From assembly GCA_012729815.1 (NCBI GenBank), contig JAAYCJ010000014.1, positions 1,043-65,042 on the forward strand: a DNA stretch of 64,000 nucleotides, in the 5' to 3' direction. Below the pieces are notes generated by a model, which was not told the origin of the DNA, ran no database searches, and saw nothing but the letters and a program-made list of their open reading frames with translations. Positions 1 through 64,000 of this stretch are shown here, one piece after another. The position numbers and the translations under genes are program-made. The stretch is from Phycisphaerae bacterium (lineage in GTDB: Bacteria; Planctomycetota; Phycisphaerae; JAAYCJ01). Numbering within the stretch: the first letter of the stretch is position 1; each line of letters opens with the position of its first letter.

Positions 1-651
1 CATCGTCTCGGCTGCCACGGACCCATCAAAACCCCTGATGCGTTTCCCGATGACGCTTCGAAATTGGCCTATTGGGTCAATGCGCATAACGCAGTGGCTT
101 TGCTGGCTGCGGTGCGAAAGTACCCGGCCAAGCGCCTCAAGCCGCCGTTCGGGGATTTTGCCCAGACGACCACCGCCTGGATCGACGGCCGCCATCTGAG
201 CCTTGCCCAGATTGCCCAGTTTGCCCGGTCGGCCAGACCCGACGATCCGCGGGTGGATCTGGCCCTGGCCTATCCGACCAAGGGCGGCGGTTCGCGGTTC
301 GGTTTTGTCCTCAAGCCGCGGGAGGACCTGGTGCAACAGTTGCACAGTTTATTCGTCCGTTCGCTGGACGATTCGGCCGCCATCAACATCGACCACGCCC
401 GCTGGACGCTGTGGCTGGGCCGGCCGATCTGGGACAATCGCGACCGGTATCTCGCGCAATACCGCGACCAATACGGCACAGCGGCGGGCAACATCGTCAA
501 CGCCCTGGCGGACCTGGCCAATCCCAGCCAGCGCCGCCGGCTCAACACCGCCATCGGCTACAAGATCAAACCCCAGTCCTACGACTGGTCGCTCAATGCG
601 TCTGAACCCTACAAGTGCTCTCTTTCTGAATCAACGGAGGTTGTTCGATGA
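1..651 (+). CDS. DUF547-like protein; 5' end runs off the window (listed ORF start 64 is internal)
   Basis: The frame stays open back to nt 1. The motif AYWVNAHNAVALLAAV resembles the DUF547 FWINxYNALV signature. It overlaps the next gene by 4 bp (ATGA). Confidence 0.5.
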   Translation, partial: HRLGCHGPIKTPDAFPDDASKLAYWVNAHNAVALLAAVRKYPAKRLKPPFGDFAQTTTAWIDGRHLSLAQIAQFARSARPDDPRVDLALAYPTKGGGSRFGFVLKPREDLVQQLHSLFVRSLDDSAAINIDHARWTLWLGRPIWDNRDRYLAQYRDQYGTAAGNIVNALADLANPSQRRRLNTAIGYKIKPQSYDWSLNASEPYKCSLSESTEVVR

Positions 652-2369
652 CATCGGCCCAGGACCTCGAGGCCTACAGACAATTCATCCGGGAACGTGC
701 CCAAAGCAAGGAATACGCCGACTTTATGAAGGACCTGACCTGTCGGCTGGTGGAAATAGAAAACACGCCCACCCAGCCGCTCGATCAGATCGCCCGCAAC
801 GAAAAGCAGGTCTTCGACCTGATTGAAGAGGCCCTGCGGGCCTTCGCCGACGGCCGCATCGCGATCGAGCGCCAGCCGATCAACCCGGGCATCGCCCACC
901 ATCCCTATTTCTCCCGGCTTTACTACACCGCCGACGAGCGGCACCCTGAGGGTCGCGACGTCGAAACCACCTACAAGGACCGGTGCAACATGCTGGTGCT
1001 GGTCGACGCCGGTCAGAGCAAAAGCCAGGGCCGGCCGGCCATCCTCAACGCCCACATCGACACCGTCGCCCCGTTCCTTCCCTGCCGCCTCGACGGCCAG
1101 CAGATCCACGGGCGAGGCACGGTCGACGACAAGGGCCTGGTCGTCATGCTCGTCGCCAGTCTCAAGCTGCTCAAGGAGGCCGAGGCGAAATTCGGCCCCG
1201 TCATCGGCCAGCCGCTGGTCTACCAGTTCGTGATCGAGGAGGAAACCGGCGGCAACGGCTCGCTCTCGGCCTCGCTCGACGAGCGGTTCCGGGGCTACGA
1301 GGCGATCATCTGCGAAGCCACCGAGCTGCGCCCGCATCCGGCCAACCGTGGGGCCATGTGGTTCAAACTCGATTTCACCAGCAAGGGCAGCGGCTTCGAC
1401 ACCGCTGAGATTCTGCCCTTCATCCTTGTCGAACTGGCCACCGAGGGCCAAAAGCTCCGCCAGGAGAGCAACGAGCCCCTGTTTCCCCGCGACTACGTCC
1501 AGGTCAACCTCGGCGCCCTCGATCACTTCGGCAAGCACCCAGCCACCATCAACGACTACGTCGCCTTCGAACTGGGCCTCGACTACAAGGGCCCGGAGGG
1601 CGAGCGGGTCGCCTCGCGCCTCATCAACATCATCGAGGCCGGCGTCAAGCAGTACTGCGTTCAGTATCCCGACCGCACCGCCGAAGTCGATCCGGAGACC
1701 GGCAAGCCCAAGCTCAACGCCCACTACAAGCTGACCACGATGGACCGCGGCAACCACGACCGCCGCTACAAGCTGGAGGTCTTCGGCCTCGGCGGCCACA
1801 TGAGCACGCTGACCCTCCGCGACAACGCGATGATCAAGGCGGGTTACCTGCTCAAAGGGTTGGTCTGCTCGTACAAGAACCTGCCGGGCCTGGCCTTGCG
1901 GGTCCGTGTCCTCGACGACGCCGACGGCGACCGCTGCACGATCACCGGCGGCGTGGGCTTTACGCCGGCCCACCGCATGGCCGCCCTCCAGGACCGCCTC
2001 AAGGGCGCCGTGGCCCAGGGATTCCAGCTTTTTAACCGCTGCGCCCAGGGCAGTGTGGCCGCCGACAGCTTCGCGATGACCTTCGACATGCTCCACAACG
2101 AGGCTTACGTCTCGCCGGTCGACTGCCCAGCCATGAAGGCGTTCAAGTGGGCCTTCGACGCCCGGGAAATGCCCTGGCCGACCCCGCTGGCCTTCCGGGC
2201 CAGTTGCGACGCCCGGATCTTCGGCAACAGCGGCCACAACACCGTCACCTTCGGCCCCGGACAGCTCTCGCAGGCCCACGGCGACCACGAGAAAATCTCC
2301 CTCCAGGAGTTGCAGGCCGGGCTGGAAGTGGTTACCTTGGCTACCCTTGCCCTGACCACCGGTCAGTAG
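648..2369 (+). CDS. M20 family metallopeptidase (ArgE/DapE/carboxypeptidase G2-like)
   Basis: Motifs ILNAHIDTVAPF and GRGTVDDKG match the M20 metal-binding signatures. The composition is natural, unlike the long antisense ORF 609..3716. Confidence 0.7.
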   Translation: MTSAQDLEAYRQFIRERAQSKEYADFMKDLTCRLVEIENTPTQPLDQIARNEKQVFDLIEEALRAFADGRIAIERQPINPGIAHHPYFSRLYYTADERHPEGRDVETTYKDRCNMLVLVDAGQSKSQGRPAILNAHIDTVAPFLPCRLDGQQIHGRGTVDDKGLVVMLVASLKLLKEAEAKFGPVIGQPLVYQFVIEEETGGNGSLSASLDERFRGYEAIICEATELRPHPANRGAMWFKLDFTSKGSGFDTAEILPFILVELATEGQKLRQESNEPLFPRDYVQVNLGALDHFGKHPATINDYVAFELGLDYKGPEGERVASRLINIIEAGVKQYCVQYPDRTAEVDPETGKPKLNAHYKLTTMDRGNHDRRYKLEVFGLGGHMSTLTLRDNAMIKAGYLLKGLVCSYKNLPGLALRVRVLDDADGDRCTITGGVGFTPAHRMAALQDRLKGAVAQGFQLFNRCAQGSVAADSFAMTFDMLHNEAYVSPVDCPAMKAFKWAFDAREMPWPTPLAFRASCDARIFGNSGHNTVTFGPGQLSQAHGDHEKISLQELQAGLEVVTLATLALTTGQ

Positions 2370-2432
2370 GGCGGTTCGAGGCCCGCCGCCCCGGCTGCAC
2401 CCTGGACCCACAGTGAAAGACAGGAATCCGTA

Positions 2433-3611
2433 ATGACTTCGCAATCGAAACTCCGGATCGGCGTCGTCGGCCTCGGCCGGTACGTCGAGATCGCCCACAT
2501 GCCCACCTACTTCGAGAGTCGCTACGCGTCCGCCATCGAGGTTGCCGCCCTCTGCGACGTCAGCGAGGAACGCCTCAAGGAGTGGCGGCAGCGCTACGGC
2601 GTGAAGTCCGGCTATACCGACTACCGTAAGATGCTCGCCGACCAAAAGCTGGATGCCGTGGTCGTGGTCACGCCGGACCACCTGCACACCGAGGTGACGT
2701 GCCAGGCCCTCGAAGCCGGCTGCGACGTGCTGGTCGAAAAGCCCCTGGCCACCGATATCGGCGAGTGCCACAAGATCATCCAGACCGCCCGTCGGCAGAA
2801 GCGCCGCGTCATCACCGACTTCCACAAGCGCCACGACCCAGCCCACCAGGAGGGGCGGGCCCGGATCACCACCGACAGGAAGTACGGCCAGGTCCAATTC
2901 GGCTACGTCTGGATGCTCGATACCATCAACGTCCCAGCCCCGGGCTTCTTCAAGTCCAACTTCGCCGAAAAAAGCTCCCCGGTCTGGTTCCTCGGCGTCC
3001 ACTTCTTCGATCTGATCCGCTTCATGACGGACCTGAACCCCATCGAAGTCCGCGCCACCGGCTATAAGCAGGTCCTCAAGGCGATGGGCATCAACACCTT
3101 CGACGCGGTCAAGAGCGACATGGTCTTCGATAACGGGGCCGCGATCAGCTTCTACCTGTCCTGGAACCTGCCCGAAGGCGCCCCCTCGTTCACCACCCAA
3201 GGCCTGTATCTCCAGTTCGAAAAGGGAGATATGAAAATCGACACCCGCGACCGGGGCATGACCGAGCTCAGCGGGGCCGGCTACAAGACGGTCAACCCGA
3301 TGTACACCCGCCGGACCGACCGCGGGTATGCCGGGTATGCCCACGAGAGCATCGGCGATGCCCTCATCGAGTTTCTCGAACTCAAGCAGAACGGCCGGCG
3401 AACCTACGACGACCTGGAAAAGGCTGACCCCTCCGGGATGGGCGGCTTCTATTCGACCCTCATGGCCCAGATGACCCACGAGAGCCTGGCCCGCGGCAGG
3501 AGCCTCTCCGGCGGCCAGGTCGCCCTGGGCGGTGCGATGGACGTCAACGAATACATCAAAGAAAAACTCGGCCCGGATGCCGATGATTATCTGGTACAAT
3601 ACCCGTCGTAG
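2433..3611 (+). CDS. Gfo/Idh/MocA family NAD(P)-dependent oxidoreductase
   Basis: N-terminal Rossmann motif IGVVGLGRY; the family signature VLVEKPLA is present; there is an AGGAA RBS upstream. Confidence 0.75.
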   Translation: MTSQSKLRIGVVGLGRYVEIAHMPTYFESRYASAIEVAALCDVSEERLKEWRQRYGVKSGYTDYRKMLADQKLDAVVVVTPDHLHTEVTCQALEAGCDVLVEKPLATDIGECHKIIQTARRQKRRVITDFHKRHDPAHQEGRARITTDRKYGQVQFGYVWMLDTINVPAPGFFKSNFAEKSSPVWFLGVHFFDLIRFMTDLNPIEVRATGYKQVLKAMGINTFDAVKSDMVFDNGAAISFYLSWNLPEGAPSFTTQGLYLQFEKGDMKIDTRDRGMTELSGAGYKTVNPMYTRRTDRGYAGYAHESIGDALIEFLELKQNGRRTYDDLEKADPSGMGGFYSTLMAQMTHESLARGRSLSGGQVALGGAMDVNEYIKEKLGPDADDYLVQYPS

Positions 3612-3617
3612 GCGTCT

Positions 3618-4739
3618 ATGCCCGAACCGGTAAGCCCACAACACGGCAACCACCGTTCGCCCAGAAAGGCGGCCGAACTGGCTGCGCACCTGGAGGCCCA
3701 CGGCCTGCGGGTCCATCTGGCGGGCGATCCGGACCTGGTGATCCGCGACGTGGCCACCATCGAGGAGGCCGGACCCGGCGACATCACCTTCCTGGCCAAT
3801 CGCAAGTACATCCGGCAGATCAACGAGACCAAGGCCTCAGCCATCATCCTTCCTGAAGCGGTCTCGGGACCGGAGTACTTAACGCAACTGAAGGTTGATG
3901 ACTCTTACTACGCATTCATGCTCATCATGGTCCTGTTCTACGGCCATCGGACGGCGCCGTTCGAGGGCGTCGATCCGACCGCTCGGATCGCCGAGACCGC
4001 CCGGATCGGGGCTAACCCGCGGATCGGCGGCCAGGTGACCATCGCCGCCCACGCGGCCATCGGTGATGGGGCCGTGATCTATCCCGGCTGCTTCATCGGT
4101 CCCGGGTGCCGGATCGGTGATAACGTGACGCTCTATCCCAACGTCACGCTCTACAACGACACCCACGTCGGCCATAACGTAATCATCCAAGCCGGGGCGG
4201 TGATCGGCCAGGACGGCTACGGCTTTGCCACCCACAAGGGCATCCACCACAAGATCCCCCAGGTCGGCAACGTGGTCATCGAGGACGACGTCGAGATTGG
4301 GGCCAATTGCGCGATTGAGCGGGCCACCATGGGCAGCACGGTCATCGGGAGGGGCTCGAAGCTCTGCGACCTGATCGCCATCGGCCACGGCACCCGCATC
4401 GGTCCGCACTGCCTGCTGGTCGCCCAGGTGGGCATCGCCGGGTCGGCCAAGCTCGGCCATCACGTGACCCTCGGCGGCCAGGTCGCGGTCAACGGCCACA
4501 TCACGATCGGCGACTGCGTCACCGTCGGGGCCAAGGCTGGGGTGGTCAACAACGTTGAGGACAACGAGACGCTGCTCGGCCAGCCCGCTGTGCCCATCCA
4601 GGACGCCAAACGCCGCATCCTCATGCTGGCCAAGTTGCCGGAGATGCGCGACCAGCTCAAACGGCTCCAGAAGCGCATCGAGCAGCTTGAGCATGGGACC
4701 GGCGGACGGATGGCCAGAAAAGACTCTGCTGAATCGTAA
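3618..4739 (+). CDS. lpxD: UDP-3-O-acylglucosamine N-acyltransferase LpxD
   Basis: The LpxD N-terminal domain is recognisable (EEAGPGDITFLANRKY, then ASAII). This is followed by a long run of left-handed beta-helix hexapeptide repeats (IGANPRIGGQVTI, IGDGAVIYPGCFIGPGCRIGDNV and so on). Confidence 0.85.
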   Translation: MPEPVSPQHGNHRSPRKAAELAAHLEAHGLRVHLAGDPDLVIRDVATIEEAGPGDITFLANRKYIRQINETKASAIILPEAVSGPEYLTQLKVDDSYYAFMLIMVLFYGHRTAPFEGVDPTARIAETARIGANPRIGGQVTIAAHAAIGDGAVIYPGCFIGPGCRIGDNVTLYPNVTLYNDTHVGHNVIIQAGAVIGQDGYGFATHKGIHHKIPQVGNVVIEDDVEIGANCAIERATMGSTVIGRGSKLCDLIAIGHGTRIGPHCLLVAQVGIAGSAKLGHHVTLGGQVAVNGHITIGDCVTVGAKAGVVNNVEDNETLLGQPAVPIQDAKRRILMLAKLPEMRDQLKRLQKRIEQLEHGTGGRMARKDSAES

Positions 4740-4794
4740 CTGCGCCTCATGCCGGCCGACTTTTTCTTGCCCGGATGCAACCGCTGGAGTACTA

Positions 4795-4823
4795 TTGAGG
4801 TACAAATTGTTTAATGGTATCAT
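4795..4823 (+). promoter_or_regulatory. Putative sigma70-like promoter for the TPR gene (TTGAGG, 17-nt spacer, TATCAT)
   Basis: The hexamers were found by eye in the AT-richer spacer after the lpxD stop; the predicted start site is about 50 nt upstream of the GTG start at 4881. Confidence 0.25.
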
Positions 4824-4880
4824 AAACTCCGGTAAGAAAATGCCTCAGCCGGGCGAACCGGTGAGGCGGGTCAGGCAGAG

Positions 4881-6341
4881 GTGAGCTACAACCCCCCACA
4901 CATTACGGACGAAGCCAAGAAAACGGCTGCCAAGTTCTTCCAGCATGCTCAGACCGCAGCCGATTCGCGGAGCTTCGACTACGCCATCGAGCTTTATGTC
5001 CAGGGCTTGGCCAAAGACCCTGAGGCGGTCGAGAAGGGGCACATGGCCCTGCGCGAGGTCGGCATCCGGCGGACCAACAGCGGCGGCAAGAAGCCCGGCC
5101 TGATGGAATCGCTGAAGATTTCCAAGTCCAAGAAAGACCCGATCGGGGCGATGCTCGCCGCTGAGATGATGCTGGCCAAGGACCCGCTGAACCTCAAGTA
5201 CGCGGAGGAAATGGTCAAGGCGGCCGACAAGTCCGAATTGCCCGAGACCCTCCGCTGGGCCCTGCAGGTCTACTTTGAGCTCTGCCCGCAGGAGAAGAAG
5301 ATCAGCGTCCAGCGGCTGCTGCTGATCAAGAACCTCTACGAGAAACTGGGCGATTACTATCAGAAACAGGACCGGCTCGATCAGACTCTCGAGGCCTACG
5401 AGAAGGGCATCGGGGCGATGAACTACGCCGTCCAGTCGGGCCAGGGCGGCAGCCTCGATCTCCAGAGCGAGCTGAAGAATCTGGCCACCAAACACGCCAT
5501 CCTCCGCGGCAGGTACGAGCGGGGCGACTTCCGCGATTCGATCAAGGACGCCGACGCCCAGAAGCTCCTGCAGGACAAGTCCCGCCAGGTCAAGGGCGAG
5601 GAACTGCTGACCCAGTTGATCGAGAAGGCCCGGGCCGAAGCGGATGCGAACCCGTCGGTGGGGGCCAAGGTGTTTGCCCTGATCGACCTGCTGACCCAGC
5701 GGGGCAAGCCCGAGGACGAGAAGGAGGCGATCAAGATCCTCGACGACGCCCACCAGCGGACCGGACAGTACAGCTTCAAGATGCGGGCCGACGACCTGCG
5801 AATCCGCCATCAGCGCCGGGCGGTCAAACGCATCGAGGCCAAGGTCAAAGCCGAGGCGACGCCCGATCCGACGCTCCAGCAGCAGCTCGCCGACGCCCGC
5901 CAGCAGCAGGCGGAGCGAGAACTGGCCATCTTCAAGGAGCGGATCGAGCAGTATCCGACGGACACGCGGCTGAAGTTCGAATACGGCCGGCGGCTCTACG
6001 AGTCCAAACGCTACGACGAAGCCATCCCGGTGTTCCAGGAGGCGGTCGGCGATCCCCGCCACGCCGTCCGCGCCCGCTACTACATCGGCACCTGCTTTTT
6101 CCAGAAGGGGTGGCACTCGCAGGCCATCGACATTCTCAACGAAGCCGTCGAGCGCTACGAGACCCTCGGCGACGCCCTCTCCAAGGAAATCTTCTACGTC
6201 CTGGGGCGTTCGCACGAGGAGCTGGAGCAGATCGATCAGGCCCTGAAGATCTACAGCCGCCTGATCCAGTGGGACTTCAACTACCGCGACGTCCGCCACC
6301 GGATCGACAAGCTCCAGGCCAAGAAGAAGATCAATTCCTGA
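4881..6341 (+). CDS. Tetratricopeptide-repeat / coiled-coil protein (GTG start)
   Basis: The K/E-rich, lower-GC composition and helical repeat pattern look natural. The antisense ORF 4845..6299 has typical GC-artefact composition (L/V/G/A/D-rich). Confidence 0.6.
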   Translation: MSYNPPHITDEAKKTAAKFFQHAQTAADSRSFDYAIELYVQGLAKDPEAVEKGHMALREVGIRRTNSGGKKPGLMESLKISKSKKDPIGAMLAAEMMLAKDPLNLKYAEEMVKAADKSELPETLRWALQVYFELCPQEKKISVQRLLLIKNLYEKLGDYYQKQDRLDQTLEAYEKGIGAMNYAVQSGQGGSLDLQSELKNLATKHAILRGRYERGDFRDSIKDADAQKLLQDKSRQVKGEELLTQLIEKARAEADANPSVGAKVFALIDLLTQRGKPEDEKEAIKILDDAHQRTGQYSFKMRADDLRIRHQRRAVKRIEAKVKAEATPDPTLQQQLADARQQQAERELAIFKERIEQYPTDTRLKFEYGRRLYESKRYDEAIPVFQEAVGDPRHAVRARYYIGTCFFQKGWHSQAIDILNEAVERYETLGDALSKEIFYVLGRSHEELEQIDQALKIYSRLIQWDFNYRDVRHRIDKLQAKKKINS

Positions 6342-6454
6342 CCCCTTTCATCCTCTCGAAACGTCCTCCCGGCGAGCCGCTGGTATTGTCGCGGGTGCTT
6401 CTGGTAAACGAATAGGGATCGCTCTACAATGCCACCGATGCAGGAGGCTTTCTG

Positions 6455-7903
6455 ATGCCACAGACAGCAGACGGCAGTAGTTGCATGAATTCGTTGTTCT
6501 TCTTCGACGACTGGCTGCTGTTCGCCCGCGAGGGGCTGGACCGCCGGCAGGGCCGGCCGGAGCGGATTGGCCAGTTCGCTCTGGACCCCCAGGCCGATCC
6601 GGACCTCGAGTCGATCCGGGGTCTGGGCATCGTCCACGACCCGATCGGCGGCGGCTATGAGATGGTGGTGGACTGTCAGTCAAGGTCCGGCATGCGGTTC
6701 TTCACCCGCCTGCGGTCGGACGATCCGTACCGCTGGCCCACGCAGGAATGGAAGAGCGGCTCGGGACCGCTCTGGACCCGGGCGGACAACGTCTACCTCG
6801 ACCAGCACGGTCGGCCTTTGGACTGCTTCAATACCCTGTGCCTCGCGGGCACTCCATTGGCCCAGAAGGGCTACGTCGCCACGTTCTTCGACTATGCCCG
6901 CACGCACCGCGGCGACGCCCACCATTCCCCGCAGCCCAGCGCCGCCATCGGATTCTCCAGAGACGGTCTGCACTTCGAGGTGGAGGCTGGCAACTGCTAT
7001 ATTCCGCATCACAGCGACACCAGCAACCCGCCCATCTACAACCCGTGGACGGGCGAGTTTCTGATCTACTGCCGGCCGGAGCAGTCGGATCGCCGGATTG
7101 GCGTGGTGACGACGAGGGACTTCCGGACGTTCAGCCCCTACGAGACCATCCTGCAGCCCGATCCGCTGGACCCGGTCGGTCGCGAGTTCTACGGTCTGAC
7201 CCCGTGGCTTCAGGACGACCTGTTCGTCGGCACGCTGAGCATCTACGACACCGAACCGACCGAGAAGGCTCACGTCCGGATGCAGGGGATCAACGAGATG
7301 CAGCTTGCCTACAGCTATAACGGCAAGAACTGGTACCGGGCGTCCCGCGAGATGTTCCTGGAGCGGGGCGAACCGGGCACGGACTCCGGCGGCAGCATCT
7401 ATGCGGGCATGCCCGTCCGGACGCCCGCCAATCGGCTGCTCTTTGGGACGATGGTCTCGTGGACCGAGCACGGCATGGACATCGAGCACTGCCCGGAGGA
7501 GTGGAGACGGACTCCCTACCGCAGCTACCTCTACGAGATGCGGCCCGACGGCTTTGTGTTCCTGCGGACCTCGGCCCGGTGCGGACGGCTCCGCACCAAG
7601 GCGATCGTGCCGCAGGGCGGCGAGTTGACCATCAACGCCCTGACCACCCCCAGCGGCCACGTCAAAGCGGTCATGCTCGACGCTCAGACGTTCGAGCCGA
7701 TCCCGAACTACACCCTCGACGAGGCGGTCCCGCTGGTCGGCGATGAACTGGCGGGCGTGCTCCGCTGGCGTGAACGGAAGAACCTGAATGAGCTCAAGGA
7801 CCGCCGTGTGATGCTCGAGTTGCACGTTCGCGAGGCGGACCTCTACGCCCTGCGTTTCCCGTATCGCGTCCACCTGGGCGAATACATCCGCGACCGCGTC
7901 TGA
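6455..7903 (+). CDS. Hypothetical protein, possibly a beta-propeller glycosidase (GH43/GH32/GH130-like)
   Basis: AGGAGG RBS sits 7 nt upstream. Composition is natural. The motif FSRDGLHFE and W/Y-rich blades suggest a 5-bladed propeller, but the family is not verified. Confidence 0.5.
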   Translation: MPQTADGSSCMNSLFFFDDWLLFAREGLDRRQGRPERIGQFALDPQADPDLESIRGLGIVHDPIGGGYEMVVDCQSRSGMRFFTRLRSDDPYRWPTQEWKSGSGPLWTRADNVYLDQHGRPLDCFNTLCLAGTPLAQKGYVATFFDYARTHRGDAHHSPQPSAAIGFSRDGLHFEVEAGNCYIPHHSDTSNPPIYNPWTGEFLIYCRPEQSDRRIGVVTTRDFRTFSPYETILQPDPLDPVGREFYGLTPWLQDDLFVGTLSIYDTEPTEKAHVRMQGINEMQLAYSYNGKNWYRASREMFLERGEPGTDSGGSIYAGMPVRTPANRLLFGTMVSWTEHGMDIEHCPEEWRRTPYRSYLYEMRPDGFVFLRTSARCGRLRTKAIVPQGGELTINALTTPSGHVKAVMLDAQTFEPIPNYTLDEAVPLVGDELAGVLRWRERKNLNELKDRRVMLELHVREADLYALRFPYRVHLGEYIRDRV

Positions 7904-7941
7904 GTCGCGTTCTGGCAACCCGTTCTTCAAGGAGGCATCCC

Positions 7942-8856
7942 ATGCCAAGTCGGCCCCTGCGATTGCTCATGGTCGGTTCGCATCCCGCCGATACGTTCGA
8001 TCAGGCGGGAGGGACGTTGGCCCATCACGCAGCCCAGGGCGATCAGGTCACCGCGGTAACCCTGACGACCGGCGCGCGTTCCCACCATTGGCAGCTCATC
8101 GATCAGAAGCGAAAGCTCCAGGAGGAACTCGACGTCGAGGGACTGCTCGAACAGGCGGTCAAGGAGAAGATGGACGAGGTCCGCAAGGCCGCTGCGATTC
8201 TGGGGCTTCACGACGTCCGGACGCTCGGGTTCGAGGACGACGAGATCCTGCTGACCCGCGAGATGGTCGAGGCGGTCGCCGACGTGATTCGCGAGGTCAG
8301 GCCCGACATCATGATCACGCATCATCCTTACGAACTGGGCGGACTGAAGCTGCACGCCACCACCGGCCAGGCTGCGATCTACGCGTTTCAGCAGGCGATG
8401 GGGGCCGGGCGCGGCCGCAAGCCCACCCACTACGTCTCTAAGATATTCTTCATGAACCCGATGGGTTACATGGGCCACAACACCCTGGCCTACGCCTCCA
8501 CCGCCCACATTACGACTATCATCGACATCACCGACGTGATCGACAAGAAGGTGCTTGCGATGGATATGATATCGAGCCAGTACTACGGCGGGGCGTACTC
8601 GCGGAAGTGTCACGAGATCAGCGACGGCCACACCGGCGGGCTAGCGTATGTCGCCTACGGCGAGGCGTTCCAGGCATTCTTTCCCGAGTGCGGATATACG
8701 CTGCCCTTCTCCGAGGCCGACATCCGTAAGGCGGAAGGACTCAGCGAAGAGGGGATGGCGCGGCGCAGCGAGATCGTCGCCGCCCGGATGCCGCTGCCCG
8801 AAGGCATGGGTTTCAGTTCGGAACACCGAATTGCACCGGAGCAGTACCGGACCTGA
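7942..8856 (+). CDS. PIG-L/LmbE family deacetylase
   Basis: The N-terminal segment LMVGSHPADTFDQAGGTLAHH resembles the PIG-L signature AHPDDE..GGTLA. A second His-rich metal motif HHPYE follows. Confidence 0.5.
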   Translation: MPSRPLRLLMVGSHPADTFDQAGGTLAHHAAQGDQVTAVTLTTGARSHHWQLIDQKRKLQEELDVEGLLEQAVKEKMDEVRKAAAILGLHDVRTLGFEDDEILLTREMVEAVADVIREVRPDIMITHHPYELGGLKLHATTGQAAIYAFQQAMGAGRGRKPTHYVSKIFFMNPMGYMGHNTLAYASTAHITTIIDITDVIDKKVLAMDMISSQYYGGAYSRKCHEISDGHTGGLAYVAYGEAFQAFFPECGYTLPFSEADIRKAEGLSEEGMARRSEIVAARMPLPEGMGFSSEHRIAPEQYRT

Positions 8857-8907
8857 CGTTCGTGGAAGGGAAAGAACACCCCGCCTGCCGGTGGGCCGAG
8901 ACAGGAC

Positions 8908-11232
8908 CTATCGGGCCTGACGGTGTGCTACGCCCGCGAGTTTCTTCTGCAGGCTGTCCAACTGGTCCGCCAGGATACTTCGCTCCTCCGGGGCCAGTTT
9001 TGCTTCGCCGAACCGCATCCGCAGATAGGCCCGCGTCAGGTCCACCATCTCCGGGTGGACGTCGGCCCGGATCAGGCGAAGGTCCTCGGTGAATTCCCAC
9101 GCCGTCCGCGTGACCGGTTTGGTGATCCCTCGCTTGGCCAGCGTCACCAGCGCGCCGCGGTAGAAGTCGATCGGGCAGGTCCAGACGTTGCCGTACTTGC
9201 GCTCCCAGCGTTTGGCCAGGTAACGGCGGAACCGCCGCAACCCCTTGGTCGAGACCAGCACCGAGATCCGCACGATCAGGTAGGCGAACGCGATCAGCAG
9301 CACGACCACGATCCAGTGCAGCACCTGGTGCCAGCGCGACTGGTAGTCCTCGCCCCGCAGCATGTCGATGAACCGCGTGATGACTCGCTTGATCGTCCAG
9401 GTCTGGCCCGCCTCGCCGGTCTCGTCGCCCAGGATCTGCTTGCGCAGGCCCTCGATGAACTCGCGCCGCTCGCTCTCGTCGTAGTTGGCCAGGTGCGAGA
9501 GCCACGTGAACCGCAGCAGGTCCACCGCGTCCCAGAACATCCGCACCAGCTTGCTCTCGACCGGTCGGATCGCCTCGTCCCGCGCCGCCGGCGTCGGGTC
9601 GAAGGTCGTCCAGCCCTTCCCGTCGAGGTACACCTCAGCCCACGCGTGGGCATCGCAATTGCGGATCGTGTAGTAGCCGCCGAACGCGTTGTAGTTGTAG
9701 CCGCCGTTCTTGAACCCGGTCACGATGCGGGCCTCCAGGCCCAGCGACCGGCACAGCAGCACGAACGCCGAGGCGAAGTACTCGCAGTGGCCGTGCTTGC
9801 GCCGCGTCAGGAAGTCGAACACCGGGTCGATCTGCGGCAGGACGTCGCGATTGTCCAGGTCGTACCGGAACTCGCCGCTGGTCCGCAGCCACATCTCCAG
9901 CTTGCGGGCCTGTTCCAGCGGCGAAAGCTCGCGCGCCTCCTTCGCGAGCACCTCCTGGGCCTTCTCCTGATAGCGATCCAGGTCCGCTTCGCCGCCGACC
10001 CGGTGACGCTGATGCGCCCGGAACCGCGCGATCATCGGCAGGGTCTCCCGCCGCACCGTCCGCTCCACGTCGCCGGCGGTGGGGGCCTTCGGCCAGATGT
10101 TCTGCGCCGGCGCCTCGTGCGAGGTCAGCAGCTTGTAGCAGAAGCCCTTCTTGGGATACTGCGAGGCCCGCAGGGTGTTGGTCTGCGGACAGTAGGTCAG
10201 CCGCATCTCCCGGTTTGTGGCGATCGCGGTGGGCGTGTCGATCACAAACAGGTTGGACGAAATCTCATCGTCGTAGTAGATGCGCCAGAAGATCTGCTTG
10301 GCCACCGCCTCCTTCGACAGCATCGCCGCGTCCTGGATCGGCACGGGGGTGTCCAGGCTGCGGGTCTGAACCACCCGCTCCTCGCCTTCCTTTTGCTCCT
10401 CCAGCCACTTCCAGAACTGCCCGTGGCGGGAATACTGCGTCTTGACCGACCCGCGCAGGTACATCAGCGGGGCCACGCCGCTCTTGCTGTCGCTGAGCAC
10501 CTTGACCCGCAGCACCGGGTCGTCATCCTCCATCAGGATGGTCATTTCGCCCAGGGTCAACTGCTCGCCGAAACCCGTCCGTGTGCTCTGGCGAGTCAGC
10601 GTGTTGCCCAGAAGCTGCATCGCCGGCGAGCCGCGCGGGATCAGCACGAAGATGGCCAGCGAGATGCTGCACGTCAGCACCGCCGTCACGAAGTAGCCGC
10701 TGATCCACGTGCGCCGGCGGACCTGCACCGCGATGCCGCGGCCCGCCGCCCCTTCGAACTGGCGGTGCGCCATCGCCTCGACCACCAGGTGGGTCTTGTA
10801 CAGCCAGTAGCCGGCCAGGGCCACGTAGGCCACCAGCACCACCGCGAATTCGGTGGTCGGAGTGACCGCGCCGGCGGCCAGCATCGCCATGACCGAGAGG
10901 ATCATCAGCTCCGAGAAATCGCTGACCTTGCCGATGCTGAAGCTCTTGATCAGGATCGCCGCGGTCAGAAAGTAGGCCAGGGCCTTGCCCGGTTCGAGTC
11001 GCAGCAGCAGGATGGACATCGCCAGCATGCCGATGCCGACCAGCACGATGAAGATCGAGACGAATCGCGGAACCCGGACGGGCCGGCCGATCCGCCGGTA
11101 CGCCACCAGCAGCACGATGCACGAGAAGACCATGATCCCGGTCGAGTGGTCCAGGTAGACCCGCGCCATCTCCCAGGTCGCCAGCGCGACGCTCAGGAAA
11201 CCCAGCGGCAGCAGTTCACGGGGTCTGACCAT
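8908..11232 (-). CDS. Transglutaminase-like membrane protein (TgpA-like: TM region, transglutaminase core, C-terminal TM/DUF4129-like)
   Basis: The Cys-His-Asp core is present (HGHCEYFASAFVLLCRSLGLEARIVTGF ... DAHAWAEVYLDGKGWTTFDPT). I re-called the start to the ATG of MVRPRELL, which sits 2 nt after the DUF58 TAA stop. The ORF track extends 267 codons further upstream with no stop, and that extension is spurious. Confidence 0.8.
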   Translation of the reverse strand: MVRPRELLPLGFLSVALATWEMARVYLDHSTGIMVFSCIVLLVAYRRIGRPVRVPRFVSIFIVLVGIGMLAMSILLLRLEPGKALAYFLTAAILIKSFSIGKVSDFSELMILSVMAMLAAGAVTPTTEFAVVLVAYVALAGYWLYKTHLVVEAMAHRQFEGAAGRGIAVQVRRRTWISGYFVTAVLTCSISLAIFVLIPRGSPAMQLLGNTLTRQSTRTGFGEQLTLGEMTILMEDDDPVLRVKVLSDSKSGVAPLMYLRGSVKTQYSRHGQFWKWLEEQKEGEERVVQTRSLDTPVPIQDAAMLSKEAVAKQIFWRIYYDDEISSNLFVIDTPTAIATNREMRLTYCPQTNTLRASQYPKKGFCYKLLTSHEAPAQNIWPKAPTAGDVERTVRRETLPMIARFRAHQRHRVGGEADLDRYQEKAQEVLAKEARELSPLEQARKLEMWLRTSGEFRYDLDNRDVLPQIDPVFDFLTRRKHGHCEYFASAFVLLCRSLGLEARIVTGFKNGGYNYNAFGGYYTIRNCDAHAWAEVYLDGKGWTTFDPTPAARDEAIRPVESKLVRMFWDAVDLLRFTWLSHLANYDESERREFIEGLRKQILGDETGEAGQTWTIKRVITRFIDMLRGEDYQSRWHQVLHWIVVVLLIAFAYLIVRISVLVSTKGLRRFRRYLAKRWERKYGNVWTCPIDFYRGALVTLAKRGITKPVTRTAWEFTEDLRLIRADVHPEMVDLTRAYLRMRFGEAKLAPEERSILADQLDSLQKKLAGVAHRQAR

Positions 11233-11234
11233 GG

Positions 11235-12521
11235 TTAGACCATCTCCTCCGGGCACGGCTGCGACGACGGGATGAAGATCCGCCGCCAGTCCGAACCGCC
11301 CACCAGCAGCATCTGTGTCGGGCCGATCGCCCCGGAGAGCCGCTCCAGCATGCTCGCGCTGCTCTCGCTGACGCTGACCAGCAGGCAGCGGCCTCGCCAC
11401 CGGGCCGTCCACCGCCACGTCTGCATCATGTCCGACAGCGACGCCACCGACTGCGGCTCGACCATGCTCAGCGTCCGCAATATCCGGTGCTGGGCCTCGC
11501 GGCCGGCCAGCGGCGGGATCAGCACCGGCGGATCGCTCGCGCAGACCAGCGCCACCCGATAGCCCAGCTCCAGCGACTCGCACAGGAAGGTCGCCGAGAA
11601 ACTGACCGCCTCCTCGAACCGGCGCCGGTTCCTGGCCGTCAGGTCCGGCACGTGCGTGTCCAGGATCACGGTCAGGCGGTGGGGGGCGAACTGGGCCATT
11701 TCGCGGACCAGCAGTTGGCCCATCTTGGCCGAGCGCTTCCAGTGGATCAGCTTGGGATTGTCGCCCCGGCGATACTCCCGCAATGCATAGAACTCGTCGC
11801 TGTTGCCGTGGAACTGCGACTGGGTCACGCCCAGGTGCACGTCGATCCGGCGCTGTCCCGGCAGGAAGCGGTGGTCCAGCTTGCCCAAGGCCGGATAGAT
11901 GGTCACCTTCTGGCTGTTGATGACGGTCAGGAACCGCGTCAGCAGGCCGAACGGGTAGCGGCTGGCCACCCGCGTGCCGCGAAGCTCCATCTGGCCCCGC
12001 AGGGTCGGCGTGATGAAAATCTGGAAACTGCACGTCTGGCCCGGCCCGATGTACGGGACGTAGACCCGCGGCGCCCCGGTCGACTGGCCGCGGCCCACAA
12101 TTTCCACCAGGCGAAGGGAATAGACGCCGAAGTATCGGCGGGTGTTGCGGATTTCATATTTGACCGGCATCGGCTGGGAGACCACGCCGTTGTCCGGCAG
12201 GATCCGGGTGATCTCGATCGGATGGACCATGCGGCTGGGGATCAGGACCGACATCATCAGGATGGCCGCCGCCAGCGAGGCCGACCAGAACAGGAGATTG
12301 AGCTGCGAGACGAACGCGATCGCGGCCAGCACGGCGATCGCGACCAGGAGCATCAGGACGGACCAGCCGACGTAGACCCCGTACTGGGGATGCCAGGTGG
12401 TTGGAGTCTGCCGAAGCACCTTGACCGGGTTCTTTACCGTCAGCTTCGGCTTTTCTTCCGATGGCTTCAGGAGGACAGGATCGGGTTCGGCCCGGCGTTT
12501 TTTAAACCGCAGTTGCACCAA
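11235..12521 (-). CDS. DUF58 domain protein (partner of the MoxR ATPase)
   Basis: The DUF58 signature EFYALREYRRGDNPKLIHWKRSAK is present. It has a TTG/GTG start with a GGAGATGG RBS, 15 nt after the MoxR stop. Confidence 0.8.
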   Translation of the reverse strand: MVQLRFKKRRAEPDPVLLKPSEEKPKLTVKNPVKVLRQTPTTWHPQYGVYVGWSVLMLLVAIAVLAAIAFVSQLNLLFWSASLAAAILMMSVLIPSRMVHPIEITRILPDNGVVSQPMPVKYEIRNTRRYFGVYSLRLVEIVGRGQSTGAPRVYVPYIGPGQTCSFQIFITPTLRGQMELRGTRVASRYPFGLLTRFLTVINSQKVTIYPALGKLDHRFLPGQRRIDVHLGVTQSQFHGNSDEFYALREYRRGDNPKLIHWKRSAKMGQLLVREMAQFAPHRLTVILDTHVPDLTARNRRRFEEAVSFSATFLCESLELGYRVALVCASDPPVLIPPLAGREAQHRILRTLSMVEPQSVASLSDMMQTWRWTARWRGRCLLVSVSESSASMLERLSGAIGPTQMLLVGGSDWRRIFIPSSQPCPEEMV

Positions 12522-12538
12522 AGGAAATCCATCTCCGC

Positions 12539-13486
12539 TTATACGGGCACCACGATCTCCTCAATGATCTGCGAGATGATATGGGAGGTGGAACTCGATT
12601 GGCTGTCGTCCAGATAACTCTTGCTTAGGACGCGGTGGGCGCAGACCGGAACGGCCAGCGACTTGATGTCGTCCGGCAGCACGTAGTCCCGCTCCTCCAG
12701 CAGCGCCATCGCCTGGGCCGTTCGCACCAGGGCCTGCGAGCCGCGCGGCGAGACGCCCAGATCCAGGTGCCGGTGCTGGCGGGTTGCCTCGACGAACCGC
12801 AGCACGTAGTCCATCACCGAACCATCCACCTTCACGTCATCGACCGCTTCCTGGATGCGGCAAACCTCTTCGCCGTCCATTACCGCTGAGATCTTCTCGA
12901 TCGACTTGCGGGCCGGCTGCTCCTGGATGATCCGGGCCTCCTGCTCCGCTGAGGGATACCCGATCGAAATCCGGAGGGTGAACCGGTCCAACTGGTTTTC
13001 CGGCAGGAAGTAGGTCCCCTCGAACTCGAAGGGGTTCTGCGTCGCAATGACCATGAACGGGCGGCCCAGGGTCATGCTCTGGCCGTCCATCGTCACCTGG
13101 CCCTCGTTCATGGCCTCCAGCAGGGCCGACTGGGTCCGCGGGGTCGTCCGGTTGATCTCGTCGGCCAGGACGATGTTGGCGAACACCGGACCCCGGTTGA
13201 ACTCGAACTCGCGCGTCCGGTCGTTGAAGATCGAAACGCCCAGCAGGTCGCTGGGCAGCAGGTCGGGCGTGAGCTGAATCCGCGAAAAACTGCAGCTTAC
13301 GCTCTTGGCCAGCGCCCGGGCCAGAATGGTCTTGCCCACGCCCGGCACGTCCTCGATCAGCACGTGTCCGCCGCTGATCAGGCCCACGATCAACTGGTCG
13401 ACGACCAACGGCCGGCCCAGGAACACCTGCGAAACGTTATCCCGCAGCGACTGGAGAGATGCACCTATTCCACGATTGGTATGCAT
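12539..13486 (-). CDS. MoxR family AAA+ ATPase
   Basis: Walker A GHVLIEDVPGVGKT, Walker B VLADEINR, and the MoxR-specific segment TPRTQSALLEAMNEGQVT are all present. Confidence 0.9.
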   Translation of the reverse strand: MHTNRGIGASLQSLRDNVSQVFLGRPLVVDQLIVGLISGGHVLIEDVPGVGKTILARALAKSVSCSFSRIQLTPDLLPSDLLGVSIFNDRTREFEFNRGPVFANIVLADEINRTTPRTQSALLEAMNEGQVTMDGQSMTLGRPFMVIATQNPFEFEGTYFLPENQLDRFTLRISIGYPSAEQEARIIQEQPARKSIEKISAVMDGEEVCRIQEAVDDVKVDGSVMDYVLRFVEATRQHRHLDLGVSPRGSQALVRTAQAMALLEERDYVLPDDIKSLAVPVCAHRVLSKSYLDDSQSSSTSHIISQIIEEIVVPV

Positions 13487-13640
13487 AGCCCACCATTATA
13501 CCATTAATAAAACTTCGCCTGGGTATAAAACTGCCGCACGTTCTGGAATGTATACCCGCTTGGAACGGGTTCGTCAATCCGGTTGCTTTTTTCCCTGAAG
13601 AATCTACAATTTCACCTTTTGCCGCCATACGGCTGGAGCC

Positions 13641-14426
13641 ATGACTGTTATCCAACTAACTAACATTACGTTCATCCGGTCCGATCGGATCATTCTGGAT
13701 CGGATTTCCTGGACCATTGGCCGCGGACAGCACTGGGCCCTGCTGGGCGCCAACGGTTCCGGGAAAACTTCGCTCCTGAAAATCATTGCCGGTTACGAGT
13801 GGCCCAGCGACGGGTCGGTCCACGTCCTGGGCCGGCACTTCGGCGACTGCTATCTGCCCGAGCTCCGCAAGACCATCGGGTGGGTCAGCGCCGCGGTCGA
13901 GCACCGCCTGCCGGAAGATGACACCGCCCTCGAGATCGCCGCCTCCGGGTTCGACGCCTCGCTGGGGCTTTACCGGCCGCTCCGTCGCGACGAGACCGAG
14001 CAGACCCGGTCCGCCCTCGCCGCCCTTGGGATCGAGGGGCTGGCCGATCAGCCGTACCAGGTCCTCTCGCAGGGCGAGAAGCAGCGGGTTCTGATCGCCC
14101 GGGCGCTGGTCAACCGTCCGGCTTTGCTGATTCTCGACGAGCCCTGCGCCGGCCTGGATCCGGTATCGCGGGAGCGGTTCCTCGACGATCTGGGCCGGCT
14201 GGCCGAGACGCCGGAGAGTCCGACCATCCTTCTGGTCACCCATCACGTCGAGGAGATCCGCCCGTGGATCGACAACCTCTTGGTGCTCAAGGAGGGTCGG
14301 GTGCTGGCCGCCGGTTCCACGGCGGCGACGCTGACCGCCGCGAATATGGGCGATGCCTTCGGGCATCCTTGCCGGATCGGCAACACGCGCGGCCGATACC
14401 GCCTCGACCTGAACCCGCGGGATTAG
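13641..14426 (+). CDS. ABC transporter ATP-binding protein (single NBD, no adjacent permease)
   Basis: Walker A GANGSGKTSLLK, ABC signature LSQGEKQRV, Walker B LILDEP. It is transcribed divergently from the MoxR operon. Confidence 0.8.
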   Translation: MTVIQLTNITFIRSDRIILDRISWTIGRGQHWALLGANGSGKTSLLKIIAGYEWPSDGSVHVLGRHFGDCYLPELRKTIGWVSAAVEHRLPEDDTALEIAASGFDASLGLYRPLRRDETEQTRSALAALGIEGLADQPYQVLSQGEKQRVLIARALVNRPALLILDEPCAGLDPVSRERFLDDLGRLAETPESPTILLVTHHVEEIRPWIDNLLVLKEGRVLAAGSTAATLTAANMGDAFGHPCRIGNTRGRYRLDLNPRD

Positions 14427-14572
14427 CGTGCTTCCGCCGAACCTGCGTTTTTGGTTGCAGCCGCCTGTGAACTGCTTTATAATCCGTCTTACTTCTGTGC
14501 CTCGTGGGGGTCTGCCAAATGAGGTCGTGGGGCGGGCGATGTCCCGTCGCTGTGCTTGCTGAGGAGAGAGCC

Positions 14573-16849
14573 ATGAAACCGTCAATAATGCTGCCGGCTG
14601 CGTTTCTGTCCGTTTTCTGCTGGGCCAATGCCGCCACCGTCAATGTCTGGCTCGAAATCGACGCTTCGGCCAACGAGTACCGCGTGCTGGCCGAGTGCGT
14701 CGACGACGTCGCTGGGACCTGCGCCGGACTGGCCCTCTACAACGTCACGCTGAGCAACGTGGCGGAGTTGTACAACGACGGTCCGATGGCCTATGACGAG
14801 GCGGGCGAGACCACCACGCCGCTGGCCGGTTTCGTTTTGTTCCGCAGCGACAGCGGGGCCGGCGTCACCACGTTGGGCGCCGCCCAGAATACGTTTGATC
14901 CCAACGGAGCCCAGATCGTGTACGACATCGGCGACCAGGCGGTCGATCTGACCGCGCTCGTTTCAGCCGATGTCTACGTGCCCGCCGACGGTCAGGTCGC
15001 CGTGCCCGTTCAACTGGGCCACGGCACGTTCACCGGCGATCCGCCGAGCATCACCAACGCGACCTTCAATGTCTTTGATCCCGCCCGCGACGGCACCACT
15101 CAGCCGCCCGATACCGTCGCGATTCTCGATCCGGACATCGTCGGCGTCGAATACACCCTGACCGTCAGCGTCCAGGGCCAAGGCACGACCACGCCCGCCG
15201 CGGGCGATCATACGTATGACGAAGGCGTCCAAGTGGCGATCTTGGCCGCCGCCGCCGACGGTTGGCACTTCGTTCGCTGGCAGGGCGACGTGTCGGCCAC
15301 CAGCGCCGCCGCCTCGGTGACCATGAACGCCGACAAGGCCGTCACCGCCGTTTTTGAAGAGGATGCCGCCCAGTATGCCCTGACAGTGCAGGTCCAGGGC
15401 CAGGGGACGACCACGCCGGCCGCCGGCCAGCACACGTATGACGATGGGACGGTCGTTCCTCTCTCAGCCGCCGCCGCCGACGGCTGGCATTTCGTCCGTT
15501 GGCAGGGCGACGTCGCCGGAACCAGTCCCTCCTCCTCCATCACGATCAGCAGCAACAAATCGGTGACCGCCGTCTTCGAGCAGGACGCCGCCCAGTACAC
15601 GCTGACCGTCAACGTCCAAGGTCAGGGCGCGACCACGCCCGCCGCCGGTCAGCACACCTATGATGAAGGGGCCGCCGTCCCGCTGACCGCCACGCCCGCC
15701 GGCGGCTGGCACTTCGTCCGGTGGGAAGGCGACGCCTCCGGCGCCCAGGAGTCCACCCAGGTTACCATGGACAGCGCGATGACCGTCACCGCCGTCTTCG
15801 AGCGAGACACCGCCCAATACGCGCTGACCGTCAACGTCCAGGGCCAGGGCACAACGACGCCCGCCGCCGGTCAGCACACCTACGATCAGGGCGCCCAGGT
15901 AAACCTCGGCGCCACGCCCGCACAAGGTTGGCACTTTGTCCGGTGGGAGGGCGACGTGTCCGGCGTCAATCCGAACGTTGGGGTCACCATGGACTCCAGC
16001 AAGTCCGTCACCGCGGTCTTTGAGCAGGACGCGGCCCAGTACACGCTAACCGTCAACGTCCAGGGCGACGGGACCACCGATCCCAATGCCGGTCAGCACA
16101 GCTACGATGCAAACGCCGCGGTCGAGGTTGCCGCTACCGCCGCCGACGGCTGGCATTTCGTCCGCTGGCAGGGCGATGCGACCGGAACCGCGCCAACCCT
16201 GACCGTCACCATGGACCGCGGCAAGAGCGTCACCGCCGTCTTTGAGCAGGACGCCGCCGAATACGTCCTGACCGTCAACGTCCAGGGCAGCGGCTCGACC
16301 AATCCGGTTCCCGGCCAGCACAGCTACGCGGACGGAACCGAGGTAATCGTCGCGGCCACACCCGTCGAGGGCTGGCACTTTGTCCGGTGGGAGGGCGATT
16401 TGACGGGCGCCACCGCCACGGCATCGCTGACGATGGACGCCAGCCAGTCGATCACCGCGGTCTTCGAGCAGGACGCGGCCCAGTACACGCTGACCGTCAA
16501 CGTCCAGGGCCAGGGCACGACGGCGCCCGCTGCCGGCCAGCATGCCTACGACAGCGGAACCGAGGTCGCCCTCTCGGCTGCCCCGGCCGAAGACTGGGAG
16601 TTCATCCGCTGGGAGGGTGACATCTCCGCGACCGACCCGAACACCACCGTGACCATGAACGCGGGCAAGTCGGTCACCGCCGTTTTCCAAGCCGAGGCGG
16701 TTGATCCCAATGATCCCAACCAGCCGTCCGACCCCAACGAAACCAACGGCGACGTTCCTCCCATCGGCGGATGCCTCATGACCGCCATGGTCGTCGGACT
16801 GGCTGTGGCCTTCGGATTCGCCATGCTCGGACTATATCGGGAGTCGTAG
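14573..16849 (+). CDS. Secreted repeat protein with 7 tandem InlB-B-type (Listeria-Bacteroides repeat, TIGR02543-like) domains and a C-terminal TM anchor
   Basis: Start re-called to MKPSIMLPAAFLSVFCWANA (signal peptide), which has a GGAGAG RBS; the listed ORF start at 14504 is upstream. It contains seven ~74-aa repeats of the form YTLTVNVQGQGTTTPAAGQHTYD...GWHFVRWEGD...SVTAVFEQDAAQ. The C-terminus (VPPIGG, hydrophobic helix, YRES) may be a degenerate PEP-CTERM-like anchor. Confidence 0.75.
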   Translation: MKPSIMLPAAFLSVFCWANAATVNVWLEIDASANEYRVLAECVDDVAGTCAGLALYNVTLSNVAELYNDGPMAYDEAGETTTPLAGFVLFRSDSGAGVTTLGAAQNTFDPNGAQIVYDIGDQAVDLTALVSADVYVPADGQVAVPVQLGHGTFTGDPPSITNATFNVFDPARDGTTQPPDTVAILDPDIVGVEYTLTVSVQGQGTTTPAAGDHTYDEGVQVAILAAAADGWHFVRWQGDVSATSAAASVTMNADKAVTAVFEEDAAQYALTVQVQGQGTTTPAAGQHTYDDGTVVPLSAAAADGWHFVRWQGDVAGTSPSSSITISSNKSVTAVFEQDAAQYTLTVNVQGQGATTPAAGQHTYDEGAAVPLTATPAGGWHFVRWEGDASGAQESTQVTMDSAMTVTAVFERDTAQYALTVNVQGQGTTTPAAGQHTYDQGAQVNLGATPAQGWHFVRWEGDVSGVNPNVGVTMDSSKSVTAVFEQDAAQYTLTVNVQGDGTTDPNAGQHSYDANAAVEVAATAADGWHFVRWQGDATGTAPTLTVTMDRGKSVTAVFEQDAAEYVLTVNVQGSGSTNPVPGQHSYADGTEVIVAATPVEGWHFVRWEGDLTGATATASLTMDASQSITAVFEQDAAQYTLTVNVQGQGTTAPAAGQHAYDSGTEVALSAAPAEDWEFIRWEGDISATDPNTTVTMNAGKSVTAVFQAEAVDPNDPNQPSDPNETNGDVPPIGGCLMTAMVVGLAVAFGFAMLGLYRES
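15152..16695 (+). repeat. Intragenic tandem DNA repeat, 7 copies of ~222 bp at high identity
   Basis: Near-identical nucleotide blocks recur in frame (for example gccgtcttcgagcaggacgccgcccagtacacgctgaccgtcaacgtccagggccagggc). These encode the InlB-B repeats; it is not a CRISPR array. Confidence 0.8.
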
Positions 16850-16874
16850 TCCTTCCAATGGACCAGTAACTTCT

Positions 16875-16910
16875 GACCCGGTCGCCAGTTCGCGGCCGGG
16901 TCTTTCTATG
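16875..16910 (+). terminator. Putative intrinsic terminator downstream of the repeat-protein gene
   Basis: A GC-rich hairpin GACCCGG...CCGGGTC is followed by TTTCT. Confidence 0.35.
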
Positions 16911-16971
16911 GCGGCGGCCAATACTGAATATTATAATCAAGCATTATGATTGATAGGTGGTGGCCTGATCA

Positions 16972-17000
16972 TTGATCTGGGCTCGGCAATCGCATATACT
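16972..17000 (+). promoter_or_regulatory. Putative sigma70-like promoter (TTGATC, 17-nt spacer, TATACT) for the 17045 gene
   Basis: The hexamers sit in the AT-richer intergenic region about 45 nt upstream of the ATG, which has a GGAGAA RBS. Confidence 0.35.
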
Positions 17001-17044
17001 GCAATGACCGACAAGCCCTTTGGAGACCAAGGAGAAACCCGAGT

Positions 17045-18970
17045 ATGCGGCGATTCCCTTCGGCGGCGATCTGCCTGATTACTGTGTCCGCGGCGGCGTT
17101 CCTGGGGGCCTGCAACGGTCCCGTCAACAACCTGGCCAAGAATCAGGAGTATCTCCTGACGGTCAGCGTCGAGGGCCATGGCACGGTCAGCCCGGACACC
17201 CTCACCTACAACGCCGGGACTTCCGTGGTCCTCGTGGCGGAGCCCGCCGCCGGCTGGCACTTCGTCCGATGGGAAGGCTCCGGTCAGGGCACCGGCGATA
17301 CGCTGCAACTGGTCATGGACCGCGATCGCGCGGTCACCGCGGTTTTTGAGGAGGGTGTGCTTCAATACACCTTGACCGTGGAAGTCGAGGGCCAGGGCAG
17401 CGTTAACCCTTCATCCGGCGCGCATGGGTACGATCCGAATTCCATCGTTAACCTCACCGCCACCGCCGCCGACGGCTGGCGCTTCGTCGAGTGGCAGGGC
17501 TTCGCCGGCGGGACCGACCCTGCGACCACCGTTACCATGACCGGCAACAAGACGGTCAAAGCCGTCTTCGAGGAGGATACGTCGCAGACGCTGACCATCG
17601 CGGTTCAGGGCCAGGGTACGGTCGATCCGGCGGTCGGTCAGCACGAGTATGAGAGGGACACGCAGGTGAGCGTGAAGGCCGCCGCCGCCGACGGCTGGCA
17701 CTTCGTTCGATGGGAAGGGGACGCCGCCGGCAACACACCCAGCGCGACCGTCTCCATGGACGCCGACAAGACGGTCACCGCCGTCTTTGAAGAGGACAGC
17801 GACGCATACAACCTGACCATCGCCGTCAGCGGCCAGGGGACCACCGATCCCGCCGCCGGGACTCACAGCTATCCTGCCGACGGATCGGTCAGCCTGACCG
17901 CCGCCGCCGCCGCCGGCTGGCATTTCGTCCGCTGGCAGGGCGACGCCCAGGGCACCTCGCCGACGGTCGAATTGACGATGGGTTCGGCCAAGACGGTCAC
18001 CGCGATCTTCGAGGAGGACGCGGCCGAATATACCCTCACCGTCTCGGCCATCGGCCAGGGCACCGTGGATCCGGCCGTCGGAGGCTACAGCTACGCCGAC
18101 GGCCAGCAGGTCACGCTGACCGCCACGGCGGGCGAGAGCTGGCGGTTCGACCGCTGGCAGGGCGACGTGACCGGGACGGACAACCCCGTCACGGTGACCA
18201 TGTCCGCCACCCGCAGCGTGACCGCCGTCTTCGTCCGCCAGTATCGCCTGAGCGTGGCCGCGACCGGCCAGGGAACCACCAGCCCGGCCGTTGGCGATCA
18301 TTTCTACGACGTCGGCCAGACCGTGACCGTCTCAGCCACGCCCGCCAACGGCTGGCGATTCCTCGATTGGACCGGCGACCTGTCCTCGTCCAACCAGAGC
18401 GCCGATCTGGTCATGGACGACGACAAGGCCATCACCGCCTCCTTCGGCGGCGCGGGCGTCCAGGTCATGATCGAAACCTCCAAAGGCAATATTCTCGTCG
18501 AACTGGACGATGAGCTGGCGCCGGTCACCGTCGAAAACTTCCTCAGTTACGTCGATGAGGGGTTCTACGACGGGACCGACGGCAAAGAGGCCACCATCTT
18601 CCACCGCGTGATTCCCGATTTCATGGTTCAGTGCGGCGGCTTCACCGAAGAGCTGGAAGAGAAGGAGACGCACGACCCGATCGTCCTCGAGTCGGACAAC
18701 GGCTTGAGGAACGTGCGGGGCACGATCGCGATGGCCCGCACCACCGAACCCGACAGCGCCACCTCGCAGTTTTTCATCAACGTGGTGGACAACGATTTCC
18801 TCAACTACGCGAGCGAAGCGAAGCCCGGCTACGCCGTTTTCGGCCGCGTGCTGGAGGGCATGGACGTCGCCGACGAGATCGTCGCCGTCGAGACCGCCTC
18901 CGTCGGTCCGCACGACGACGTGCCGGTGGAGGCCATCTTCATTACCTCCGTGTATCGCGTTGAGGAATGA
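17045..18970 (+). CDS. Lipoprotein with six InlB-B-type repeats fused to a C-terminal cyclophilin-type peptidyl-prolyl isomerase domain
   Basis: The signal peptide carries a lipobox (FLGAC). Six GWHFVRWEGD-type repeats follow. The C-terminal 170 aa (VMIETSKGNILVELDDELAPVTVENF...[15 protein letters not shown]...ARTTEPDSATSQFFINV) is a clear cyclophilin. Confidence 0.8.
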   Translation: MRRFPSAAICLITVSAAAFLGACNGPVNNLAKNQEYLLTVSVEGHGTVSPDTLTYNAGTSVVLVAEPAAGWHFVRWEGSGQGTGDTLQLVMDRDRAVTAVFEEGVLQYTLTVEVEGQGSVNPSSGAHGYDPNSIVNLTATAADGWRFVEWQGFAGGTDPATTVTMTGNKTVKAVFEEDTSQTLTIAVQGQGTVDPAVGQHEYERDTQVSVKAAAADGWHFVRWEGDAAGNTPSATVSMDADKTVTAVFEEDSDAYNLTIAVSGQGTTDPAAGTHSYPADGSVSLTAAAAAGWHFVRWQGDAQGTSPTVELTMGSAKTVTAIFEEDAAEYTLTVSAIGQGTVDPAVGGYSYADGQQVTLTATAGESWRFDRWQGDVTGTDNPVTVTMSATRSVTAVFVRQYRLSVAATGQGTTSPAVGDHFYDVGQTVTVSATPANGWRFLDWTGDLSSSNQSADLVMDDDKAITASFGGAGVQVMIETSKGNILVELDDELAPVTVENFLSYVDEGFYDGTDGKEATIFHRVIPDFMVQCGGFTEELEEKETHDPIVLESDNGLRNVRGTIAMARTTEPDSATSQFFINVVDNDFLNYASEAKPGYAVFGRVLEGMDVADEIVAVETASVGPHDDVPVEAIFITSVYRVEE

Positions 18971-19073
18971 TGTCTGTGAGACATGGGGACGGTGGCGCCG
19001 GCTGAGGGCGGTTTGACCGACCATCGTAAAAGGGCGCCATCGCTCCGCAGCCATCCATTCGAGGAACAGCGTC

Positions 19074-19876
19074 ATGACCGATCAGGTGCAGTTCGACGCC
19101 GCACGGCTCTTCGACCTGTCCGGCCGGGTCGCCATCGTCACCGGCGCCGCCCGCGGCAACGGACGGGCCATTGCCGAAGGCTTGGCTGCGGTCGGCGCGC
19201 CGTGGTGCTTGCCGATGTCCTGGCGGACGAACTGCAAAGCGTTGAGCAGGCCGTCGCCGAGCGCGGCGGCCGAGCCCTGGCTGTGCCCACCGACCTGCGC
19301 AACAATGACGATCTTATCTCGCTGGTCGAAAAGGCGGCAGGGGAGTTCGGGCGGATCGATGTTCTCGTCAACTGCGCCGGGGTCAGCGTTGGCGGGCCGT
19401 CGCACGAGTATGCCGAAACCGACTGGCGGTTCACCTTCGACGTCAACGTCGACGCCGCCTTCAAACTCGCCAAGCTCGTCGCCGTCCACATGATCCCGCA
19501 GCGGTCCGGCTCGATCATCAATATCACCAGCATCGGCGCCGCCCAGGGCTTTCCCAACAACCCAGCGTACCAGGCCTCGAAGGGCGCCCTTCAGCAGCTC
19601 ACGCGAGCCTTGGCCACCGATTGGGCCAGATACAACATCCGCGTCAATAACCTCTGTCCCGGTTACTTTATGACCGCGATGACCCGCAAGAGCTGGTCCA
19701 ATCCGCAGATCGCCTCCCGCCGCGCCGCCCGCTGCATGCTCAACCGCTGGGGCGAACCGCGCGAACTGGTCGGGCCGGTGATCTTCCTGGCCTCCGAAGC
19801 TTCCAGCTACATGACCGGCAACGACCTCTTCATCGACGGCGGATTCAACAAGACGGGAATCCTGGAAGGGCAGTAG
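19074..19876 (+). pseudogene. Short-chain dehydrogenase/reductase (SDR) gene disrupted by a 1-nt deletion near 19199-19202
   Basis: The N-terminus LSGRVAIVTGAARGNGRAIAEGLAAVGA is in frame 0. The continuation VVLADVLADELQ...NCAGV...YQASKGAL (SDR catalytic YxxxK) is in frame 2 as ORF 18983..19876. Only 2 nt separate the frame-0 and frame-2 codons, where the intact gene needs 3. Confidence 0.65.
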
Positions 19877-19981
19877 CCGTTCGCCGCAAGCGGTTCCTTT
19901 CTGGTCCGCCTGTTCGCCTCTCGCTATAATGCTCTCTGGCCTGTTTGCGCGGCTTGACACCATCGAACCGGGAGAACCTCT

Positions 19982-20935
19982 GTGGACTGGATATTCGATC
20001 GTCGAAGTGGAGCGCGTGTATCCGACCGGCTCGAGCTCGCCGGCGGACCGGTGGTCGTTCTGGAAAACGAGCGTCTCCGCGCGGTCTGCCTGGCCGGCAA
20101 GGGGGCGGACATCGTCTCGCTGTTCAACAAGGACGCGGCCTGCGAATGCCTCAGCCAGCCGTATCCCACCTTTCCCTTCCGGCCCGGCGAGGCGCCCGCT
20201 CTCGGCCGCGAATTCGGCAAGTACATGACCGTCTGGCCCGAGATGTTTCCCGTGGCCAGCGCCTGGGGCGATTACTTCGGCCAGGCCCAGCCGTTCCACG
20301 GTGAGGCCCGCCTGCTCGCCTGGCGGCACGAGATCATCGAGGACTCCCCCCAACGCGTCTCGGTCCGGCTGTCGGCCCGGATGCAGCTCAGCCCGTTCCG
20401 GCTGACCCGCACCATGACCCTCGATGCCGACTCGCCCGTCCTGGCCCTCGACGAGCGCGTCGAGAATCTCGCCAACCAGCCGCTGCCGGTCCTTTGGGGC
20501 CACCATCCGACCTTTGGACCGCCGTTCCTCGACGAGACCTGCCGCGTCCAACTGCCCGGCGGCGACTACATCGACGGCGACGACTCGATGCTCCAACTCG
20601 CTCCGCCCGGCTCCGGCGTCCACAACATGTTCTATCGCCTCAACCTCTCATCCGGCCGGTGTGGCCTGTTCAGCCACAAACGCGGCTTCGGTGTCGGTCT
20701 GCGATTCGATCACCAGCTCTTTCGCGTCATCTGGATTTGGCAGGGCCTCAACCAAAACAGCGGCGCGCCAAACTTCGACACCCGCTACGCCTGCGCGGTC
20801 GAGCCGGTCACCGGCCTGCCCAAACAGCACGCCCAAAGCGACCGGACGCCGCCGATCCTCGTCCATCCCGAAACGCCGCTGACCACCCGCCTCGACGTAT
20901 TCCTCTACACCGACCAAAGGGACCTGGAGGATTGA
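19982..20935 (+). CDS. Hypothetical protein, possibly galactose mutarotase-like (aldose-1-epimerase superfamily, DUF4432-like)
   Basis: GTG start with a GGGAGAA RBS. Composition is natural. The segment WGHHPTFGPPFLDE is mutarotase-like, a weak call. It is tightly coupled to the next gene with a 2-nt gap. Confidence 0.4.
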   Translation: MDWIFDRRSGARVSDRLELAGGPVVVLENERLRAVCLAGKGADIVSLFNKDAACECLSQPYPTFPFRPGEAPALGREFGKYMTVWPEMFPVASAWGDYFGQAQPFHGEARLLAWRHEIIEDSPQRVSVRLSARMQLSPFRLTRTMTLDADSPVLALDERVENLANQPLPVLWGHHPTFGPPFLDETCRVQLPGGDYIDGDDSMLQLAPPGSGVHNMFYRLNLSSGRCGLFSHKRGFGVGLRFDHQLFRVIWIWQGLNQNSGAPNFDTRYACAVEPVTGLPKQHAQSDRTPPILVHPETPLTTRLDVFLYTDQRDLED

Positions 20936-20937
20936 CG

Positions 20938-21501
20938 ATGGGCGAACTTCGACCACCGCCGCCGGCCAAGCTGTTTGTCGCGATGCTCGTCGCGCCGGAC
21001 GTTGCCGGCCGCGTCGACCGGATCGACGGGCGGCTGATCGAGTGTTTCGGCCCCATCGATCTGGTCAGTCCCGATTTCTCCTTCGAGTTCACCGACTACT
21101 ACAAGGCCGAGATGGGCGAGAATCTGGTCCGTCGTATCGTCAGCTTCGAATCCCTCTTCGATCCGGCCGGGCTGCCGGCGGTCAAGCACCGCACCAACGA
21201 CCTGGAAGCCGAGTTGACGGCTGAGCTGCGTAATCCTGAGTCCGGCCGGGCGGTCAACCTTGACGCGGGCTATCTGACCCTCGGCCAACTCGTTCTGGCC
21301 ACCACCAAGAGCCACGCCCACCGTCTCTACCTGCGCGACGGGATATGGGCTGAGGTCACCCTCCGCTATCACAAGGGCGACTACGAAAAATGGCCCTGGA
21401 CCTATCCGGACTATGCCTCCGGACGGTATAATTCGTTCTGGCGACCGATGCGCGACAAACTCAAGCGGCAGATGGAGGAAACGCAAAGCTCCCATGAATG
21501 A
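20938..21501 (+). CDS. Small conserved hypothetical protein (DUF4416-like)
   Basis: Start re-called to the ATG of MGELRPP, which has a GGAGGA RBS; the listed ORF 20494 is an upstream GC extension. The 187-aa protein contains NLDAGYLTLGQLVLATTK..HAHRLYLRDGIWAEVTLRY. Confidence 0.5.
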   Translation: MGELRPPPPAKLFVAMLVAPDVAGRVDRIDGRLIECFGPIDLVSPDFSFEFTDYYKAEMGENLVRRIVSFESLFDPAGLPAVKHRTNDLEAELTAELRNPESGRAVNLDAGYLTLGQLVLATTKSHAHRLYLRDGIWAEVTLRYHKGDYEKWPWTYPDYASGRYNSFWRPMRDKLKRQMEETQSSHE

Positions 21502-22600
21502 CCCTTCCACCGCCACGCTGGCCCGCATGCTCCTGCTGATCGCCGGGCCCTCAGCGGTCGTCAGTTTCGGCCTGTGCTACCTGATGCGGGTGTTGGCCCC
21601 GGCGCTCGGTTATATGGACCGTCCCGGCGGCCGCAAGAGCCACCCGCGCGCCATGCCGATGGGCGGCGGCGTCGCCGTCGTGCTGACGGTGATCGCCTTG
21701 ATCGCGGCGGGGATCGCCGCGGTGCTCTCCGATGTCTACGCCTCGTTTCCCGCGTTCGACTGGCTCGCCGTGCACCGCGAAGGCCTGGCCTTGCGGCTCC
21801 ATCAATTGGCCGGCGTCCTGTTCTGCGGGCTGATCCTCCTCGTTCTGGGCGTCTTCGACGACGTCAAGGATCTCGGCCCCAGGTTCAAACTCCTCGTCCA
21901 GTTCCTTCTGGCCGGTCTGGTGGTCTTCGGGTTCGACGTTCAGGCGACGGTCTTCCTGCCCGCGCCGATCCTCGGTTCGCTGCTGACCGTGCTGTGGATC
22001 GTGGTCATCACCAACGCCTTCAACTTCCTGGACAACGCCGACGGCCTGGCCTCCGGCGTCGCCCTTATCTGCACCGCCGTGCTGATCGCCGTCGCCGTCG
22101 GCTCGGGCCAGATCTTCGTCTCAGCCTATCTGGCCTGCTTCGCCGGGGCGATCATCGGATTCCTGCTTCACAATTTCCCGCCCGCCCGCATCTACCTCGG
22201 CGACGCGGGCAGCCAGCCCATTGGCTTCCTGCTCGCCGTCGGCACCATCCTGACCACCTATTATCAGGAGCAGTCGCCCGATCAGCTCCGCACCGCCGTC
22301 TTTATTCCGCTTATCATCATGGCCATTCCGCTCTACGATTTCTTCTCGGTGATCGTCATCCGGCTGCGGGCGGGCAAGAGCCCGTTCGTCGGCGACCACC
22401 GGCATTTCTCGCACCGCCTGCTGCAGCGCGGCCTGCGGGTGCGCGACGTGGTGCTGACCATCTACCTGGCCTGCGGCGCCACCGCCGTCGGAGCGATCGT
22501 CCTTCAGCAGGTCGCCTGGCCGTACGCGATGCTCATCTTCCTCCAGACCCTCTGCATCGTCGCCATCATCGGCATTCTGGAGTATCAGCCGAAAAAGTGA
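21494..22600 (+). CDS. Polyprenyl-phosphate sugar-1-phosphate transferase (glycosyltransferase family 4, WecA/MraY/TagO-like)
   Basis: Family motifs are present: DRPGGRKSH, VFDDVKDL, NAFNFLDNADGLASG. It has about 10 TM segments. The start (MNDPST) overlaps the upstream gene by 8 bp. Confidence 0.8.
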   Translation: MNDPSTATLARMLLLIAGPSAVVSFGLCYLMRVLAPALGYMDRPGGRKSHPRAMPMGGGVAVVLTVIALIAAGIAAVLSDVYASFPAFDWLAVHREGLALRLHQLAGVLFCGLILLVLGVFDDVKDLGPRFKLLVQFLLAGLVVFGFDVQATVFLPAPILGSLLTVLWIVVITNAFNFLDNADGLASGVALICTAVLIAVAVGSGQIFVSAYLACFAGAIIGFLLHNFPPARIYLGDAGSQPIGFLLAVGTILTTYYQEQSPDQLRTAVFIPLIIMAIPLYDFFSVIVIRLRAGKSPFVGDHRHFSHRLLQRGLRVRDVVLTIYLACGATAVGAIVLQQVAWPYAMLIFLQTLCIVAIIGILEYQPKK

Positions 22601-22601
22601 C

Positions 22602-24914
22602 ATGAACGCCACGGCCCGACCGCACAACCCGGTCCGCGAGAAGCTCTCAGCCGCCCTGTTCGTGATGCTGCTGATCGTGATCGGCGTCGCCTCCATCAGC
22701 CAACTCCGCTGGACCAGCCCTTCCGGCCAGATGGACAGCAGCTTCGGCGGCGGTTACGATCTGACCGCTGCGGCGGTCATGGGTCTGGTGGTCCTGCTGG
22801 TTGGCGCGGCTGCGTGGATCGTCTGCCCGTGTCGGCCGCGACTGAACCTGCTGCTGGCCGCTGAGATCCTCTTCGTCGCCGGCCTGATCGTCTCGACCTG
22901 GTTCGCCGCCGACCATCGCGTTGCCCTCAACTACGCCGCCGGCTTCGTCGTGTGCCTCGTGCTCATGCACGCGACGTTCCGCCTGACCGACCGGCCGTGG
23001 AAGGTGCGGCTCGCCCTGATCGCCCTGGTCGCTCTGGGAACCATCTTCGCCCTCAAGACCTGGAGCCGCGAACTCTACGAGACCGACCAGACCTGGACGC
23101 AGTACCTCGAAACCCGCGAGCAGCTCTGGGCTCGTCAGGGCAAGGCGCTCGACGACCCAGCGGTCAAGCTCTACGAGGCCCGCCTGCTGAGCCGCGACAA
23201 CGGCGGCTTCTTCTTTCACGGCAATCTCGGCGGGGCCTATCTGGCCTTCCTTTTGATGGTCAGCCTCGCCGCCGTCGCCAACCGCCTTCGCGACCGGGCC
23301 GGGCCGTACCAGAAGACCTGGCTGGCGGTCCAGGTGCTGCTGTCGCTGCTGATCGCCTCCGCCCTGGTCATCACCTACAGCAAGGGCGCGATGATGGCTT
23401 TGGGCATTGCGCTGATGGCCTCGATGATCCTGCTGCTCTTTGGGCGGCGGCTGCGGCGGCGGGTCAACCTGGCCGCACTCGTCGCGCTGCTGATCGTGCT
23501 GGCCGGTTTCGCCGCGGTCATCGGCCACGGCCTGGCCCGAAACACGCTGCCGACGCTGTCGATGGCGTTTCGCTGGCAGTACTGGACCGCCGGCTGGCAT
23601 ATGTTCCTCGACCATCCGCTGACCGGCGTCGGGCCCGGCAACTTCGGCTATCACTACATGCGCTACAAACTGCCCGAAGCCGAAGAGGAGGTTCTCTCGC
23701 CGCACAATTTCATCGTGCAGGGCTTCACCGAATTCGGCATCCTCGGCGGCCTCGGCATCGTCCTGCTGCCGCTGGCGATCTTCTACAGCCTTGCCCGCTC
23801 CGCCGCCGCCGATTCGCCGCCGCTGTCCGTTCTCGAATCGCAGCCGCCCCGCGCCGGCCCGCTGATGCTCATCATCCTCGCCGGCATCTACATCTTCGCC
23901 GTCGCGTTCAACCAGACCGGCCTGGACAACCCGCTGATCCTGTTGGCGCTTCACTGGCCCTACATCCTCGGTTTCGCCCTGAGTTTCACCCTCTCGTCGC
24001 TCCGCTTCGACGAACTTGGCGACATCGACGACCGCTTCGGCGGCCGCGGCAAGCTCGTCGATCCGCCGGTGCTGGTCTTCCTCGCTGGCGCGCTGGTGCT
24101 CTTTGTCGCGGGCAACCTGGTCAACTTCTCGTTCTTCGAGCCTTCGAACCAGTTCCTGTTCTTCTTCATAGCGGGCCTGGCGCTCGCCGCGGCGCCCCCG
24201 CAGACATCGCTCACGACGCCCAAGTGCGACCTGGCCAAATCCGCCGGTCTGGCCGTCCTGGCCCTGCTGTTCCTGATCTACGTTGTCGTGCCCGCCGCCC
24301 GCATCGAGACCGCGGTGGCCGACGCCGAAGACTCACCGCCCGCCCGCGATCCCGCCTTCGATCAGCCGTATCAACGCCTGGTCGAGCTTACCGAGCAATA
24401 TCCCTTCGACCCGCACCCGCCCGCCAAGGCCGCTGAGCGGCTGCTGCGACTCGCCCAGCCCGGCGTCGCTCCGGAGCTTCTGATCGCGCAGGCGGTCAAA
24501 CACTTCCAGCAGGCCCGCAGCCGCGCGCCGCAAGTCTACCGTTTCTGGCGGGCTGAGGCCCAGGCATGGCTCCTGCTCGCCGAGACCCGCCCGACCCGCG
24601 CCGATCACGCCTACACCCAGGCCGAAACGCTCCTCGACTGCGCCCTGGAACTGGCCCCGCGCTCTCGTTCGCTCTGGGTCACCGCGGGCCTGACCTCCTA
24701 CCAGCACGCCGTCGCCCTCGAGCCCGCTCAGCCCGACCGCGCCGCCCGCCTCGCCCTCCAGGCCAAAGAGCGTCTTACCACCGCGCTCGAACTCAACGAC
24801 GCCCTTCCCGAAAACTCCCTGCGCCGCTTCCCGCCGTCCCAAATGCGGCAGATCCACAGCGCCCTGGCCTCGCTGGATACCTTCCTCTCCCAGACCACCC
24901 AGCCCGCCCCATAA
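22602..24914 (+). CDS. Wzy_C (O-antigen ligase / O-oligosaccharyltransferase) family membrane protein with a C-terminal TPR-like soluble domain
   Basis: Wzy_C motifs YSKGAMMALG and HPLTGVGPGNFGYHY..PHNFIVQGFTEFGILGG are present. The C-terminal ~230 aa are helical and TPR-like. It starts 1 nt after the upstream stop. Confidence 0.75.
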   Translation: MNATARPHNPVREKLSAALFVMLLIVIGVASISQLRWTSPSGQMDSSFGGGYDLTAAAVMGLVVLLVGAAAWIVCPCRPRLNLLLAAEILFVAGLIVSTWFAADHRVALNYAAGFVVCLVLMHATFRLTDRPWKVRLALIALVALGTIFALKTWSRELYETDQTWTQYLETREQLWARQGKALDDPAVKLYEARLLSRDNGGFFFHGNLGGAYLAFLLMVSLAAVANRLRDRAGPYQKTWLAVQVLLSLLIASALVITYSKGAMMALGIALMASMILLLFGRRLRRRVNLAALVALLIVLAGFAAVIGHGLARNTLPTLSMAFRWQYWTAGWHMFLDHPLTGVGPGNFGYHYMRYKLPEAEEEVLSPHNFIVQGFTEFGILGGLGIVLLPLAIFYSLARSAAADSPPLSVLESQPPRAGPLMLIILAGIYIFAVAFNQTGLDNPLILLALHWPYILGFALSFTLSSLRFDELGDIDDRFGGRGKLVDPPVLVFLAGALVLFVAGNLVNFSFFEPSNQFLFFFIAGLALAAAPPQTSLTTPKCDLAKSAGLAVLALLFLIYVVVPAARIETAVADAEDSPPARDPAFDQPYQRLVELTEQYPFDPHPPAKAAERLLRLAQPGVAPELLIAQAVKHFQQARSRAPQVYRFWRAEAQAWLLLAETRPTRADHAYTQAETLLDCALELAPRSRSLWVTAGLTSYQHAVALEPAQPDRAARLALQAKERLTTALELNDALPENSLRRFPPSQMRQIHSALASLDTFLSQTTQPAP

Positions 24915-24970
24915 AAAAAGAGGCCGCCCAACAGCGACCTCTTCTATTCTGGCTTCTGACTTCCGCCTTC

Positions 24971-25654
24971 TTACTTCTTTTCCGCCTTCTCGATCACCAC
25001 CGGCTCGGCCGGCACATTCTCGTGCGGTCCGACCCTCGTCGTCCGCACCGCGACGATCTTGTCCACCACGTCCATCCCCTCGACCACCTTGCCGAACACC
25101 GCGTAGCCCGGATTCCGCGCCCCGCGATAGTTCAGGAAATCGTTGTTCGCCACGTTGACAAAGAACTGCGCCGTCGCGCTGTCCGGATCGGCGGTCCGCG
25201 CCATCGCGATCGTGCCGCGCAGGTTCTTCAAGCCGTTCGCGGCTTCGTTCTTGATCGGCTTGTGCACCCGCTTCTGCTCCATCCGCGGCGTGAACCCGCC
25301 GCCCTGGATCATGAAGTCCGGGATCACCCGGTGAAAGATCGTCCCGTCGAAATGCCCCTCTTCGACGTACCGCAGGAAGTTCTTCGCTGTGATCGGCGCC
25401 TTCTCTTCATTCAGCTCCAGCACGATCCGGCCCATGCTCGTCTCGAGCACCACCTGCGGCGCCTTCGGCTGGGTGGTCGGCTGAGTCGCCGGCTGCGTCG
25501 AAGCCTGCTCGCTCGGCCTGGTCGTCGGTTTCTGATCCGTCATGGTCGTCTCCTTTGTGGTTCCTTCATCCGCCCGGCTTTCCCAACTGCCGTACCCGAT
25601 CAGCCACGCCAGTCCCGCCGTCAACGCCCCAGCCGCGATCAGTGAACGCTTCAT
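24971..25654 (-). CDS. Secreted cyclophilin-type peptidyl-prolyl cis-trans isomerase
   Basis: A signal peptide and a Thr/Pro/Gln-rich linker precede the cyclophilin core ([15 protein letters not shown]...[17 protein letters not shown]). It is a paralog of the C-terminal domain of 17045..18970. Confidence 0.85.
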
Positions 25655-25787
25655 TGGTCAAGCTCCTGAAAAAAGTCTCCCAATCCTAGCACCCGCCGCC
25701 CGCCCAGACCACCCAAAAACTCCACAAATCCGCCGCCGCGGTGGCCGTCCGAAGGCCGGTGAGAAACGTCTCTGTTCCGGGTCTTGT

Positions 25788-26501
25788 CTATAATCCCAAA
25801 AACTGGATCGCCAGACCCGAACCGCAGATCACCAGCCCCGCCAAAGCGTGAGCGTAGCGTTCCAGCTTGCCCAGCGGCACGAACGACAGGCCCGCCGACG
25901 AGAGCAGCACCACGCCCATCATCGTCGCGATCGTCACCGCCCCGAACACGCCGGCCACCGCCGCCACGCCCCAAAGGCTGTTCTTGATCGCTGGGTACAT
26001 CAGCACCGGGATCAGCGGCTCGCACGGCCCGAACACGAAGATCGTGAACAGAATCCACGGCGTCATGCTCACCGCCGCCTCTTGGCTGTGGACGTGAACG
26101 TGCTCCTGGTGGTGCGTGTGCTCGTGCACGTGCGATTCCTGCTCGCCGTGCTCGTGCCAGTGGCGGTGCGGCTGATTGCGGTACGCCCGCCGCAGACCCC
26201 ACACGAAATACGCGAACCCGAACGCGATCAGCCCCCACGCCGCGATCTGCCCGCGATGCGACTCGATTTCCACCAGACTGTCCACCGCCGCGCCGAGCGC
26301 GATTCCCGCGAACCCCAGCACCACCGAACTGCCGATATGCCCCACTCCGCATGCGAACGTCACTGCAGTCGTCTTCGGCAGCGACCAGCGCCCCGCCTTC
26401 GACATCATGATAAACGGCAGATAATGATCCGGTCCCAGCAGCGTATGGAAAAACCCGATCGACGCCGCCGTCGCCAGCAACAAGCCCATCTCACTGCTCA
26501 T
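25788..26501 (-). CDS. NicO/RcnA-like nickel/cobalt transporter
   Basis: Six TM helices. The TM motif FHTLLGPDH resembles RcnA HAxGPGHGK. There is a His-rich loop HRHWHEHGEQESHVHEHTHHQEHVHVH. Confidence 0.55.
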   Translation of the reverse strand: MSSEMGLLLATAASIGFFHTLLGPDHYLPFIMMSKAGRWSLPKTTAVTFACGVGHIGSSVVLGFAGIALGAAVDSLVEIESHRGQIAAWGLIAFGFAYFVWGLRRAYRNQPHRHWHEHGEQESHVHEHTHHQEHVHVHSQEAAVSMTPWILFTIFVFGPCEPLIPVLMYPAIKNSLWGVAAVAGVFGAVTIATMMGVVLLSSAGLSFVPLGKLERYAHALAGLVICGSGLAIQFLGL

Positions 26502-26639
26502 CGCGAAAATCCTTCACTCAAAGCCTTCGGTGTTAGCGGAGAGTCTACCGATCCGCCTCCGCCCACGCAATGGTAGGGCGGGAGGTTCTCGCCGAAGGCG
26601 AGGTTCACCCGCCATCCGAAAACCAACGACGAAATAAAT

Positions 26640-26692
26640 AACGTAGCTCCGCCGCCCCCGGCGGAGTCTTCCTTCATTCTGACTTCTGACCA
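26640..26692 (-). terminator. Hairpin-repeat element acting as an intrinsic terminator downstream of rnpB (copy 1 of a repeat family)
   Basis: On the minus strand: hairpin GACUCCGCCGGGGGCGGCGGAGC followed by UACGUUAUUUAUUUCG. Related copies lie at 32368 and 33541. Confidence 0.5.
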
Positions 26693-26745
26693 CTGAATTC
26701 TGAGTTCTTTTCCCCATCCCCCCTCCCTCACCCGCCGCGCGCAAA

Positions 26746-27140
26746 AAAAGAGAGCGTTCCATAAGCCGAATTCTGTCTCCCGATCGCTCGGGAGGGCGGC
26801 CATTTATCTGGGCCCGCCGTTGCCGACAGGCTCGTGCGGCCTACCCGGGACTCGAACGAGACGGGCCGCCTCGTCCGGACGCTTCCGCGCCCGGTCGTCC
26901 CCTATTTGGCCTTGCCGGCGGTGGGGTTTGCCGTGCCCCCGACGTCGCCGCCGGGGCGGTGAGCTCTTACCTCGCCTTTTCACCCTTACCCGTCCACGCC
27001 GAAGCGCCGACGGGCGGTATCTTTTCTGTGGCACTTTCCCTGGGGTCACCCCCGGTGGACGTTATCCACCACCGCGCCCGGTCCGGTTCGGACTTTCCTC
27101 CCAGCCAACGGCTGAGCGGCCGCCTGGAACACTCTCTCTA
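26746..27140 (-). ncRNA. rnpB: RNase P RNA (bacterial type A)
   Basis: The reverse complement carries the conserved blocks GGGAGGAAAGUCCG (P4 5' strand), GGGAAAGUGCCACAGAAA, GGGUAAGGGUGAAAAGGCGAGGUAAGAGCUCACC, GGCAAGGCCAAAUAGGGGA, GUCCCGGGUAGGCCGCACGAGCC and ACAGAAUUCGGCUUAUGGAACGCUCUCU, with P1/P2/P4 pairings consistent with E. coli M1 RNA. The ORFs overlapping this locus are spurious. Confidence 0.9.
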
Positions 27141-27144
27141 ATAG

Positions 27145-27173
27145 ATTATACGCATCTCTCGACCCGGCCTCAA
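27145..27173 (-). promoter_or_regulatory. rnpB promoter (TTGAGG, 17-nt spacer, TATAAT on the minus strand)
   Basis: The -10 hexamer ends about 7 nt before the P1 5' strand GAGAGAGUGUUCC. Confidence 0.55.
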
Positions 27174-27476
27174 GGGTTGCCAAACCGACGGGGCGGGAGC
27201 ATGCCCCATCTTGCATCTTGCTGTTTGGTATTTTCATTTTTCATCTCCCCTCCGCCCCCCTGACTTCCCGTCTTCCCGGGCCTACAATACAGGGTCGGGG
27301 TGATTCGCAGCGTGGGGAACTCCTTGCAAACCCTGATGAATTTGGTACGGTATCGGGTGGGAACGAACCGGGTGTGGCAGGTTAGCCGGGGCCTCAAGAC
27401 CGATCAGCGATCAGACGGTGGAGGGTAGGCCGTTGCGCGGGTTGGGCAGCGTCCGCCAACCGGCAAAGGAGCACCG

Positions 27477-30400
27477 ATGACGTCGTCGAAACGAAGGAAA
27501 CCGGACCACAACAAGCCTGATGGCGACCAATCGCCGGCACCGACGCCAGAGCACGATCAGGCCCACGATCAGGCCCAGCAAGAGGCCGCCGACAAGGGCC
27601 GGTCCGAGGCTCCAGACCAGGCGCAAGACTCGGAACGCCAACAGGTTGAGGGCGAAGACGTCCAGCCGACCGACGAATGGCTCAGCCAGGGCCGCCAGGA
27701 TCAATCCAAAAGCCAGGAGACTTCCCAGCCCCCCGAGCAGGCTGACCAAGAGGCCCAACCCCGTCCGGCCCTGTTCGTGGCCGGAGTCGGGGCCTCAGCC
27801 GGAGGGGTCCGGGCCATCGAGGAGTTCTTCTCCGAAATGCCGCAGGGCTCGAAGATCGCCTTCGTCATCCTCCAGCATATGGCGCCGGGCCACCGCAGCG
27901 TCCTGGACGCCCTGATCCGCCGAAAGACCGAAATCACCGTTGAAGAGGCCCAGGAAAAAGCCCGTCTCCAGGCCGATCACGTCTACGTCGTCCAGTCCGG
28001 CAGGGACGTGGACTTCCGCGACGGCTGTTTCCACTTCGAAGCCTCCGGCGAGGAACGCGGCAGCCGCATGCCCATCGACCACCTCTTCCGATCGCTCGCC
28101 GCTGAGTTCGGCGACCGCGCCATCGCCGTCATCCTCTCCGGAGCGGGAAGCGACGGGACGCTGGGCCTCAAGGAGATCAAGGGCGAAGGCGGCGTGGTCA
28201 TGGTCCAGGATCCTGACGAGGCTGAATACGCCAGCATGCCCAGCAGCGCCGTAGCCACCGCGCTGGCCGACATGGTCCTGCCCGTCCGCCGGATGGCCGA
28301 GGAATTGCTCCGCTACGTGGACCACCCAGCCGCCGGCGCCACGCCGGCCGCCGAACGCGAGACCAACGAGCGGAAGTTCGAAAAGAACGTCCAGCGGATC
28401 ATCCAGATCGTCCGGGCCAAGACCGGACACAACTTTGTCCACTACAAACAGAACACCATCCGTCGGCGGATCCAGCGGCGGATCGCCGTCCACCAACTTC
28501 CCGATATCGAGGAGTACGTCAAATTCCTCCGCCAGAACCCCGACGAGGTCCAGGCCCTCTTCCGCGACCTGTTGATCAACGTGACCAGCTTCTTCCGCGA
28601 TCCGGAGGCCTGGGTTGCCCTCCAGGAGGACGTGGTCACGCCCATCGTGCGAGACCGTGACCCGGAAGAACCCATCCGCGTCTGGGTTCCCGGCTGCGCC
28701 ACCGGTGAGGAGGCCTACTCCGTGGCCATCCTCTTCGCCGAGGCCATGGACCGCCTCGAACGCCAGATCCCGATCAAAATCTTCGCCACCGACATCAGCC
28801 CCGAGGGCATCGACGCCGCCCGCGACGGCTGCTACCCGCCCAACATCGCCGCCGACCTGACGCCCGCGCGCCTCAAGGAGTATTTCGTCAAGAAGGAAGA
28901 GCAGTACCGCGTGGTCAACCGAATCCGCGAAATGGTCGTCTTCGCCGTCCACGACCTGACCCGCGACCCGCCGTTCTCCCAACTCGACCTGATCACCTGC
29001 CGTAACCTCCTGATCTACATGGACCAGGACCTCCAGAAAACCATCCTCCCCGTCTTCCACTACAGCCTGGCCCGAGGCGGGTGCCTGTTTCTGGGCACTT
29101 CCGAGGGCGTCGGCGATTTCCTCCAAATGTACGCCCCGGTCGACAAGAGGTGGAAGATCTACCGGGTCGAACCGGTCTCCAGCGAGCGGCACATCGAGGA
29201 ATTCCGCCAGGCCATCCTCGGCCTCGAGCCGCCAAGACTCCGACGCGTGATCGCCATGGCGGACCGCGAGAAACCGCGGGAAAAAGAAACCCGATCCGGT
29301 GATCGCGAGGATCGGCCCGCTCCGCCCGCGCCCGTCGACGCCCGCGAGGTCCTGCGGCGGACCATGATGGACCGCTACGCCCCGCCCGCCGTCCTGCTCG
29401 ACCACGACTTTAACGTCCTCTACTTCCACGGCGAGACCGACAAGTTCCTCCGCCCTCCCCAGGGCGAGCCGGCGTTCAACCTCCTCGCCATGGCCCGCGA
29501 TAGCCTGCTCTACCGCCTCACCGTCGCCCTCCGCGAGGCCCGCAGCGAAGGCAAGCCCGTCCGCTGCGAACAAATCCCGGTCCGTCGCACCGACGGGCGG
29601 TTCTTCAACGCCGACCTGACCATCAGCCCCCTCGAACGCCAGCGCGGCGGCCCGCGGCTCCTTTTGGTCACCTTCGAGGAGCACCCCGGACCTGATGACG
29701 AGGAGGCCCGACAGGCCGACCGCGACCGCGAATCCGACGCCCGTCACCAAGACCTCCAGGACCAGCTCAACTCCACCCGCCAGGACCTCCAGGCCACCAT
29801 CGAGGAACTCGAAACCTCCAACGAGGAACTCAAGAGCGCCAACGAGGAGCTTCAAGCCAACAACGAAGAGCTCCAGAGCGCCAACGAGGAACTCGAGGCC
29901 TCCCGCGAGGAACTCCAGAGCGCCAACGAGGAACTCGAGACGGTCAATACCGAACTCCACCGCCGCAACGAAGCCCTCACCGAGGCCCACGACGACATCA
30001 ACAACTTCTTCGGGGCCACCGACATCGCCACCCTCATCCTCGACACCAGGCTCCGCATCAAGCGATTCACCCCGGCGACCAAGCGGATCTTCAACCTGAT
30101 CGACGCCGACCACGGACGGGTCATCACCGATCTCACCTCGCAGCTCATTGACGTGGACCTGCTGGACCAGGCCCGCGACGTGATCGACACCCTCGACAAA
30201 AAGGAACTCGAGGTCCGGACCCGCGACGGCGGCTGCTACCAGTTGCGAATCCTGCCCTACCGCACCGCCGACAACGTCATCGAGGGCGTCGTCCTGACCT
30301 TCCAGAACATCAGCGAGGTCAAGCGAGTCCAGGAGCGGGCCCGCGACGCCCAGCGTTACGCCGAAAGCGTCATCGCCACCGTCCGCGAGCCTCTGGTCGT

Positions 30401-30716
30401 CCTCGACGACAGCCTGCGGGTGGTCTCAGCCAACAACGCGTTCTTCCGCGAGTTCGGTTTGGACCCTCAGCGAACCTCCGGAAAGCACGTGTATGAACTC
30501 GACGATCGCCAGTGGGCCGGCGATCAACTCCGCCACCTGCTGGAAAAGATCGTTCCCCAAAACGAGGAGTTCAACGACTTCCGCGTTGAACACCGCTTTC
30601 CGGACGGACAGACCAAGATCATGCTCCTGAACGCCCGGCGGATCCAACGCCAGACCGAACGCGGACAACTCATCCTGCTGGCCATCGAAATCGTCCCAAA
30701 GGAGGGACAAGAATGA
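27477..30716 (+). CDS. CheB methylesterase / CheR methyltransferase fusion protein with a coiled-coil and a C-terminal PAS domain
   Basis: CheB block LFVAGVGASAGGVRAIEEF...FVILQHM. CheR block NVTSFFRDPEAW...RVWVPGCATGEEAYSVAILF. A heptad-repeat coiled coil ELETSNEELKSANEELQANNEELQSANEEL and a PAS-like C-terminus follow. AAAGGAG RBS. Confidence 0.85.
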   Translation: MTSSKRRKPDHNKPDGDQSPAPTPEHDQAHDQAQQEAADKGRSEAPDQAQDSERQQVEGEDVQPTDEWLSQGRQDQSKSQETSQPPEQADQEAQPRPALFVAGVGASAGGVRAIEEFFSEMPQGSKIAFVILQHMAPGHRSVLDALIRRKTEITVEEAQEKARLQADHVYVVQSGRDVDFRDGCFHFEASGEERGSRMPIDHLFRSLAAEFGDRAIAVILSGAGSDGTLGLKEIKGEGGVVMVQDPDEAEYASMPSSAVATALADMVLPVRRMAEELLRYVDHPAAGATPAAERETNERKFEKNVQRIIQIVRAKTGHNFVHYKQNTIRRRIQRRIAVHQLPDIEEYVKFLRQNPDEVQALFRDLLINVTSFFRDPEAWVALQEDVVTPIVRDRDPEEPIRVWVPGCATGEEAYSVAILFAEAMDRLERQIPIKIFATDISPEGIDAARDGCYPPNIAADLTPARLKEYFVKKEEQYRVVNRIREMVVFAVHDLTRDPPFSQLDLITCRNLLIYMDQDLQKTILPVFHYSLARGGCLFLGTSEGVGDFLQMYAPVDKRWKIYRVEPVSSERHIEEFRQAILGLEPPRLRRVIAMADREKPREKETRSGDREDRPAPPAPVDAREVLRRTMMDRYAPPAVLLDHDFNVLYFHGETDKFLRPPQGEPAFNLLAMARDSLLYRLTVALREARSEGKPVRCEQIPVRRTDGRFFNADLTISPLERQRGGPRLLLVTFEEHPGPDDEEARQADRDRESDARHQDLQDQLNSTRQDLQATIEELETSNEELKSANEELQANNEELQSANEELEASREELQSANEELETVNTELHRRNEALTEAHDDINNFFGATDIATLILDTRLRIKRFTPATKRIFNLIDADHGRVITDLTSQLIDVDLLDQARDVIDTLDKKELEVRTRDGGCYQLRILPYRTADNVIEGVVLTFQNISEVKRVQERARDAQRYAESVIATVREPLVVLDDSLRVVSANNAFFREFGLDPQRTSGKHVYELDDRQWAGDQLRHLLEKIVPQNEEFNDFRVEHRFPDGQTKIMLLNARRIQRQTERGQLILLAIEIVPKEGQE

Positions 30717-30739
30717 ACCATCCCCCCCGCAAGGGCGGT

Positions 30740-30865
30740 GAAGGCAAAATGCAACATGCAGAAGGCAAAATGCAGAATGAAGAGGCCTGACGACACACCG
30801 GCGGCCCCCATCGCCGGGCACGCCACCTCTTCTCATTTTGCACTTTGCATTTTGCCTTCTGCATT
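30740..30865. other. Imperfect ~120-nt palindrome between the CheB/R fusion gene and the kinase gene
   Basis: gaaggcaaaatgc...(loop)...gcattttgccttc is a perfect 13-bp pair. An outer gaagagg/cctcttc pair flanks it, and ggcaaaatgca direct repeats occur inside. No U-tract follows. Confidence 0.3.
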
Positions 30866-30909
30866 CTCCATTGGCATTTCCTCCTGGCTTCTTCTTCGGA
30901 GCCTTGTCC

Positions 30910-32235
30910 ATGACCGATAACGCCGACCACAACGAGCACAAAACCGACCTCCGTCGGCAGGCCGAGCGGGAACTGGCCGCTCGCGGCGACCGCGTGCCCA
31001 CCGAAACCGAGGAAATCGAACGGGCCCTCCATGAACTGCGGGTCCACCAGATTGAACTGGAAATGCAGAACGAGGAGCTCCGCCGCGCTCACATCGATCT
31101 GGAGACTTCTCAGCGGCGATACTGGGAGCTCTTCGACCTGGCCCCGGTGGCCTACTTCACCCTCCGGCCGAACAACCTGATCGTCGACGCCAACCAGGCC
31201 GCCGCCCGACTCCTCGGCCACGAACGCGCCTTCCTCCGCAGTCGTCCGTTCAGCAACTTCGTCGGGCCCAACGAGATCGAGAGTTTCTACGGCTTCCGCA
31301 ACCGCCTGCTCAAGACCCATCGCCCGTGTTCGTGCGAGCTGACCATGCGTCAGGCCGAGAACGGCAGATTTCTCATCGCCCGCCTCGACGGCCTGGCTCT
31401 GCGCGATGACCAGGATAACATCACCGAACTCCGGCTGGCCGCCACCGACGTCACCGAGCAACGCCAGGCGGAACGAGCCTTACAGGCGGCCCACGACGAT
31501 CTGGAACGCCGCGTCCACCAGCGGACCGCCGAACTGGCCCGGACGGTCGAGGAACTGCGACGTTCCAACGCCGACCTCCAGCAGTTCGCCTACGTGGCCA
31601 GCCACGACCTCCAGGAACCCCTCCGCATGGTCACCAGCTTCGTCCAGCTCCTCAAGATCCGCTGCGGCGATAAACTGCCCGGCGAGTGCTACCACTACAT
31701 CGACGTGGCGGTCGAAGGAGCCCTGCGGATGCAGGCCCTCGTCAAGGACCTGCTCGACTACTCGCGGCTTACCACTCGCGCCCAGGAGCCCCAGCCGATC
31801 GAAGCCGCGGACGTGGTCGCCGCTGTGCTCGAAAATCTGCGTATGACCATCGACGAAACGCACGCCCGCGTCGACGTCGGCGAGCTTCCAGCCGTCCTGG
31901 CCGACCCCACCCATCTCCTCCAGGTTTTTCAGAACCTGATCGAAAACGCCCTCAAGTTCCGCTCTGAAGCCCCGCCGCACATCCGCATCGCCGCCCGCCG
32001 CGCCGACGGCTGGTGGCAATTCGACGTCGCCGACAACGGCATCGGCATGGATCCGCAATACTTCGACAAGATATTTGTCATCTTCCAGCGCCTCCACAAC
32101 CGCCAGAAATACCCCGGCACCGGAATCGGCCTGGCCCTCTGCAAGAAGATCATCGAACGCCACGGCGGAAAAATCTGGGTCGACTCCCAGCCCGGCCAGG
32201 GCACCACCGTCCACTTCACCCTCCCCGCCGCCTGA
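30910..32235 (+). CDS. Sensor histidine kinase (coiled-coil, PAS, HisKA, HATPase_c)
   Basis: H-box VASHDLQEPLRMV. N/G boxes FDVADNGIGMD...GTGIGLALCKKIIERHGGKIWV. Start re-called to MTDNADH; the listed TTG ORF start at 30838 lies inside the palindrome. Confidence 0.8.
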   Translation: MTDNADHNEHKTDLRRQAERELAARGDRVPTETEEIERALHELRVHQIELEMQNEELRRAHIDLETSQRRYWELFDLAPVAYFTLRPNNLIVDANQAAARLLGHERAFLRSRPFSNFVGPNEIESFYGFRNRLLKTHRPCSCELTMRQAENGRFLIARLDGLALRDDQDNITELRLAATDVTEQRQAERALQAAHDDLERRVHQRTAELARTVEELRRSNADLQQFAYVASHDLQEPLRMVTSFVQLLKIRCGDKLPGECYHYIDVAVEGALRMQALVKDLLDYSRLTTRAQEPQPIEAADVVAAVLENLRMTIDETHARVDVGELPAVLADPTHLLQVFQNLIENALKFRSEAPPHIRIAARRADGWWQFDVADNGIGMDPQYFDKIFVIFQRLHNRQKYPGTGIGLALCKKIIERHGGKIWVDSQPGQGTTVHFTLPAA

Positions 32236-32367
32236 CGACCCGCACCCGCCAAAGAGAAACCTCCGCCGTCGATTCCACTTCCCTTTAAGACGGCCCGGAT
32301 CACGCGGAACACGCGGAGGGGATAAAGAAGAAATGAAAATTGAAAATATCAAATACCAAAAATCAAA

Positions 32368-32455
32368 ATGTGGCTCCGCCGCCCTCGGCGGAGTCTTCTC
32401 CTCATTCTGACTTCTGGCTTCTTTCCCTCCGCGCGTTCCGCGTGCTCCGTGCTGA
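32368..32455. repeat. ~90-bp hairpin-repeat element, copy 2 (acts as a minus-strand terminator after the radical SAM pseudogene)
   Basis: tgtggctccgccgccctcggcggagtcttctcctcattctgacttctggcttctttccctccgcgcgttccgcgtgctccg. On the minus strand the hairpin is followed by a long U-rich tract ACAUUUUGAUUUUUGGUAUUUGAUAUUUUC. Confidence 0.6.
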
Positions 32456-32469
32456 TCTTCATGGGTCTT

Positions 32470-33464
32470 CCTCGGTACACGCGAATACCCCCGGCACGCC
32501 GACCCCACGTCCGTGTCCCCATGCACCAGCCGTCTGCCGGCGCGAAATTCCTCGCCGTTAAACGCGTCGAGAAAGCTCTGCCGTTTCAGGTCGCCCCACG
32601 CGAACCGCTGCTCGCCGACCACGCAGCAGGGCAGCAGCGTACCGTCGAAATGGATGACCGGAAAGTCGTACAGGTCCGTGCAGTAGGGCGGCTGCTTCTC
32701 ATCCACCTGGCAGGAGCCCTTGAGGCCATGCTCGTTGTAGACCTGCCCGTCCAGCGCCCCTTCGCCAAGGGCCAGATCGTCCACCTCCAGTTCCGCAGCC
32801 AGCCTGCGGGCCGCTGGTATCTCGTGCAGGTGTGCGGAAAGCACAAAAACCGCCAGACGATCCGCGGCGTCTGGCGACCCAGCGCCCGGCGGACCTCGAC
32901 CATCCGCCGCAGGTTCGCCAACGCCCGCTCGCACGACCCGCCGCGTCAGTACGTCGCGTAGGTCTCCTGCGTCGCCCCGTCAATCGAGCCGACAAGGAAA
33001 TCCAGACCCGACTCCACCAGCCGCTCGGCCAGACCGTCCGGCAGGTGGTTCAAATTGCTGTGAATCTGCGTGCCCACCCCGCGCCCGTGGATCGACGCGA
33101 TGATCTCCGGCAATTCCCGATTCAACAGCGGCTCTCCCCAGTTGAACAGGTTCACCTGCACCAGATGCGGCCAGAGCTCATCGAGAAATCGCTCCGCGTC
33201 CGCCCGCTGCAAAAACCCTCGGGCCAGCGGCTCGGTCCGCGCCCGGCCGGTGCAGCACCGAAGGTTACAGATATTGCCCGGCTCCAGGACGATCCGCCAC
33301 GGATACGCCTCGACCGTCTGGGCTCCGCCCGTCGCCGCCGCGTGCAGCTTCCGCGCATTGGTCAGCTTCGCCTCGCTGCCGTACCGCCGCCAAAGCTCCC
33401 GGCCCACCGTCGAGAGCCGCCGAACGTCGAAGCCCGTTTCCGTCGCCTGCGTCGGCGCCATCAT
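32470..33464 (-). pseudogene. Radical SAM / SPASM-domain enzyme, inactivated
   Basis: The N-terminal ORF 32946..33464 carries the radical SAM core (EPGNICNLRCC, NWGEPLL, VGSIDGATQETYATY) and ends at a TGA. The same frame then continues with conserved sequence RGGSCERALANLRRMVEVRRALGRQTPRIVWRFL. A +1/-1 frame change near 32690 is needed to reach HEIPAARRLAAELEVDDL...C..C...PCC (SPASM-like). No proper stop codon is found; the 3' end runs into repeat copy 2. Confidence 0.65.
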
Positions 33465-33540
33465 CTTGTCTCATCGCGATTCGCGCACAAGGTCTCCACC
33501 ATCTTCATCGGCTCACCTCGCCCCTCCAGTCCACTCAACT

Positions 33541-33630
33541 TGTGGCTCCGCCGCCCCCGGCGGAGTCTTCCTTCTTCATTCTGGCTACTGACTTCTGCCT
33601 TCTCCCCTCCGCGTGCTCCGCGTGATCCGC
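33541..33630. repeat. ~90-bp hairpin-repeat element, copy 3
   Basis: tgtggctccgccgcccccggcggagtcttccttcttcattctggctactgacttctgccttctcccctccgcgtgctccgcgtgatccg. It sits in the divergent intergenic region upstream of the radical SAM pseudogene. Confidence 0.6.
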
Positions 33631-33739
33631 GCCGTGCCTTCTGTTTTGAAGATCCCACCGCGACTTGCTTTTGTGACTCGCCTCATCCGTCGCTCCTCGC
33701 TATCATCAGCCGACAATCCGCCGACCGGACAAAGGAGAG

Positions 33740-36700
33740 TTGCCCATGTCGCTTGACCGCCTGCCCGCCCTCGACCCCGCCATCGACCTGCGCGAGGCCC
33801 TGATCGTCGAAAACGGCCTGACGTCCGATGCCCTGGCCAAACTGACCGACGTGGTCCGCCGAGTCACCGGAGGTGCGCCGGCCACCACCCCGCTGACGCC
33901 CGACCGGATCGCCGAGACGCTGACGACCCGCCACCTGATCGTCCCGGGCTGCCTGAACACCTCGCCAATCGTCGAACACTTCTATTTCCGCGAGCAGGCA
34001 TTCCACGACCGCCTCCATCCCGGTCCAGGCGGCTTGGTGATCCGCACCCTCGTCGCACCCACCGCCGCCCGCAACGTCCTGTTCCTCGGCGCCTCCGACC
34101 CCGCAGGCCAGGTCGCCGCCATCGAACGGCTTGCCCAACTGATCGACCGACACGGCCCGGTTCTGCCCGCTTTGCACGAGACGCAGCGGACCACCGTCCG
34201 GCCCGACCGCGACCCGGACCAGTACCCTCTGGCCTGGCTCTTCGAACCGCTCGACGGCGACCGCCACCGTTTCACCGTCAACCGATTCTCCCAGGCCGCC
34301 CTCCGCTATCTCTACACCGCCGACCAGGACGACGGCCAACGCCTCATCGAAATCGCCCAGGAGATGAGCCGCCGTGACGAGCCCACCGACCTGCGCCTCG
34401 GCACCATCCGCCAGTCCGACCATTACTTCTCGCACCGCATGGTCGTCTACTGGCAACTCGTCGAACCGCTGCCGCTCTTTGCCGAACCGCTTCGCCAAGC
34501 CGTCGTCGAGGCCCTCTTCGACCACCACCACTCCTCGGAATCCGCCGCCTCACTCGACCGCTTCCGCCAACAGATCGGCCTGCCGCCCGACCGCCACGTC
34601 ATGCTCACCGCCCTCAACGCCTGGGTCGAAGCCGAATACTTCAGCCGACGCCTCCCGGACCGCGGCGACTGGCGCACCGTGATCGACGTGGTGACCCGCT
34701 ACTTCGAATCGATCTGGCAAATGAGCAAGGGCGGTTCGGGCCTCATCGAAGGCTACGCCAGCTACCTGACCGTGGCCCTCGAAGCCGCCCTCCTGATGGG
34801 CCGACCCGACGTCATCCGCCAACCGCCGCTGCGGACCTGGTGCCAGCGTCTTTTCGGCGTCATCGGCAACATGGGCGTCATGATGCCGTCCCAACAGACC
34901 GATCCACATCGATGGGCCTCCGACGCCCTTAAGATCGCCGCCTACTTCTTCGACGACGGCCGCTTCGAGTACCTCTGTCGCACCCGCGTTCGCGCCGCTC
35001 GCCTCGGCGTCATCACCGACTCCGACTGGCCGCCGTCGCGGCTCTTTCCCGGACCCGATCCGGTCCTGCCCGCCGAGTATCGCGACCTGAAGGTCATGCC
35101 CCTCGACGAAGTCTTCCGCAAACACTACGCTCCTCACGCCGACCCGGACCGCGCGTTCGACATGATCGTCGGACGCGGCGGCTTCAACTTCGACGACGAA
35201 TACTTCATCGTCCAGAGCGTCCGCAGCGGCTTTAAGTACACGCCCAACGTCGGCGCCCTGACCGGCTATCAGCGGCACGGCTACCAGCTCCTGGCTGACC
35301 TGAGCAACGGCATCTGCCCGGTCCACGGCCAGATCCGCAACGTCAACACCCTCGGCGTCATTCGCGACGGCGCCGGCTGTCCCGTGCCCACCGCCGCCGA
35401 GATCGTCGACGACCGGACCCTCGACGGCGACCGCCAGATCACCCTCCGACTGCCCGACTACAACGGAACCGACTGGTACCGAACCCTCCACTGGCGACGC
35501 GGCCAGTTCCTCCTCGTCCGAGACCTGCTCCACGCCAAACAAGCCGGCCAATTCCGCGTTACCAACTACTGGAACCTCACCGGCGCGCCCGTCGCCGCCG
35601 GCTTTGCCGCCATCTTCCGTCACAACGGCTTCAACCGCGACACCGTCTTCTTCCACGCCCAATGCGCCGGTCATGACCGCGCTGTGCCACAATTCCTCCA
35701 GCCGATTGAGCCAAAAGGACTCTGGCCCTCCGGCGCCATGTCTTCCCTCAGCCCGCTCGGCCTGCCCGAAGGCGAAGCCCGCCCGTGCTGTCTCGAACTG
35801 GACTCCCTGGTGTCCCTGGCCGAAGGACAGATGTGGTCCGCCTGCACGCTGTTCCACGCGACCGTCGAAAACGCCGTCCCGCAGTACCGTCTGCAAAGCG
35901 CATCGCCCGATGAAGCCCGCGTCAACGGCGAAACCATCCGCTTCGCCGCCACGCCCCCGAACCAAGGTCCGGGCACGACGTTCGCCGCCGCCGCTGAGCA
36001 TGGATCGTCGTACCGCCCGCACGTCGCCCAGACCTATCCGGTCGCCCAGCCGCCCGACCTGCTCGCCTGGTCCAGCCCGATCCTCGCCACCGCCACACGC
36101 GACACCATCCGCGTATTCGCTGATGATCGCGATCAGCCGTCCGATATCCATCTGGACTCCAACGTCACCGCCCTCGCCGTCTGCGACCGGTCCGTCGCGA
36201 TCGCCGCCGCCGACGGAACCATCGCTCTCTTCGATGCCGACGGACGGCGGCAGTGGCAGCGGCACTTGACCATCCTCGATCAGATCAAACCCTACTCATG
36301 GTGGGTCTGGCAGACGCCGCTGGCCACCTCGCTGCACCTCGGACCCGTCGGCCCCGACGGCGAGACGCTCCTCGTCGCCGGCTCAGCCTCCTGTGCCATC
36401 GAGGCATGGGACTTGCGCGGCGAACTGCGCTGGCGACAGCACTTCGGCTGGGGATCGGTCGCCCTGATCCAACCCGCGCCGGACCATCCCAGAGCCGCCC
36501 GAGGCCTGCTCGTCGGCCTGAGAGGCTTGTCTTGTCGCGGCGACGCCGACCTGATCGACAGCTCCGGCAAGACCGTCGCGACTTTCCAAAAAGCCCATCC
36601 CGATGAAACCGTCCGCGCCGGAGCCGAAGGATGGGACATCACCGACGCCGTCTTCGCCGAACCGTTCGAATTGGAAGGGCGGCGGTGCCTGCTCGTTGGC

Positions 36701-37075
36701 CGAAGCGGAGCCTTCTGCCACGCCACCGCCTACGACTATGCCGACCAGACCCCGCTCTGGACGACCGACTTTGGCCGCTACATCACCGGCTGCGCCATCC
36801 ATCAGCCGTCGCAACAGATCGCCGTCGGCACCGAACAGGGCCTGCTGGCCGCTTGCGACTGCGCCGGTCGGCGAACCTGGTTCCACTGGCTGCCCGCGCC
36901 GGTTACCGCCGTCGCCGCCGACCGCGATGGCTGGCTCGTCGGCTGCGACCGGCAGGTGATCCACGTCGATGCCCAAGGCCGGTGCTCTGCCCCGCTCGAA
37001 AAACAACTCCTCCTGGCGGCCGGGAACGCAGCCTTCGTGCAAACCCCTCGCGGTCTCGAGCGATGGGAGTTCTGA
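33740..37075 (+). CDS. Large hypothetical protein (1111 aa) with C-terminal PQQ-like beta-propeller repeats
   Basis: Composition is natural; the antisense ORFs are GC artefacts. C-terminal repeats (AVCDRSVAIAAADGTIALFDADGRRQWQ; AIEAWDLRGELRWRQHFG; LWTTDFGRYITGCAI) resemble PQQ/BamB blades. The N-terminal ~700 aa are unassigned. Confidence 0.6.
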   Translation: MPMSLDRLPALDPAIDLREALIVENGLTSDALAKLTDVVRRVTGGAPATTPLTPDRIAETLTTRHLIVPGCLNTSPIVEHFYFREQAFHDRLHPGPGGLVIRTLVAPTAARNVLFLGASDPAGQVAAIERLAQLIDRHGPVLPALHETQRTTVRPDRDPDQYPLAWLFEPLDGDRHRFTVNRFSQAALRYLYTADQDDGQRLIEIAQEMSRRDEPTDLRLGTIRQSDHYFSHRMVVYWQLVEPLPLFAEPLRQAVVEALFDHHHSSESAASLDRFRQQIGLPPDRHVMLTALNAWVEAEYFSRRLPDRGDWRTVIDVVTRYFESIWQMSKGGSGLIEGYASYLTVALEAALLMGRPDVIRQPPLRTWCQRLFGVIGNMGVMMPSQQTDPHRWASDALKIAAYFFDDGRFEYLCRTRVRAARLGVITDSDWPPSRLFPGPDPVLPAEYRDLKVMPLDEVFRKHYAPHADPDRAFDMIVGRGGFNFDDEYFIVQSVRSGFKYTPNVGALTGYQRHGYQLLADLSNGICPVHGQIRNVNTLGVIRDGAGCPVPTAAEIVDDRTLDGDRQITLRLPDYNGTDWYRTLHWRRGQFLLVRDLLHAKQAGQFRVTNYWNLTGAPVAAGFAAIFRHNGFNRDTVFFHAQCAGHDRAVPQFLQPIEPKGLWPSGAMSSLSPLGLPEGEARPCCLELDSLVSLAEGQMWSACTLFHATVENAVPQYRLQSASPDEARVNGETIRFAATPPNQGPGTTFAAAAEHGSSYRPHVAQTYPVAQPPDLLAWSSPILATATRDTIRVFADDRDQPSDIHLDSNVTALAVCDRSVAIAAADGTIALFDADGRRQWQRHLTILDQIKPYSWWVWQTPLATSLHLGPVGPDGETLLVAGSASCAIEAWDLRGELRWRQHFGWGSVALIQPAPDHPRAARGLLVGLRGLSCRGDADLIDSSGKTVATFQKAHPDETVRAGAEGWDITDAVFAEPFELEGRRCLLVGRSGAFCHATAYDYADQTPLWTTDFGRYITGCAIHQPSQQIAVGTEQGLLAACDCAGRRTWFHWLPAPVTAVAADRDGWLVGCDRQVIHVDAQGRCSAPLEKQLLLAAGNAAFVQTPRGLERWEF

Positions 37076-37174
37076 TCCACGACCAGCCGGCCGCCTACGC
37101 CGAATTTCAGTGTCGCCGGCCCCCGCCACCGTCCGATAAGAACACTGGTGGTACAGTCTCAATGCGGATAATCG

Positions 37175-38767
37175 ATGGCAGGTTCCTCCAGGAAAATCAA
37201 GGATCTCGATAGCCTTCTGGCGGCTTTGCGCATCGACCGCGAGGCCGGCAAGACTGTCGTCCAATGCCACGGCTGCTTCGACATCGTCCACCCCGGTCAC
37301 ATCCGCTACCTCGAATTCGCCAAACGACAAGGCGACGTCCTGGTGGTCAGCCTCACCGCCGACTCCGCCTTCACCAAGAACGACGGCCGACCCTGCATCC
37401 CCGACGCCCTCCGGGCTGAGAACCTCGCCGCCCTCGAGTGCGTCGACTACGTGGTCATTGACCCTCACCCGACCGCCAAGGAAATCCTAAGTCAAATCAA
37501 GCCGGACGCTTACGTCAAAGGCCGCGAGTACGAACAGCGGGCCGACCCCCGCTTCCTCGAAGAAAAGCAGGTCGTCGAAAGCTACGGCGGCAAGACCATC
37601 TACTCCAGCGGCGAAGTTGTCTTCTCCTCCACCGCCCTCAAGCTCGCCCACGGCGACTCCATTGATATTGCTGACCAAAAGTTAGAATTATACTGCAAGC
37701 GATATCAGATCAACCGCCGCACCGCCGAGCAGGCCCTCCGCCAGGCCCTCGGCCTGAAGGTTCTGGTCGTCGGCGATCTGGTCGTCGACCGCTACGTCTT
37801 CTGCGACGCCTCCGACGTGGCCAGCGAGGCTCCCGTGATCTCCCTGGCCCAACTCGATCAGCAGGAGTACCTCGGCGGCTCAGCCATCATCGCCCAGCAC
37901 ATCAAATCCCTCGGCGGCGAGCCGTTCCTGATCTCCTCGATCGGACGCGACCTGGCCAGCTACATGGTGCTCGAAGAACTCGACCGACAGGAAATCGAGC
38001 ACTTCATGATCCACAACCGAAGCCGACCGGTCAGCAAGACCCGCTATCTCGTCGAAGAACAGAAAATCGTCAAGGTCGACGACCACCTCGTTCAGCCGAC
38101 CGACACCCAACTCGAAAAACGCATCCTCGACCAGGTCGCCCAACGGGCCGACGAGTTCCAAGCCGTCATCTTCTGCGATTTCGGCTACGGCTTGCTCACC
38201 GCCGGCCTCATCGAAAAACTCACCGCCATGCTCCGCGACCGCGTCGGCTGGATCTCAGCCGACGTCAGCGGAACCCGCGGCAAACTCATGGCCTTCCGCA
38301 ACGTCGATCTGCTGACTCCCACCGAACGCGAAATCCGCGCCGCCATGCACGACTTCGAGCAGGGCCTCTCGCCCCTGGCCCACATGCTCCTGACCCGCAC
38401 CGACAGCCGAAACCTCTTCGTCACCCTCGGCCGCAAGGGACTCGTCATCTTCGACGGCGCCAACCGCACCAGGGACGGCCGGCCCAACCCCGATGCCCGC
38501 CTCCGCAGCGAACATATTCCCACCCTCGCCGCCAGCATCCTCGACCGTCTCGGCTGCGGCGATGCCCTGCTGGCCACGTCCACCATGGTCCTGGCCGCCG
38601 GCGGCACCCTCGAAATGGCCGGCTACCTCGGTTCCCTTGCCGCCGCCATCGAACTTGGCCGACTCGGCAACGTCCCCGTCAGCTACGAAATGATGATGCA
38701 CGCCCTCGACGCCCAGGCCGAACTCCGCTACCTCCGCCAACCGCCCGCCCGCGCCGCCGGGGCCTAG
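37175..38767 (+). CDS. hldE: Bifunctional heptose-7-phosphate kinase / heptose-1-phosphate adenylyltransferase (HldE/RfaE-like) with reversed domain order
   Basis: The N-terminal cytidylyltransferase-like domain (VVQCHGCFDIVHPGHIRYLEFAKRQGDVLVVSL) matches RfaE domain II. The C-terminal PfkB kinase (VLVVGDLVVDRYVFCDASDVASEAPVISL ... GCGDALLA) matches RfaE domain I. Confidence 0.65.
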   Translation: MAGSSRKIKDLDSLLAALRIDREAGKTVVQCHGCFDIVHPGHIRYLEFAKRQGDVLVVSLTADSAFTKNDGRPCIPDALRAENLAALECVDYVVIDPHPTAKEILSQIKPDAYVKGREYEQRADPRFLEEKQVVESYGGKTIYSSGEVVFSSTALKLAHGDSIDIADQKLELYCKRYQINRRTAEQALRQALGLKVLVVGDLVVDRYVFCDASDVASEAPVISLAQLDQQEYLGGSAIIAQHIKSLGGEPFLISSIGRDLASYMVLEELDRQEIEHFMIHNRSRPVSKTRYLVEEQKIVKVDDHLVQPTDTQLEKRILDQVAQRADEFQAVIFCDFGYGLLTAGLIEKLTAMLRDRVGWISADVSGTRGKLMAFRNVDLLTPTEREIRAAMHDFEQGLSPLAHMLLTRTDSRNLFVTLGRKGLVIFDGANRTRDGRPNPDARLRSEHIPTLAASILDRLGCGDALLATSTMVLAAGGTLEMAGYLGSLAAAIELGRLGNVPVSYEMMMHALDAQAELRYLRQPPARAAGA

Positions 38768-38788
38768 CGCTCCAACTCCGCGCAGAAC

Positions 38789-38815
38789 GACGCCCGCCAA
38801 AACTCGACGGGCGTC
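38789..38815. terminator. Perfect 8-bp GC hairpin between convergent genes (possible bidirectional terminator, no U-tract)
   Basis: GACGCCCG (11-nt loop) CGGGCGTC lies between the HldE-like stop and the PEP-CTERM gene stop. Confidence 0.3.
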
Positions 38816-38838
38816 AAATCCTCATGTCGCTCAAATGG

Positions 38839-39585
38839 CTACAGCCGCCGGCGGATCCATCCGACCGCGCCCAACCCGATCATCGCCAGCACGACTGCTC
38901 CGGGCGCCGGCACCGGGAGCGGCGCCGCCAGGATCATGTACCCTTCGCCAAACTGGTCGTTGTTCTCGCTGCTCCTGGCTGTGATCGCCGGAATCGCAAA
39001 GCCGCTGATCCAGAACCCCAACTCGAACCCTTCGCCGGGGTCCACGTTGTTGCCGAACTCAATCGCCAGCGCCGCAAAGTCGATCGTGTCGTTGCCGTCC
39101 TGCCCCAGCACGTGAAGCGAGGCGTCTACCGTTACGTCGCCGTACGGCGTGAACATGATCTCCGCCGCACCCGTGCCGCCCGGCACCACCGGATCGATCA
39201 CGTCGGCAATGGAAATCGGCAGGTTGCCGTTGTTGATTCCCCAGAACTCACCTGGAACCAGCAGCATCGCGAACCCGTGCCACGGCAACGTGCTCTCGTT
39301 GTACGCGCTGAAGTAGGTCAGCACCGGCGGCTCGTAAGGCGGGTATTCGTACGTCCACATGAACAACTCGATCTCCCGGTACCACGCTGCCGCGTCCAGC
39401 GTCCCGGGTCCGCTGTCGATAGGCGTGTGCGAGAACTCCGCATAGACGTCCACCTCCCCGGCGCCCGGCGGTGTCGAGTCCAGCGTCCCGTTGTGCTGGA
39501 CAATCGTGTGGATCACAGCCTGGGCCGGCAACGCGGCCGCCGCCGCGCATACAATTCCCCACAGCAGGACACGTACAGCTTTCAT
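38839..39585 (-). CDS. Secreted PEP-CTERM domain protein
   Basis: Start re-called to MKAVRVLLWGIVCAAAAALPAQA (signal peptide), which has a GGGAGGAG RBS. The C-terminus PLPVPAPGAVVLAMIGLGAVGWIRRRL is a PEP-CTERM sorting signal in its VPAP variant. Confidence 0.75.
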   Translation of the reverse strand: MKAVRVLLWGIVCAAAAALPAQAVIHTIVQHNGTLDSTPPGAGEVDVYAEFSHTPIDSGPGTLDAAAWYREIELFMWTYEYPPYEPPVLTYFSAYNESTLPWHGFAMLLVPGEFWGINNGNLPISIADVIDPVVPGGTGAAEIMFTPYGDVTVDASLHVLGQDGNDTIDFAALAIEFGNNVDPGEGFELGFWISGFAIPAITARSSENNDQFGEGYMILAAPLPVPAPGAVVLAMIGLGAVGWIRRRL

Positions 39586-39644
39586 GGTCTCCTCCCTTCG
39601 AAATGGCTGTGCAACGCAAACCCCGATCCCCGCCAACGGCCCAT

Positions 39645-39673
39645 ATAATAAACCGAGAGGTACGCTGTGTCAA
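39645..39673 (-). promoter_or_regulatory. Near-consensus sigma70-type promoter (TTGACA, 17-nt spacer, TATTAT) for the PEP-CTERM gene
   Basis: On the minus strand the hexamers put the start site about 50 nt upstream of the ATG. The listed TTG start at 39636 lies inside this promoter/UTR. Confidence 0.5.
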
Positions 39674-39954
39674 CAGCAAACCCGCCAGAAAACGCACCGT
39701 CGCGCTCGTGAATCGCTCCACCACGCCCCCGGCCGCCGCCGTCACGAACAATCCGCCATGACGCCCACCGGGTTATGAACGGACAAGAAAGAAAGGGGAC
39801 ATTCTACTTTTCCGGAGTCGCCATCCCATCTGGCGCCCGGTGAGCCAATGCACGGCCAGCACTTCACAACCGATGGCTCGCCGCAGGCGAGTGTCACGCG
39901 CCGTTCCCTTCGAGTACCCGCCGCCTCGATACAGCGTTGTCCGCCCCAGTGGTC

Positions 39955-40110
39955 GGCCGCAACCCAAGCCGCCGGACCAAGCCCCTTCTTGCCTTCCATC
40001 CAATTCTCGCCCCACGCCGCATCCACCTGGATCGGCACGTCCACCGCGATCGCCTTCGGCATCAGGTCGCTGACCTCGGCCTCCATCCACTCGATCCCCG
40101 CCTTCGGCCC
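39955..40110. repeat. Diverged duplicate (~150 bp, ~80-85% identity) of the polA 3' coding end plus its 3' flank
   Basis: 39958-40110 aligns with 42919-43070 (ccgcaac..caagcccct(a/t)cttgccttccatcca(g/a)ttctc..cccacgccgc(g/a)tccacc..gatcggcacgtccacc...). The embedded peptide AIAVDVPIQVDAAWGENWMEGK matches the polA C-terminus AIKVDVPIKVDAAWGENWMEGK. Confidence 0.75.
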
Positions 40111-40533
40111 AGCCGGACTCCGGGCCGAACAGGCATCGTACCTCGCCGCCACCAGCACGCACCGCTCAGCGCCGGCCGACTCGCCCCAGACCGCCCCGGG
40201 TGCCAGCCACAACACGCCGATCACCAGCCCGTACGCCATCCGCATTGCACACCACCTCCGCGTCTGCCACCTTCAGCGGGCAGGCGTCTCCCGCTCCTGA
40301 AAACTGCGAAATCCCCAACCACTATCAAACGTGAAATAAGACTATACCGGCTAACCCCTGGCTGAAGATGCAAAGCTGCTGCTGGACCGACAACAACCAC
40401 ACCATGAATCATAAAAACGACACATAACGCAACTGAAAACCCCTGGCTCCGACGAGCAGAGAACGCAAACACCTTAAACAACCGAAGGCGAACGCCCTGC
40501 GAAACCACCAGTTGTCTCCGTGACGCCGATGGT

Positions 40534-42579
40534 CTACCGCAGCGTCGTCTCGACGTCGAACGGCGGGCTTGGCTCGCAGTCGTTCCACCGGATGGTGCCA
40601 TCCCCCCACGGCCGCGTCTCACCACGAATTGTCCAATTCGTGGCATCGAAAACGAGGTCGGGGAGATCCACCCCCCCACCAAGTCTTCGCTTGGTTTTCG
40701 TGACCTCGCCCGTATGCTTATCGACCTTGGTTTCAGTGTACTCCAAGCTGGTGGTGTCCTGAAAGTTAAGCCAGCCCGAACCTGTTTCCCCGTCGGCAAG
40801 CCCGCCGAATGTGTGAAGGGGATCGCGAGTGATATTCTGGGAATCGCCGCCTTCGTACGTGATGAGAACTTCATCATCCTCATACTTGCCCTTGACCTGC
40901 CAGGTGACGATCGTGGCGCTTTCATCGAGAAATAGCTCGGCCGCTCCGACTCGCTCTTGTCGGAGATACGCGAAAACGGGGTCATGCCACGGAACCATGC
41001 AGCGGACGTAGGCCAGGTACGTGATGGTGTACCCGCCGTCCCCCATGGGGCCGGTAATCACGAACGACGGTTTCCACGCCAGCACGGTGCGACTCGGACC
41101 GCGCCGACCGTCGGGCAGCACCCCGTACATCTCACCAAACGCGCCCGCCGGCATATTGAACGACCAGCCCTCGATCAGCGATGGAAGCGGCACGTGCGGT
41201 CTGCCGGCGGTCGGATGCACGTCGTACGCGCCGATGTTCCCGACGGCCCCTCCGATATGCACCTCGCAATTGTCTTCCAGCAGGCCGTCGACGTACATCC
41301 GGCTGTCGGGGGCAATCCACAATTCGTGGATGTCCGGAACCAGGGCCAGTGTGCTTATCGCGATGTCTGGGTCTTCTTGAAAGAACAGAGTACAGGACTG
41401 CTTCTTGTCCTGGTACGTGCGCATCCTTCCCAGATCGAGAACGTTCCACGCCCAACCGGTGTCCACGGCCCCTCCCGGAGGGACTCTTTTCTTCAGACAC
41501 ACGAACTCGCCCAGCGAGTACTCCAGATTGCTCCCGGTCAGCTCCTGCAGCAGGGTCAGCCCGGCCCGCGCCGCGACAGTCCAAGGCGGCGAACCGACCC
41601 ATCCTATCACATATTCCCCTTTGCATTTCTCATGCAGCAGATTAGCCCACGGGCCTTCTGCATCTGTGTACCCGACAGTGAAAACCGGCGAGCATAGCGA
41701 GTACAGGAATGTCCTGTCCGGAAAATCGCCGGTGGCGTAGTGACGCACGAAGTCGGGTGAAACCGTGAAGTAGTCCCGCCAGACCGGTTTCTTGCCCGCG
41801 ACCTTGCTGATCACCGAGGCCAACGCGAGGCGCTTTTCCAGCAGGTCCTTGGCGTAGGGCCGCAACGATTCGGCGTCGGTGGGCACCGGCGTGGTTGTCG
41901 TCACCCACTTTGTCCCGTTCGGCGTCGTGATCAGGATGATCACCCCGTACTGCGTGAGGCTCTTGAAGAGCTCGACCGTCGCCTCCTTCGGCTTGACGTC
42001 ATACCCGCGGTCCTTGAGCATCTTCTCGAACAGATCCCGGACCTCCTCGCCATAAATCGGGTCAACCACCGTGCTGCTTGTCGCGATCAGGGCCTTGTTG
42101 CTGGCGGGAAACCAAACGCGACTCTCCTGAAAGAGGCGGCCGCCGGTGACGTCATCAACCTCCGCAACCTTGGCCGATGCCTTCGGAACGACCGTCTCCT
42201 CAACAGTCTCGTCGGGAATGGCCAGTTGTTCCGCCTCGTCGATCACCACGAACGCGTGGTTCATCCCCGACTTGAACACCGTCTCAACCCGCCGCCCGTC
42301 GGCATCGAGGGCGGCGCTTTCCACCCGCGGCTCGACCGCCAGCGACTCGACCAGCGACTGCAAAACCGTCTCGACCGCCTCCCCGTCCTCGATCATCGCC
42401 GTCAGCCGCTCTCCCTGGCTGCGAATCACCGACAGGTCCGTTACCACCTTCTCAGCCGCCTCGGCGTTCGGATCCCCGGGTGGATCATCGCCTATGCCGT
42501 CGCACCCAGACCCGATGACCAACCCGCACCCGACTGCCAATGCCACCACCCGTGGGATAAACGTGTTCTGGAAAAACAT
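40534..42579 (-). CDS. Hypothetical lipoprotein (681 aa)
   Basis: Signal peptide with lipobox (LAVGC). Composition is natural (D/E/T/V-rich). No family recognised. It is flanked by the polA-end duplicate on one side and polA on the other. Confidence 0.65.
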   Translation of the reverse strand: MFFQNTFIPRVVALAVGCGLVIGSGCDGIGDDPPGDPNAEAAEKVVTDLSVIRSQGERLTAMIEDGEAVETVLQSLVESLAVEPRVESAALDADGRRVETVFKSGMNHAFVVIDEAEQLAIPDETVEETVVPKASAKVAEVDDVTGGRLFQESRVWFPASNKALIATSSTVVDPIYGEEVRDLFEKMLKDRGYDVKPKEATVELFKSLTQYGVIILITTPNGTKWVTTTTPVPTDAESLRPYAKDLLEKRLALASVISKVAGKKPVWRDYFTVSPDFVRHYATGDFPDRTFLYSLCSPVFTVGYTDAEGPWANLLHEKCKGEYVIGWVGSPPWTVAARAGLTLLQELTGSNLEYSLGEFVCLKKRVPPGGAVDTGWAWNVLDLGRMRTYQDKKQSCTLFFQEDPDIAISTLALVPDIHELWIAPDSRMYVDGLLEDNCEVHIGGAVGNIGAYDVHPTAGRPHVPLPSLIEGWSFNMPAGAFGEMYGVLPDGRRGPSRTVLAWKPSFVITGPMGDGGYTITYLAYVRCMVPWHDPVFAYLRQERVGAAELFLDESATIVTWQVKGKYEDDEVLITYEGGDSQNITRDPLHTFGGLADGETGSGWLNFQDTTSLEYTETKVDKHTGEVTKTKRRLGGGVDLPDLVFDATNWTIRGETRPWGDGTIRWNDCEPSPPFDVETTLR

Positions 42580-42945
42580 ACGCTCACCCTCGAAAAGGCG
42601 TTACTGCATATCGAGAAGAGACCCGCACCTCTACGCGTTGACCGCCCTTTCGTCTGTAAAGTTAGACCTTGCAGTGGTTCAAGAATCAGCCAACGCAACT
42701 CTATTATAGGGCAAAATGAATCGTTACGCAAGCACGAATCGCCGCACTCCCGAACCGCCCGCTATGGACCTGGCAGAGCGATCTGGACACCCAGAGATAT
42801 GCCTCTACTCCGGCTTGCGTTCTCGGTAGGCCCGCTGGTTCTCGCCGACGGCAAAGCTCCTCGTCACTCTCCCGGCCGTCCCCGTCGAAGGGGATACTGT
42901 CTGCCGCTGACAGCCCACCGCAACGGCGGCCGCCGGGCCAAGCCC

Positions 42946-45654
42946 CTACTTGCCTTCCATCCAGTTCTCCCCCCACGCCGCGTCCACCTTGATCGGCACG
43001 TCCACCTTGATCGCGTTCTCCATCAGCTCGCTGACTTCGGCTGCAGTCCGTTCGATCCCGTCTCGTGGGGCCTCGAACACCAGCTCGTCGTGCACCTGCA
43101 CCAGCATCTCCGCCGGCAGTTGTCCCTTGTGCACCTTCTCGTGAATGTCGATCATCGCCACCTTGATCAAATCCGCCGCCGACCCTTGCACCACCGCGTT
43201 AAACGCCGTCCGCTCGCCGAAGTGCCGCAAACCCGGATTACGCGAATGCAGCTCCGGGATCGGCCGCCGCCGACCGAGGATCGTCATCGCGTACCCGCTG
43301 TCCTTGGCCTCGCGCACCACCTTTTCGCGCAACTCCCCAACCGTCGAATACGTCCGGAAATACGCGTCGATGAACTTCTGCGCCTCCGTCCGCGTCACGC
43401 CGATCGTCTGCGCCAGCCCGTGCGCCGTCTGGCCGTACATCAGCCCGAAATTCACCGTCTTGGCCACCCGCCGCTGCTCCGACGTCACCAGGTTAATGTC
43501 CACGCCGAATACCTGCGACGCCACAAACGAATGGATGTCCAGGTCCTCCCGAAACGCCTTGACCAAACTCGGGTCCTTGCTGAAGTGCGCCAACAGCCGA
43601 AGCTCGATCTGCGAATAGTCGCACGTCAACAGCACATTCCGCTGCGGGTCCGCCGGCACGAACGCCGCCCGGATCTGCTGCCCGAGCTCCGACCGGATCG
43701 GAATGTTCTGAAGGTTCGGCTCGCTCGAGCTCAGCCGGCCCGTCGCCGTCACCGTCTGATTGAACGACGCGTGAATCCGCCCCGTCCGCTCGCTGATCAT
43801 CTCCGGCAGCTTGTCGATGTACGTGTTCTTGAGCTTAATGAGCTGGCGATACTCCAGCACCATCTTCGGCACCGGATGCTTCCACGCCAGCGACTCCAGC
43901 ACGTCCCCGTCGGTGCTCCGGCCCGTCTTGGTCAGCCGGCCCACCGGCAGAGACAACGCATCGAACAGCACCTCCGCCAACTGCTTCGGCGAGTCGATGT
44001 TGAACGAACGGCCCACCTGCTGGTGAATCCGCCGCGTCAGATCCAGCAACTGATCGCCTAGCCGGTTCGACAGCTTCGCCAGCTTCTCCGTGTCGATCGT
44101 CACCCCCCGATATTCCATGTCCGCCAGCACCCGCACCAGCGGCATCTCCACCTCCTCGAACAGGTTCGACAGGTGGTTCTCCCGCAACGGCGGCCCGAGC
44201 CGCTCGCAAAGCCGCCACGCCACCCACGCGTCCTCAGCCGAGTACTCCGTCACCGCCTCCGTCGGCACCTGGTCCAGCGTGAGCTGATTCCGACCCTTGC
44301 CGATCAACTCCCCGATCTTGATCGTATCGTACCCCAGAAACTCCTTGGCCAGCAGATCCAGGTTGTGGCCCGCCCGCGACGGGTCCAGCAGGTAGCTCGC
44401 CACCATCGAGTCGAACGCCACGTTCGCCAGCTCGATCCCCGCGTTCCGCAGCACGATCAGATCGTACTTCAGATTCTGCCCCACCTTCCCGACCTTCGCA
44501 TCCTCCAGCAGCGCCTTGAGAATCGCCAGCGCCTTGTCCGCCTCCAGGTGCTGCCCGTCGACCGACCGCAGCGGCACGTAAAACGCCTCCCGATCGTCGG
44601 CACACAACGACACGCCTACCAGCCGCGACGCCATCGGGTCCGTCCCCGTCGTCTCCGTGTCCACGCTGAGACGCTTGCCCGCGCCAAACCGCCGGGCCAG
44701 CGTCTCCAACTCCTCCAGCGAACGAACCTGCCGGAACTGAGGCTTCTCGATCTGCGTATCGACCCGCGCCTGCTCGCGAAGCTCCTGGCTCGCCTCCTCC
44801 AGACCAAACTGCTGAATGAACCGCGTGAACCCCAACTCCGTCAGCAGTGTCGCCAGCCGACCCCGATCCGGTATCTCCGGCCGCCATTGCTCCGGCTCAA
44901 ACCGCAGCGGAACGTCCTTCCGCAGAGTCACCAGCCGCTGCGACAACCGAATCTTTTCCACGTTCCGCGGATCCGAAAAAAACTCCCTCACCTTCGGCGT
45001 CAACTTATCTTTATTTTCTATAACGCCATTCAGGCTCCCGTACTCCTGGATCAGCTTCGCCGCCGTCTTGGGGCCCACCCCAGGAACCCCGGGCACATTG
45101 TCCGTCGTATCCCCCATCAACGCCAGAAAATCGATGATCTGACCCGCGCTCACTCCTTTTTCGGTATCCAATACCTTAGTGTCAATCATCTTTTCTTTGG
45201 TGCTGTCATAGATGACGACATCCCCGTCCAGCAACTGCTGCAGGTCCTTGTCCTTCGAACAAATGACCGTCTTGATCCCCGCCGCCCGGGCCTGCTCAGC
45301 CAGCGTGGCGATCACGTCGTCAGCCTCGTAACCGGGCACCACAATCACCGGCACCCCCATCGCCTCCAGCACCTGGTGGCACCGCCGAATCTGCACCGCC
45401 ATATCCTCCGCCATCGGCGGACGGTTCGCCTTGTACTCCGGATAAAGCTCCGACCGGAACGTCTTGCCCGGCGGGTCAAATACCGCCACCAGGTAGTCCG
45501 GCTTATGCTCCCGCAGAATCTTCAGCAGCACCGACGTCACTCCATACGTTGCGTTGGTCGGCTCGCCCGACGCGCTCGACAGGTTCCGAATCGCAAAATA
45601 TGCGGCATAAAGATGCGAATGCCCGTCGACGATGTATAATTTCCGTTCGGTCAT
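42946..45654 (-). CDS. polA: DNA polymerase I
   Basis: N-terminal 5'-3' exonuclease (LYIVDGHSHLYAAYFA), 3'-5' exonuclease domain, and polymerase motifs (RRVAKTVNFGLMYG; QVHDELVFE). 902 aa. Confidence 0.95.
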   Translation of the reverse strand: MTERKLYIVDGHSHLYAAYFAIRNLSSASGEPTNATYGVTSVLLKILREHKPDYLVAVFDPPGKTFRSELYPEYKANRPPMAEDMAVQIRRCHQVLEAMGVPVIVVPGYEADDVIATLAEQARAAGIKTVICSKDKDLQQLLDGDVVIYDSTKEKMIDTKVLDTEKGVSAGQIIDFLALMGDTTDNVPGVPGVGPKTAAKLIQEYGSLNGVIENKDKLTPKVREFFSDPRNVEKIRLSQRLVTLRKDVPLRFEPEQWRPEIPDRGRLATLLTELGFTRFIQQFGLEEASQELREQARVDTQIEKPQFRQVRSLEELETLARRFGAGKRLSVDTETTGTDPMASRLVGVSLCADDREAFYVPLRSVDGQHLEADKALAILKALLEDAKVGKVGQNLKYDLIVLRNAGIELANVAFDSMVASYLLDPSRAGHNLDLLAKEFLGYDTIKIGELIGKGRNQLTLDQVPTEAVTEYSAEDAWVAWRLCERLGPPLRENHLSNLFEEVEMPLVRVLADMEYRGVTIDTEKLAKLSNRLGDQLLDLTRRIHQQVGRSFNIDSPKQLAEVLFDALSLPVGRLTKTGRSTDGDVLESLAWKHPVPKMVLEYRQLIKLKNTYIDKLPEMISERTGRIHASFNQTVTATGRLSSSEPNLQNIPIRSELGQQIRAAFVPADPQRNVLLTCDYSQIELRLLAHFSKDPSLVKAFREDLDIHSFVASQVFGVDINLVTSEQRRVAKTVNFGLMYGQTAHGLAQTIGVTRTEAQKFIDAYFRTYSTVGELREKVVREAKDSGYAMTILGRRRPIPELHSRNPGLRHFGERTAFNAVVQGSAADLIKVAMIDIHEKVHKGQLPAEMLVQVHDELVFEAPRDGIERTAAEVSELMENAIKVDVPIKVDAAWGENWMEGK

Positions 45655-45831
45655 GACTGGGTCGCCCGTTGATTACTGATGGAATGCTAATTGTGTTGAT
45701 TCTCGACAGCCCGGTCAACTTTTTTGTTGACTGAACCCGAGTTCCGTCTTAAGTTTAATTGTCGCATAGACTTGCTGTTGCATACCGCATGCTTTCCGGC
45801 GGCGTGAAACCGTAGTTTAGGAGCACTCGAC

Positions 45832-47214
45832 ATGGCGGTTCAGCCAAGCAGCCCGCGTTCTGTACCATTATATGTCCTGATCATTTTCATCGTCCTGTTC
45901 CTCGCCTCGGTCACCGGGCTTGTCGTGCTGTTCCTCTACCAGGAAGAGCTGCGCCAGAACGCCGACAAGTGGGAACGCCAGTACAACGAACTCGTCGGCA
46001 GGGGGGCCACCGAAACCAAACTCCGCGAATACGCCGGCGCCGGTCAGGCTCAGCGGACCTCCGCGGTCGGAGCCCTCGTCGCTGAGCGCGACGAACTGGC
46101 CCGCATGCTCACCGGCTCGACCGGGTCATCCGTCAGTCAGGCCCAGGCCCAGGTCGAACAGCTTCTGGCCTCCGTCCCCGATCAACTCGGCGCGGTCAAA
46201 CAGCAAGGCCAGGTGGACATGGTCGCCGCCTTCACCCAGGCCATCGGGACCATTCAGTCGCTCCAACAGCAACTCGCCGCCGCCCAACAGCAACTCACAG
46301 ACGCCCAGAGCCGGGCCGACACCATCGCCGCCCAGTATCAGGACCTGGAGACCAAGTATAAGGAAAGCACTCAGCAGATCACCCAGCAGCTCCAGAACCT
46401 CCAGAAGCAATTCGAACAGTACAAACAGCAGCACGAGCAGCAGTTGGCCAGCATCCAGGAGCAGATCGGCGGCGATCTCAAGCAGCGCATGACCGACGTC
46501 CAGCAGTCCTTCAGCGAAAACGTCGACGAGCTGCGAGACATGGTCCGGCGCAACCTCCAGACCCTCGTTCGCACCATGAAGCAACTCGCTCCCGGCGGCC
46601 AGCGCATGGCGGCGTCGCTGACCGTCGAGAAACTCCTCCAGCAAAACGACGGCCAGGTCCTGACCATCTCCGGCGACGTGATCTACGTCAGTCTCGGAGC
46701 CGACCAGAACGTCCGGCCCGGAGCCCGCTTCTATGTCTACTCCGCGCTTCAGGAAGGCTCAGCCAAACCCGAACCCAAGGCCTACATCGAAATCACCAAG
46801 GTCGGCGACCTGACCAGCGAGGCCACCCTCATCGCCCGACGGCCCGGCCAGCCCGTTCTCGCCAATGACCTGCTCGGTAACCTCGTCTACGACCGCGACC
46901 GCCAACTCACCTTCTTCGTCATGGGACGGTTCGACTTCAACAAGGACAACTATCCCGACCCGAACGGCAAGGAGAGAATCACCGACATCATCCGCGCCTC
47001 CGGCGGCCAGGTGGCCGATCAGCTCTCGCCCAACGTCGATTTTGTCGTCATGGGCGACGCCTCGAAGGCCGCAGCCGAAGGCGAGGAAGCCGACCAGGAC
47101 GAACAGGATCAGTCGTTCGACGAACTGAAGGACCAGGTTCAGGCGATGGCCATTCCGACCGTCGACGCCGATACGTTCATCACCTACACCGGCCACGCAC
47201 AGAACCTCCAATAG
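45832..47214 (+). CDS. Membrane-anchored coiled-coil protein with a C-terminal BRCT-like domain
   Basis: N-terminal TM helix LYVLIIFIVLFLASVTGLVVLFL, then ~200 aa of Q/L-rich coiled coil. The C-terminus TFFVMGRFD...ITDIIRASGGQVADQLSPNVDFVVMGD resembles a BRCT fold. Confidence 0.55.
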   Translation: MAVQPSSPRSVPLYVLIIFIVLFLASVTGLVVLFLYQEELRQNADKWERQYNELVGRGATETKLREYAGAGQAQRTSAVGALVAERDELARMLTGSTGSSVSQAQAQVEQLLASVPDQLGAVKQQGQVDMVAAFTQAIGTIQSLQQQLAAAQQQLTDAQSRADTIAAQYQDLETKYKESTQQITQQLQNLQKQFEQYKQQHEQQLASIQEQIGGDLKQRMTDVQQSFSENVDELRDMVRRNLQTLVRTMKQLAPGGQRMAASLTVEKLLQQNDGQVLTISGDVIYVSLGADQNVRPGARFYVYSALQEGSAKPEPKAYIEITKVGDLTSEATLIARRPGQPVLANDLLGNLVYDRDRQLTFFVMGRFDFNKDNYPDPNGKERITDIIRASGGQVADQLSPNVDFVVMGDASKAAAEGEEADQDEQDQSFDELKDQVQAMAIPTVDADTFITYTGHAQNLQ

Positions 47215-47252
47215 GGTGACCGATCACAAACTCGTTTCAATGCGGACGACCC

Positions 47253-48209
47253 ATGGGTAAGGATAAACCACGTCTGGGACGGGGACTGGCGTCCCTCGTC
47301 AGCCAACTCGCCGAACCAATGCCAGCCGCGGCCGTGTCCGATCCGGAAGTCCACGCCGCCGACCACACCGGCGGCGACGGCCCCGCCTTCGCGCCGCCCG
47401 CCGACGCCGTCCCGGCCCGGCTGCTCGCCCTCGACCTGGTCGATCCCAACCCCTATCAGCCGCGGAGCGACTTCAGCGACGACGGCCTCGAACAACTCGT
47501 CGCCTCCATCCGCGAGCAGGGCGTCGTTCAGCCAATCGTCGTCCGACCGCACGGCCAGCGATTCCAACTCATCGCCGGCCAACGCCGACTCGAAGCCTCG
47601 CGCCGCGCCGAGATGCGCACCATTCCCGCCGTCATCCGGCAGGCCGATGACCGGCAGATGCTCGAAATCGCCCTCGTCGAAAACATCCATCGCGAAGACC
47701 TCAACTGCGTCGACCGGGCTCAGGCCTACCGCCGATACGAGCAGACCTTCGGCTTCGGCGCCGAGCAGATCGCCGAACGACTCGGCCAGGACCGCACCAC
47801 CGTCACCAACTACCTGCGACTGCTCGCCTTGCCCGACGAAGTCCTCCAGCTCCTCCGTCACGACCGCCTCAGCATGGGCCACGCCCGCGCCCTGGCCGGA
47901 CTCGACAACCCCTCGCTCCAGATCAAGCTGGCCGTCAAGATCGTCCAGCAGGGCCTCTCCGTCCGCCAGGCCGAAGCCCTCGTCGCCGAAAGCAAGCAGG
48001 AGCATCCGCCGACCGCCAAAAAACCGCCGGCCAAGCATCCCAACATCCTCGACCTCGAACAGCAGATGACCCGCGCCTTAAGCACCCGCGTCCAGATCAA
48101 CCCCGCCCGCAAAAAAGGCCAGGGAAAAATCATGATCGAGTTCTACAGCTTCGACGACTTTGAAAGGATCATGGACCGGATCTGCGGCGAGCAGCGAGAA
48201 GAACTCTAG
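47253..48209 (+). CDS. parB: ParB/Spo0J chromosome partitioning protein
   Basis: ParB box LDLVDPNPYQPR, the segment QPIVVRP..GQRFQLIAGQRR, and ALVENIHREDLN are present. No parA lies upstream. Confidence 0.9.
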   Translation: MGKDKPRLGRGLASLVSQLAEPMPAAAVSDPEVHAADHTGGDGPAFAPPADAVPARLLALDLVDPNPYQPRSDFSDDGLEQLVASIREQGVVQPIVVRPHGQRFQLIAGQRRLEASRRAEMRTIPAVIRQADDRQMLEIALVENIHREDLNCVDRAQAYRRYEQTFGFGAEQIAERLGQDRTTVTNYLRLLALPDEVLQLLRHDRLSMGHARALAGLDNPSLQIKLAVKIVQQGLSVRQAEALVAESKQEHPPTAKKPPAKHPNILDLEQQMTRALSTRVQINPARKKGQGKIMIEFYSFDDFERIMDRICGEQREEL

Positions 48210-48303
48210 CGCCGCACGCCGCGCGTCGCCGGCGCCCTTCACTTCCACCCGTCAACCCCTTTTCGGAACCGTCATTCTCCGCAATTCACAGGCAGGGCAA
48301 ATC

Positions 48304-50553
48304 ATGACCAAACGACTGGCCGGTCCGCGTGCAAACCATGATCTGGTGCTTCAGGCCCCGATCAATCGCTGGGACGAAGCCGTCCCGCTGGGCAACGGCC
48401 TGACCGGCGCGCTGCTCTGGGGCGCCGGCCGCCAACTCCGGCTCTCCCTCGACCGCGGCGACCTCTGGGACCTGCGGCCCGCGCCCGGCGCCCAGGACCC
48501 GCAGGCCAACTGGGCCACCATGAAACTCCTTGTCGCCGAAAAAGACCTGCCGCGCCTGCACCAGCTCTTCGACGCCATCTACAGCGAATCATCCCATCCG
48601 ACCAAGATTCCCGGCGGCCGCCTGGAACTCGACCTCGGCGCCGGCGGCGACGCCCAAGAGTTCCGGCTTGACCTGCGCCGCGCCCTGGGCCGCGTGCGAC
48701 TCCGCCGCGGAACCGTCGAAGCCTTCTGTCACGCCGACCAGCCCGTCGGGCTGATCCGCGTCGACGGCGTCAAAGCCTCACTCCGGATCGTCCCGCCCGC
48801 CTACGGCCAGACCGTCGCCGACGACGCTGATCTCGTCGTCGGACGCGACCTGCGCACCCTCGGCTATCCCGCCCCGCGGCTTGGCCGCAGCGGAGAGGTC
48901 TCCTGGGCCCTCCAACGCGGAGCCGAAGGCTTCGAATACGCCATCGTCGTCGAACGCCGACGCATCGGTGACCAGACCCTCTTCGCCTTCACCATCACCA
49001 CCAACGCCGACGCCGACGACCCGGTCGCCCTGGGCCGACAGCGCGTTCGCGACGCCCTCGAAGCCGGCTACGACAACGCGCTCAAGCAACACACCCGCTG
49101 GTGGAAGCGCTTCTGGTCCCGCTCCGCCGTCGCTCTGCCCGACCCGCGGATCGAACAGCACTACTACCTGGTCCAATACTTCTACGGCGCCGCCTCGCGC
49201 CGCGGCGCGCCGCCCATTCCCCTCCAGGGCGTCTGGACCGCCGATGAAGGAACCATCCCGCCGTGGAAGGGCGACTACCACAACGACCTGAACACCCAGC
49301 TGACCTACTGGTCCTATCTGGCCGCCGACCACCTCGATGAAGGGGCCTGCTTCCTCGATTTCCTCTGGAACCTGATGCCCGCCGCCCGCCGCTTCGCCCG
49401 TGACTTCTACGACACCCGCGGCGCGTGCTTTCCCGGCGTGATGGGGCTCGACGGCCAGAAACTCGGCGGCTGGCACCAGTACAGCTACTCGCCCACCAAC
49501 AGCGCCTGGCTCGCCCACGCCTTCCACCGCCACTGGCGATACACGATGGACCGCGACTTCCTTCGCGACCGGGCCTACCCGTTCTGCGCCGAGATCGGAC
49601 AGTGCCTCGCCGACCTCCTCGAACAGGGACCGGATGGCCTGCTCCGACTGCCGCTCTCCAGCTCGCCCGAGATGCACGACAACCGCCTCGAAGCCTGGCT
49701 CACGCCCAACACCAACTTCGACCTGAGCCTGCTCCGCTGGCTCTTCGCCGCCCTGATCGAAATGAGCGACGCCCTCGCCCAGGACTCCTCAACGTGGCGC
49801 AGCCTCCTCGACCGCCTGCCGCAGCTCGCCGTCGAAAAGACCGGCGGCGGCGAACCCAACGGCCCGCTGATGATCTGCCCGGACGAATCTCTGCGCGAAT
49901 CCCACCGCCACCACTCGCACCTGATGGGCATCCACCCGCTGGGCATTCTCGACCGCGAATCTGGCCAACGCCAAGCCGACATCATCCGCAACTCGCTCCA
50001 TCAGATCGACTGGCACGGCATGAACAACTGGACCGGCTACAGCTTCTCCTGGATGGCCTGCATCGCCGCCCGCGCCGCCCAACCCGAACGCGCCGCCGCC
50101 ATGCTCGATCTCTTCGTCAAGGGATTCATCGCCCGCAACGGCTTCCATCTCAACGGCGACTTCAAGGAACTCGGCCTCAGCGGCTACCACTACCGGCCCT
50201 TCACCCTCGAAGGCAACTTCGCCGCCGCCGAAGCCGTCCACGAAATGCTCCTCCAGGGCTGGGGCGGCATCCTGCGCATCTTCCCCGCCGTGCCCGACGA
50301 CTGGGCCGACGTCGCCTTCGACGACCTCCGCGCCGAAGGCGCCTTCCGCGTCTCCGCCCGCCGCGCCAACCGCCGAACCACCTGGCTGCGCATCACAGCC
50401 GAAACCGGAGGCCGCCTGACCCTCCGTGACCCCTTCGCCGGCGCCAGACCCCGGTGGAACAAAAAAAACATCCGCCGCCAGGGCGACCTCTGGATCGCCA
50501 CCCTCAAACCCAACGAAACCCTCGAAGCCGAACTACCCGCCGTCGGTAAGTAG
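48304..50553 (+). CDS. Glycoside hydrolase family 95-like protein (putative alpha-L-fucosidase)
   Basis: Start re-called to MTKRLAG (listed ORF 48160 is upstream). The N-terminal motif WDEAVPLGNGLTGALLWGAG..LRLSLDRGDLW matches the GH95 N-terminal signature; its length (749 aa) also fits. Confidence 0.55.
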   Translation: MTKRLAGPRANHDLVLQAPINRWDEAVPLGNGLTGALLWGAGRQLRLSLDRGDLWDLRPAPGAQDPQANWATMKLLVAEKDLPRLHQLFDAIYSESSHPTKIPGGRLELDLGAGGDAQEFRLDLRRALGRVRLRRGTVEAFCHADQPVGLIRVDGVKASLRIVPPAYGQTVADDADLVVGRDLRTLGYPAPRLGRSGEVSWALQRGAEGFEYAIVVERRRIGDQTLFAFTITTNADADDPVALGRQRVRDALEAGYDNALKQHTRWWKRFWSRSAVALPDPRIEQHYYLVQYFYGAASRRGAPPIPLQGVWTADEGTIPPWKGDYHNDLNTQLTYWSYLAADHLDEGACFLDFLWNLMPAARRFARDFYDTRGACFPGVMGLDGQKLGGWHQYSYSPTNSAWLAHAFHRHWRYTMDRDFLRDRAYPFCAEIGQCLADLLEQGPDGLLRLPLSSSPEMHDNRLEAWLTPNTNFDLSLLRWLFAALIEMSDALAQDSSTWRSLLDRLPQLAVEKTGGGEPNGPLMICPDESLRESHRHHSHLMGIHPLGILDRESGQRQADIIRNSLHQIDWHGMNNWTGYSFSWMACIAARAAQPERAAAMLDLFVKGFIARNGFHLNGDFKELGLSGYHYRPFTLEGNFAAAEAVHEMLLQGWGGILRIFPAVPDDWADVAFDDLRAEGAFRVSARRANRRTTWLRITAETGGRLTLRDPFAGARPRWNKKNIRRQGDLWIATLKPNETLEAELPAVGK

Positions 50554-50640
50554 TGTTCAGGCCGTTCATCGATGTAAGATACTGGTGCACCTGTGTTTAC
50601 ACTGGCTGGTGGTGAGTGCGCCATTCGCCCGACAAAGGGC

Positions 50641-50668
50641 TTGACGCAAAGGCCGCATTTGCTACAAT
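50641..50668 (+). promoter_or_regulatory. Sigma70-like promoter TTGACG, 16-nt spacer, TACAAT; the predicted start site is at or next to the LacI ATG (leaderless)
   Basis: ttgacgcaaaggccgcatttgctacaat ends 7 nt before the ATG at 50676. Confidence 0.45.
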
Positions 50669-50675
50669 CAATTCC

Positions 50676-51779
50676 ATGAAACGATTACACGGCCAGCCCG
50701 ACACCTCCACCGCCGCCCCGGCCACCGTCACCTCCGTGGCCCGTCATGCCGGCGTTTCGGTAGGCACCGTCTCCCGGGTGCTCAATAACCACCCGCGCGT
50801 TTCCGCCGCCGCCCGCCAAGCCGTCGAACGCGCGATCCGCGAACTCGACTACCGGCCCGACCCCGTCGCCCGGTCGCTGCGACGCCGCGGAGCCAACGGC
50901 CGCGTCTGGACGGGCAACATCGGCGTCTTCTTTCCCAACACCACCCACGCCATGCTCCAGGTACCGTTCATGTCGCGCATGGTCCAGGGCGTCCAGTCCG
51001 AACTGGCTGACAACGGCTATCATCTGATCATCTCCAACACCACTGACTCCTCAGCCCTGCCCGACGTCGTCCGCGACCGCAAGGTCGAAGGCCTCCTCGT
51101 CCACGGCGACTTGGGCCTCGACCTCTGCTCGCGGCTCACCGCCGCTCTCCCAGCCGTCAGTATGGGCCAGCACGCGACGGGCCTGCCCATCGCCATGGTC
51201 AACGTCGACAACCGCGCCGCCGTCGTCACCGCCGCCACCCGACTCTTCGCCCTCGGCCATCGCCGCATCGGATTCGTCGCCCGCGACCCCGAGCATCGCG
51301 ACTTCGCCGAACGCCGCGACGGCTACCGCCAAGCCGTCCAACTCCTGGACCTCCGTTACGATCCAGCCCTCGAAGCGGTAGGGGGGGCGTCCGACCTTTC
51401 CGGCCCGCGAACTCCGCAGACCGAACCGCCGGACATGAGCGAACCGCTCGCGCGGCTGCTCGATCTGCCCGATCCGCCCACCGCCCTGATCGTGCCCAGC
51501 GACTGGCAGGCCATCGGCGTCTACCGCGCCCTGGCCGCCCGCCGCCGCCGCATTCCCGACGACCTCTGCGTCATCGGCTTCGACAACGACCCAGGCGTCT
51601 GCCATTCGCTCACGCCCGCCCTCTCCAGCATTAACTACCCCTCCGAACAGATCGGCCGCCAAGCCGTCCGCCTCCTCCTGAACCAGATTCGCGAAGGATC
51701 CGCCATGCACCGCCAGACAATCCTCATCAAATCCGAACTGATCGAACGCGCCTCCATCGCCCCGGTGAAACGATCATGA
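50676..51779 (+). CDS. LacI family transcriptional regulator
   Basis: Helix-turn-helix [21 protein letters not shown] followed by a periplasmic-binding-protein-like sugar domain. The stop overlaps the start of the next gene (ATGA). Confidence 0.85.
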
Positions 51780-52504
51780 CGCCCAACCAACCCACATCGC
51801 AGCCCGCCTCCCGATCCGACCGCCAGGCTCGATCGTTCACCCTCATAGAACTCCTGGTCGTCGTCGCGATCATCGCCGTCCTTGTCTCCATCCTGCTGCC
51901 CGCCCTCCAGAACGCTCGCCAGCAGGGCCTCATGGCCTCCTGCGCCGGCGGCCGACTCAAGCAACTGGGCGTCGGCTTCCTGATGTACGCCGATGACAAC
52001 CACGGCTGGTTCCCGATCCAATATCCCGAATACTACAGCTCCTGGCTCTGGCTCGTCGATCCGCCCAACACCGTTACCTCCAGGTACATGACCGATGCCC
52101 TCACCAACGCCGACGAACGCTTCGGCCAAGCTAAGTACGTCCCGCAGGAATGCTTCTACTGCCCAGCCAACCGCGACGTCACCGTCGAAAATAACTGGTG
52201 GGGCTGGTGGAGCGGATACGAATTCGGCAAGATCAGCTACCTCAACTTCTACTACTTCGGCCACATCGCCTACGACACCTACTTCGTCAGCGACGGCTTC
52301 AGCCCGAAAAACACCAACCACCATCGCCTCGCCGAAGGCGTCCTCTTCGCCGACCGCGTCCGATCCGCCTCCGGAACCGCCGCGATCTCCTGGAATCACC
52401 CAGCCGCGGCCAACGTCCTCTTCGCCGACGGCCACGTCCAAGTCAAACCAACCGGCACGTGCCAACTCAAATACCAGATGGCCTCGAACGGATACCTGTG
52501 GTGA
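51776..52504 (+). CDS. DUF1559 protein with a prepilin-type N-terminal cleavage/methylation domain
   Basis: N-terminus [26 protein letters not shown]; C-terminal H-X9-DG motif NVLFADGHV. Confidence 0.85.
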
Positions 52505-52539
52505 CAGCTTTTCACCGTCACGTTCCGCGGGAGCTCTCC

Positions 52540-54963
52540 ATGAATCCGACCCGCCTCCTCATCCTCGCCTCCATCCTGACGGCCGCCTCTTCAACCTGTC
52601 TCGCCCAGACCAGCCGTCCCGTCAGACCCCAACCCAACAGCGTCTTTGGCCTCTGCGACCGCTACGTCAAACCCGCATGGCAAATCGGCGTCTTCAAGTG
52701 GCGGCGGATGGACATCGACTTCCATCCCGAAAACTGGAACGCCGAGACGACCTTCGAAGACACCGTCGCCTATTTCGATCAGGTCCTGGCCTTCTCCGAA
52801 CAGCACGGCGTCTGCGTCATGCCGATCCTCAACCTCCGCCACTTCGGCCATCGCTGGCAGCCCGGCGGCCAAACCGCTGAGCATCCCGACGCCTTCACCC
52901 TCCACCGCTGGACCAACTGGGTCCATCGCGTGGTCGAACGCTACAAGGGCCGCGTGACTTACTGGGAAATCTCCAACGAGCCAGACCTCTCGACCACGCC
53001 GCAGCAGTACGCCGCTCTGGCCAAAGCCGCCTACCTCTCCGCCAAAGCCGCCGATCCGCAATGCCGCCTCGGCGCCTTCGCCACCGCCGGCGTCAACCTG
53101 CCCTTCATCGAACAATGCCTCCAACTCGGCATGGCCGACTACTTCGACTTCGTCACCGTCCATCCCTATCAGTGGTCGCATTCGTTCGACGCCGACCTGC
53201 TGACCGGTTCGCTCGCCGCCCTCGAGCAGCTTCTCGACCGCTACGGTTGCCCTCGGCCGATCTGGATCTCCGAACTCGGCTGGCCCACGCATCCGCAAGG
53301 CGGCTGCTCGCCGCAGGTCCAGGCCCGGATCGTCGCCCAGGCCTATCTGACCCTCGCCGCCCTCGGCCGCTACAAGACCTTCTGGTACACCCTCGGCGAC
53401 TGGCCGGCCGAACCGACCGACGCGGAAGGCTACTTCGGCCTGCTCGACGCCGCCGGCCGCCCCAAACCCTCTTTCCACGCCTACCGCCTCGCCTCCGAAA
53501 CCCTCTCCGACGCCATCGGCCTCGGACAAGCCGACCTGCCCAAAGGCCTGACCGGCTGGCTCTATCGCACCTCCGATGGGCGGCTGGCCATTGGCCTCTG
53601 GCGCAACACGGGTGATCCCTCCACCGCAACGATCGAGTTGCCCGACCTGCGCGATCCAGAGGTCGAGAAACGCGCCATCGATCTTTCCCGCGACATCCTC
53701 ACCGCCCGCGACGACGCCGTCGCGCTGGAAATCGGCCCCGATCCGCTGATCCTCCTGTTTCACAGTGACCGCAAGTACAACCTTCCCGCCCCATCCGCGC
53801 TGGCCGCGCCGCCCGCTAAGAGTCTTCCAATGTACCTGGCCGTTCCGCCCATGCCGTCCGCCTTCACCGGCGGTGCGCTCGAAATCCCCTTCAGCCTCGT
53901 CAATCTCTCCGAAACCGCGTGGACGGGCAGGGTAACCATCGCATCCCATCCGTCCGCCACGACCGAACTGACCGCCCAACCGGGTCAGGAAACCATCGGC
54001 CGCCTCTCCTTCCAGGTGCCCGAAGACGCTTCCAATGGATTGCTTCGCCTGATCCTGCGGGCGCCGGGCCTGGCCGATCTTCCCGTCGAACTCCAGGTCA
54101 CCAGCCCTCTCGCCGTCGAGCTCGATCCGGTGGCCGAGCCGCTTGACTGTCCAAGCATCCCGGTCAACTTCACGCTGACCAACGTCACCGACCATCACTT
54201 GACCGGACAACTGAACCTCGACGCCGCCGACGATCCTGCGATCGCGATCGACCTGCCGCCCGCCGCCTCCACCCGAATCGAACGAACCATCAGCCAAACC
54301 GAGTTCCGCCTCACCGGCAACCTGGCCGGCCGTCCCTTTGCCTTCACCCAGCCGCTCGACAGCATCCGCATCCCTCACGCCGCCAAAATCACCATCGACG
54401 CCGACCTCACCGATTGGCAAACCGTCGCCCCATTCCACCTCGGCCGCCGCCAGCAGGCTCAGCCGCTTCCCAACTGGTGGACCGGCCCAAACGACCTCTC
54501 CGCCAACGTCAAATTCCAGTGGGACCAGACCTGCCTCTACTTCGCCGCCGACGTCACCGACGACGTCCACTGCCAGCGGTCCACCGGCGGCGGCACGTGG
54601 CTCGGCGACGGCTTCCAGATCGCCCTCGAAGCCGACGGCGCCTACGGCTACGAACTGTGCCTCGCCCGCACCATGAGTGGCAGCGAACTCTACCTGCTTC
54701 GGGCCGTCCAAGGCCCGACCGGCCCGGTCCCGGGGGCACTGGTAGCCACCCGCCGCCGCAACGACCACACCCTCTACGAAGCCGCCATCCCCTGGTCGGC
54801 CCTGCCATCGCTGCAACCCCAGTCCGGCCAAACCCTTAAGCTCAACTTCATCCTCAACGAGAGCGACGCCCTCACCCGCGTCGGCTGGCTCGAATGCCGC
54901 CCCGGCATCGGCAGCGGCAAGTCCACCACCACCTGGTACCCCTGGCGATTGGCCGCCCCCTGA
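52540..54963 (+). CDS. Secreted clan GH-A (TIM-barrel, GH5/GH39-like) glycoside hydrolase with a C-terminal CBM9-like domain
   Basis: Start re-called to the signal peptide MNPTRLLILASILTAASSTCLA. Catalytic acid motif WEISNEPD and nucleophile motif WISELGW. The C-terminus DADLTDWQ...FQWDQTCLYFAADVTDD is CBM9-like. Confidence 0.6.
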   Translation: MNPTRLLILASILTAASSTCLAQTSRPVRPQPNSVFGLCDRYVKPAWQIGVFKWRRMDIDFHPENWNAETTFEDTVAYFDQVLAFSEQHGVCVMPILNLRHFGHRWQPGGQTAEHPDAFTLHRWTNWVHRVVERYKGRVTYWEISNEPDLSTTPQQYAALAKAAYLSAKAADPQCRLGAFATAGVNLPFIEQCLQLGMADYFDFVTVHPYQWSHSFDADLLTGSLAALEQLLDRYGCPRPIWISELGWPTHPQGGCSPQVQARIVAQAYLTLAALGRYKTFWYTLGDWPAEPTDAEGYFGLLDAAGRPKPSFHAYRLASETLSDAIGLGQADLPKGLTGWLYRTSDGRLAIGLWRNTGDPSTATIELPDLRDPEVEKRAIDLSRDILTARDDAVALEIGPDPLILLFHSDRKYNLPAPSALAAPPAKSLPMYLAVPPMPSAFTGGALEIPFSLVNLSETAWTGRVTIASHPSATTELTAQPGQETIGRLSFQVPEDASNGLLRLILRAPGLADLPVELQVTSPLAVELDPVAEPLDCPSIPVNFTLTNVTDHHLTGQLNLDAADDPAIAIDLPPAASTRIERTISQTEFRLTGNLAGRPFAFTQPLDSIRIPHAAKITIDADLTDWQTVAPFHLGRRQQAQPLPNWWTGPNDLSANVKFQWDQTCLYFAADVTDDVHCQRSTGGGTWLGDGFQIALEADGAYGYELCLARTMSGSELYLLRAVQGPTGPVPGALVATRRRNDHTLYEAAIPWSALPSLQPQSGQTLKLNFILNESDALTRVGWLECRPGIGSGKSTTTWYPWRLAAP

Positions 54964-55029
54964 AAATGCCCCTTGACACCACAACCGGTTTAGATTACAA
55001 TCAAAACCGGTTGTGGAGGTTAACGTGCA

Positions 55030-56055
55030 ATGGCCGGACCCAGCATCGCCGAAATCGCCCGACGACTGAAGCTCTCCAAGACCACGGTCTCCCGGGTCTT
55101 TAACGACGTGCCCAACTCCGGAATTGCCCCAGCCACCCGGCGGCGGGTGCTCGCCGCGATCCGCGAAATGGGCTACGAACCTAACCTCTCCGCCCGAGCC
55201 CTCGCCCGCGGACGGACCCACGTCATCGGTGCGATGATGATCGACGTGAACAACCCCTTCGCCAGCGGCTACGTCTCAGCCGTCGAGGAACTCGCCGGCG
55301 GCAAGGGCTACGGCGTCCTCCTGTGCAACACCCGCGGCAGCGGCGAAAAGGAACGCGAACAGTGCCGCATGCTCCGCCAGCGAGGCGTCGAAGGCCTCCT
55401 GATCGAACACGTCGGACCGGCCGAAACCCTCCGCGAACTGGTCGACGAGGGCTTCCCCTTCGTCCTCCTGGATCGCTGCCCTCAGTCGCCGCAGTTCGAC
55501 TACGTCACTTTCGACGACGTCGAGGGCGGACGCCTCGCCACCATGGCCCTGATCGACGCCGGCCGGACCAAAGTGGCCCATATCGCCGGGCCGCAAGCCG
55601 TCCTCCCCGCTGAGGACCGGCTCATCGGCTACCGCGAAGCCCTGGACGAAGCCGAACTGCCGTGGCGCGACGACTACGTGGTGTGGGTCGACCGGCATGA
55701 GAATCCGGACGACGGCGAGCACGCGGCCGACCGCCTGCTCGATCTGCCCAGCCCGCCGGACGCGGTCTTCTGTTACAGCGACCACCTGGCCCTGGGCGTT
55801 TTTCGCGCCGCCGCCCGGCGCGGCGTCCGCGTCCCGCACGACCTGGCGGTGATCGGCTGCGACGACCTGCCGTTCTGCCCGTGGACCGCCGTGTCGCTGG
55901 CCTCTGTCCGCCTGAACACCCGGCAACTCGGCCACGAGTCCGCCGGACTGCTCCTCGAAAAAATCGAGCGAGACGACGCCCGCGGGCCCGGCTCGCGCCG
56001 AATCCTCATCAAGCCCGAAGTGGTTCATCGGGAGTCGCTGGGACAGCGGAGGTAA
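55030..56055 (+). CDS. LacI family transcriptional regulator
   Basis: Helix-turn-helix [21 protein letters not shown] with a PBP-like domain. Confidence 0.85.
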
Positions 56056-56059
56056 CGCC

Positions 56060-56836
56060 ATGAACAACATGCGCCGATGCCGGTTCAGACTCTCTGATGC
56101 CTTTACCCTCATCGAACTGCTGGTCGTGGTGGCCATCATCGCCGTACTGGTGGCGATCCTGCTGCCGGCGATGACCGCCGCCCGCGAAGCGGCGCGAAAA
56201 GCCGCCTGCGGTGCCAACCTGCACCAGATGGGAATCGGAGCGGCCCTCTACGCCGCCGACAACGGCGGTTGGGTGCCCAGCGGCTTCGTGGGCTCGAGCA
56301 TCGGATTCACCGTGATTCCCGAATACCCCTGGTTCGTCTCCGTTCCCAAGGGGCCGCCTGCCCCCCTGATCTACCGGCTCTGGAAGGACGGCAGGTTCCC
56401 GCCGCGAATCTTCTACTGCCCGACCGCCACGGCGGCCGGGGCGGTGACGACGTACACTCCCGAAAACTTCGAATGGCGGCTCAGCGGCCATCCCGACAGC
56501 CCCGGATGGACGCTCACCTCCTACGCCGAACGCGTGGAAACCTGCCTCGACGCCGCCGGCAACACCGTCTTCGATCCGGGTCGTGCTCGGGTCGACTTCT
56601 TCAAAGCCGAGTACCTGGCCGACAAGGCCATGATCGCGGATGTCTACTGCGACAACTACGCCTTCAGCGCCCACCCGCGGGCAAGAGAACTGGAGCGGAC
56701 CGGCGGGTGGAACGTCTGCTTCGGCGACGGCAGCGTCAGGTTCAGGCAACTCGACGAGTACCTGTCCGACCCGAGCATCGGTGTCTGGTGGTCGCACTAC
56801 ACCTTCTGGCGCCACTGGGATGTGGTGGGAGAATAG
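56060..56836 (+). CDS. DUF1559 protein with a prepilin-type N-terminal cleavage/methylation domain
   Basis: N-terminus [25 protein letters not shown]; C-terminal motif [18 protein letters not shown]; starts 4 nt after the LacI stop. Confidence 0.85.
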
Positions 56837-56944
56837 AACAACGGTGGAAGGACTTGCATCTTGTTTTCACTCGAGTTGGGTTTGTGTTCTGAACAGGAAA
56901 AGACTCCGAGCCTGCACACGGTAGTATTGAAAGGACACTCATTG

Positions 56945-58666
56945 ATGCGGTACTTGACCATTGCGACGGCTTTAATGATGCTGATGTCGGCTTCCTCGGC
57001 ATGGGCCAAGACGATCTACCGGACCTCCTTCGAAAACGAAACCCTCGCCGGAAACGTCACCACCGAAGCCATGGCCGAAGACCCAGCCCTGCAAAAGGAA
57101 ATGGCCGGCCGCTGGCGGGCCGTGGCCTGGGGCGTGCCCGAGGCCACCACCGACGCCTCCAGCATCGTCGCCGATCCCAGCGCTCCGGACGGCAAGCAGG
57201 TCGTCGAGGTCCACCACCAAATCAACCAGATCAGCGCGGTGGTCATGCAGTTGGACACCAAACAGCTCGTGCCCGGCCGATGGTACCGGGCCGACGGCAA
57301 GATCCGCACCGAAGGCCTTCGGGGCCAGGGCTGCCACCTGAACCTCGAGTACTGGATCGGCGGCAACGGCAGCGGGTCGGTCGACTCCGAACACCTCGTG
57401 GGCGACAACGGCTGGACCGACGCTTCGGCGGTCTTTCAGGCCCCCAACTCGCAGTACAACCTGAACCTGAGCTTCTTCGTCCTCGGCGGGCCGGGCAAAG
57501 CCTGGCTCGACGACGTGCGCGTCCGCCAGATCGAAAAACCCGCCTTCGACCAGTCCAAACGCCGTGTCCTCGACGGGTCGTTCTGGGGCATGTTCACCTG
57601 CTTCCCGATGTACCTCCACCAGTACGGCAAGGACATGAAGGAGGCCGGCGTCTACTGGCAGCGTCAGGGCTCAGCAGCCCTGAACGAGCACCAGCAGGGC
57701 TTGGCCCAGCAACTGGGCATGGCGTTCGAAATGTGCCTCGACGGCACGCCGCCGGCCAGCGACCGCGAAGGCGACGAGCAGAACCTCGAAGCCGGCTGGC
57801 CGGGCTACGAAAAATGGGTGGCCCAATGCCTCGAACAGGCCGGTCCGGCCATCCGGATCATCGAGGTGGCCAACGAGCCCAACACCCACGTTCAATGGAC
57901 GCTGCCGGGCTACGCCGAACTGCTGTGCCGCGTCGGCAAAATGGTCAAGGAGCACAAGTCGCAGATCGCCTTCGCCACCGGCGGGTTCACCTCGCCCCAG
58001 ATCGGCTATACCGAGGCCTGCCTGAAGCGCGGGGCCGACAAGGTGCTCGATATCGTCCTGATCCATCCCTACGCGGTCGATGAGGCCCTCGACAGCCAGC
58101 TCTTCGCCCTTGGCGACGCCTGTGCCCGGGCCGGCCGGCCCGACCTGGCCGTCGCCATCAACGAGACCGGCTTTCCCACCTGGGACCCCGCCACCGGCCA
58201 TCCGGTCAACGCGTGGTTCGTCACCGAGAAGGACCAGGCCGCCAAGGTCGTCAAACTCCACGTCCAGGCCCTCGCTCACCAGTGCAGCTTCGTCACGTAC
58301 CTGGGCTGGAACGACTTCGCCGAACCCAAGTCCGACCAGGCCATGAACATGGGCCTGGTGCGGGTCGACGGTTCGCCCAAGCCGTCATGGCACGCCTACC
58401 GCTTCATGACCGCGACCGTCGCCGACCGCCGCCAGGTCGATTGGTCCTACGCCGACAACGGCGCCCGCGTCTATCGCCTCGCCGGTGAAAAACCGCTCTG
58501 GATCTGCTGGAACGCCCTCCGCGAAAGCGACGTGACGATCGACACCGGCGACGTCCAGGTCTTCCCCTGCGACATCTACGGCGTCAAGCAGACCGTCGAG
58601 CCGGTCGCCGGCAAGGTCACCGTCAAAGCCGCTGACGAACCGATATACCTGGTTCCGGTTCCCTAG
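56945..58666 (+). CDS. Secreted clan GH-A (GH5-like) glycoside hydrolase with an N-terminal CBM4/9-like beta-sandwich
   Basis: Start re-called to the signal peptide MRYLTIATALMMLMSASSAWA. Motifs IIEVANEPN and INETGFPTW. The N-terminal 200 aa are beta-rich and CBM-like. Confidence 0.55.
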   Translation: MRYLTIATALMMLMSASSAWAKTIYRTSFENETLAGNVTTEAMAEDPALQKEMAGRWRAVAWGVPEATTDASSIVADPSAPDGKQVVEVHHQINQISAVVMQLDTKQLVPGRWYRADGKIRTEGLRGQGCHLNLEYWIGGNGSGSVDSEHLVGDNGWTDASAVFQAPNSQYNLNLSFFVLGGPGKAWLDDVRVRQIEKPAFDQSKRRVLDGSFWGMFTCFPMYLHQYGKDMKEAGVYWQRQGSAALNEHQQGLAQQLGMAFEMCLDGTPPASDREGDEQNLEAGWPGYEKWVAQCLEQAGPAIRIIEVANEPNTHVQWTLPGYAELLCRVGKMVKEHKSQIAFATGGFTSPQIGYTEACLKRGADKVLDIVLIHPYAVDEALDSQLFALGDACARAGRPDLAVAINETGFPTWDPATGHPVNAWFVTEKDQAAKVVKLHVQALAHQCSFVTYLGWNDFAEPKSDQAMNMGLVRVDGSPKPSWHAYRFMTATVADRRQVDWSYADNGARVYRLAGEKPLWICWNALRESDVTIDTGDVQVFPCDIYGVKQTVEPVAGKVTVKAADEPIYLVPVP

Positions 58667-58675
58667 AGGTGCACG

Positions 58676-59422
58676 ATGAAAATCGCAAAAACCAGATCGT
58701 TTACGCTCATTGAACTGCTCGTGGTGGTCGCGATCATCGCCGTGCTGGTCTCGCTGCTGCTGCCCGCGCTCTCCGAGGCCCGCGAAATGGCCCGCCGCAC
58801 CGCCTGCGGGTCCAACCTTCACCAGATGGCCGTCGCAACGGTCATGTACGCCGGCGACAGCGACGACGTCATCCCAAGCGGCTTTATCGGCCAGAACATC
58901 GGCCTGTGCGTCGGATCGACCTGGGGCGGCGACGGCATGTTGCCCTACCCGCGCGATTTCGGCTGCCTGATCTACGAGCTCTACACCCGCGAAAAACTCT
59001 CCGCCGCGACCCTCTTTTGCCCCAGCTACGACGGGGCCGACAGGTCGGCCAGCGGCATCGAACAGGGCTTCGCCACGCCCGGCGGTTTCGCCCAGTGCAC
59101 CTATGAGGAACGCATCCCGTACCCGCCCGACGGATCGGGATGGAATATGGCCTCTCCGCCGCGGATTCACACCTTCCGCCTCAGCGACCTGGGCAGCGCC
59201 GCCATCCTCGCCGATGTCTTCTGCTACAGCTACTCGTGGAGCGCCCACCCCCGGACCTCCGCGTTTCCCGCCTTCGGCTACAATCCCGTCGGCGGATGGA
59301 ACGTCGCCTACGCCGACGGCGGCGTGGCCTTCGTGCCCATGGGACCCGAGTGCTCAGCCGGGCCGTACTGGTGGCCGCAGTATTTCTGCTACTGGACCTA
59401 CTTCGACGCAAATCGCCGCTGA
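58676..59422 (+). CDS. DUF1559 protein with a prepilin-type N-terminal cleavage/methylation domain
   Basis: N-terminus [25 protein letters not shown]; C-terminal motif [18 protein letters not shown]. Confidence 0.85.
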
Positions 59423-59491
59423 TTTCCCTTGCCGACCGCGATGGATGAGGGCACAATCCCCGAAAACTCTCCCTCTGGTTCGAGGTAGGCC

Positions 59492-61798
59492 ATGACGGAC
59501 TTTCACTGGATCGACGCAACGTCGGAGCTTGCGATCATCGACCCCAAGCACCCCACCTACCTGCCGCTCTGCGGCAACCGGTGTTGGGCACTCGTTCCCA
59601 CGAGCCTCGATGGCTACGCCTACCTGGTGAACCTCCAGATCTGGATGCGGATCCTCAAGCGGTTCGGGCTCTACCTGGACGCGGGCGGCCGGCGCGGAAG
59701 TCTGCCGGAGGCGCTCGACGATCTGGAGACCTTCTACGGGGCCAACGTCCTTCGCCTGACCGGGCGAACCAATGGCCTGGCCGTCGAGATCAAGGTCTAT
59801 CCCGACGCCGAGGCACCGCTACTCTACCTGACCCTTGAAGCGGCCAACCACACCGGTCAGGAGCGATCGCTGGCTGCGGTCCTGGCCGCGGATTTCGAGT
59901 TCCATCCCGCCCCGTGGGCGGCCAAGGGGTTCACCGAAGACGCCACCAACGACTATTCGGACGCCGGCCGTAAGCTCAATCCGCCGCACGACGACCGCCT
60001 CGACGTCTCGGATGACGGAGCCGTCGTCTGCGTCTCGGATTCGCGAAATCCCGGCCTTGGCTTTCTTGCCGGACCGACGCCCGCCGGTTGGACCCTGGAC
60101 CGGACGAAGTTCAGCTTCGAAACCCCGATCGGCGGTCATCGGCCGCTCCGCGCAGCGGACATGGACAAGAGCTTCGAACTCACCGGCGAGACGCACAGCG
60201 ACGACAGCTTCTGTGCCCTGCGCCATGAGCTGCGGATACCAGCCGGGAGCAAAGCGCGATTGACGTTCGCCTTCGGTCATCAGGAGCAGCGCGACCTCCC
60301 AGCGATCCGGCAAACCCTCGCCGACGCGGACGGAGCGCTCGAACGAACGTCGCGATTCTACGGCGAGTCGCTGGCCAACGGCGTCAAACTCACCACGCCC
60401 GACCCGGTGATCAACGCCCAGTTCAACCTCAACAACGTCTTCATCAAACTCAACGAACACCACTGCGGCGCCAAACGCAGCTTTGTGCCCGCTCCCCATT
60501 ACCACAACTGGCTCTGCGGGGATATGTTCTTCACCGCCATGGGCTACGCCTACGCCAATGACATCGCCGCGTTCCGCGAGGGCATGGACATGTTCCGCCG
60601 ATTCCAGCACGCCGACGGGTTCATCCCCGACCTGCCGCTCTGGACCGAGGGGCCGTCCTGGCGGGAACGACCGGGCCTGGCCATCGGCGGATGCTTCTGC
60701 TACATCACAGCCTACTGCCATCTGCTCAAGCTCACGCAGGACAAGAGCCTGGCCGCCGAGCTGTTCCCCTCGTTCCAGCAGGCACTGAGCGTCTACCGGG
60801 ATCTCGTGCGAGAAGGGCTCGTGGTGCCCGACGGCGATTTCGTCTTCGACTCCCTCGACTGGCCGTGCGGCTTTGGCCACTGCCCGCAGACCTTCATGTC
60901 GCTTCTCGTCTACAAGGCGCTGCTCGACCTGGCCGAGTTGGCCGAATGGCTCGGAAAGGCCGACTGCGCAGCCGAACTGCGGGCCGAAGGCGAGCAGCTC
61001 AAACATGCGATCAACGAGAAGGCGTGGATCGAGGAGCAGGGCCACTATCGAATCGGCTTGGCCACCGAACCGGTCGGCAAGGGCGAGGACGACCGCCAGC
61101 GCTTCACGCAAAAGACGATCTCCTGGAGTACGCTCATGGCGGTGGTCTGGGGCGTGGCCGAGGGGGCGCGAGGCGAAACGGCGCTGAAGACCGTGCGCCA
61201 GCGGCTCCTGACCCCTTACGGCATGAAATTCGCCGATCCGCCGTGGGAACCGGTCTATACCGACGCCAAGGGCGCAGCTACCTACGAGGCCGGCCGGGTC
61301 CAGAACGGAGGATACTGGCAGGCGTGGTGGTCCATCCCCACCTTCGCGGGCGCCCAGATCCTGCTCGGGCAGACCGAGCAGGCCTTCGCCGACTTTCTCG
61401 AAGTCCGCCTCGATCGACTCTACGAACGCTTCACGCTGAGCGAGAAGGGACGCACCTGCCGCTTCCTGACGATCGGCGAGTGGATCGACACGGACCTGAC
61501 CTTCCCGATCACCTCCGTGCCCTACGCGGTGACCTGCGGGCTGCACAACCAGACGCTGATCGAATCCTTCGTGGGCGTCCAGGTCGGCTACGACAGCCTC
61601 ACCATCGACCCGCACCTGCCCGCGGCGTGGGACCGGGTCGACCTGAAGAACCTGCGGGTAGGCGACTCGACCTGGAACATCGAGATTCGCGGGCGCGGCC
61701 GCCTCGCCAGGGTCACCGTCGACGGATCGCAACGGCCGTCCAACCGCATCCCGATCACGCCCGGCGAACACGCGGTGCGGGTGGACCTGGAGCCGTGA
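59492..61798 (+). CDS. Six-hairpin (alpha/alpha)6 glycoside hydrolase, GDE_C / GH63 / GH78-like
   Basis: The segment HNWLCGDMFFTAMGYAYANDIAAFREGMDMFRRFQHADGFIPD resembles the GDE_C/amylo-alpha-1,6-glucosidase family core. 768 aa; family assignment is tentative. Confidence 0.45.
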   Translation: MTDFHWIDATSELAIIDPKHPTYLPLCGNRCWALVPTSLDGYAYLVNLQIWMRILKRFGLYLDAGGRRGSLPEALDDLETFYGANVLRLTGRTNGLAVEIKVYPDAEAPLLYLTLEAANHTGQERSLAAVLAADFEFHPAPWAAKGFTEDATNDYSDAGRKLNPPHDDRLDVSDDGAVVCVSDSRNPGLGFLAGPTPAGWTLDRTKFSFETPIGGHRPLRAADMDKSFELTGETHSDDSFCALRHELRIPAGSKARLTFAFGHQEQRDLPAIRQTLADADGALERTSRFYGESLANGVKLTTPDPVINAQFNLNNVFIKLNEHHCGAKRSFVPAPHYHNWLCGDMFFTAMGYAYANDIAAFREGMDMFRRFQHADGFIPDLPLWTEGPSWRERPGLAIGGCFCYITAYCHLLKLTQDKSLAAELFPSFQQALSVYRDLVREGLVVPDGDFVFDSLDWPCGFGHCPQTFMSLLVYKALLDLAELAEWLGKADCAAELRAEGEQLKHAINEKAWIEEQGHYRIGLATEPVGKGEDDRQRFTQKTISWSTLMAVVWGVAEGARGETALKTVRQRLLTPYGMKFADPPWEPVYTDAKGAATYEAGRVQNGGYWQAWWSIPTFAGAQILLGQTEQAFADFLEVRLDRLYERFTLSEKGRTCRFLTIGEWIDTDLTFPITSVPYAVTCGLHNQTLIESFVGVQVGYDSLTIDPHLPAAWDRVDLKNLRVGDSTWNIEIRGRGRLARVTVDGSQRPSNRIPITPGEHAVRVDLEP

Positions 61799-61959
61799 TC
61801 GGTCCGGGTCTGGTCGGTGTGGGCTATGCAGTTTTCAAACATCCGCAGCGGGAAAAGTCCCACTGCATGATAAAGATACCACAACAATTCGGGGGCGAAA
61901 AAACGGCCCTCCAAGACCGGCAATAGAAACGGCGCAGGAATCCCTGCAGAAATTGCAGG

Positions 61960-62667
61960 TCAATCCTCGGGGTTTCGCGTCATCTGTCCCGGCTGCCAGT
62001 CAACAAACCACCTGGCGTGGCCGTCGCCGAACAGGATATCGTGCCCGTCGCGGTGGGGGCCCTTGGCCGCTGCGTTCTGATAATACCACAGCGCGCCCCG
62101 GCCGTTGGGGTCCCAATCGGCTCCGCCCCATTCGTCCGATGGGTCGATGTCCCTGTACATGCCGTTGCCGGAGGTGGTCTTGATCGGCTGATCGTTGAGC
62201 AACACGAAACGGTCGGTGTAGAGCACCTGGTCCGGCCGCAACACGTTCCGCTCGCCGCCCATGTACGCCACCCCGTCGTTGCCCGCCAGCCAGTTATAGC
62301 AGTAGCTGATATCGCAGTCCAGCCGCACCAGCACCGGACAGTCGTAGACCTCCTTGATGTGGTGGTAGGGCAGCAGGGCGACCGCAAAGCCCAAATCGTC
62401 CCGCAGGGCCATGTTCGGATCGTGCAGGTACTCATCCCAACTCGTCTGCTTGCCCGTCACCGAGATCGGATAAACAACCCACTTCTCAGCGTACATGCCC
62501 AACGCCAGCCCGATCTGCCGCAGATTGCTCAGGCACGCCGATTGCCCCGCGCTCGCCCGGGCCTCGCTCAACGCCGGCAGCAGCAAGGCGGCCAGAATGG
62601 CGATGATCGCCACCACCACGAGAAGTTCAATCAGGGTGAAACCCATTTGCCGACTGATGGTCGTCAC
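61960..62667 (-). CDS. DUF1559 protein with a prepilin-type N-terminal cleavage/methylation domain
   Basis: N-terminus [26 protein letters not shown]; C-terminal motif [10 protein letters not shown]. Confidence 0.85.
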
Positions 62668-62746
62668 GTTCTTGCCTCCCGACGCATCCTTGGCTATCCT
62701 CTCTTACCATCGATACCGTAACGGATTTCGCGAATATTCGAACAGG

Positions 62747-63526
62747 ATGGTCTCGATGCGGATCGAACGGATGACGCACGCCGGATTAGATGGCTTTCCG
62801 GAGGTCCTGCGGGTTGATTACCGCAGCCCGAAGGACGGGTACGCCGACTGGACCCTCGTCCGACCGTCCGAGCGGGCCGAGCTGTGGGTCGTCTGCCTCC
62901 ACGGCCATGGGTCGCACGGCGATCAGCTCTACACCCGGCCCGACATCCGCGACTGGTGGCTAAGCCGGTTTCTCCAACACCGTGTCGGCATCCTCACCCC
63001 CAACCTCCGCGACAACGCCTGGATGGGCCCAGCCGCCGCTGCCGATCTGCACGAACTGCTGGCCTGGACCCGCAACCAGTATCGCGTCAAACGGTTCCTC
63101 TTCTTCAGCGGCTCGATGGGCGGAACCGGCAACCTGATCTACGCCGTCCTGCATCCCGACGACGTGGCCGCAGCGGTTGCATTGGGCGCAGCGTCCGACC
63201 CGGCTTCGTACCGCCGGTGGTGCCGAACCCAGCAGGGCGGCGTCGTTCACGAGATCGCCGACGCCATCGAAGAATCCTACGGCGACCACGCCGACCTCTA
63301 CCACCGCCATTCGCCGCTCAAGCACGCCTCAAAACTGACCATGCCCGTCTACCTGGCCCACGGCGCCGATGACGCGATCATCCCCGTCGATCAGTCCCAG
63401 CGTCTGGCCAACGCGATGGCCGGACGCCCCAACTTCATCTACCGCGAAATCCCTAGCGGCGATCACGACTCGCCCCTGGCCGACGGCGATGCCTTCGACT
63501 GGGCGATAGCGCGGCTGGAGGCCTGA
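62747..63526 (+). CDS. Alpha/beta-hydrolase fold esterase/lipase
   Basis: Nucleophile elbow GSMGG; HGXGSHGD near the N-terminus. Start re-called to MVSMRIERM (listed ORF 62495 is upstream). Confidence 0.65.
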   Translation: MVSMRIERMTHAGLDGFPEVLRVDYRSPKDGYADWTLVRPSERAELWVVCLHGHGSHGDQLYTRPDIRDWWLSRFLQHRVGILTPNLRDNAWMGPAAAADLHELLAWTRNQYRVKRFLFFSGSMGGTGNLIYAVLHPDDVAAAVALGAASDPASYRRWCRTQQGGVVHEIADAIEESYGDHADLYHRHSPLKHASKLTMPVYLAHGADDAIIPVDQSQRLANAMAGRPNFIYREIPSGDHDSPLADGDAFDWAIARLEA

Positions 63527-63538
63527 GCCGCTTCGCCG

Positions 63539-64000
63539 TCAGCGCCGATAAATCCGCCCGACAAACGTCTCCGCCCGCTCCATCGGAATCCGCACCCGGC
63601 CCTCTCGCGAACCGTACGTCTTGTCGCTGAAAAGGTCCGTGACCCGAAACTCAGCCGGAAGGCTGATCGTCTTCTCGCCGGTGGTCTTGGCGTGGATGCC
63701 CACAAAATCGCCGTTGGTGTACAGGCAATCGTCGGTATCGAGAACGGGCCTGATCCCCGCCCACCCGAGGATGCCGCGAAGAACCGGGTCGGGCAGCATC
63801 GGCCCGCACACCACCACGCTCTTCCAGTCGCCAAAGTCCCCCGCCGCCATCGCCGCTTGGCCGGTAGGGCGGTTGACCCCAAGAATCGTCGCCCGCGGAT
63901 CGGTCATGCGAAACTGCGGACAAACCCGCGCCAGATCGCCCTGCGTTCCCGGATCGTCCTGAACCGTCGTCCCGAAATCGCCCAGATCCACGCCGCGCAG
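63539..64000 (-). CDS. Hypothetical protein; 5' end lies beyond the window
   Basis: The frame stays open to the window edge and the composition is natural; no family recognised. Confidence 0.4.
   Translation of the reverse strand: MRGVDLGDFGTTVQDDPGTQGDLARVCPQFRMTDPRATILGVNRPTGQAAMAAGDFGDWKSVVVCGPMLPDPVLRGILGWAGIRPVLDTDDCLYTNGDFVGIHAKTTGEKTISLPAEFRVTDLFSDKTYGSREGRVRIPMERAETFVGRIYRR

Follow-up and report, generated by a model that had tools for sequence, protein, structure and literature searches.

In Escherichia coli K-12, the icd/icdC bracket consists of a housekeeping gene with an intact 3′ end and of a diverged C-terminal pseudogene fragment, which lies as a direct repeat beyond e14 (PMC13626634). 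Genomic islands that insert into protein genes and rebuild them, such as those of dusA-specific integrases, carry a second copy of the target gene's end at their border and leave the gene functional (PMC4482086). The locus described here lies in a 64-kb window (the whole stretch of DNA analysed) from a Phycisphaerae bacterium and is reminiscent of both systems. As in the bracket of e14 and phage 21, the polA 3′ end is intact and a diverged fragment of it (copy A) is found beyond the intervening DNA; as in the dusA-type islands, the duplicated end marks a border and polA kept a functional copy (copy B). The likeness has limits: e14 is 15 kb long, encodes an integrase and excises on SOS induction, whereas the polA bracket spans 2.8 kb and holds one lipoprotein gene, with no recombinase and, among the contigs compared, no excision variant. 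The dusA-type islands are defined by a dedicated integrase located beside the attachment site and use the same site in many genomes, neither of which is true of the polA bracket.

Direct repeats of a target also flank the DNA inserted by transposons and insertion sequences. Their target-site duplications measure 2–15 bp, and such elements carry a transposase as well as terminal inverted repeats. An origin of this kind was rejected for the polA bracket, which has a repeat of 142 nt, no inverted repeats at its ends and no transposase domain. Copy A is short, in register with its parent gene, close to it, neutrally evolving and abruptly limited, like the pseudogene fragments that remain when a segmental or tandem duplication has been partly deleted. 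It belongs with these fragments whichever rearrangement route produced it, and has no feature that sets it apart from them.

The repeated polA 3′ end

The preliminary description of this DNA had reported that about 150 bp of the polA end recur at 80–85% identity. We found the duplicate with slightly shifted limits (Table 1): the two copies, of 142 nt each, align without gaps at 119 of 142 positions (84%), in register and in direct orientation, and start 2961 nt apart. Copy B is made of polA codons 866–902 (42949–43059), the TAG stop (42946–42948) and 28 nt of 3′ flank. Gapped local alignment of the 700-nt flanks revealed no similarity between the copies beyond 142–143 nt, so that the limits are sharp at both ends. 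Judged by these alignments, copies A and B are true homologues. The similarity extends 28 nt past the stop codon, indicating that copy A originated either at this locus or in a very close relative.

Table 1. Features of the polA bracket and of the adjacent DNA, in minus-strand order
Feature	Position	Strand	Evidence or remark
polA (DNA polymerase I, 902 aa), intact	42946..45654	-	Pfam DNA_pol_A E 2e-153 and both exonuclease domains
Copy B, functional repeat copy: last 37 polA codons, TAG and 28 nt of 3′ flank	42918..43059	-	
Non-coding stretch of 338 nt, polA to lipoprotein gene	42580..42917	-	G+C 0.58; no Pfam match in any frame
681-aa predicted lipoprotein gene, only intact gene in the bracket	40534..42579	-	Family homologues; Cys26
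AT-richer spacer 3′ of the lipoprotein gene	40246..40533	-	G+C 0.54; terminator-like hairpin 40485-40498
GGAGG and 49 codons with a signal-peptide-like start; probable truncated 5′ stub	40099..40259	-	Coding-like GC at codon positions
Copy A, decaying polA 3′-end relic (pseudogene fragment)	39957..40098	-	Stop lost, codon changes, strain substitutions
Read-through tail of the 167-codon ORF, non-coding character	39742..39956	-	Flat GC at codon positions
Sigma-70-like promoter before the PEP-CTERM gene	39645..39673	-	TTGACA, 17 nt, TATTAT; 11/12 matches
248-aa PEP-CTERM-type protein gene, next after the relic	38839..39585	-	Weak C-terminal Pfam PEP-CTERM match, below gathering score

A similarity at background level for G+C-rich DNA, which the preliminary description had named as a possible objection, was not what we observed. 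BLAST of copy A against the 64-kb window returned copy B at 86% identity over 132 nt (E 6e-37), and the best local score of copy A was 172 for copy B and 40 anywhere else in the window on both strands. Chance resemblance, or an artefact of metagenome assembly, has nothing more in its favour than the G+C-rich background; it is refuted by these scores and by the recovery of the same structure from independent assemblies and from a second strain, and its probability is negligible. The arrangement was colinear in contigs of many independent JGI, ENA, NCBI and Logan assemblies, built with megahit and with SPAdes. The second strain, L100, and the 24 contigs of the same organism that were aligned to the window were all colinear with it, apart from a few low-coverage chimeric ends. 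Two apparent variants (L020 and L114) proved to be chimeric contig ends with 2.7–3.6x coverage.

Strain L100 is 98.9% identical to the window and has the same arrangement; it was the one second strain obtained when structural variants were sought by exact-protein look-up of PolA, the lipoprotein, the PEP-CTERM protein and the variant of the 167-aa product. The segment is fixed in all sampled members of the lineage. The duplication had been described as old, which holds: it is about 5–10 times older than the split of these two strains.

More distant genomes were reached by a genome scan with PolA, which gave relatives at 59–63% identity, all Phycisphaerae, and by a metagenome scan with the PolA C-terminus, which gave the same organism and one relative at 66%. 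No relative between 66% PolA identity and 98.9% DNA identity was among the genomes reached. The relatives, the closest of which are 60–66% identical in PolA, keep the synteny upstream of polA (a 460-aa coiled-coil gene and ParB), but synteny downstream is already lost, so that an empty site cannot be read from them. No empty site was found in the approximately 30 contigs compared, and insertion is accordingly not demonstrated by comparison. None of 90 other polA loci examined had a second copy of its own 3′ end, indicating that polA is not a recurrent target. An RNA or regulatory role of the repeat was also considered: it had no Rfam match, the window contains no tRNA, and the folding energies of both copies with their flanks stayed within shuffle noise (z from -1.3 to +1.1).

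Decay of copy A and the 167-codon reading frame

Copy A carries the marks of a sequence released from selection. Its stop codon is now AAG instead of TAG, and its codons differ from those of copy B by 8 non-synonymous and 5 synonymous changes, among them the conserved Lys of the PLKVD motif, which has become Gln. At the 8 differing residues, copy A never matches a related PolA tail, whereas copy B matches at least one of them at 6. Between the two strains, 4 of 142 positions of copy A are substituted (2.8 per 100), the highest density of any region compared and near the values of synonymous divergence in HldE and the 1111-aa gene (0.034–0.036). At 3 of these 4 sites the other strain retains the base of copy B, and one codon shows the change in steps, from GAG in copy B to GCG in copy A of L100 and CCG in copy A of the window. 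The dN/dS between copies A and B is 0.35, a value drawn from 17 differences that fails to discriminate between the models of origin. The synonymous differences cluster in the last 20 codons, the most conserved part of the polA end. Since the relic lacks a stop and the longest identical run between the copies is 16 nt, recombination back to a single copy is now unlikely.

The relic is embedded in an open reading frame of 167 codons at 39742..40245 on the minus strand, present as described previously and called as a hypothetical protein in every assembly of the organism. It had been presented as a chimeric ORF with a signal-peptide-like start and a strong ribosome-binding site. The frame, the start and a Shine-Dalgarno-like GGAGG are indeed there, but its standing as a meaningful gene was not supported. 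The first 49 codons are coding-like, with GC of 0.69/0.63/0.88 at codon positions 1/2/3, the GC3 of 0.88 being host-like, and they end exactly at the junction with copy A (40099/40098); they are probably a 5′ stub left when a former gene was truncated. A coding-like stub cut at the junction, with no coding signal after copy A, points to the end of a fragment rather than to a small patch within a gene. The last 71 codons, in contrast to the stub, show no periodicity (0.64/0.62/0.64), and their coding log-likelihood was negative in all six frames. Stub and relic share a reading frame by chance and, with the stop of the relic lost, an accidental ORF of 167 codons results.

Comparison of the strains agreed with neutral evolution of this frame. 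Its dN/dS was 0.97, against 0.12 and 0.21 in neighbouring genes, the numbers being small, and all 6 changed codons were non-synonymous; in the stub, 3 nt differ in 2 codons, both of these changes included. Counted by substitution, the ORF had 1 synonymous and 7 non-synonymous changes and HldE 13 and 5 (Fisher p about 0.01). In this count one substitution of the ORF was mis-framed and is truly non-synonymous, which makes the contrast with HldE stronger. We conclude that the 167-codon ORF is probably an accidental read-through; taken together, a dead copy A derived from the polA 3′ end and an accidental origin of the ORF are very probable.

The ORF might otherwise be a young functional gene for a small secreted protein, assembled from the signal-peptide stub, the 37 C-terminal residues of PolA and formerly non-coding DNA. 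Its GGAGG precedes the ATG by 14 nt, a distance shared by about half of the genes here, and the motif occurs only about 1.8 times per kb; the N-terminus resembles a signal peptide, and the frame is open over its full length in both strains. With a dN/dS of 0.97, changed codons that are all non-synonymous and a C-terminal part of 71 codons that lacks periodicity and scores negatively, such a gene is nevertheless very improbable. The product had no Pfam match, and its sole match among 5.8 billion proteins was the 96% identical variant of the sister strain, hence no homologue beyond the lineage. The PEP-CTERM gene that follows was called as 248 aa in all assemblies.

The lipoprotein gene and the composition of the bracket

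The 681-aa reading frame between the copies is present as described. In word-indexed protein searches, neither the lipoprotein nor its family alignment retrieved anything but the query itself, and a full HMMER scan was required to find the family: 52 distant homologues (≤33% identity), mostly of about 700–740 aa, the named ones all from Planctomycetota/Phycisphaerae. This distribution indicates that the lipoprotein gene may be native. The N-terminus reads MFFQNTFIPRVVALAVGCGLVIGSGC followed by DG around the candidate lipobox Cys, a pattern that we take to be a lipobox; in the family alignment this residue, Cys26, is conserved almost without exception among 28 members. The protein had no match in Pfam or among PDB sequences. 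Its AF2 model (pLDDT 83, pTM 0.82) gave weak caspase/paracaspase and lectin-like matches only in a Foldseek search against the PDB, the match to the caspase-1 fold having a probability of 0.72, a TM of 0.39 on the target and a weak E of 0.06. The motifs IEAHG and NACRG occur in most family members, and the window protein is devoid of the roughly 35-residue His loop. Assignment to the clan CD cysteine peptidases (caspase/gingipain-like), whose mark is a His-Gly ... Ala-Cys catalytic dyad on a caspase-like fold, was rejected, as the window protein lacks the His-bearing loop, the fold match is weak and there is no sequence match. The dN/dS of the gene between strains was 0.46.

The preliminary description proposed that an old insertion or recombination event had brought this gene in next to polA and suggested measuring GC and codon-usage deviation. 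Two results speak for such an event. The GC3 of the lipoprotein gene (0.773) is the lowest of 35 genes (z = -3.05), and the five homologues examined lie in five different neighbourhoods, none beside polA. Genes of 162, 97 and 249 aa beside lipoprotein homologues do not correspond to the 167-codon ORF and the PEP-CTERM gene, and a conserved cluster was rejected. The gene also ranks last in codon usage (z = -2.7), but the next three genes in that ranking are on the minus strand as well, and the odd codon use is common to other minus-strand genes, including polA and the PEP-CTERM gene. Because of this strand bias the codon-usage test of foreignness is confounded, and only the strand-symmetric GC3 stands as evidence. 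The tetranucleotide distance of the bracket is normal (z = 1.4), 8% of tetranucleotide windows being equally far from the average. With the lowest GC3 and unremarkable tetranucleotides, it is plausible, rather than proven, that an insertion brought the lipoprotein gene in. The AT-richer spacer at 40300-40500, described as bracketed together with the gene, does have a G+C of 49% against 64.6% for the window; the clean intergenic regions of the window range from 47 to 61%, so that the spacer is not unusual.

We looked for mobility functions in and around the segment. The 2.8-kb bracket contains no integrase, transposase or terminal inverted repeats, and stop-to-stop fragments of its non-coding parts gave no Pfam match at E ≤ 0.1 in six frames. 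A perfect TATAAT is found on the minus strand at 42703-42708, in the non-coding stretch that separates the lipoprotein gene from polA. No recombinase or mobility gene was recognised within about 12 kb on either side, from the translations of the long ORFs of 28–52 kb and from Pfam. Plasmid, phage and viral-contig collections gave no match, the lipoprotein family alignment being too diverse for the viral-contig scan. Among the features that define an e14/icd-type element, the bracket displays direct repeats of the target-gene 3′ end and an intact polA; it displays neither a recombinase gene inside the bracket nor recurrent use of the target gene in other genomes.

Origin of the bracket

We favour, on an even balance of probability, an origin of copy A as a neutrally drifting polA 3′-end fragment left by one old duplicative rearrangement, through insertion of a 2.8-kb piece. 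This piece (40099-42917) would have entered just after polA, with a 142-nt target duplicated on both sides. Its content would have been a promoter region, the lipoprotein gene and its terminator, and 49 codons from the start of a neighbouring gene. A Campbell-type single crossover of a circularised fragment with its own polA end might have placed it there; repair of a staggered break is an equally possible route. polA retained the proximal copy B and is intact; the distal copy A has lost its stop and has been gathering substitutions at a roughly neutral rate. The data show that the copies are homologous, that copy A is decaying, that the ORF evolves neutrally and that mobility genes are absent; the insertion of the segment, as opposed to a native origin, and its route are what we infer from this arrangement. 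The compositional evidence for an inserted segment is thin. The stub has a host-like GC3, and 142 nt far exceeds any transposase target duplication.

The bracket could also have arisen around a native lipoprotein gene. In bacteria, tandem duplications are the commonest spontaneous rearrangements. An illegitimate sister-strand exchange that doubled the DNA from polA codon 866 to stub codon 49, followed by a deletion that removed the second block except its first 142 nt, would account for the truncated stub at 40099 and for the arbitrary 3′ limit of the repeat. The restriction of the named family members to Planctomycetota/Phycisphaerae, the host-like GC3 of the stub and the absence of tetranucleotide deviation in the bracket agree with this history. 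We nonetheless regard it as unlikely: two events are needed, the second ending exactly at the present limit of similarity, and the deletion must also have taken the only full copy of the stub gene. Nor does it fit with a lipoprotein GC3 that is the lowest in the window, and no trace of a second lipoprotein copy follows copy A. In another native history, a break 2.8 kb downstream would have been repaired with a 142-nt copy of the end of polA. By inference, such a templated patch requires a single event and no foreign DNA, and explains the sharp limits of both copies. However, the coding-like stub ends where copy A begins, and periodicity does not resume after copy A in any frame, so that a patch did not simply split a gene; as the low GC3 of the lipoprotein gene is also left unexplained, we consider this decidedly improbable.

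The similarity to icd raises a further explanation, namely that the segment is what remains of a site-specific integrative element whose attachment site was the polA 3′ end and which brought a replacement end with it, like e14 and phage 21 at icd. Copy A would then correspond to icdC, as the original end displaced by the element, whose integrase and other parts would later have been lost by deletion. The topology is that of icd, e14 and icdC (PMC13626634), and the synonymous differences in the conserved last 20 codons fit two ends that were both functional when diverging. Against it stand the lack of mobility genes, both inside the bracket and over about 12 kb to each side, the lack of any domain remnant in the non-coding frames, a size of only 2.8 kb with one cargo gene, the lack of phage, plasmid or viral matches, the absence of presence/absence variation in the contigs compared and the 90 other polA loci without a duplicated end. 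We therefore consider this explanation improbable, as is the broader proposal that the bracket is the worn-down footprint of an undescribed class of Phycisphaerae integrative elements that target the polA 3′ end and supply a replacement end. If that proposal were true, the lipoprotein gene would be the last surviving cargo, and loss of the relic's stop would have locked the element in place.

Mobile elements of Planctomycetota are poorly known, and the locus would be of greater interest only if relatives showed polA to be a true attachment site for mobile elements in this phylum. The phenomenon itself is an ordinary genomic scar, the gene-end relic of an old rearrangement beside a housekeeping gene. 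The main bearing of the locus is on annotation: the 167-aa hypothetical protein should be marked as what it most likely is, a polA pseudogene fragment accidentally joined to adjacent sequence.

The repeat at the polA 3' end

A preliminary description of this locus, from an uncultured Phycisphaerae bacterium, had reported a duplicate of the polA 3' end on the far side of a lipoprotein gene and had likened it to an old insertion or recombination event. The duplicate was borne out, with its limits slightly adjusted (Table). The decayed copy A and copy B, the functional polA end, are direct repeats of 142 nt each with a start-to-start distance of 2961 nt, identical at 119 of 142 positions in an ungapped alignment. 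BLAST of copy A against the window returned copy B at 86% over 132 nt (E 6e-37), and the best local alignment of copy A scored 172 to copy B versus 40 to the remaining 64 kb on both strands. Gapped local alignment of the 700-nt stretches around each copy detected nothing similar beyond 142-143 nt, indicating that both limits are sharp and in register. The same structure was found, colinear, in contigs of many independent assemblies (JGI, ENA, NCBI and Logan; megahit and SPAdes) and is therefore not an assembly artefact. Along the minus strand the order is polA body, copy B, 338 nt of non-coding DNA, the lipoprotein gene, a 288-nt spacer, a 49-codon stub, copy A, non-coding DNA and a PEP-CTERM gene.

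Features of the polA bracket and other repeats in the window
Feature	Position	Strand	Description
polA	42946..45654	-	902 aa; full set of PolA domains
Copy B	42918-43059	-	final 37 polA codons, TAG stop and 28 nt of 3' flank
Bracket	40099-42917		DNA between the copies
Lipoprotein gene	40534..42579	-	681-aa predicted lipoprotein; sole intact gene of the bracket
AT-richer spacer	40300-40500		49% G+C
11-mer AACCCCTGGCT	40353-40363, 40438-40448		two occurrences, 85 nt apart
Copy A	39957-40098		decayed repeat
167-codon ORF	39742..40245	-	stub, copy A and read-through tail
ORF, first 49 codons		-	GC at codon positions 1/2/3 0.69/0.63/0.88; coding-like
ORF, polA-derived part		-	GC at codon positions 1/2/3 0.65/0.38/0.92; textbook coding
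ORF, last 71 codons and 10 preceding relic-derived codons		-	GC at codon positions 1/2/3 0.64/0.62/0.64; flat, non-coding
Inverted-repeat arms with adjoining palindromic units	32290-32398, 33535-33635		arms 43 nt, 88% complementary
Palindromic 36-nt unit	26636-26671		one of 3 occurrences
Periodic 21-nt (7-codon) repeat	29743-29973		eight overlapping copies

In the polA frame, the copies differ in 13 codons (8 non-synonymous, 5 synonymous), and the stop codon is changed from TAG to AAG in copy A. The 8 differing residues were checked against the PolA C-termini of 90 other loci. None of the copy A residues was present in the closest relatives (L001, L002, L003, L021 and L030), and for copy B 6 of the 8 residues were matched in at least one of these five loci. 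In copy A, Gln takes the place of the conserved PLKVD Lys. Similarity carries on beyond the stop codon (25 of 31 positions identical), indicating that copy A came from this very locus or a very close relative and not from a distant polA. The dN/dS between the copies (0.35, with dS 0.36) falls between the value expected if both copies were constrained and that expected if one was constrained and the other free; resting on 17 differences only, it does not decide between formation routes. The longest identical run read off the alignment is 16 nt, and any crossover on the 5' side of the lost stop would lengthen PolA by approximately 80 residues; collapse to a single copy therefore now seems unlikely.

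Searching with the 167-aa ORF product identified a variant at 96% identity on an 8.8-kb Logan contig from a second strain (L100). This contig is 98.9% identical to window positions 33543-42354, with 96 mismatches, no indels and unchanged gene order. Between the strains, copy A has changed at 4 of its 142 nt (2.8 per 100), the highest substitution density among the regions compared and close to the synonymous divergence of flanking genes (dS 0.034-0.036). Since the second strain has the copy B base at 3 of these 4 sites, decay of copy A continued in the window lineage; one codon shows stepwise change, reading GAG in copy B, GCG in the second strain and CCG in the window. Of the 23 differences between the copies, about 20 are older than the strain split, which puts the duplication at very roughly 5-10 times the age of the split and agrees with the proposed old event. 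Strain divergence over this region is mosaic: dS is around 0.035 for the HldE-like gene and for the 1111-aa gene, compared with 0.016 for the lipoprotein gene, with 2 differences in 747 nt of the PEP-CTERM gene and just 3 in 811 nt of intergenic DNA. This pattern suggests recombination between strains.

Other repeats were observed in the window. The inverted-repeat arms lie beside the palindromic unit (GTGGCTCCGCCGCCCyCGGCGGAGTCTTC); arms and units enclose about 1.26 kb apparently holding two out-of-frame radical-SAM/SPASM gene pieces on the minus strand. The arrangement may represent a small family of repeats or a gene that was disrupted. The periodic 21-nt repeat, within a CheB/CheR-PAS sensor gene, encodes an EELxxANEEL-type coiled coil.

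The lipoprotein gene and the composition of the bracket

The 681-aa ORF is a genuine gene. Scanning 1.84 billion representative proteins in full with HMMER recovered 52 relatives (identity up to 33%, mostly around 700-740 aa), and all those with a named source came from Planctomycetota, Phycisphaerae or Phycisphaerales MAGs. Cys26 of a lipobox-like SGC motif is almost invariant across the family. The protein had no sequence match in Pfam or PDB; its AlphaFold model is confident (pLDDT 83, pTM 0.82), and Foldseek returned weak matches only (caspase-1, MALT1 and lectin-like sandwiches). Most of 28 aligned family members contain IEAHG and NACRG motifs, a pair reminiscent of the clan CD peptidase His/Cys dyad and taken only as a lead. 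The window protein has lost the His-bearing loop through a deletion of about 35 residues (the motif regions are residues about 205-235 and 283-330). With this loss and a dN/dS of 0.46 between strains, the protein could be an inactive or a relaxed representative of the family. Ends of contigs from independent assemblies bunch around the gene's promoter and 5' end, at 42354 (L100), 42417 (L102), 42452 (L104), 42607 (L018 and L019, same base) and 42669 (L105); heterogeneity among strains or a dip in coverage may explain this.

That an insertion brought this gene in is plausible but unproven. Its GC3 (0.773) is the lowest among the window's 35 genes of at least 200 aa (mean 0.847, sd 0.024, z = -3.05), and the five homologues whose surroundings were inspected sit in five unrelated contexts, with polA adjacent to none; no homologue was found at 91 other polA loci. 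Against this, bracket tetranucleotides are unremarkable (z = 1.4; 8% of windows are equally distant), the named members of the family belong to the host phylum and the GC3 of the stub is host-like. The gene's low codon-usage score is a strand effect, because other minus-strand genes score alike. Synonymous codon use differs by strand, 4 of the 5 lowest-scoring genes being on the minus strand, and codon-usage tests for foreign DNA are therefore confounded in this genome. Plus-strand GC skew is negative over 36-47 kb. The spacer is indeed AT-richer but not unusual: clean intergenic regions of the window have 47-61% G+C, so its composition needs no special explanation. A terminator-like hairpin directly follows the lipoprotein stop in this spacer. 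The spacer also holds the repeated 11-mer, for which rough chance expectation is about 0.01.

Formation of the bracket

We consider it about an even bet that a 2.8-kb fragment was inserted duplicatively beside polA. This could have occurred by a Campbell-type single crossover of the circularised fragment, itself carrying a polA end, or by staggered-break repair. Tandem duplication of the block from copy B to the stub, with most of the second block deleted later, is unlikely, and the GC3 outlier mildly favours duplicative insertion over it. A 142-nt templated patch is the least probable route: the coding-like stub stops exactly at the junction, and the coding signal is absent after copy A.

An e14/icd-type site-specific element whose integrase was lost later is improbable. 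In E. coli K-12, intact icd extends into the e14 element and the C-terminal pseudogene fragment icdC lies at the far end (PMC13626634), the closest textbook case, whose topology the polA bracket shares; islands integrating in dusA, which restore dusA (PMC4482086), are similar. No recombinase or transposase was found in the bracket, nor Pfam domain remnants in six frames of its non-coding parts, and a 3'-end duplicate like this one occurred at none of 90 other polA loci. Since recombinase, mobility and recurrence define the e14/icd class and the bracket shows none of the three, it is not placed there. We file copy A as a gene-fragment pseudogene left by segmental rearrangement; features of this type are known and common.

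The bracket ends carry no inverted repeats, the window search found no tRNA genes, and no plasmid, phage or viral-contig similarity was found. No variant lacking the segment was present among the contigs retrieved. In the nearest other genomes (PolA 59-66% identical), the upstream neighbours (a coiled-coil gene and ParB) are kept and the downstream ones lost. Ends mismatching the window in the same-organism contigs L020 (3177-3375), L114 (1-411 and 3253-4368) and L017 (1-15) are probably chimeric joins and not structural variants. L020 and L114 have low coverage (2.7-3.6x), an acyl-CoA-dehydrogenase-like C-terminus is encoded at the L114 end, and the start of L017 falls inside the polA of another organism, at the conserved QVHDELVFE motif.

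The 167-codon ORF

The chimeric ORF described previously exists, with GGAGG 14 nt upstream of its ATG. Roughly half the genes in this region have a comparable motif and spacing; elsewhere such motifs are scarce (approximately 1.8 per kb). A functional gene is not supported. The strains differ at 8 nt in 6 codons, all 6 non-synonymous (A15V, C29R, P63A, Q73K, D75N and L118F), and NG86 dN/dS is 0.97; the corresponding values elsewhere are 0.12 (HldE-like gene), 0.21 (1111-aa gene) and 0.46 (lipoprotein gene). The coding score of the tail is negative in all 6 frames. The product had no Pfam match and, among 5.8 billion proteins, no homologue beyond its own strain variant. We conclude that the ORF is accidental: a truncated 5' stub shares its frame with a stop-less relic and reads into non-coding DNA. 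It is highly probable that copy A is a dead relic and that the ORF arose by accident, and this holds under all four formation routes. The result matters mainly for annotation: all assemblies annotate the ORF as a gene, and this needs correcting.

Follow-up and report, generated by a model that had tools for sequence, protein, structure and literature searches.

The glycan locus at 48.3-63.5 kb of the 64-kb stretch of planctomycete DNA from a Phycisphaerae MAG analysed here (the window) pairs each of its exported, CBM-bearing GH39-like enzymes with its own type-IV-pilin/pseudopilin-like protein, and these pilin-like proteins are most likely operon-specific minor filament subunits that would serve glycan capture or enzyme docking. 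As best explanation it is tentatively suggested that the locus constitutes a PUL-like glycan-utilisation system, in which two autoregulated LacI operons are accompanied by a flanking GH95 gene, a divergent pilin gene and an esterase gene, and in which the pilins act as filament subunits capturing glycan. The occurrence of a fast-evolving pilin-like gene per sugar-regulated exported-enzyme operon hints at pilus-based polysaccharide capture or enzyme handling. What a first-pass annotation of the region had observed was partly confirmed and its interpretation partly supported.

Layout and transcription of the locus

Within the window, the FTLIELL pilin motifs (four) and the GH/CE genes (five) are confined to the locus, neither being present in the remaining ~48 kb. 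On its upstream flank lies a GH95-family glycosidase gene of the alpha-L-fucosidase/galactosidase type (48304-50553, plus strand; Pfam Glyco_hydro_95_cat 1.2e-53, GH65N_2, GH95_C; same gene call in identical contigs), which had earlier been placed inside 50641-62667; position 50641 corresponds to the -35 box of the promoter preceding LacI-1 and not to a gene start. A sigma-70-like promoter (TTGACG-16-TACAAT, 50641-50668, plus) is followed on the same strand by LacI-1 (50676-51779), a LacI-family sugar repressor with HTH and periplasmic-binding-protein fold (Pfam LacI 3.4e-17, Peripla_BP_3 5.5e-33; NCBIfam LacI-family), by pilC (51776-52504), encoding a prepilin-type protein (N_methyl 2.1e-7; TIGR04294 23.4 bits, cut-off 19; TIGR02532), and by GH-D (52540-54963), encoding an exported GH39/PslG-like clan GH-A enzyme with signal peptide MNPTRLLILASILTAASSTCLAQ and C-terminal CBM9 (CBM9_1 6.6e-9). 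Promoter scan and inverted-repeat search identified a second sigma-70 promoter (TTGACA-17-TACAAT, 11/12 matches) together with a candidate LacI-2 operator at 54973-55016 (plus), followed, again on the plus strand, by the genes for the LacI-family sugar repressor LacI-2 (55030-56055; Pfam, NCBIfam, tblastn orthologues), the prepilin-type DUF1559-like protein pilF (56060-56836; N_methyl, TIGR04294 21.0 bits, PF07596 41.1 bits over profile positions 2-54 only), the exported GH39-like enzyme GH-G (56945-58666), its conserved prepilin-type partner pilH (58676-59422, 9 nt 3' of GH-G) and GH-I (59492-61798; Pfam Glyco_hydro_94 4.8e-12), a GH94-like six-hairpin enzyme of the beta-glycan phosphorylase type. 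The prepilin-type DUF1559-like gene pilJ (61960-62667, minus; PF07596 36.6 bits, N_methyl, TIGR02532 29.1 bits) is monocistronic, with two terminator-like hairpins (61904-61948, minus) directly 3' of it in the convergent GH-I/pilJ gap, and is divergent from a gene for an alpha/beta-hydrolase esterase (62756-63526, plus; Pfam) of the BD-FAE (feruloyl/acetyl-xylan esterase) type. The coordinates from 50676 to 63526 bear out the gene order and strands annotated before, and Pfam and NCBIfam agree with the earlier LacI, GH95, CBM9, GH94-type six-hairpin and alpha/beta-hydrolase assignments. No transporter gene was found in the locus, and T4P/T2SS machinery and prepilin peptidase are absent from the window. 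Since identities are only ~30-37% among the pilins, 31% between the LacIs and 29% between the GH catalytic domains, the modules are, judged by sequence divergence, old and did not originate from recent duplication.

Within the 17 kb from 47 to 64 kb only two sigma-70-like sites were identified, located exactly 5' of LacI-1 and LacI-2. Between the -35 and -10 boxes of the first, the palindrome GCAAAGGCCGCATTTGC (50646-50662) is found, which is unique in the window, and because the -10 box ends 7 nt 5' of the LacI-1 ATG at 50676, the operon 1 mRNA is probably leaderless. A palindrome of 38 bp, which contains two AACCGGTT boxes, overlaps the operon 2 promoter including the LacI-2 -10 box. It is the top-ranking inverted repeat in the 16-kb region, its 18-nt arms being complementary at 94%, and a candidate operator of LacI-2; AACCGGTT was found nowhere else in the 64 kb. 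Promoter and both boxes are kept 5' of the LacI-2 orthologues in L011, L013 and L015, whose genomes are of very different GC content. As annotated before, LacI-1 and pilC overlap (ATGA at 51776) and 4 nt separate LacI-2 from pilF; the gaps within the operons amount to -4, 35, 4, 108, 9 and 69 nt, and no plus-strand terminator was found between the genes. Operon 1 would comprise LacI-1, pilC and GH-D, and operon 2 LacI-2, pilF, GH-G, pilH and GH-I; transcription of both from the LacI promoters agrees with these gaps, the two promoter matches and the conserved operator, in line with the earlier proposal that each regulator is co-transcribed with pilin and CAZyme genes.

Exported enzymes and pilin-like proteins

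Among the five GH/CE genes, signal peptides were identified on GH-D and GH-G only, the N-termini of GH95 (which has no hydrophobic signal), GH-I and the esterase revealing none upon inspection, so that the 'four or five secreted' hydrolases counted before reduce to two. These two were rightly assigned to clan GH-A, as both possess the NEP and nucleophile-Glu motifs and match GH39 and PslG structures (GH-D: 5jvk 6.9e-11, PslG 3.9e-7). GH-G, for which neither a Pfam nor an NCBIfam match was obtained, is member of a small family annotated solely as 'hypothetical', with N310-E311 and E407 being invariant in 47 homologues; its AF2 model (pLDDT 92; Foldseek: GH39 5jvk 1e-18, PslG 2e-17) predicts a GH39-like TIM barrel between two beta-sandwiches, an N-terminal one that is CBM4/22-like and a C-terminal one. 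GH-I matches chitobiose and cellobiose phosphorylases in the PDB (about 1e-9) and is probably a cytoplasmic finishing step, the substrate of the locus probably being a plant hemicellulose or beta-glycan.

All four pilins share the motif [GAS]FTLIELL with Glu5. The residues preceding FTLIELL were correctly read as S (pilC), A (pilF), S (pilH) and G (pilJ) and were taken to be unusual; with G in 67, A in 40, S in 12 and C in one of 120 homologues, A or S at -1 is normal throughout the family. Four prepilin-type genes are indeed present, of which pilF, pilH and pilJ pass the PF07596 (DUF1559) threshold, from profile position 2 to positions 54-66 of 268, but pilC, counted earlier as a fourth DUF1559 gene, has no PF07596 match in the Pfam search and instead has N_methyl and H-X9-DG, together with a leader of 20 aa, FTLIELL, S at position -1 and E at position +5. 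H-X9-DG was also spotted by eye in the pilJ translation. A protein identical to pilF is encoded on 33 metagenome/MAG blocks, where it is named 'DUF1559 domain-containing protein [Phycisphaerae bacterium]'. Phe1, Glu5 and the entire assembly helix, which in known pilins have a role in filament assembly, are invariant across the family; the N-terminal ~60 residues are closest to GspG (NCBIfam), and the family profile matches PDB pilins at 1e-14 to 1e-7. The predicted fold is that of a type IV pilin/pseudopilin and neither an SBP/periplasmic-binding-protein fold nor a lectin-like fold, for which the earlier annotation had suggested examining the DUF1559 C-terminal domains. The globular domains are very divergent, that of pilH having just 11 relatives in 1.84e9 representatives, a scarcity which fits a fast-evolving recognition domain. 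Their W+Y+F content of 17.5-19.8% (pilC 19.8%; the exception is pilJ with 12.9%), the reference values being 7.6% for housekeeping proteins and 10.9% for long DUF1559 proteins, is a compositional hint lending weak support to polysaccharide capture.

Conservation of the pilin-enzyme linkage

LacI-2 orthologues, 50-56% identical, were identified by tblastn in four other loci, and the LacI-2/GH-G/pilH module recurs in L011, L013 and L015 and on the P0004 contig, whereby a 52% identical esterase orthologue adjoins it in L013 and a 766-aa GH-I-homologous neighbour comes after the pilH orthologue on P0004. Orthologous GH-G/pilH pairs occur across Phycisphaerae, Lentisphaeria and unassigned contigs (42-61% and 54-58% identity). 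GH-G orthologues of Phycisphaerae, Lentisphaeria and Pirellulales have a pilin gene directly 3' of them (pilH in the Lentisphaeria MAG, a pilin in the Pirellulales MAG), while no pilin gene adjoins those of Armatimonadota. In L015 and L025 the pilin-GH pair is duplicated as one unit. Context look-ups with short pilF homologues led in 9/9 cases (about 6 genomes) to GH operons regulated by LacI or GntR-PBP proteins; in the look-up loci, GHs account for 13 of 26 pilin neighbours and for 9 of the 114 other genes, a difference with Fisher p = 2.9e-6, and a regulator lies directly 5' of the pilin in 7/15 (p = 3e-6). The GH adjoining a pilin carries a signal peptide in 13/14 cases, the other GHs of those operons having none. 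These sequence comparisons reveal a genuine pilin-GH(-LacI) linkage that is conserved between genomes and enriched beyond chance. The module had been parsed as LacI-DUF1559-GH, but in the pair conserved most strongly, GH-G and pilH, the pilin lies 3' of the enzyme.

The canonical long DUF1559 genes have GH or LacI neighbours in 0/3 cases, and among 80 metagenome loci a PBP-type regulator was present at one of 73 upstream neighbours, with no recurring GH family among 97 neighbours. As both samples lack the link, it does not extend to DUF1559 in general, and judged by these gene neighbourhoods it is limited to the short (230-290 aa) Phycisphaerae-type subfamily. The adjacency to be checked in related genomes holds for this subfamily, whose neighbours are enriched in GHs, and not for long or randomly sampled DUF1559 genes.

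Proposed mechanism and competing explanations

The suggested mechanism assumes that, as long as inducer is lacking, the LacI proteins occupy the palindromes overlapping the consensus sigma-70 promoters until a cytoplasmic sugar product frees them, whereupon regulator, pilin(s) and enzymes would be produced together. The pilin would enter the inner membrane, become cleaved by prepilin peptidase and, through its conserved Phe1/Glu5 helix, be incorporated into a type IV filament, either a T4P or a T2SS-type pseudopilus, the machinery for which would be encoded elsewhere, to serve as a low-abundance specificity subunit. There its divergent, aromatic-rich globular domain would bind the target polysaccharide and keep or pull it at the cell, where the co-induced exported GH39-like enzymes would cleave it; the oligosaccharides would then be taken up, and the enzymes lacking a signal peptide (the GH94-like phosphorylase, GH95 and the esterase) would complete their processing in the cytoplasm. 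Both filament incorporation and glycan binding are what we infer. That the pilin functions as an extracytoplasmic partner in the exported GH step is considered quite likely; action via a filament is slightly favoured, and direct glycan binding is proposed with some reservation. The earlier suggestion of a role in polysaccharide binding, uptake or presentation remains the best reading, and there are precedents, as pili-like fibres of planctomycetes bind dextran (PMC5394234), mucin uptake by Akkermansia requires pili genes (PMC12418764) and in M. xanthus PilA one Trp mediates exopolysaccharide recognition (PMC12691611). Against capture it counts that GH-D and GH-G have their own CBMs, so that there is no obvious need for another glycan binder, and that the Armatimonadota GH-G orthologues manage without a pilin neighbour. 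The lack of filament machinery and prepilin peptidase genes in the window, the lack of a transporter gene in the locus and the L022 operon, where a non-exported protein adjoins the pilin, likewise speak against it.

Pairing with signal-peptide enzymes and duplication as a unit suit a role in enzyme docking or secretion equally well, whereby each pilin would be a minor or tip subunit docking the co-encoded exported GH on a T2SS-type pseudopilus or T4P, with the enzyme crossing the outer membrane or being displayed on the filament and glycan binding coming from its CBM. This is judged somewhat less probable than glycan capture. In its favour, GHs without signal peptide are not specifically adjacent to pilins, the pair crosses phyla together, the N-terminus resembles GspG and translational coupling with a repressor gene points to an abundance as low as that of minor pilins. 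Furthermore, a ~20-aa helical insertion directly after the signal peptide, which could be a docking peptide, is specific to the GH-G clade with pilH 3' of it and missing from the pilin-less Armatimonadota copies; however, it also occurs in the Pirellulales GH-G beside an unrelated long DUF1559, and PVC paralogues without it still precede a pilin. T4b minor pilins bind an N-terminal segment of a secreted partner (CofB-CofJ, TcpB-TcpF), which a cargo-specific pilin of the locus would resemble. CofB is described as serving secreted CofJ as its adapter (PMC8179133). Against docking, the gene 3' of the L022 pilin encodes a protein of 402 aa that has neither a signal peptide nor a recognisable GH domain, leaving this operon without an adjoining exported enzyme, and the very high aromatic content is left unexplained. 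To our knowledge, no classical T2SS uses per-cargo pseudopilins.

A filament would be dispensed with altogether if, after processing, the N-terminal helix kept the protein attached to the inner membrane, where the protein, like a tethered SBP, would hand GH-released oligosaccharides to a transporter encoded elsewhere. The Pfam name SBP_bac_10 implies such a function, DUF1559 proteins have been termed 'solute-binding proteins' (PMC4807772), the domain is aromatic-rich, and the pilin sits where the SBP gene sits in LacI-SBP-permease-GH operons of other bacteria, in a locus that itself has neither SBP nor transporter; SSF or MFS transporters occur in some related operons. The predicted pilin fold, the invariant assembly features and the lack of a conserved partner permease beside the pilin render this unlikely. 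Far less likely still is that the membrane protein modulates the adjoining repressor, e.g., by membrane sequestration or extracytoplasmic glycan sensing. This would account for the tight coupling of the genes, the regulator lying directly 5' of the pilin also in both window cases, often with overlapping stop/start codons, and it is in line with leader peptides varying from 2 to 28 aa in the window pilins and homologues; but in the best-conserved module the pilin comes after the enzyme and not the regulator, the cleaved protein has almost nothing on the cytoplasmic side, and we know of no precedent. The most disfavoured explanation assumes no specific link, with pilin-like genes being in GH loci by chance or hitch-hiking; DUF1559-type genes are very abundant, with 68 paralogues in P. 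limnophila (PMC10632474), and the long and randomly sampled genes show no GH linkage. It conflicts with the retention of the GH-G/pilH pairs between lineages, with the look-up results and with all four window pilins residing in the GH locus.

Gene content and pilin-like proteins of the glycan locus

The glycan locus opens, with all genes on the plus strand unless stated otherwise, with a GH95 gene (48304-50553), which is followed by operon 1, comprising the genes for the LacI-family repressor LacI-1 (50676-51779), the prepilin-type protein pilC (51776-52504) and the GH39-like enzyme GH-D (52540-54963). Operon 2 holds a second repressor gene, LacI-2 (55030-56055), the prepilin-type gene pilF (56060-56836), the gene of the GH39-like enzyme GH-G (56945-58666), a third prepilin-type gene, pilH (58676-59422), and the gene of the GH94-like enzyme GH-I (59492-61798). 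The fourth prepilin-type gene, pilJ (61960-62667), lies on the minus strand and is followed by the gene of an alpha/beta-hydrolase esterase of the BD-FAE type (62756-63526). Both repressors carry the Pfam LacI HTH together with Peripla_BP_1/3, the domain set of the LacI family. The first-pass annotation had described LacI - DUF1559 - GH modules at 50641-62667 and proposed them to form a carbohydrate-capture system; the gene order given there agrees with the gene map, as do the ATGA overlap of LacI-1 with pilC and the gap of 4 nt between LacI-2 and pilF, while the range itself leaves out the GH95 gene and begins at a promoter -35 box.

Many metagenome assemblies of ENA and JGI contain the identical contig, as does the MAG GCA_036774425.1. 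The window has a GC content of ~65%, and the ~48 kb of it outside the locus carry housekeeping genes (LpxD, a MoxR/DUF58/transglutaminase operon, InlB-repeat proteins, a CheB-CheR-PAS fusion and Pol I) and were found to lack GHs, pilin-like genes, T4P/T2SS machinery and sugar transporters; a search for prepilin peptidase, T4P/T2SS machinery and sugar transporters across the entire 64-kb window likewise returned none. Six-frame translation of the 64 kb yields the motif FTLIELL at four positions, all of them inside the glycan locus. Apart from this, the minus-strand operon at 8908-13495 encodes a MoxR-type AAA ATPase, a DUF58 protein and a TgpA-like transglutaminase, two adjoining paralogues at 14483-18970 are built of 6-7 divergent InlB B-repeats (Flg_new_2), the second being fused to a cyclophilin domain, and a 1096-aa CheB-CheR fusion with PAS domains is followed by a PAS histidine kinase at 27429-32235. 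In the ParB region (45832-48209), parB (47253-48209, plus strand) is preceded by the gene of a 460-aa coiled-coil (apolipoprotein-like) protein, ParA is not adjacent, and the glycan locus begins 94 nt downstream of parB.

All four prepilin-type proteins possess a leader, a small residue at position -1, Phe1, Glu5 and an invariant hydrophobic helix. Their N_methyl scores amount to 25-31 bits (Pfam cut-off 21.2), the TIGR02532 cut-off of 16.3 was exceeded by each, and all four thereby show the class III signal peptide of the type IV pilin/pseudopilin superfamily. The residues S, A, S and G reported earlier for position -1 were found again; their variation had been called unusual, a view that does not hold, since 120 homologues carry G in 67, A in 40, S in 12 and C in one case, which makes A and S ordinary and rules out the -1 residue as an anomaly. 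The first ~60 residues resemble GspG, ComGC and PilA with scores well under the equivalog cut-offs; for the GspG equivalog TIGR01710, 26.3-36 bits were obtained as compared to a cut-off of 88.85, and the alignment covers profile positions 1 to 57-65 of a ~134-aa protein. The earlier designation of all four as DUF1559 genes stands in part for pilF (41.1 bits), pilH (36.2 bits) and pilJ (36.6 bits), which pass the PF07596 gathering score of 23.3 bits but align only to positions 2 to 54-66 of 268, and does not stand for pilC, which does not match this profile and carries N_methyl and the H-X9-DG motif alone. The H-X9-DG model TIGR04294 (cut-off 19 bits) is matched by pilC (23.4 bits) and pilF (21.0 bits), in pilJ the motif is visible by eye without a match to the HMM, and pilH has neither a TIGR04294 match nor a His at the correct spacing. 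Judged from these profiles, the four proteins are assigned to the prepilin-type superfamily as members that are not GspG equivalogs and that match DUF1559 and H-X9-DG in part; the NCBI label of pilF reads 'DUF1559 domain-containing protein [Phycisphaerae bacterium]'.

The AF2 model of pilH, computed from a 69-sequence alignment (pLDDT 81, pTM 0.81), displays an N-terminal helix of 50 residues and an alpha/beta globular domain. Such a long helix packed on an alpha/beta domain defines the pilin/pseudopilin fold, which is hence the predicted fold of pilH; the lectin-like fold considered earlier for DUF1559 proteins is not what the model shows, and neither is a solute-binding fold, as the Pfam name SBP_bac_10 would have it. 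The globular domain is extremely divergent: with pilH residues 60-248, 11 relatives at E <= 1e-3 were retrieved among 1.84 billion representative proteins, and these are pilH orthologues and pilF (30% identity). It is also rich in aromatic residues, with W+Y+F accounting for 17.5-19.8% in pilC, pilF and pilH and for 12.9% in pilJ, as compared to means of 16.0% in short-type homologues, 10.9% in long DUF1559 proteins and 7.6% in the housekeeping proteins of the window.

Linkage of short pilins to regulators and hydrolases

For the short pilin subfamily, the linkage of pilin, GH and regulator goes beyond chance, as documented by three independent lines, namely synteny, context look-ups and the compartment pattern of the enzymes. 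Synteny was followed through the GH-G family (47 homologues at E <= 1e-10, all labelled 'hypothetical'), and the orthologous comparison rests on GH-G/pilH, none of the loci compared being orthologous to pilC-GH-D/LacI-1. In six loci a pilin gene comes immediately after a GH-G orthologue (54-58% identity): three are on MAGs, assigned to an uncultured member of the Phycisphaerae (L015), to Lentisphaeria (L016) and to Pirellulales (L017), two are on metagenome contigs without assignment (L011, L013), and the sixth is on the 482-kb contig of the pilF homologue P0004. Five of the six pilins are orthologous to pilH (42-61% identity), a LacI-2 orthologue (50-56%) opens the module at four of the loci, and on the P0004 contig GH-G, pilH and six-hairpin GH succeed one another as they do in the window; the pilin-GH pair was moreover found duplicated as a unit in L015 and in the related locus L025. 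GH-G orthologues of four Armatimonadota MAGs have no adjacent pilin gene.

The look-ups were picked solely by similarity to pilF (P0002, P0003, P0004, P0007, P0012, P0018, P0020, P0027 and P0088) and represent about six genomes, because some of the contigs share a MAG or samples. All nine revealed operons joining GHs (GH5, GH2, GH42, GH123, GH78 and GH-G) with a regulator of the LacI type or of the GntR-HTH/Peripla_BP type. Pfam-labelled GHs made up 13/26 of the non-pilin neighbours of pilins as compared to 9/114 of the other genes (odds ratio 11.7, Fisher p = 2.9e-6), and a regulator lies directly upstream of the pilin in 7/15 cases (binomial p = 3e-6), with stop and start codons often overlapping or nearly touching. 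The enzyme adjoining the pilin carries a signal peptide in 13/14 cases, and the other GHs of the same operons (GH95, GH-I, BNR_2 and GH42/35) have none. Between the copies in the window, the LacI, pilin and GH components are ~30% identical, which rules out a recent tandem duplication of the module and identifies the modules as old, diverged units. A recurring module consisting of a sugar repressor, a private pilin-fold protein and an exported CBM-bearing GH is thus established, as is the co-inheritance of the pilin with its enzyme.

This association does not extend to DUF1559 genes at large. No GH or LacI gene adjoins the three canonical long DUF1559 genes of Planctomycetia covered by two look-ups, and when metagenome contigs were scanned with the pilin N-terminal pattern, using a position-anchored ORF picker validated on the window for gene calling, the 80 loci obtained, mostly of the long type, showed no recurring GH family among 97 immediate neighbours, which include N_methyl (8), CarboxypepD_reg (3) and sulfatase (2) genes, and a PBP-type regulator in 1/73 upstream positions. 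Ten further neighbours of short pilins comprise a sulfatase, a ConA-like protein, a sugar kinase and unrelated proteins. A general pairing of DUF1559 genes with CAZymes is thereby ruled out, and the expected conservation of the DUF1559-GH adjacency in related genomes was borne out for the short subfamily (9/9 look-ups) but neither for long DUF1559 genes nor in the broad metagenome sample. From the long-type and metagenome controls it follows that the association is confined to a short (230-290 aa) clade of the Phycisphaerae type with orthologues in Lentisphaeria.

Enzymes, promoters and a candidate operator

Two of the enzymes, GH-D and GH-G, carry a signal peptide and appear to be exported. 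GH-D, the sequence of which matches 5jvk and PslG, is predicted to be a GH39/PslG-like clan GH-A enzyme with a CBM9 at its C-terminus. For GH-G, the AF2 model (pLDDT 92) indicates a three-domain enzyme whose GH39-like barrel is preceded by a CBM4/22-like beta-sandwich and followed by a second beta-sandwich at the C-terminus; in Foldseek it retrieved GH39 5jvk (1e-18), PslG (2e-17) and also GH39 xylosidases, and residues N310-E311 and E407 are invariant in the 47 homologues. Neither GH-D nor GH-G matches the Pfam Glyco_hydro_39 model, and the GH39-like GH-G family, which has members among PVC bacteria as well as Armatimonadota, may represent a new family or subfamily of CAZy. In the clade followed by pilH-type pilins, a helical insertion of ~20 aa (GH-G residues ~33-55) directly succeeds the signal peptide, and this insertion is missing from the Armatimonadota copies and the PVC paralogues.

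GH-I scores 45.7 bits with PF17167 (cut-off 27) and 22.3 bits, just under the cut-off of 23, with PF06165, matches cellobiose and chitobiose phosphorylases of the PDB at ~1e-9, and is accordingly classed by sequence as a GH94-like six-hairpin enzyme devoid of a signal peptide. The GH95 assignment is documented by PF22124 (183 bits), PF14498 (36 bits) and PF21307 (32.5 bits). The GH95 enzyme and the BD-FAE-type esterase, an orthologue of which (52%) adjoins the LacI-2/GH-G/pilH module in L013, are likewise predicted to be cytoplasmic, as they have no signal peptide. The four or five secreted glycoside hydrolases counted in the first-pass annotation are hence reduced to GH-D and GH-G, the signal-peptide pattern ruling out that all GHs are secreted. 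The enzyme set as a whole suggests a plant hemicellulose or beta-glycan as substrate.

A consensus scan of 47-64 kb identified two sigma-70-like sites only, each exactly upstream of a LacI gene; their number is not above the shuffle expectation of 1.4, and it is their position and quality that make them telling. The LacI-1 promoter (TTGACG-16-TACAAT) locates to 50641-50668 and the LacI-2 promoter (TTGACA-17-TACAAT) to 54973-55001. Since the -10 box of the former ends 7 nt before the ATG at 50676, the LacI-1 mRNA is probably leaderless; the spacer of this promoter contains a unique palindrome, GCAAAGGCCGCATTTGC. Among the inverted repeats of the 16-kb region, the best (54979-55016, 18-nt arms, 94% complementary) extends over the LacI-2 -10 box, and within the window the AACCGGTT core is found only in this promoter palindrome. 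The LacI-2 promoter and two AACCGGTT boxes, the latter together a 38-bp palindrome, constitute a candidate operator (54973-55016), whose layout of -35 box, box 1, -10 box and box 2 is kept upstream of the LacI-2 orthologues in L011 (2655-2700), L013 (1317-1362) and L015 (6428-6475). As these loci differ greatly in base composition, the site qualifies as a phylogenetic footprint, and it is ready-made for EMSA and regulon prediction. The intra-operon gaps amount to -4 and 35 nt in operon 1 and to 4, 108, 9 and 69 nt in operon 2, no intergenic plus-strand terminator was found within the operons, and terminator-like hairpins occur downstream of the pilJ stop codon. We infer that the genes within both operons are co-transcribed.

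Possible role of the pilins and relation to known systems

With type IV pilins and T2SS pseudopilins (PilA, GspG/EpsG, ComGC) the pilins of the locus share the class III signal peptide, Phe1, Glu5, the hydrophobic helix of ~20 aa and, in the model, the long alpha-1 helix with its alpha/beta globular domain. However, they are about twice as large as GspG, possess a unique, aromatic-rich globular domain and are encoded singly in catabolic operons instead of beside assembly genes. The N-terminal region and, in part of the four proteins, the C-terminal H-X9-DG / xDG motif recur in the DUF1559 (PF07596) and H-X9-DG (TIGR04294) paralogue families, whose canonical members measure ~350 aa as compared to 235-258 aa here and, as far as the long members examined are concerned, have no adjacent GH or LacI genes. 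These pilin-like genes are among the largest paralogue families of Planctomycetota and other PVC bacteria, yet in the literature searched DUF1559 is described merely as a large paralogue family without assigned function, and CAZyme clusters of Planctomycetota are termed functionally uncharacterised.

Taking the evidence as a whole, the reading that we tentatively prefer, at less than even confidence, is that operon-specific filament pilins recognise a glycan which the exported enzymes cut. The pilins would be low-abundance, operon-specific subunits of a type IV filament, an assumption based on the invariant Phe1/Glu5 assembly helix and on the translational coupling to the repressor gene. Their divergent aromatic-rich domain would recognise the target glycan, so that the polymer stays at, or is pulled to, the cell and is cut there by the exported enzymes induced along with the pilin; processing of the oligosaccharides would be completed in the cytoplasm by the enzymes without signal peptide, and a sugar among the products would release the repressor. 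The main rival, which appears possible though rather unlikely, assumes that the pilin attaches its enzyme to a T2SS/T4P filament, by which the enzyme is secreted or displayed; CofB, the adapter for the secreted CofJ (PMC8179133), would be a parallel. The signal-peptide pattern of the pilin-adjacent enzymes and their own CBMs fit this idea, and the clade-specific insertion of the GH-G copies followed by pilH may be a docking peptide; however, it tracks pilH imperfectly and is therefore a lead, not proof. Both readings are compatible, as a pilus-tethered CBM-bearing enzyme would itself confer glycan binding on the filament.

That the pilin acts outside any filament as a membrane-anchored binder is improbable, and a modulation of the regulator by the pilin, the genes of which are so closely coupled, is very improbable; a chance association, set against the synteny, look-ups and compartment pattern, can scarcely be credited. 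A further-reaching extension of glycan capture by filament pilins, which we regard as speculative and on balance doubtful, sees the operon-specific pilins as the specificity determinants of retractile type IV filaments that draw polysaccharides or enzyme-polysaccharide complexes to or into the enlarged PVC periplasm, thus acting as SusD/SusC analogues. If true, this would add a third general way of capturing glycans to the SusCD systems and the ABC solute-binding proteins, and would provide the first function for part of the enormous DUF1559/H-X9-DG pilin-like expansion.

Pili that bind polysaccharides are known from several bacteria, pilins of Caldicellulosiruptor and Ruminococcus being examples. 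Crateriform pili-like fibres of planctomycetes bind dextran (PMC5394234), Trp146 of the M. xanthus PilA mediates exopolysaccharide recognition (PMC12691611), and adhesion of Fimbriiglobus to chitin by T4P is cited in PMC11131199. In such systems recognition of a polysaccharide falls to a fibre or to a subunit of a filament in the vicinity of degrading enzymes, with aromatic residues implicated, and the pilins of the locus may act alike; unlike there, where one pilus locus serves the cell, each GH operon here has its own pilin under sugar-repressor control. The mucin utilization locus (MUL) of Akkermansia muciniphila, a PVC bacterium too, comprises pili genes and periplasmic complexes required for glycan uptake (PMC12418764) and is alike by description, but is one dedicated locus for which no per-enzyme pairing is described. 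In the T4b pairs CofB-CofJ and TcpB-TcpF a specific pilin is encoded with its exported partner and serves as its adapter, an N-terminal cargo segment being the docking peptide, of which the GH-G insertion is a candidate counterpart; their pilins, however, are large multi-domain tip proteins within a pilus-biogenesis operon, and the exported partner is a colonisation factor instead of a glycosidase.

Bacteroidota PULs (SusC/SusD) and Gram-positive LacI-SBP-permease-GH operons are likewise substrate-specific, sugar-regulated cassettes consisting of a regulator, an extracytoplasmic recognition component and exported as well as intracellular GHs. In contrast, the locus holds neither SusC/SusD or another TonB-dependent transporter nor an SBP or permease, and a pilin-like protein takes the recognition slot. 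A SusC-like TonB-dependent transporter with a SusD-like lipoprotein, the hallmark of a Bacteroidota-type PUL, is absent from the locus and the related loci, and to our knowledge SusCD systems are absent from Planctomycetota. What appears to be new here is the combination of a glycan-utilisation operon with putative type IV filament subunits, and no description of a regulator-pilin-GH module was found in the literature searched. As a concrete, recurring module, it renders the polymer-capture question directly testable in cultivable Phycisphaerae, for which the locus supplies orthologous pairs, a conserved operator and a small uncharacterised GH39-like family. Should glycan binding or enzyme docking by the pilins prove true, the pilins would also be useful as markers when PVC polysaccharide loci are annotated and their substrates predicted.

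Further genes accompany the modules in related loci. URO-D-family (MtaA-like) genes adjoin regulator-pilin-GH operons in 5/9 of these (L022: 12240-13247; L023: 1-838 and 2928-4037; L026: 5328-6479; L027: 16585-17619; P0004 contig: 17646-18779), sometimes with MTTB-family genes, and may reflect corrinoid-dependent demethylation of methylated sugars. PEP-CTERM (exosortase-sorted) genes are interspersed with pilin and GH genes in L011 (7666-8250) and L025 (2430-4344, 9033-9899 and 10919-11038). On an unrelated metagenome contig (L077: 2-6366), a short pilin-like gene lies between the genes of a ConA-like/Laminin_G_3 protein and a sulfatase, which hints that other pilin subfamilies pair with sulfated-glycan enzymes.
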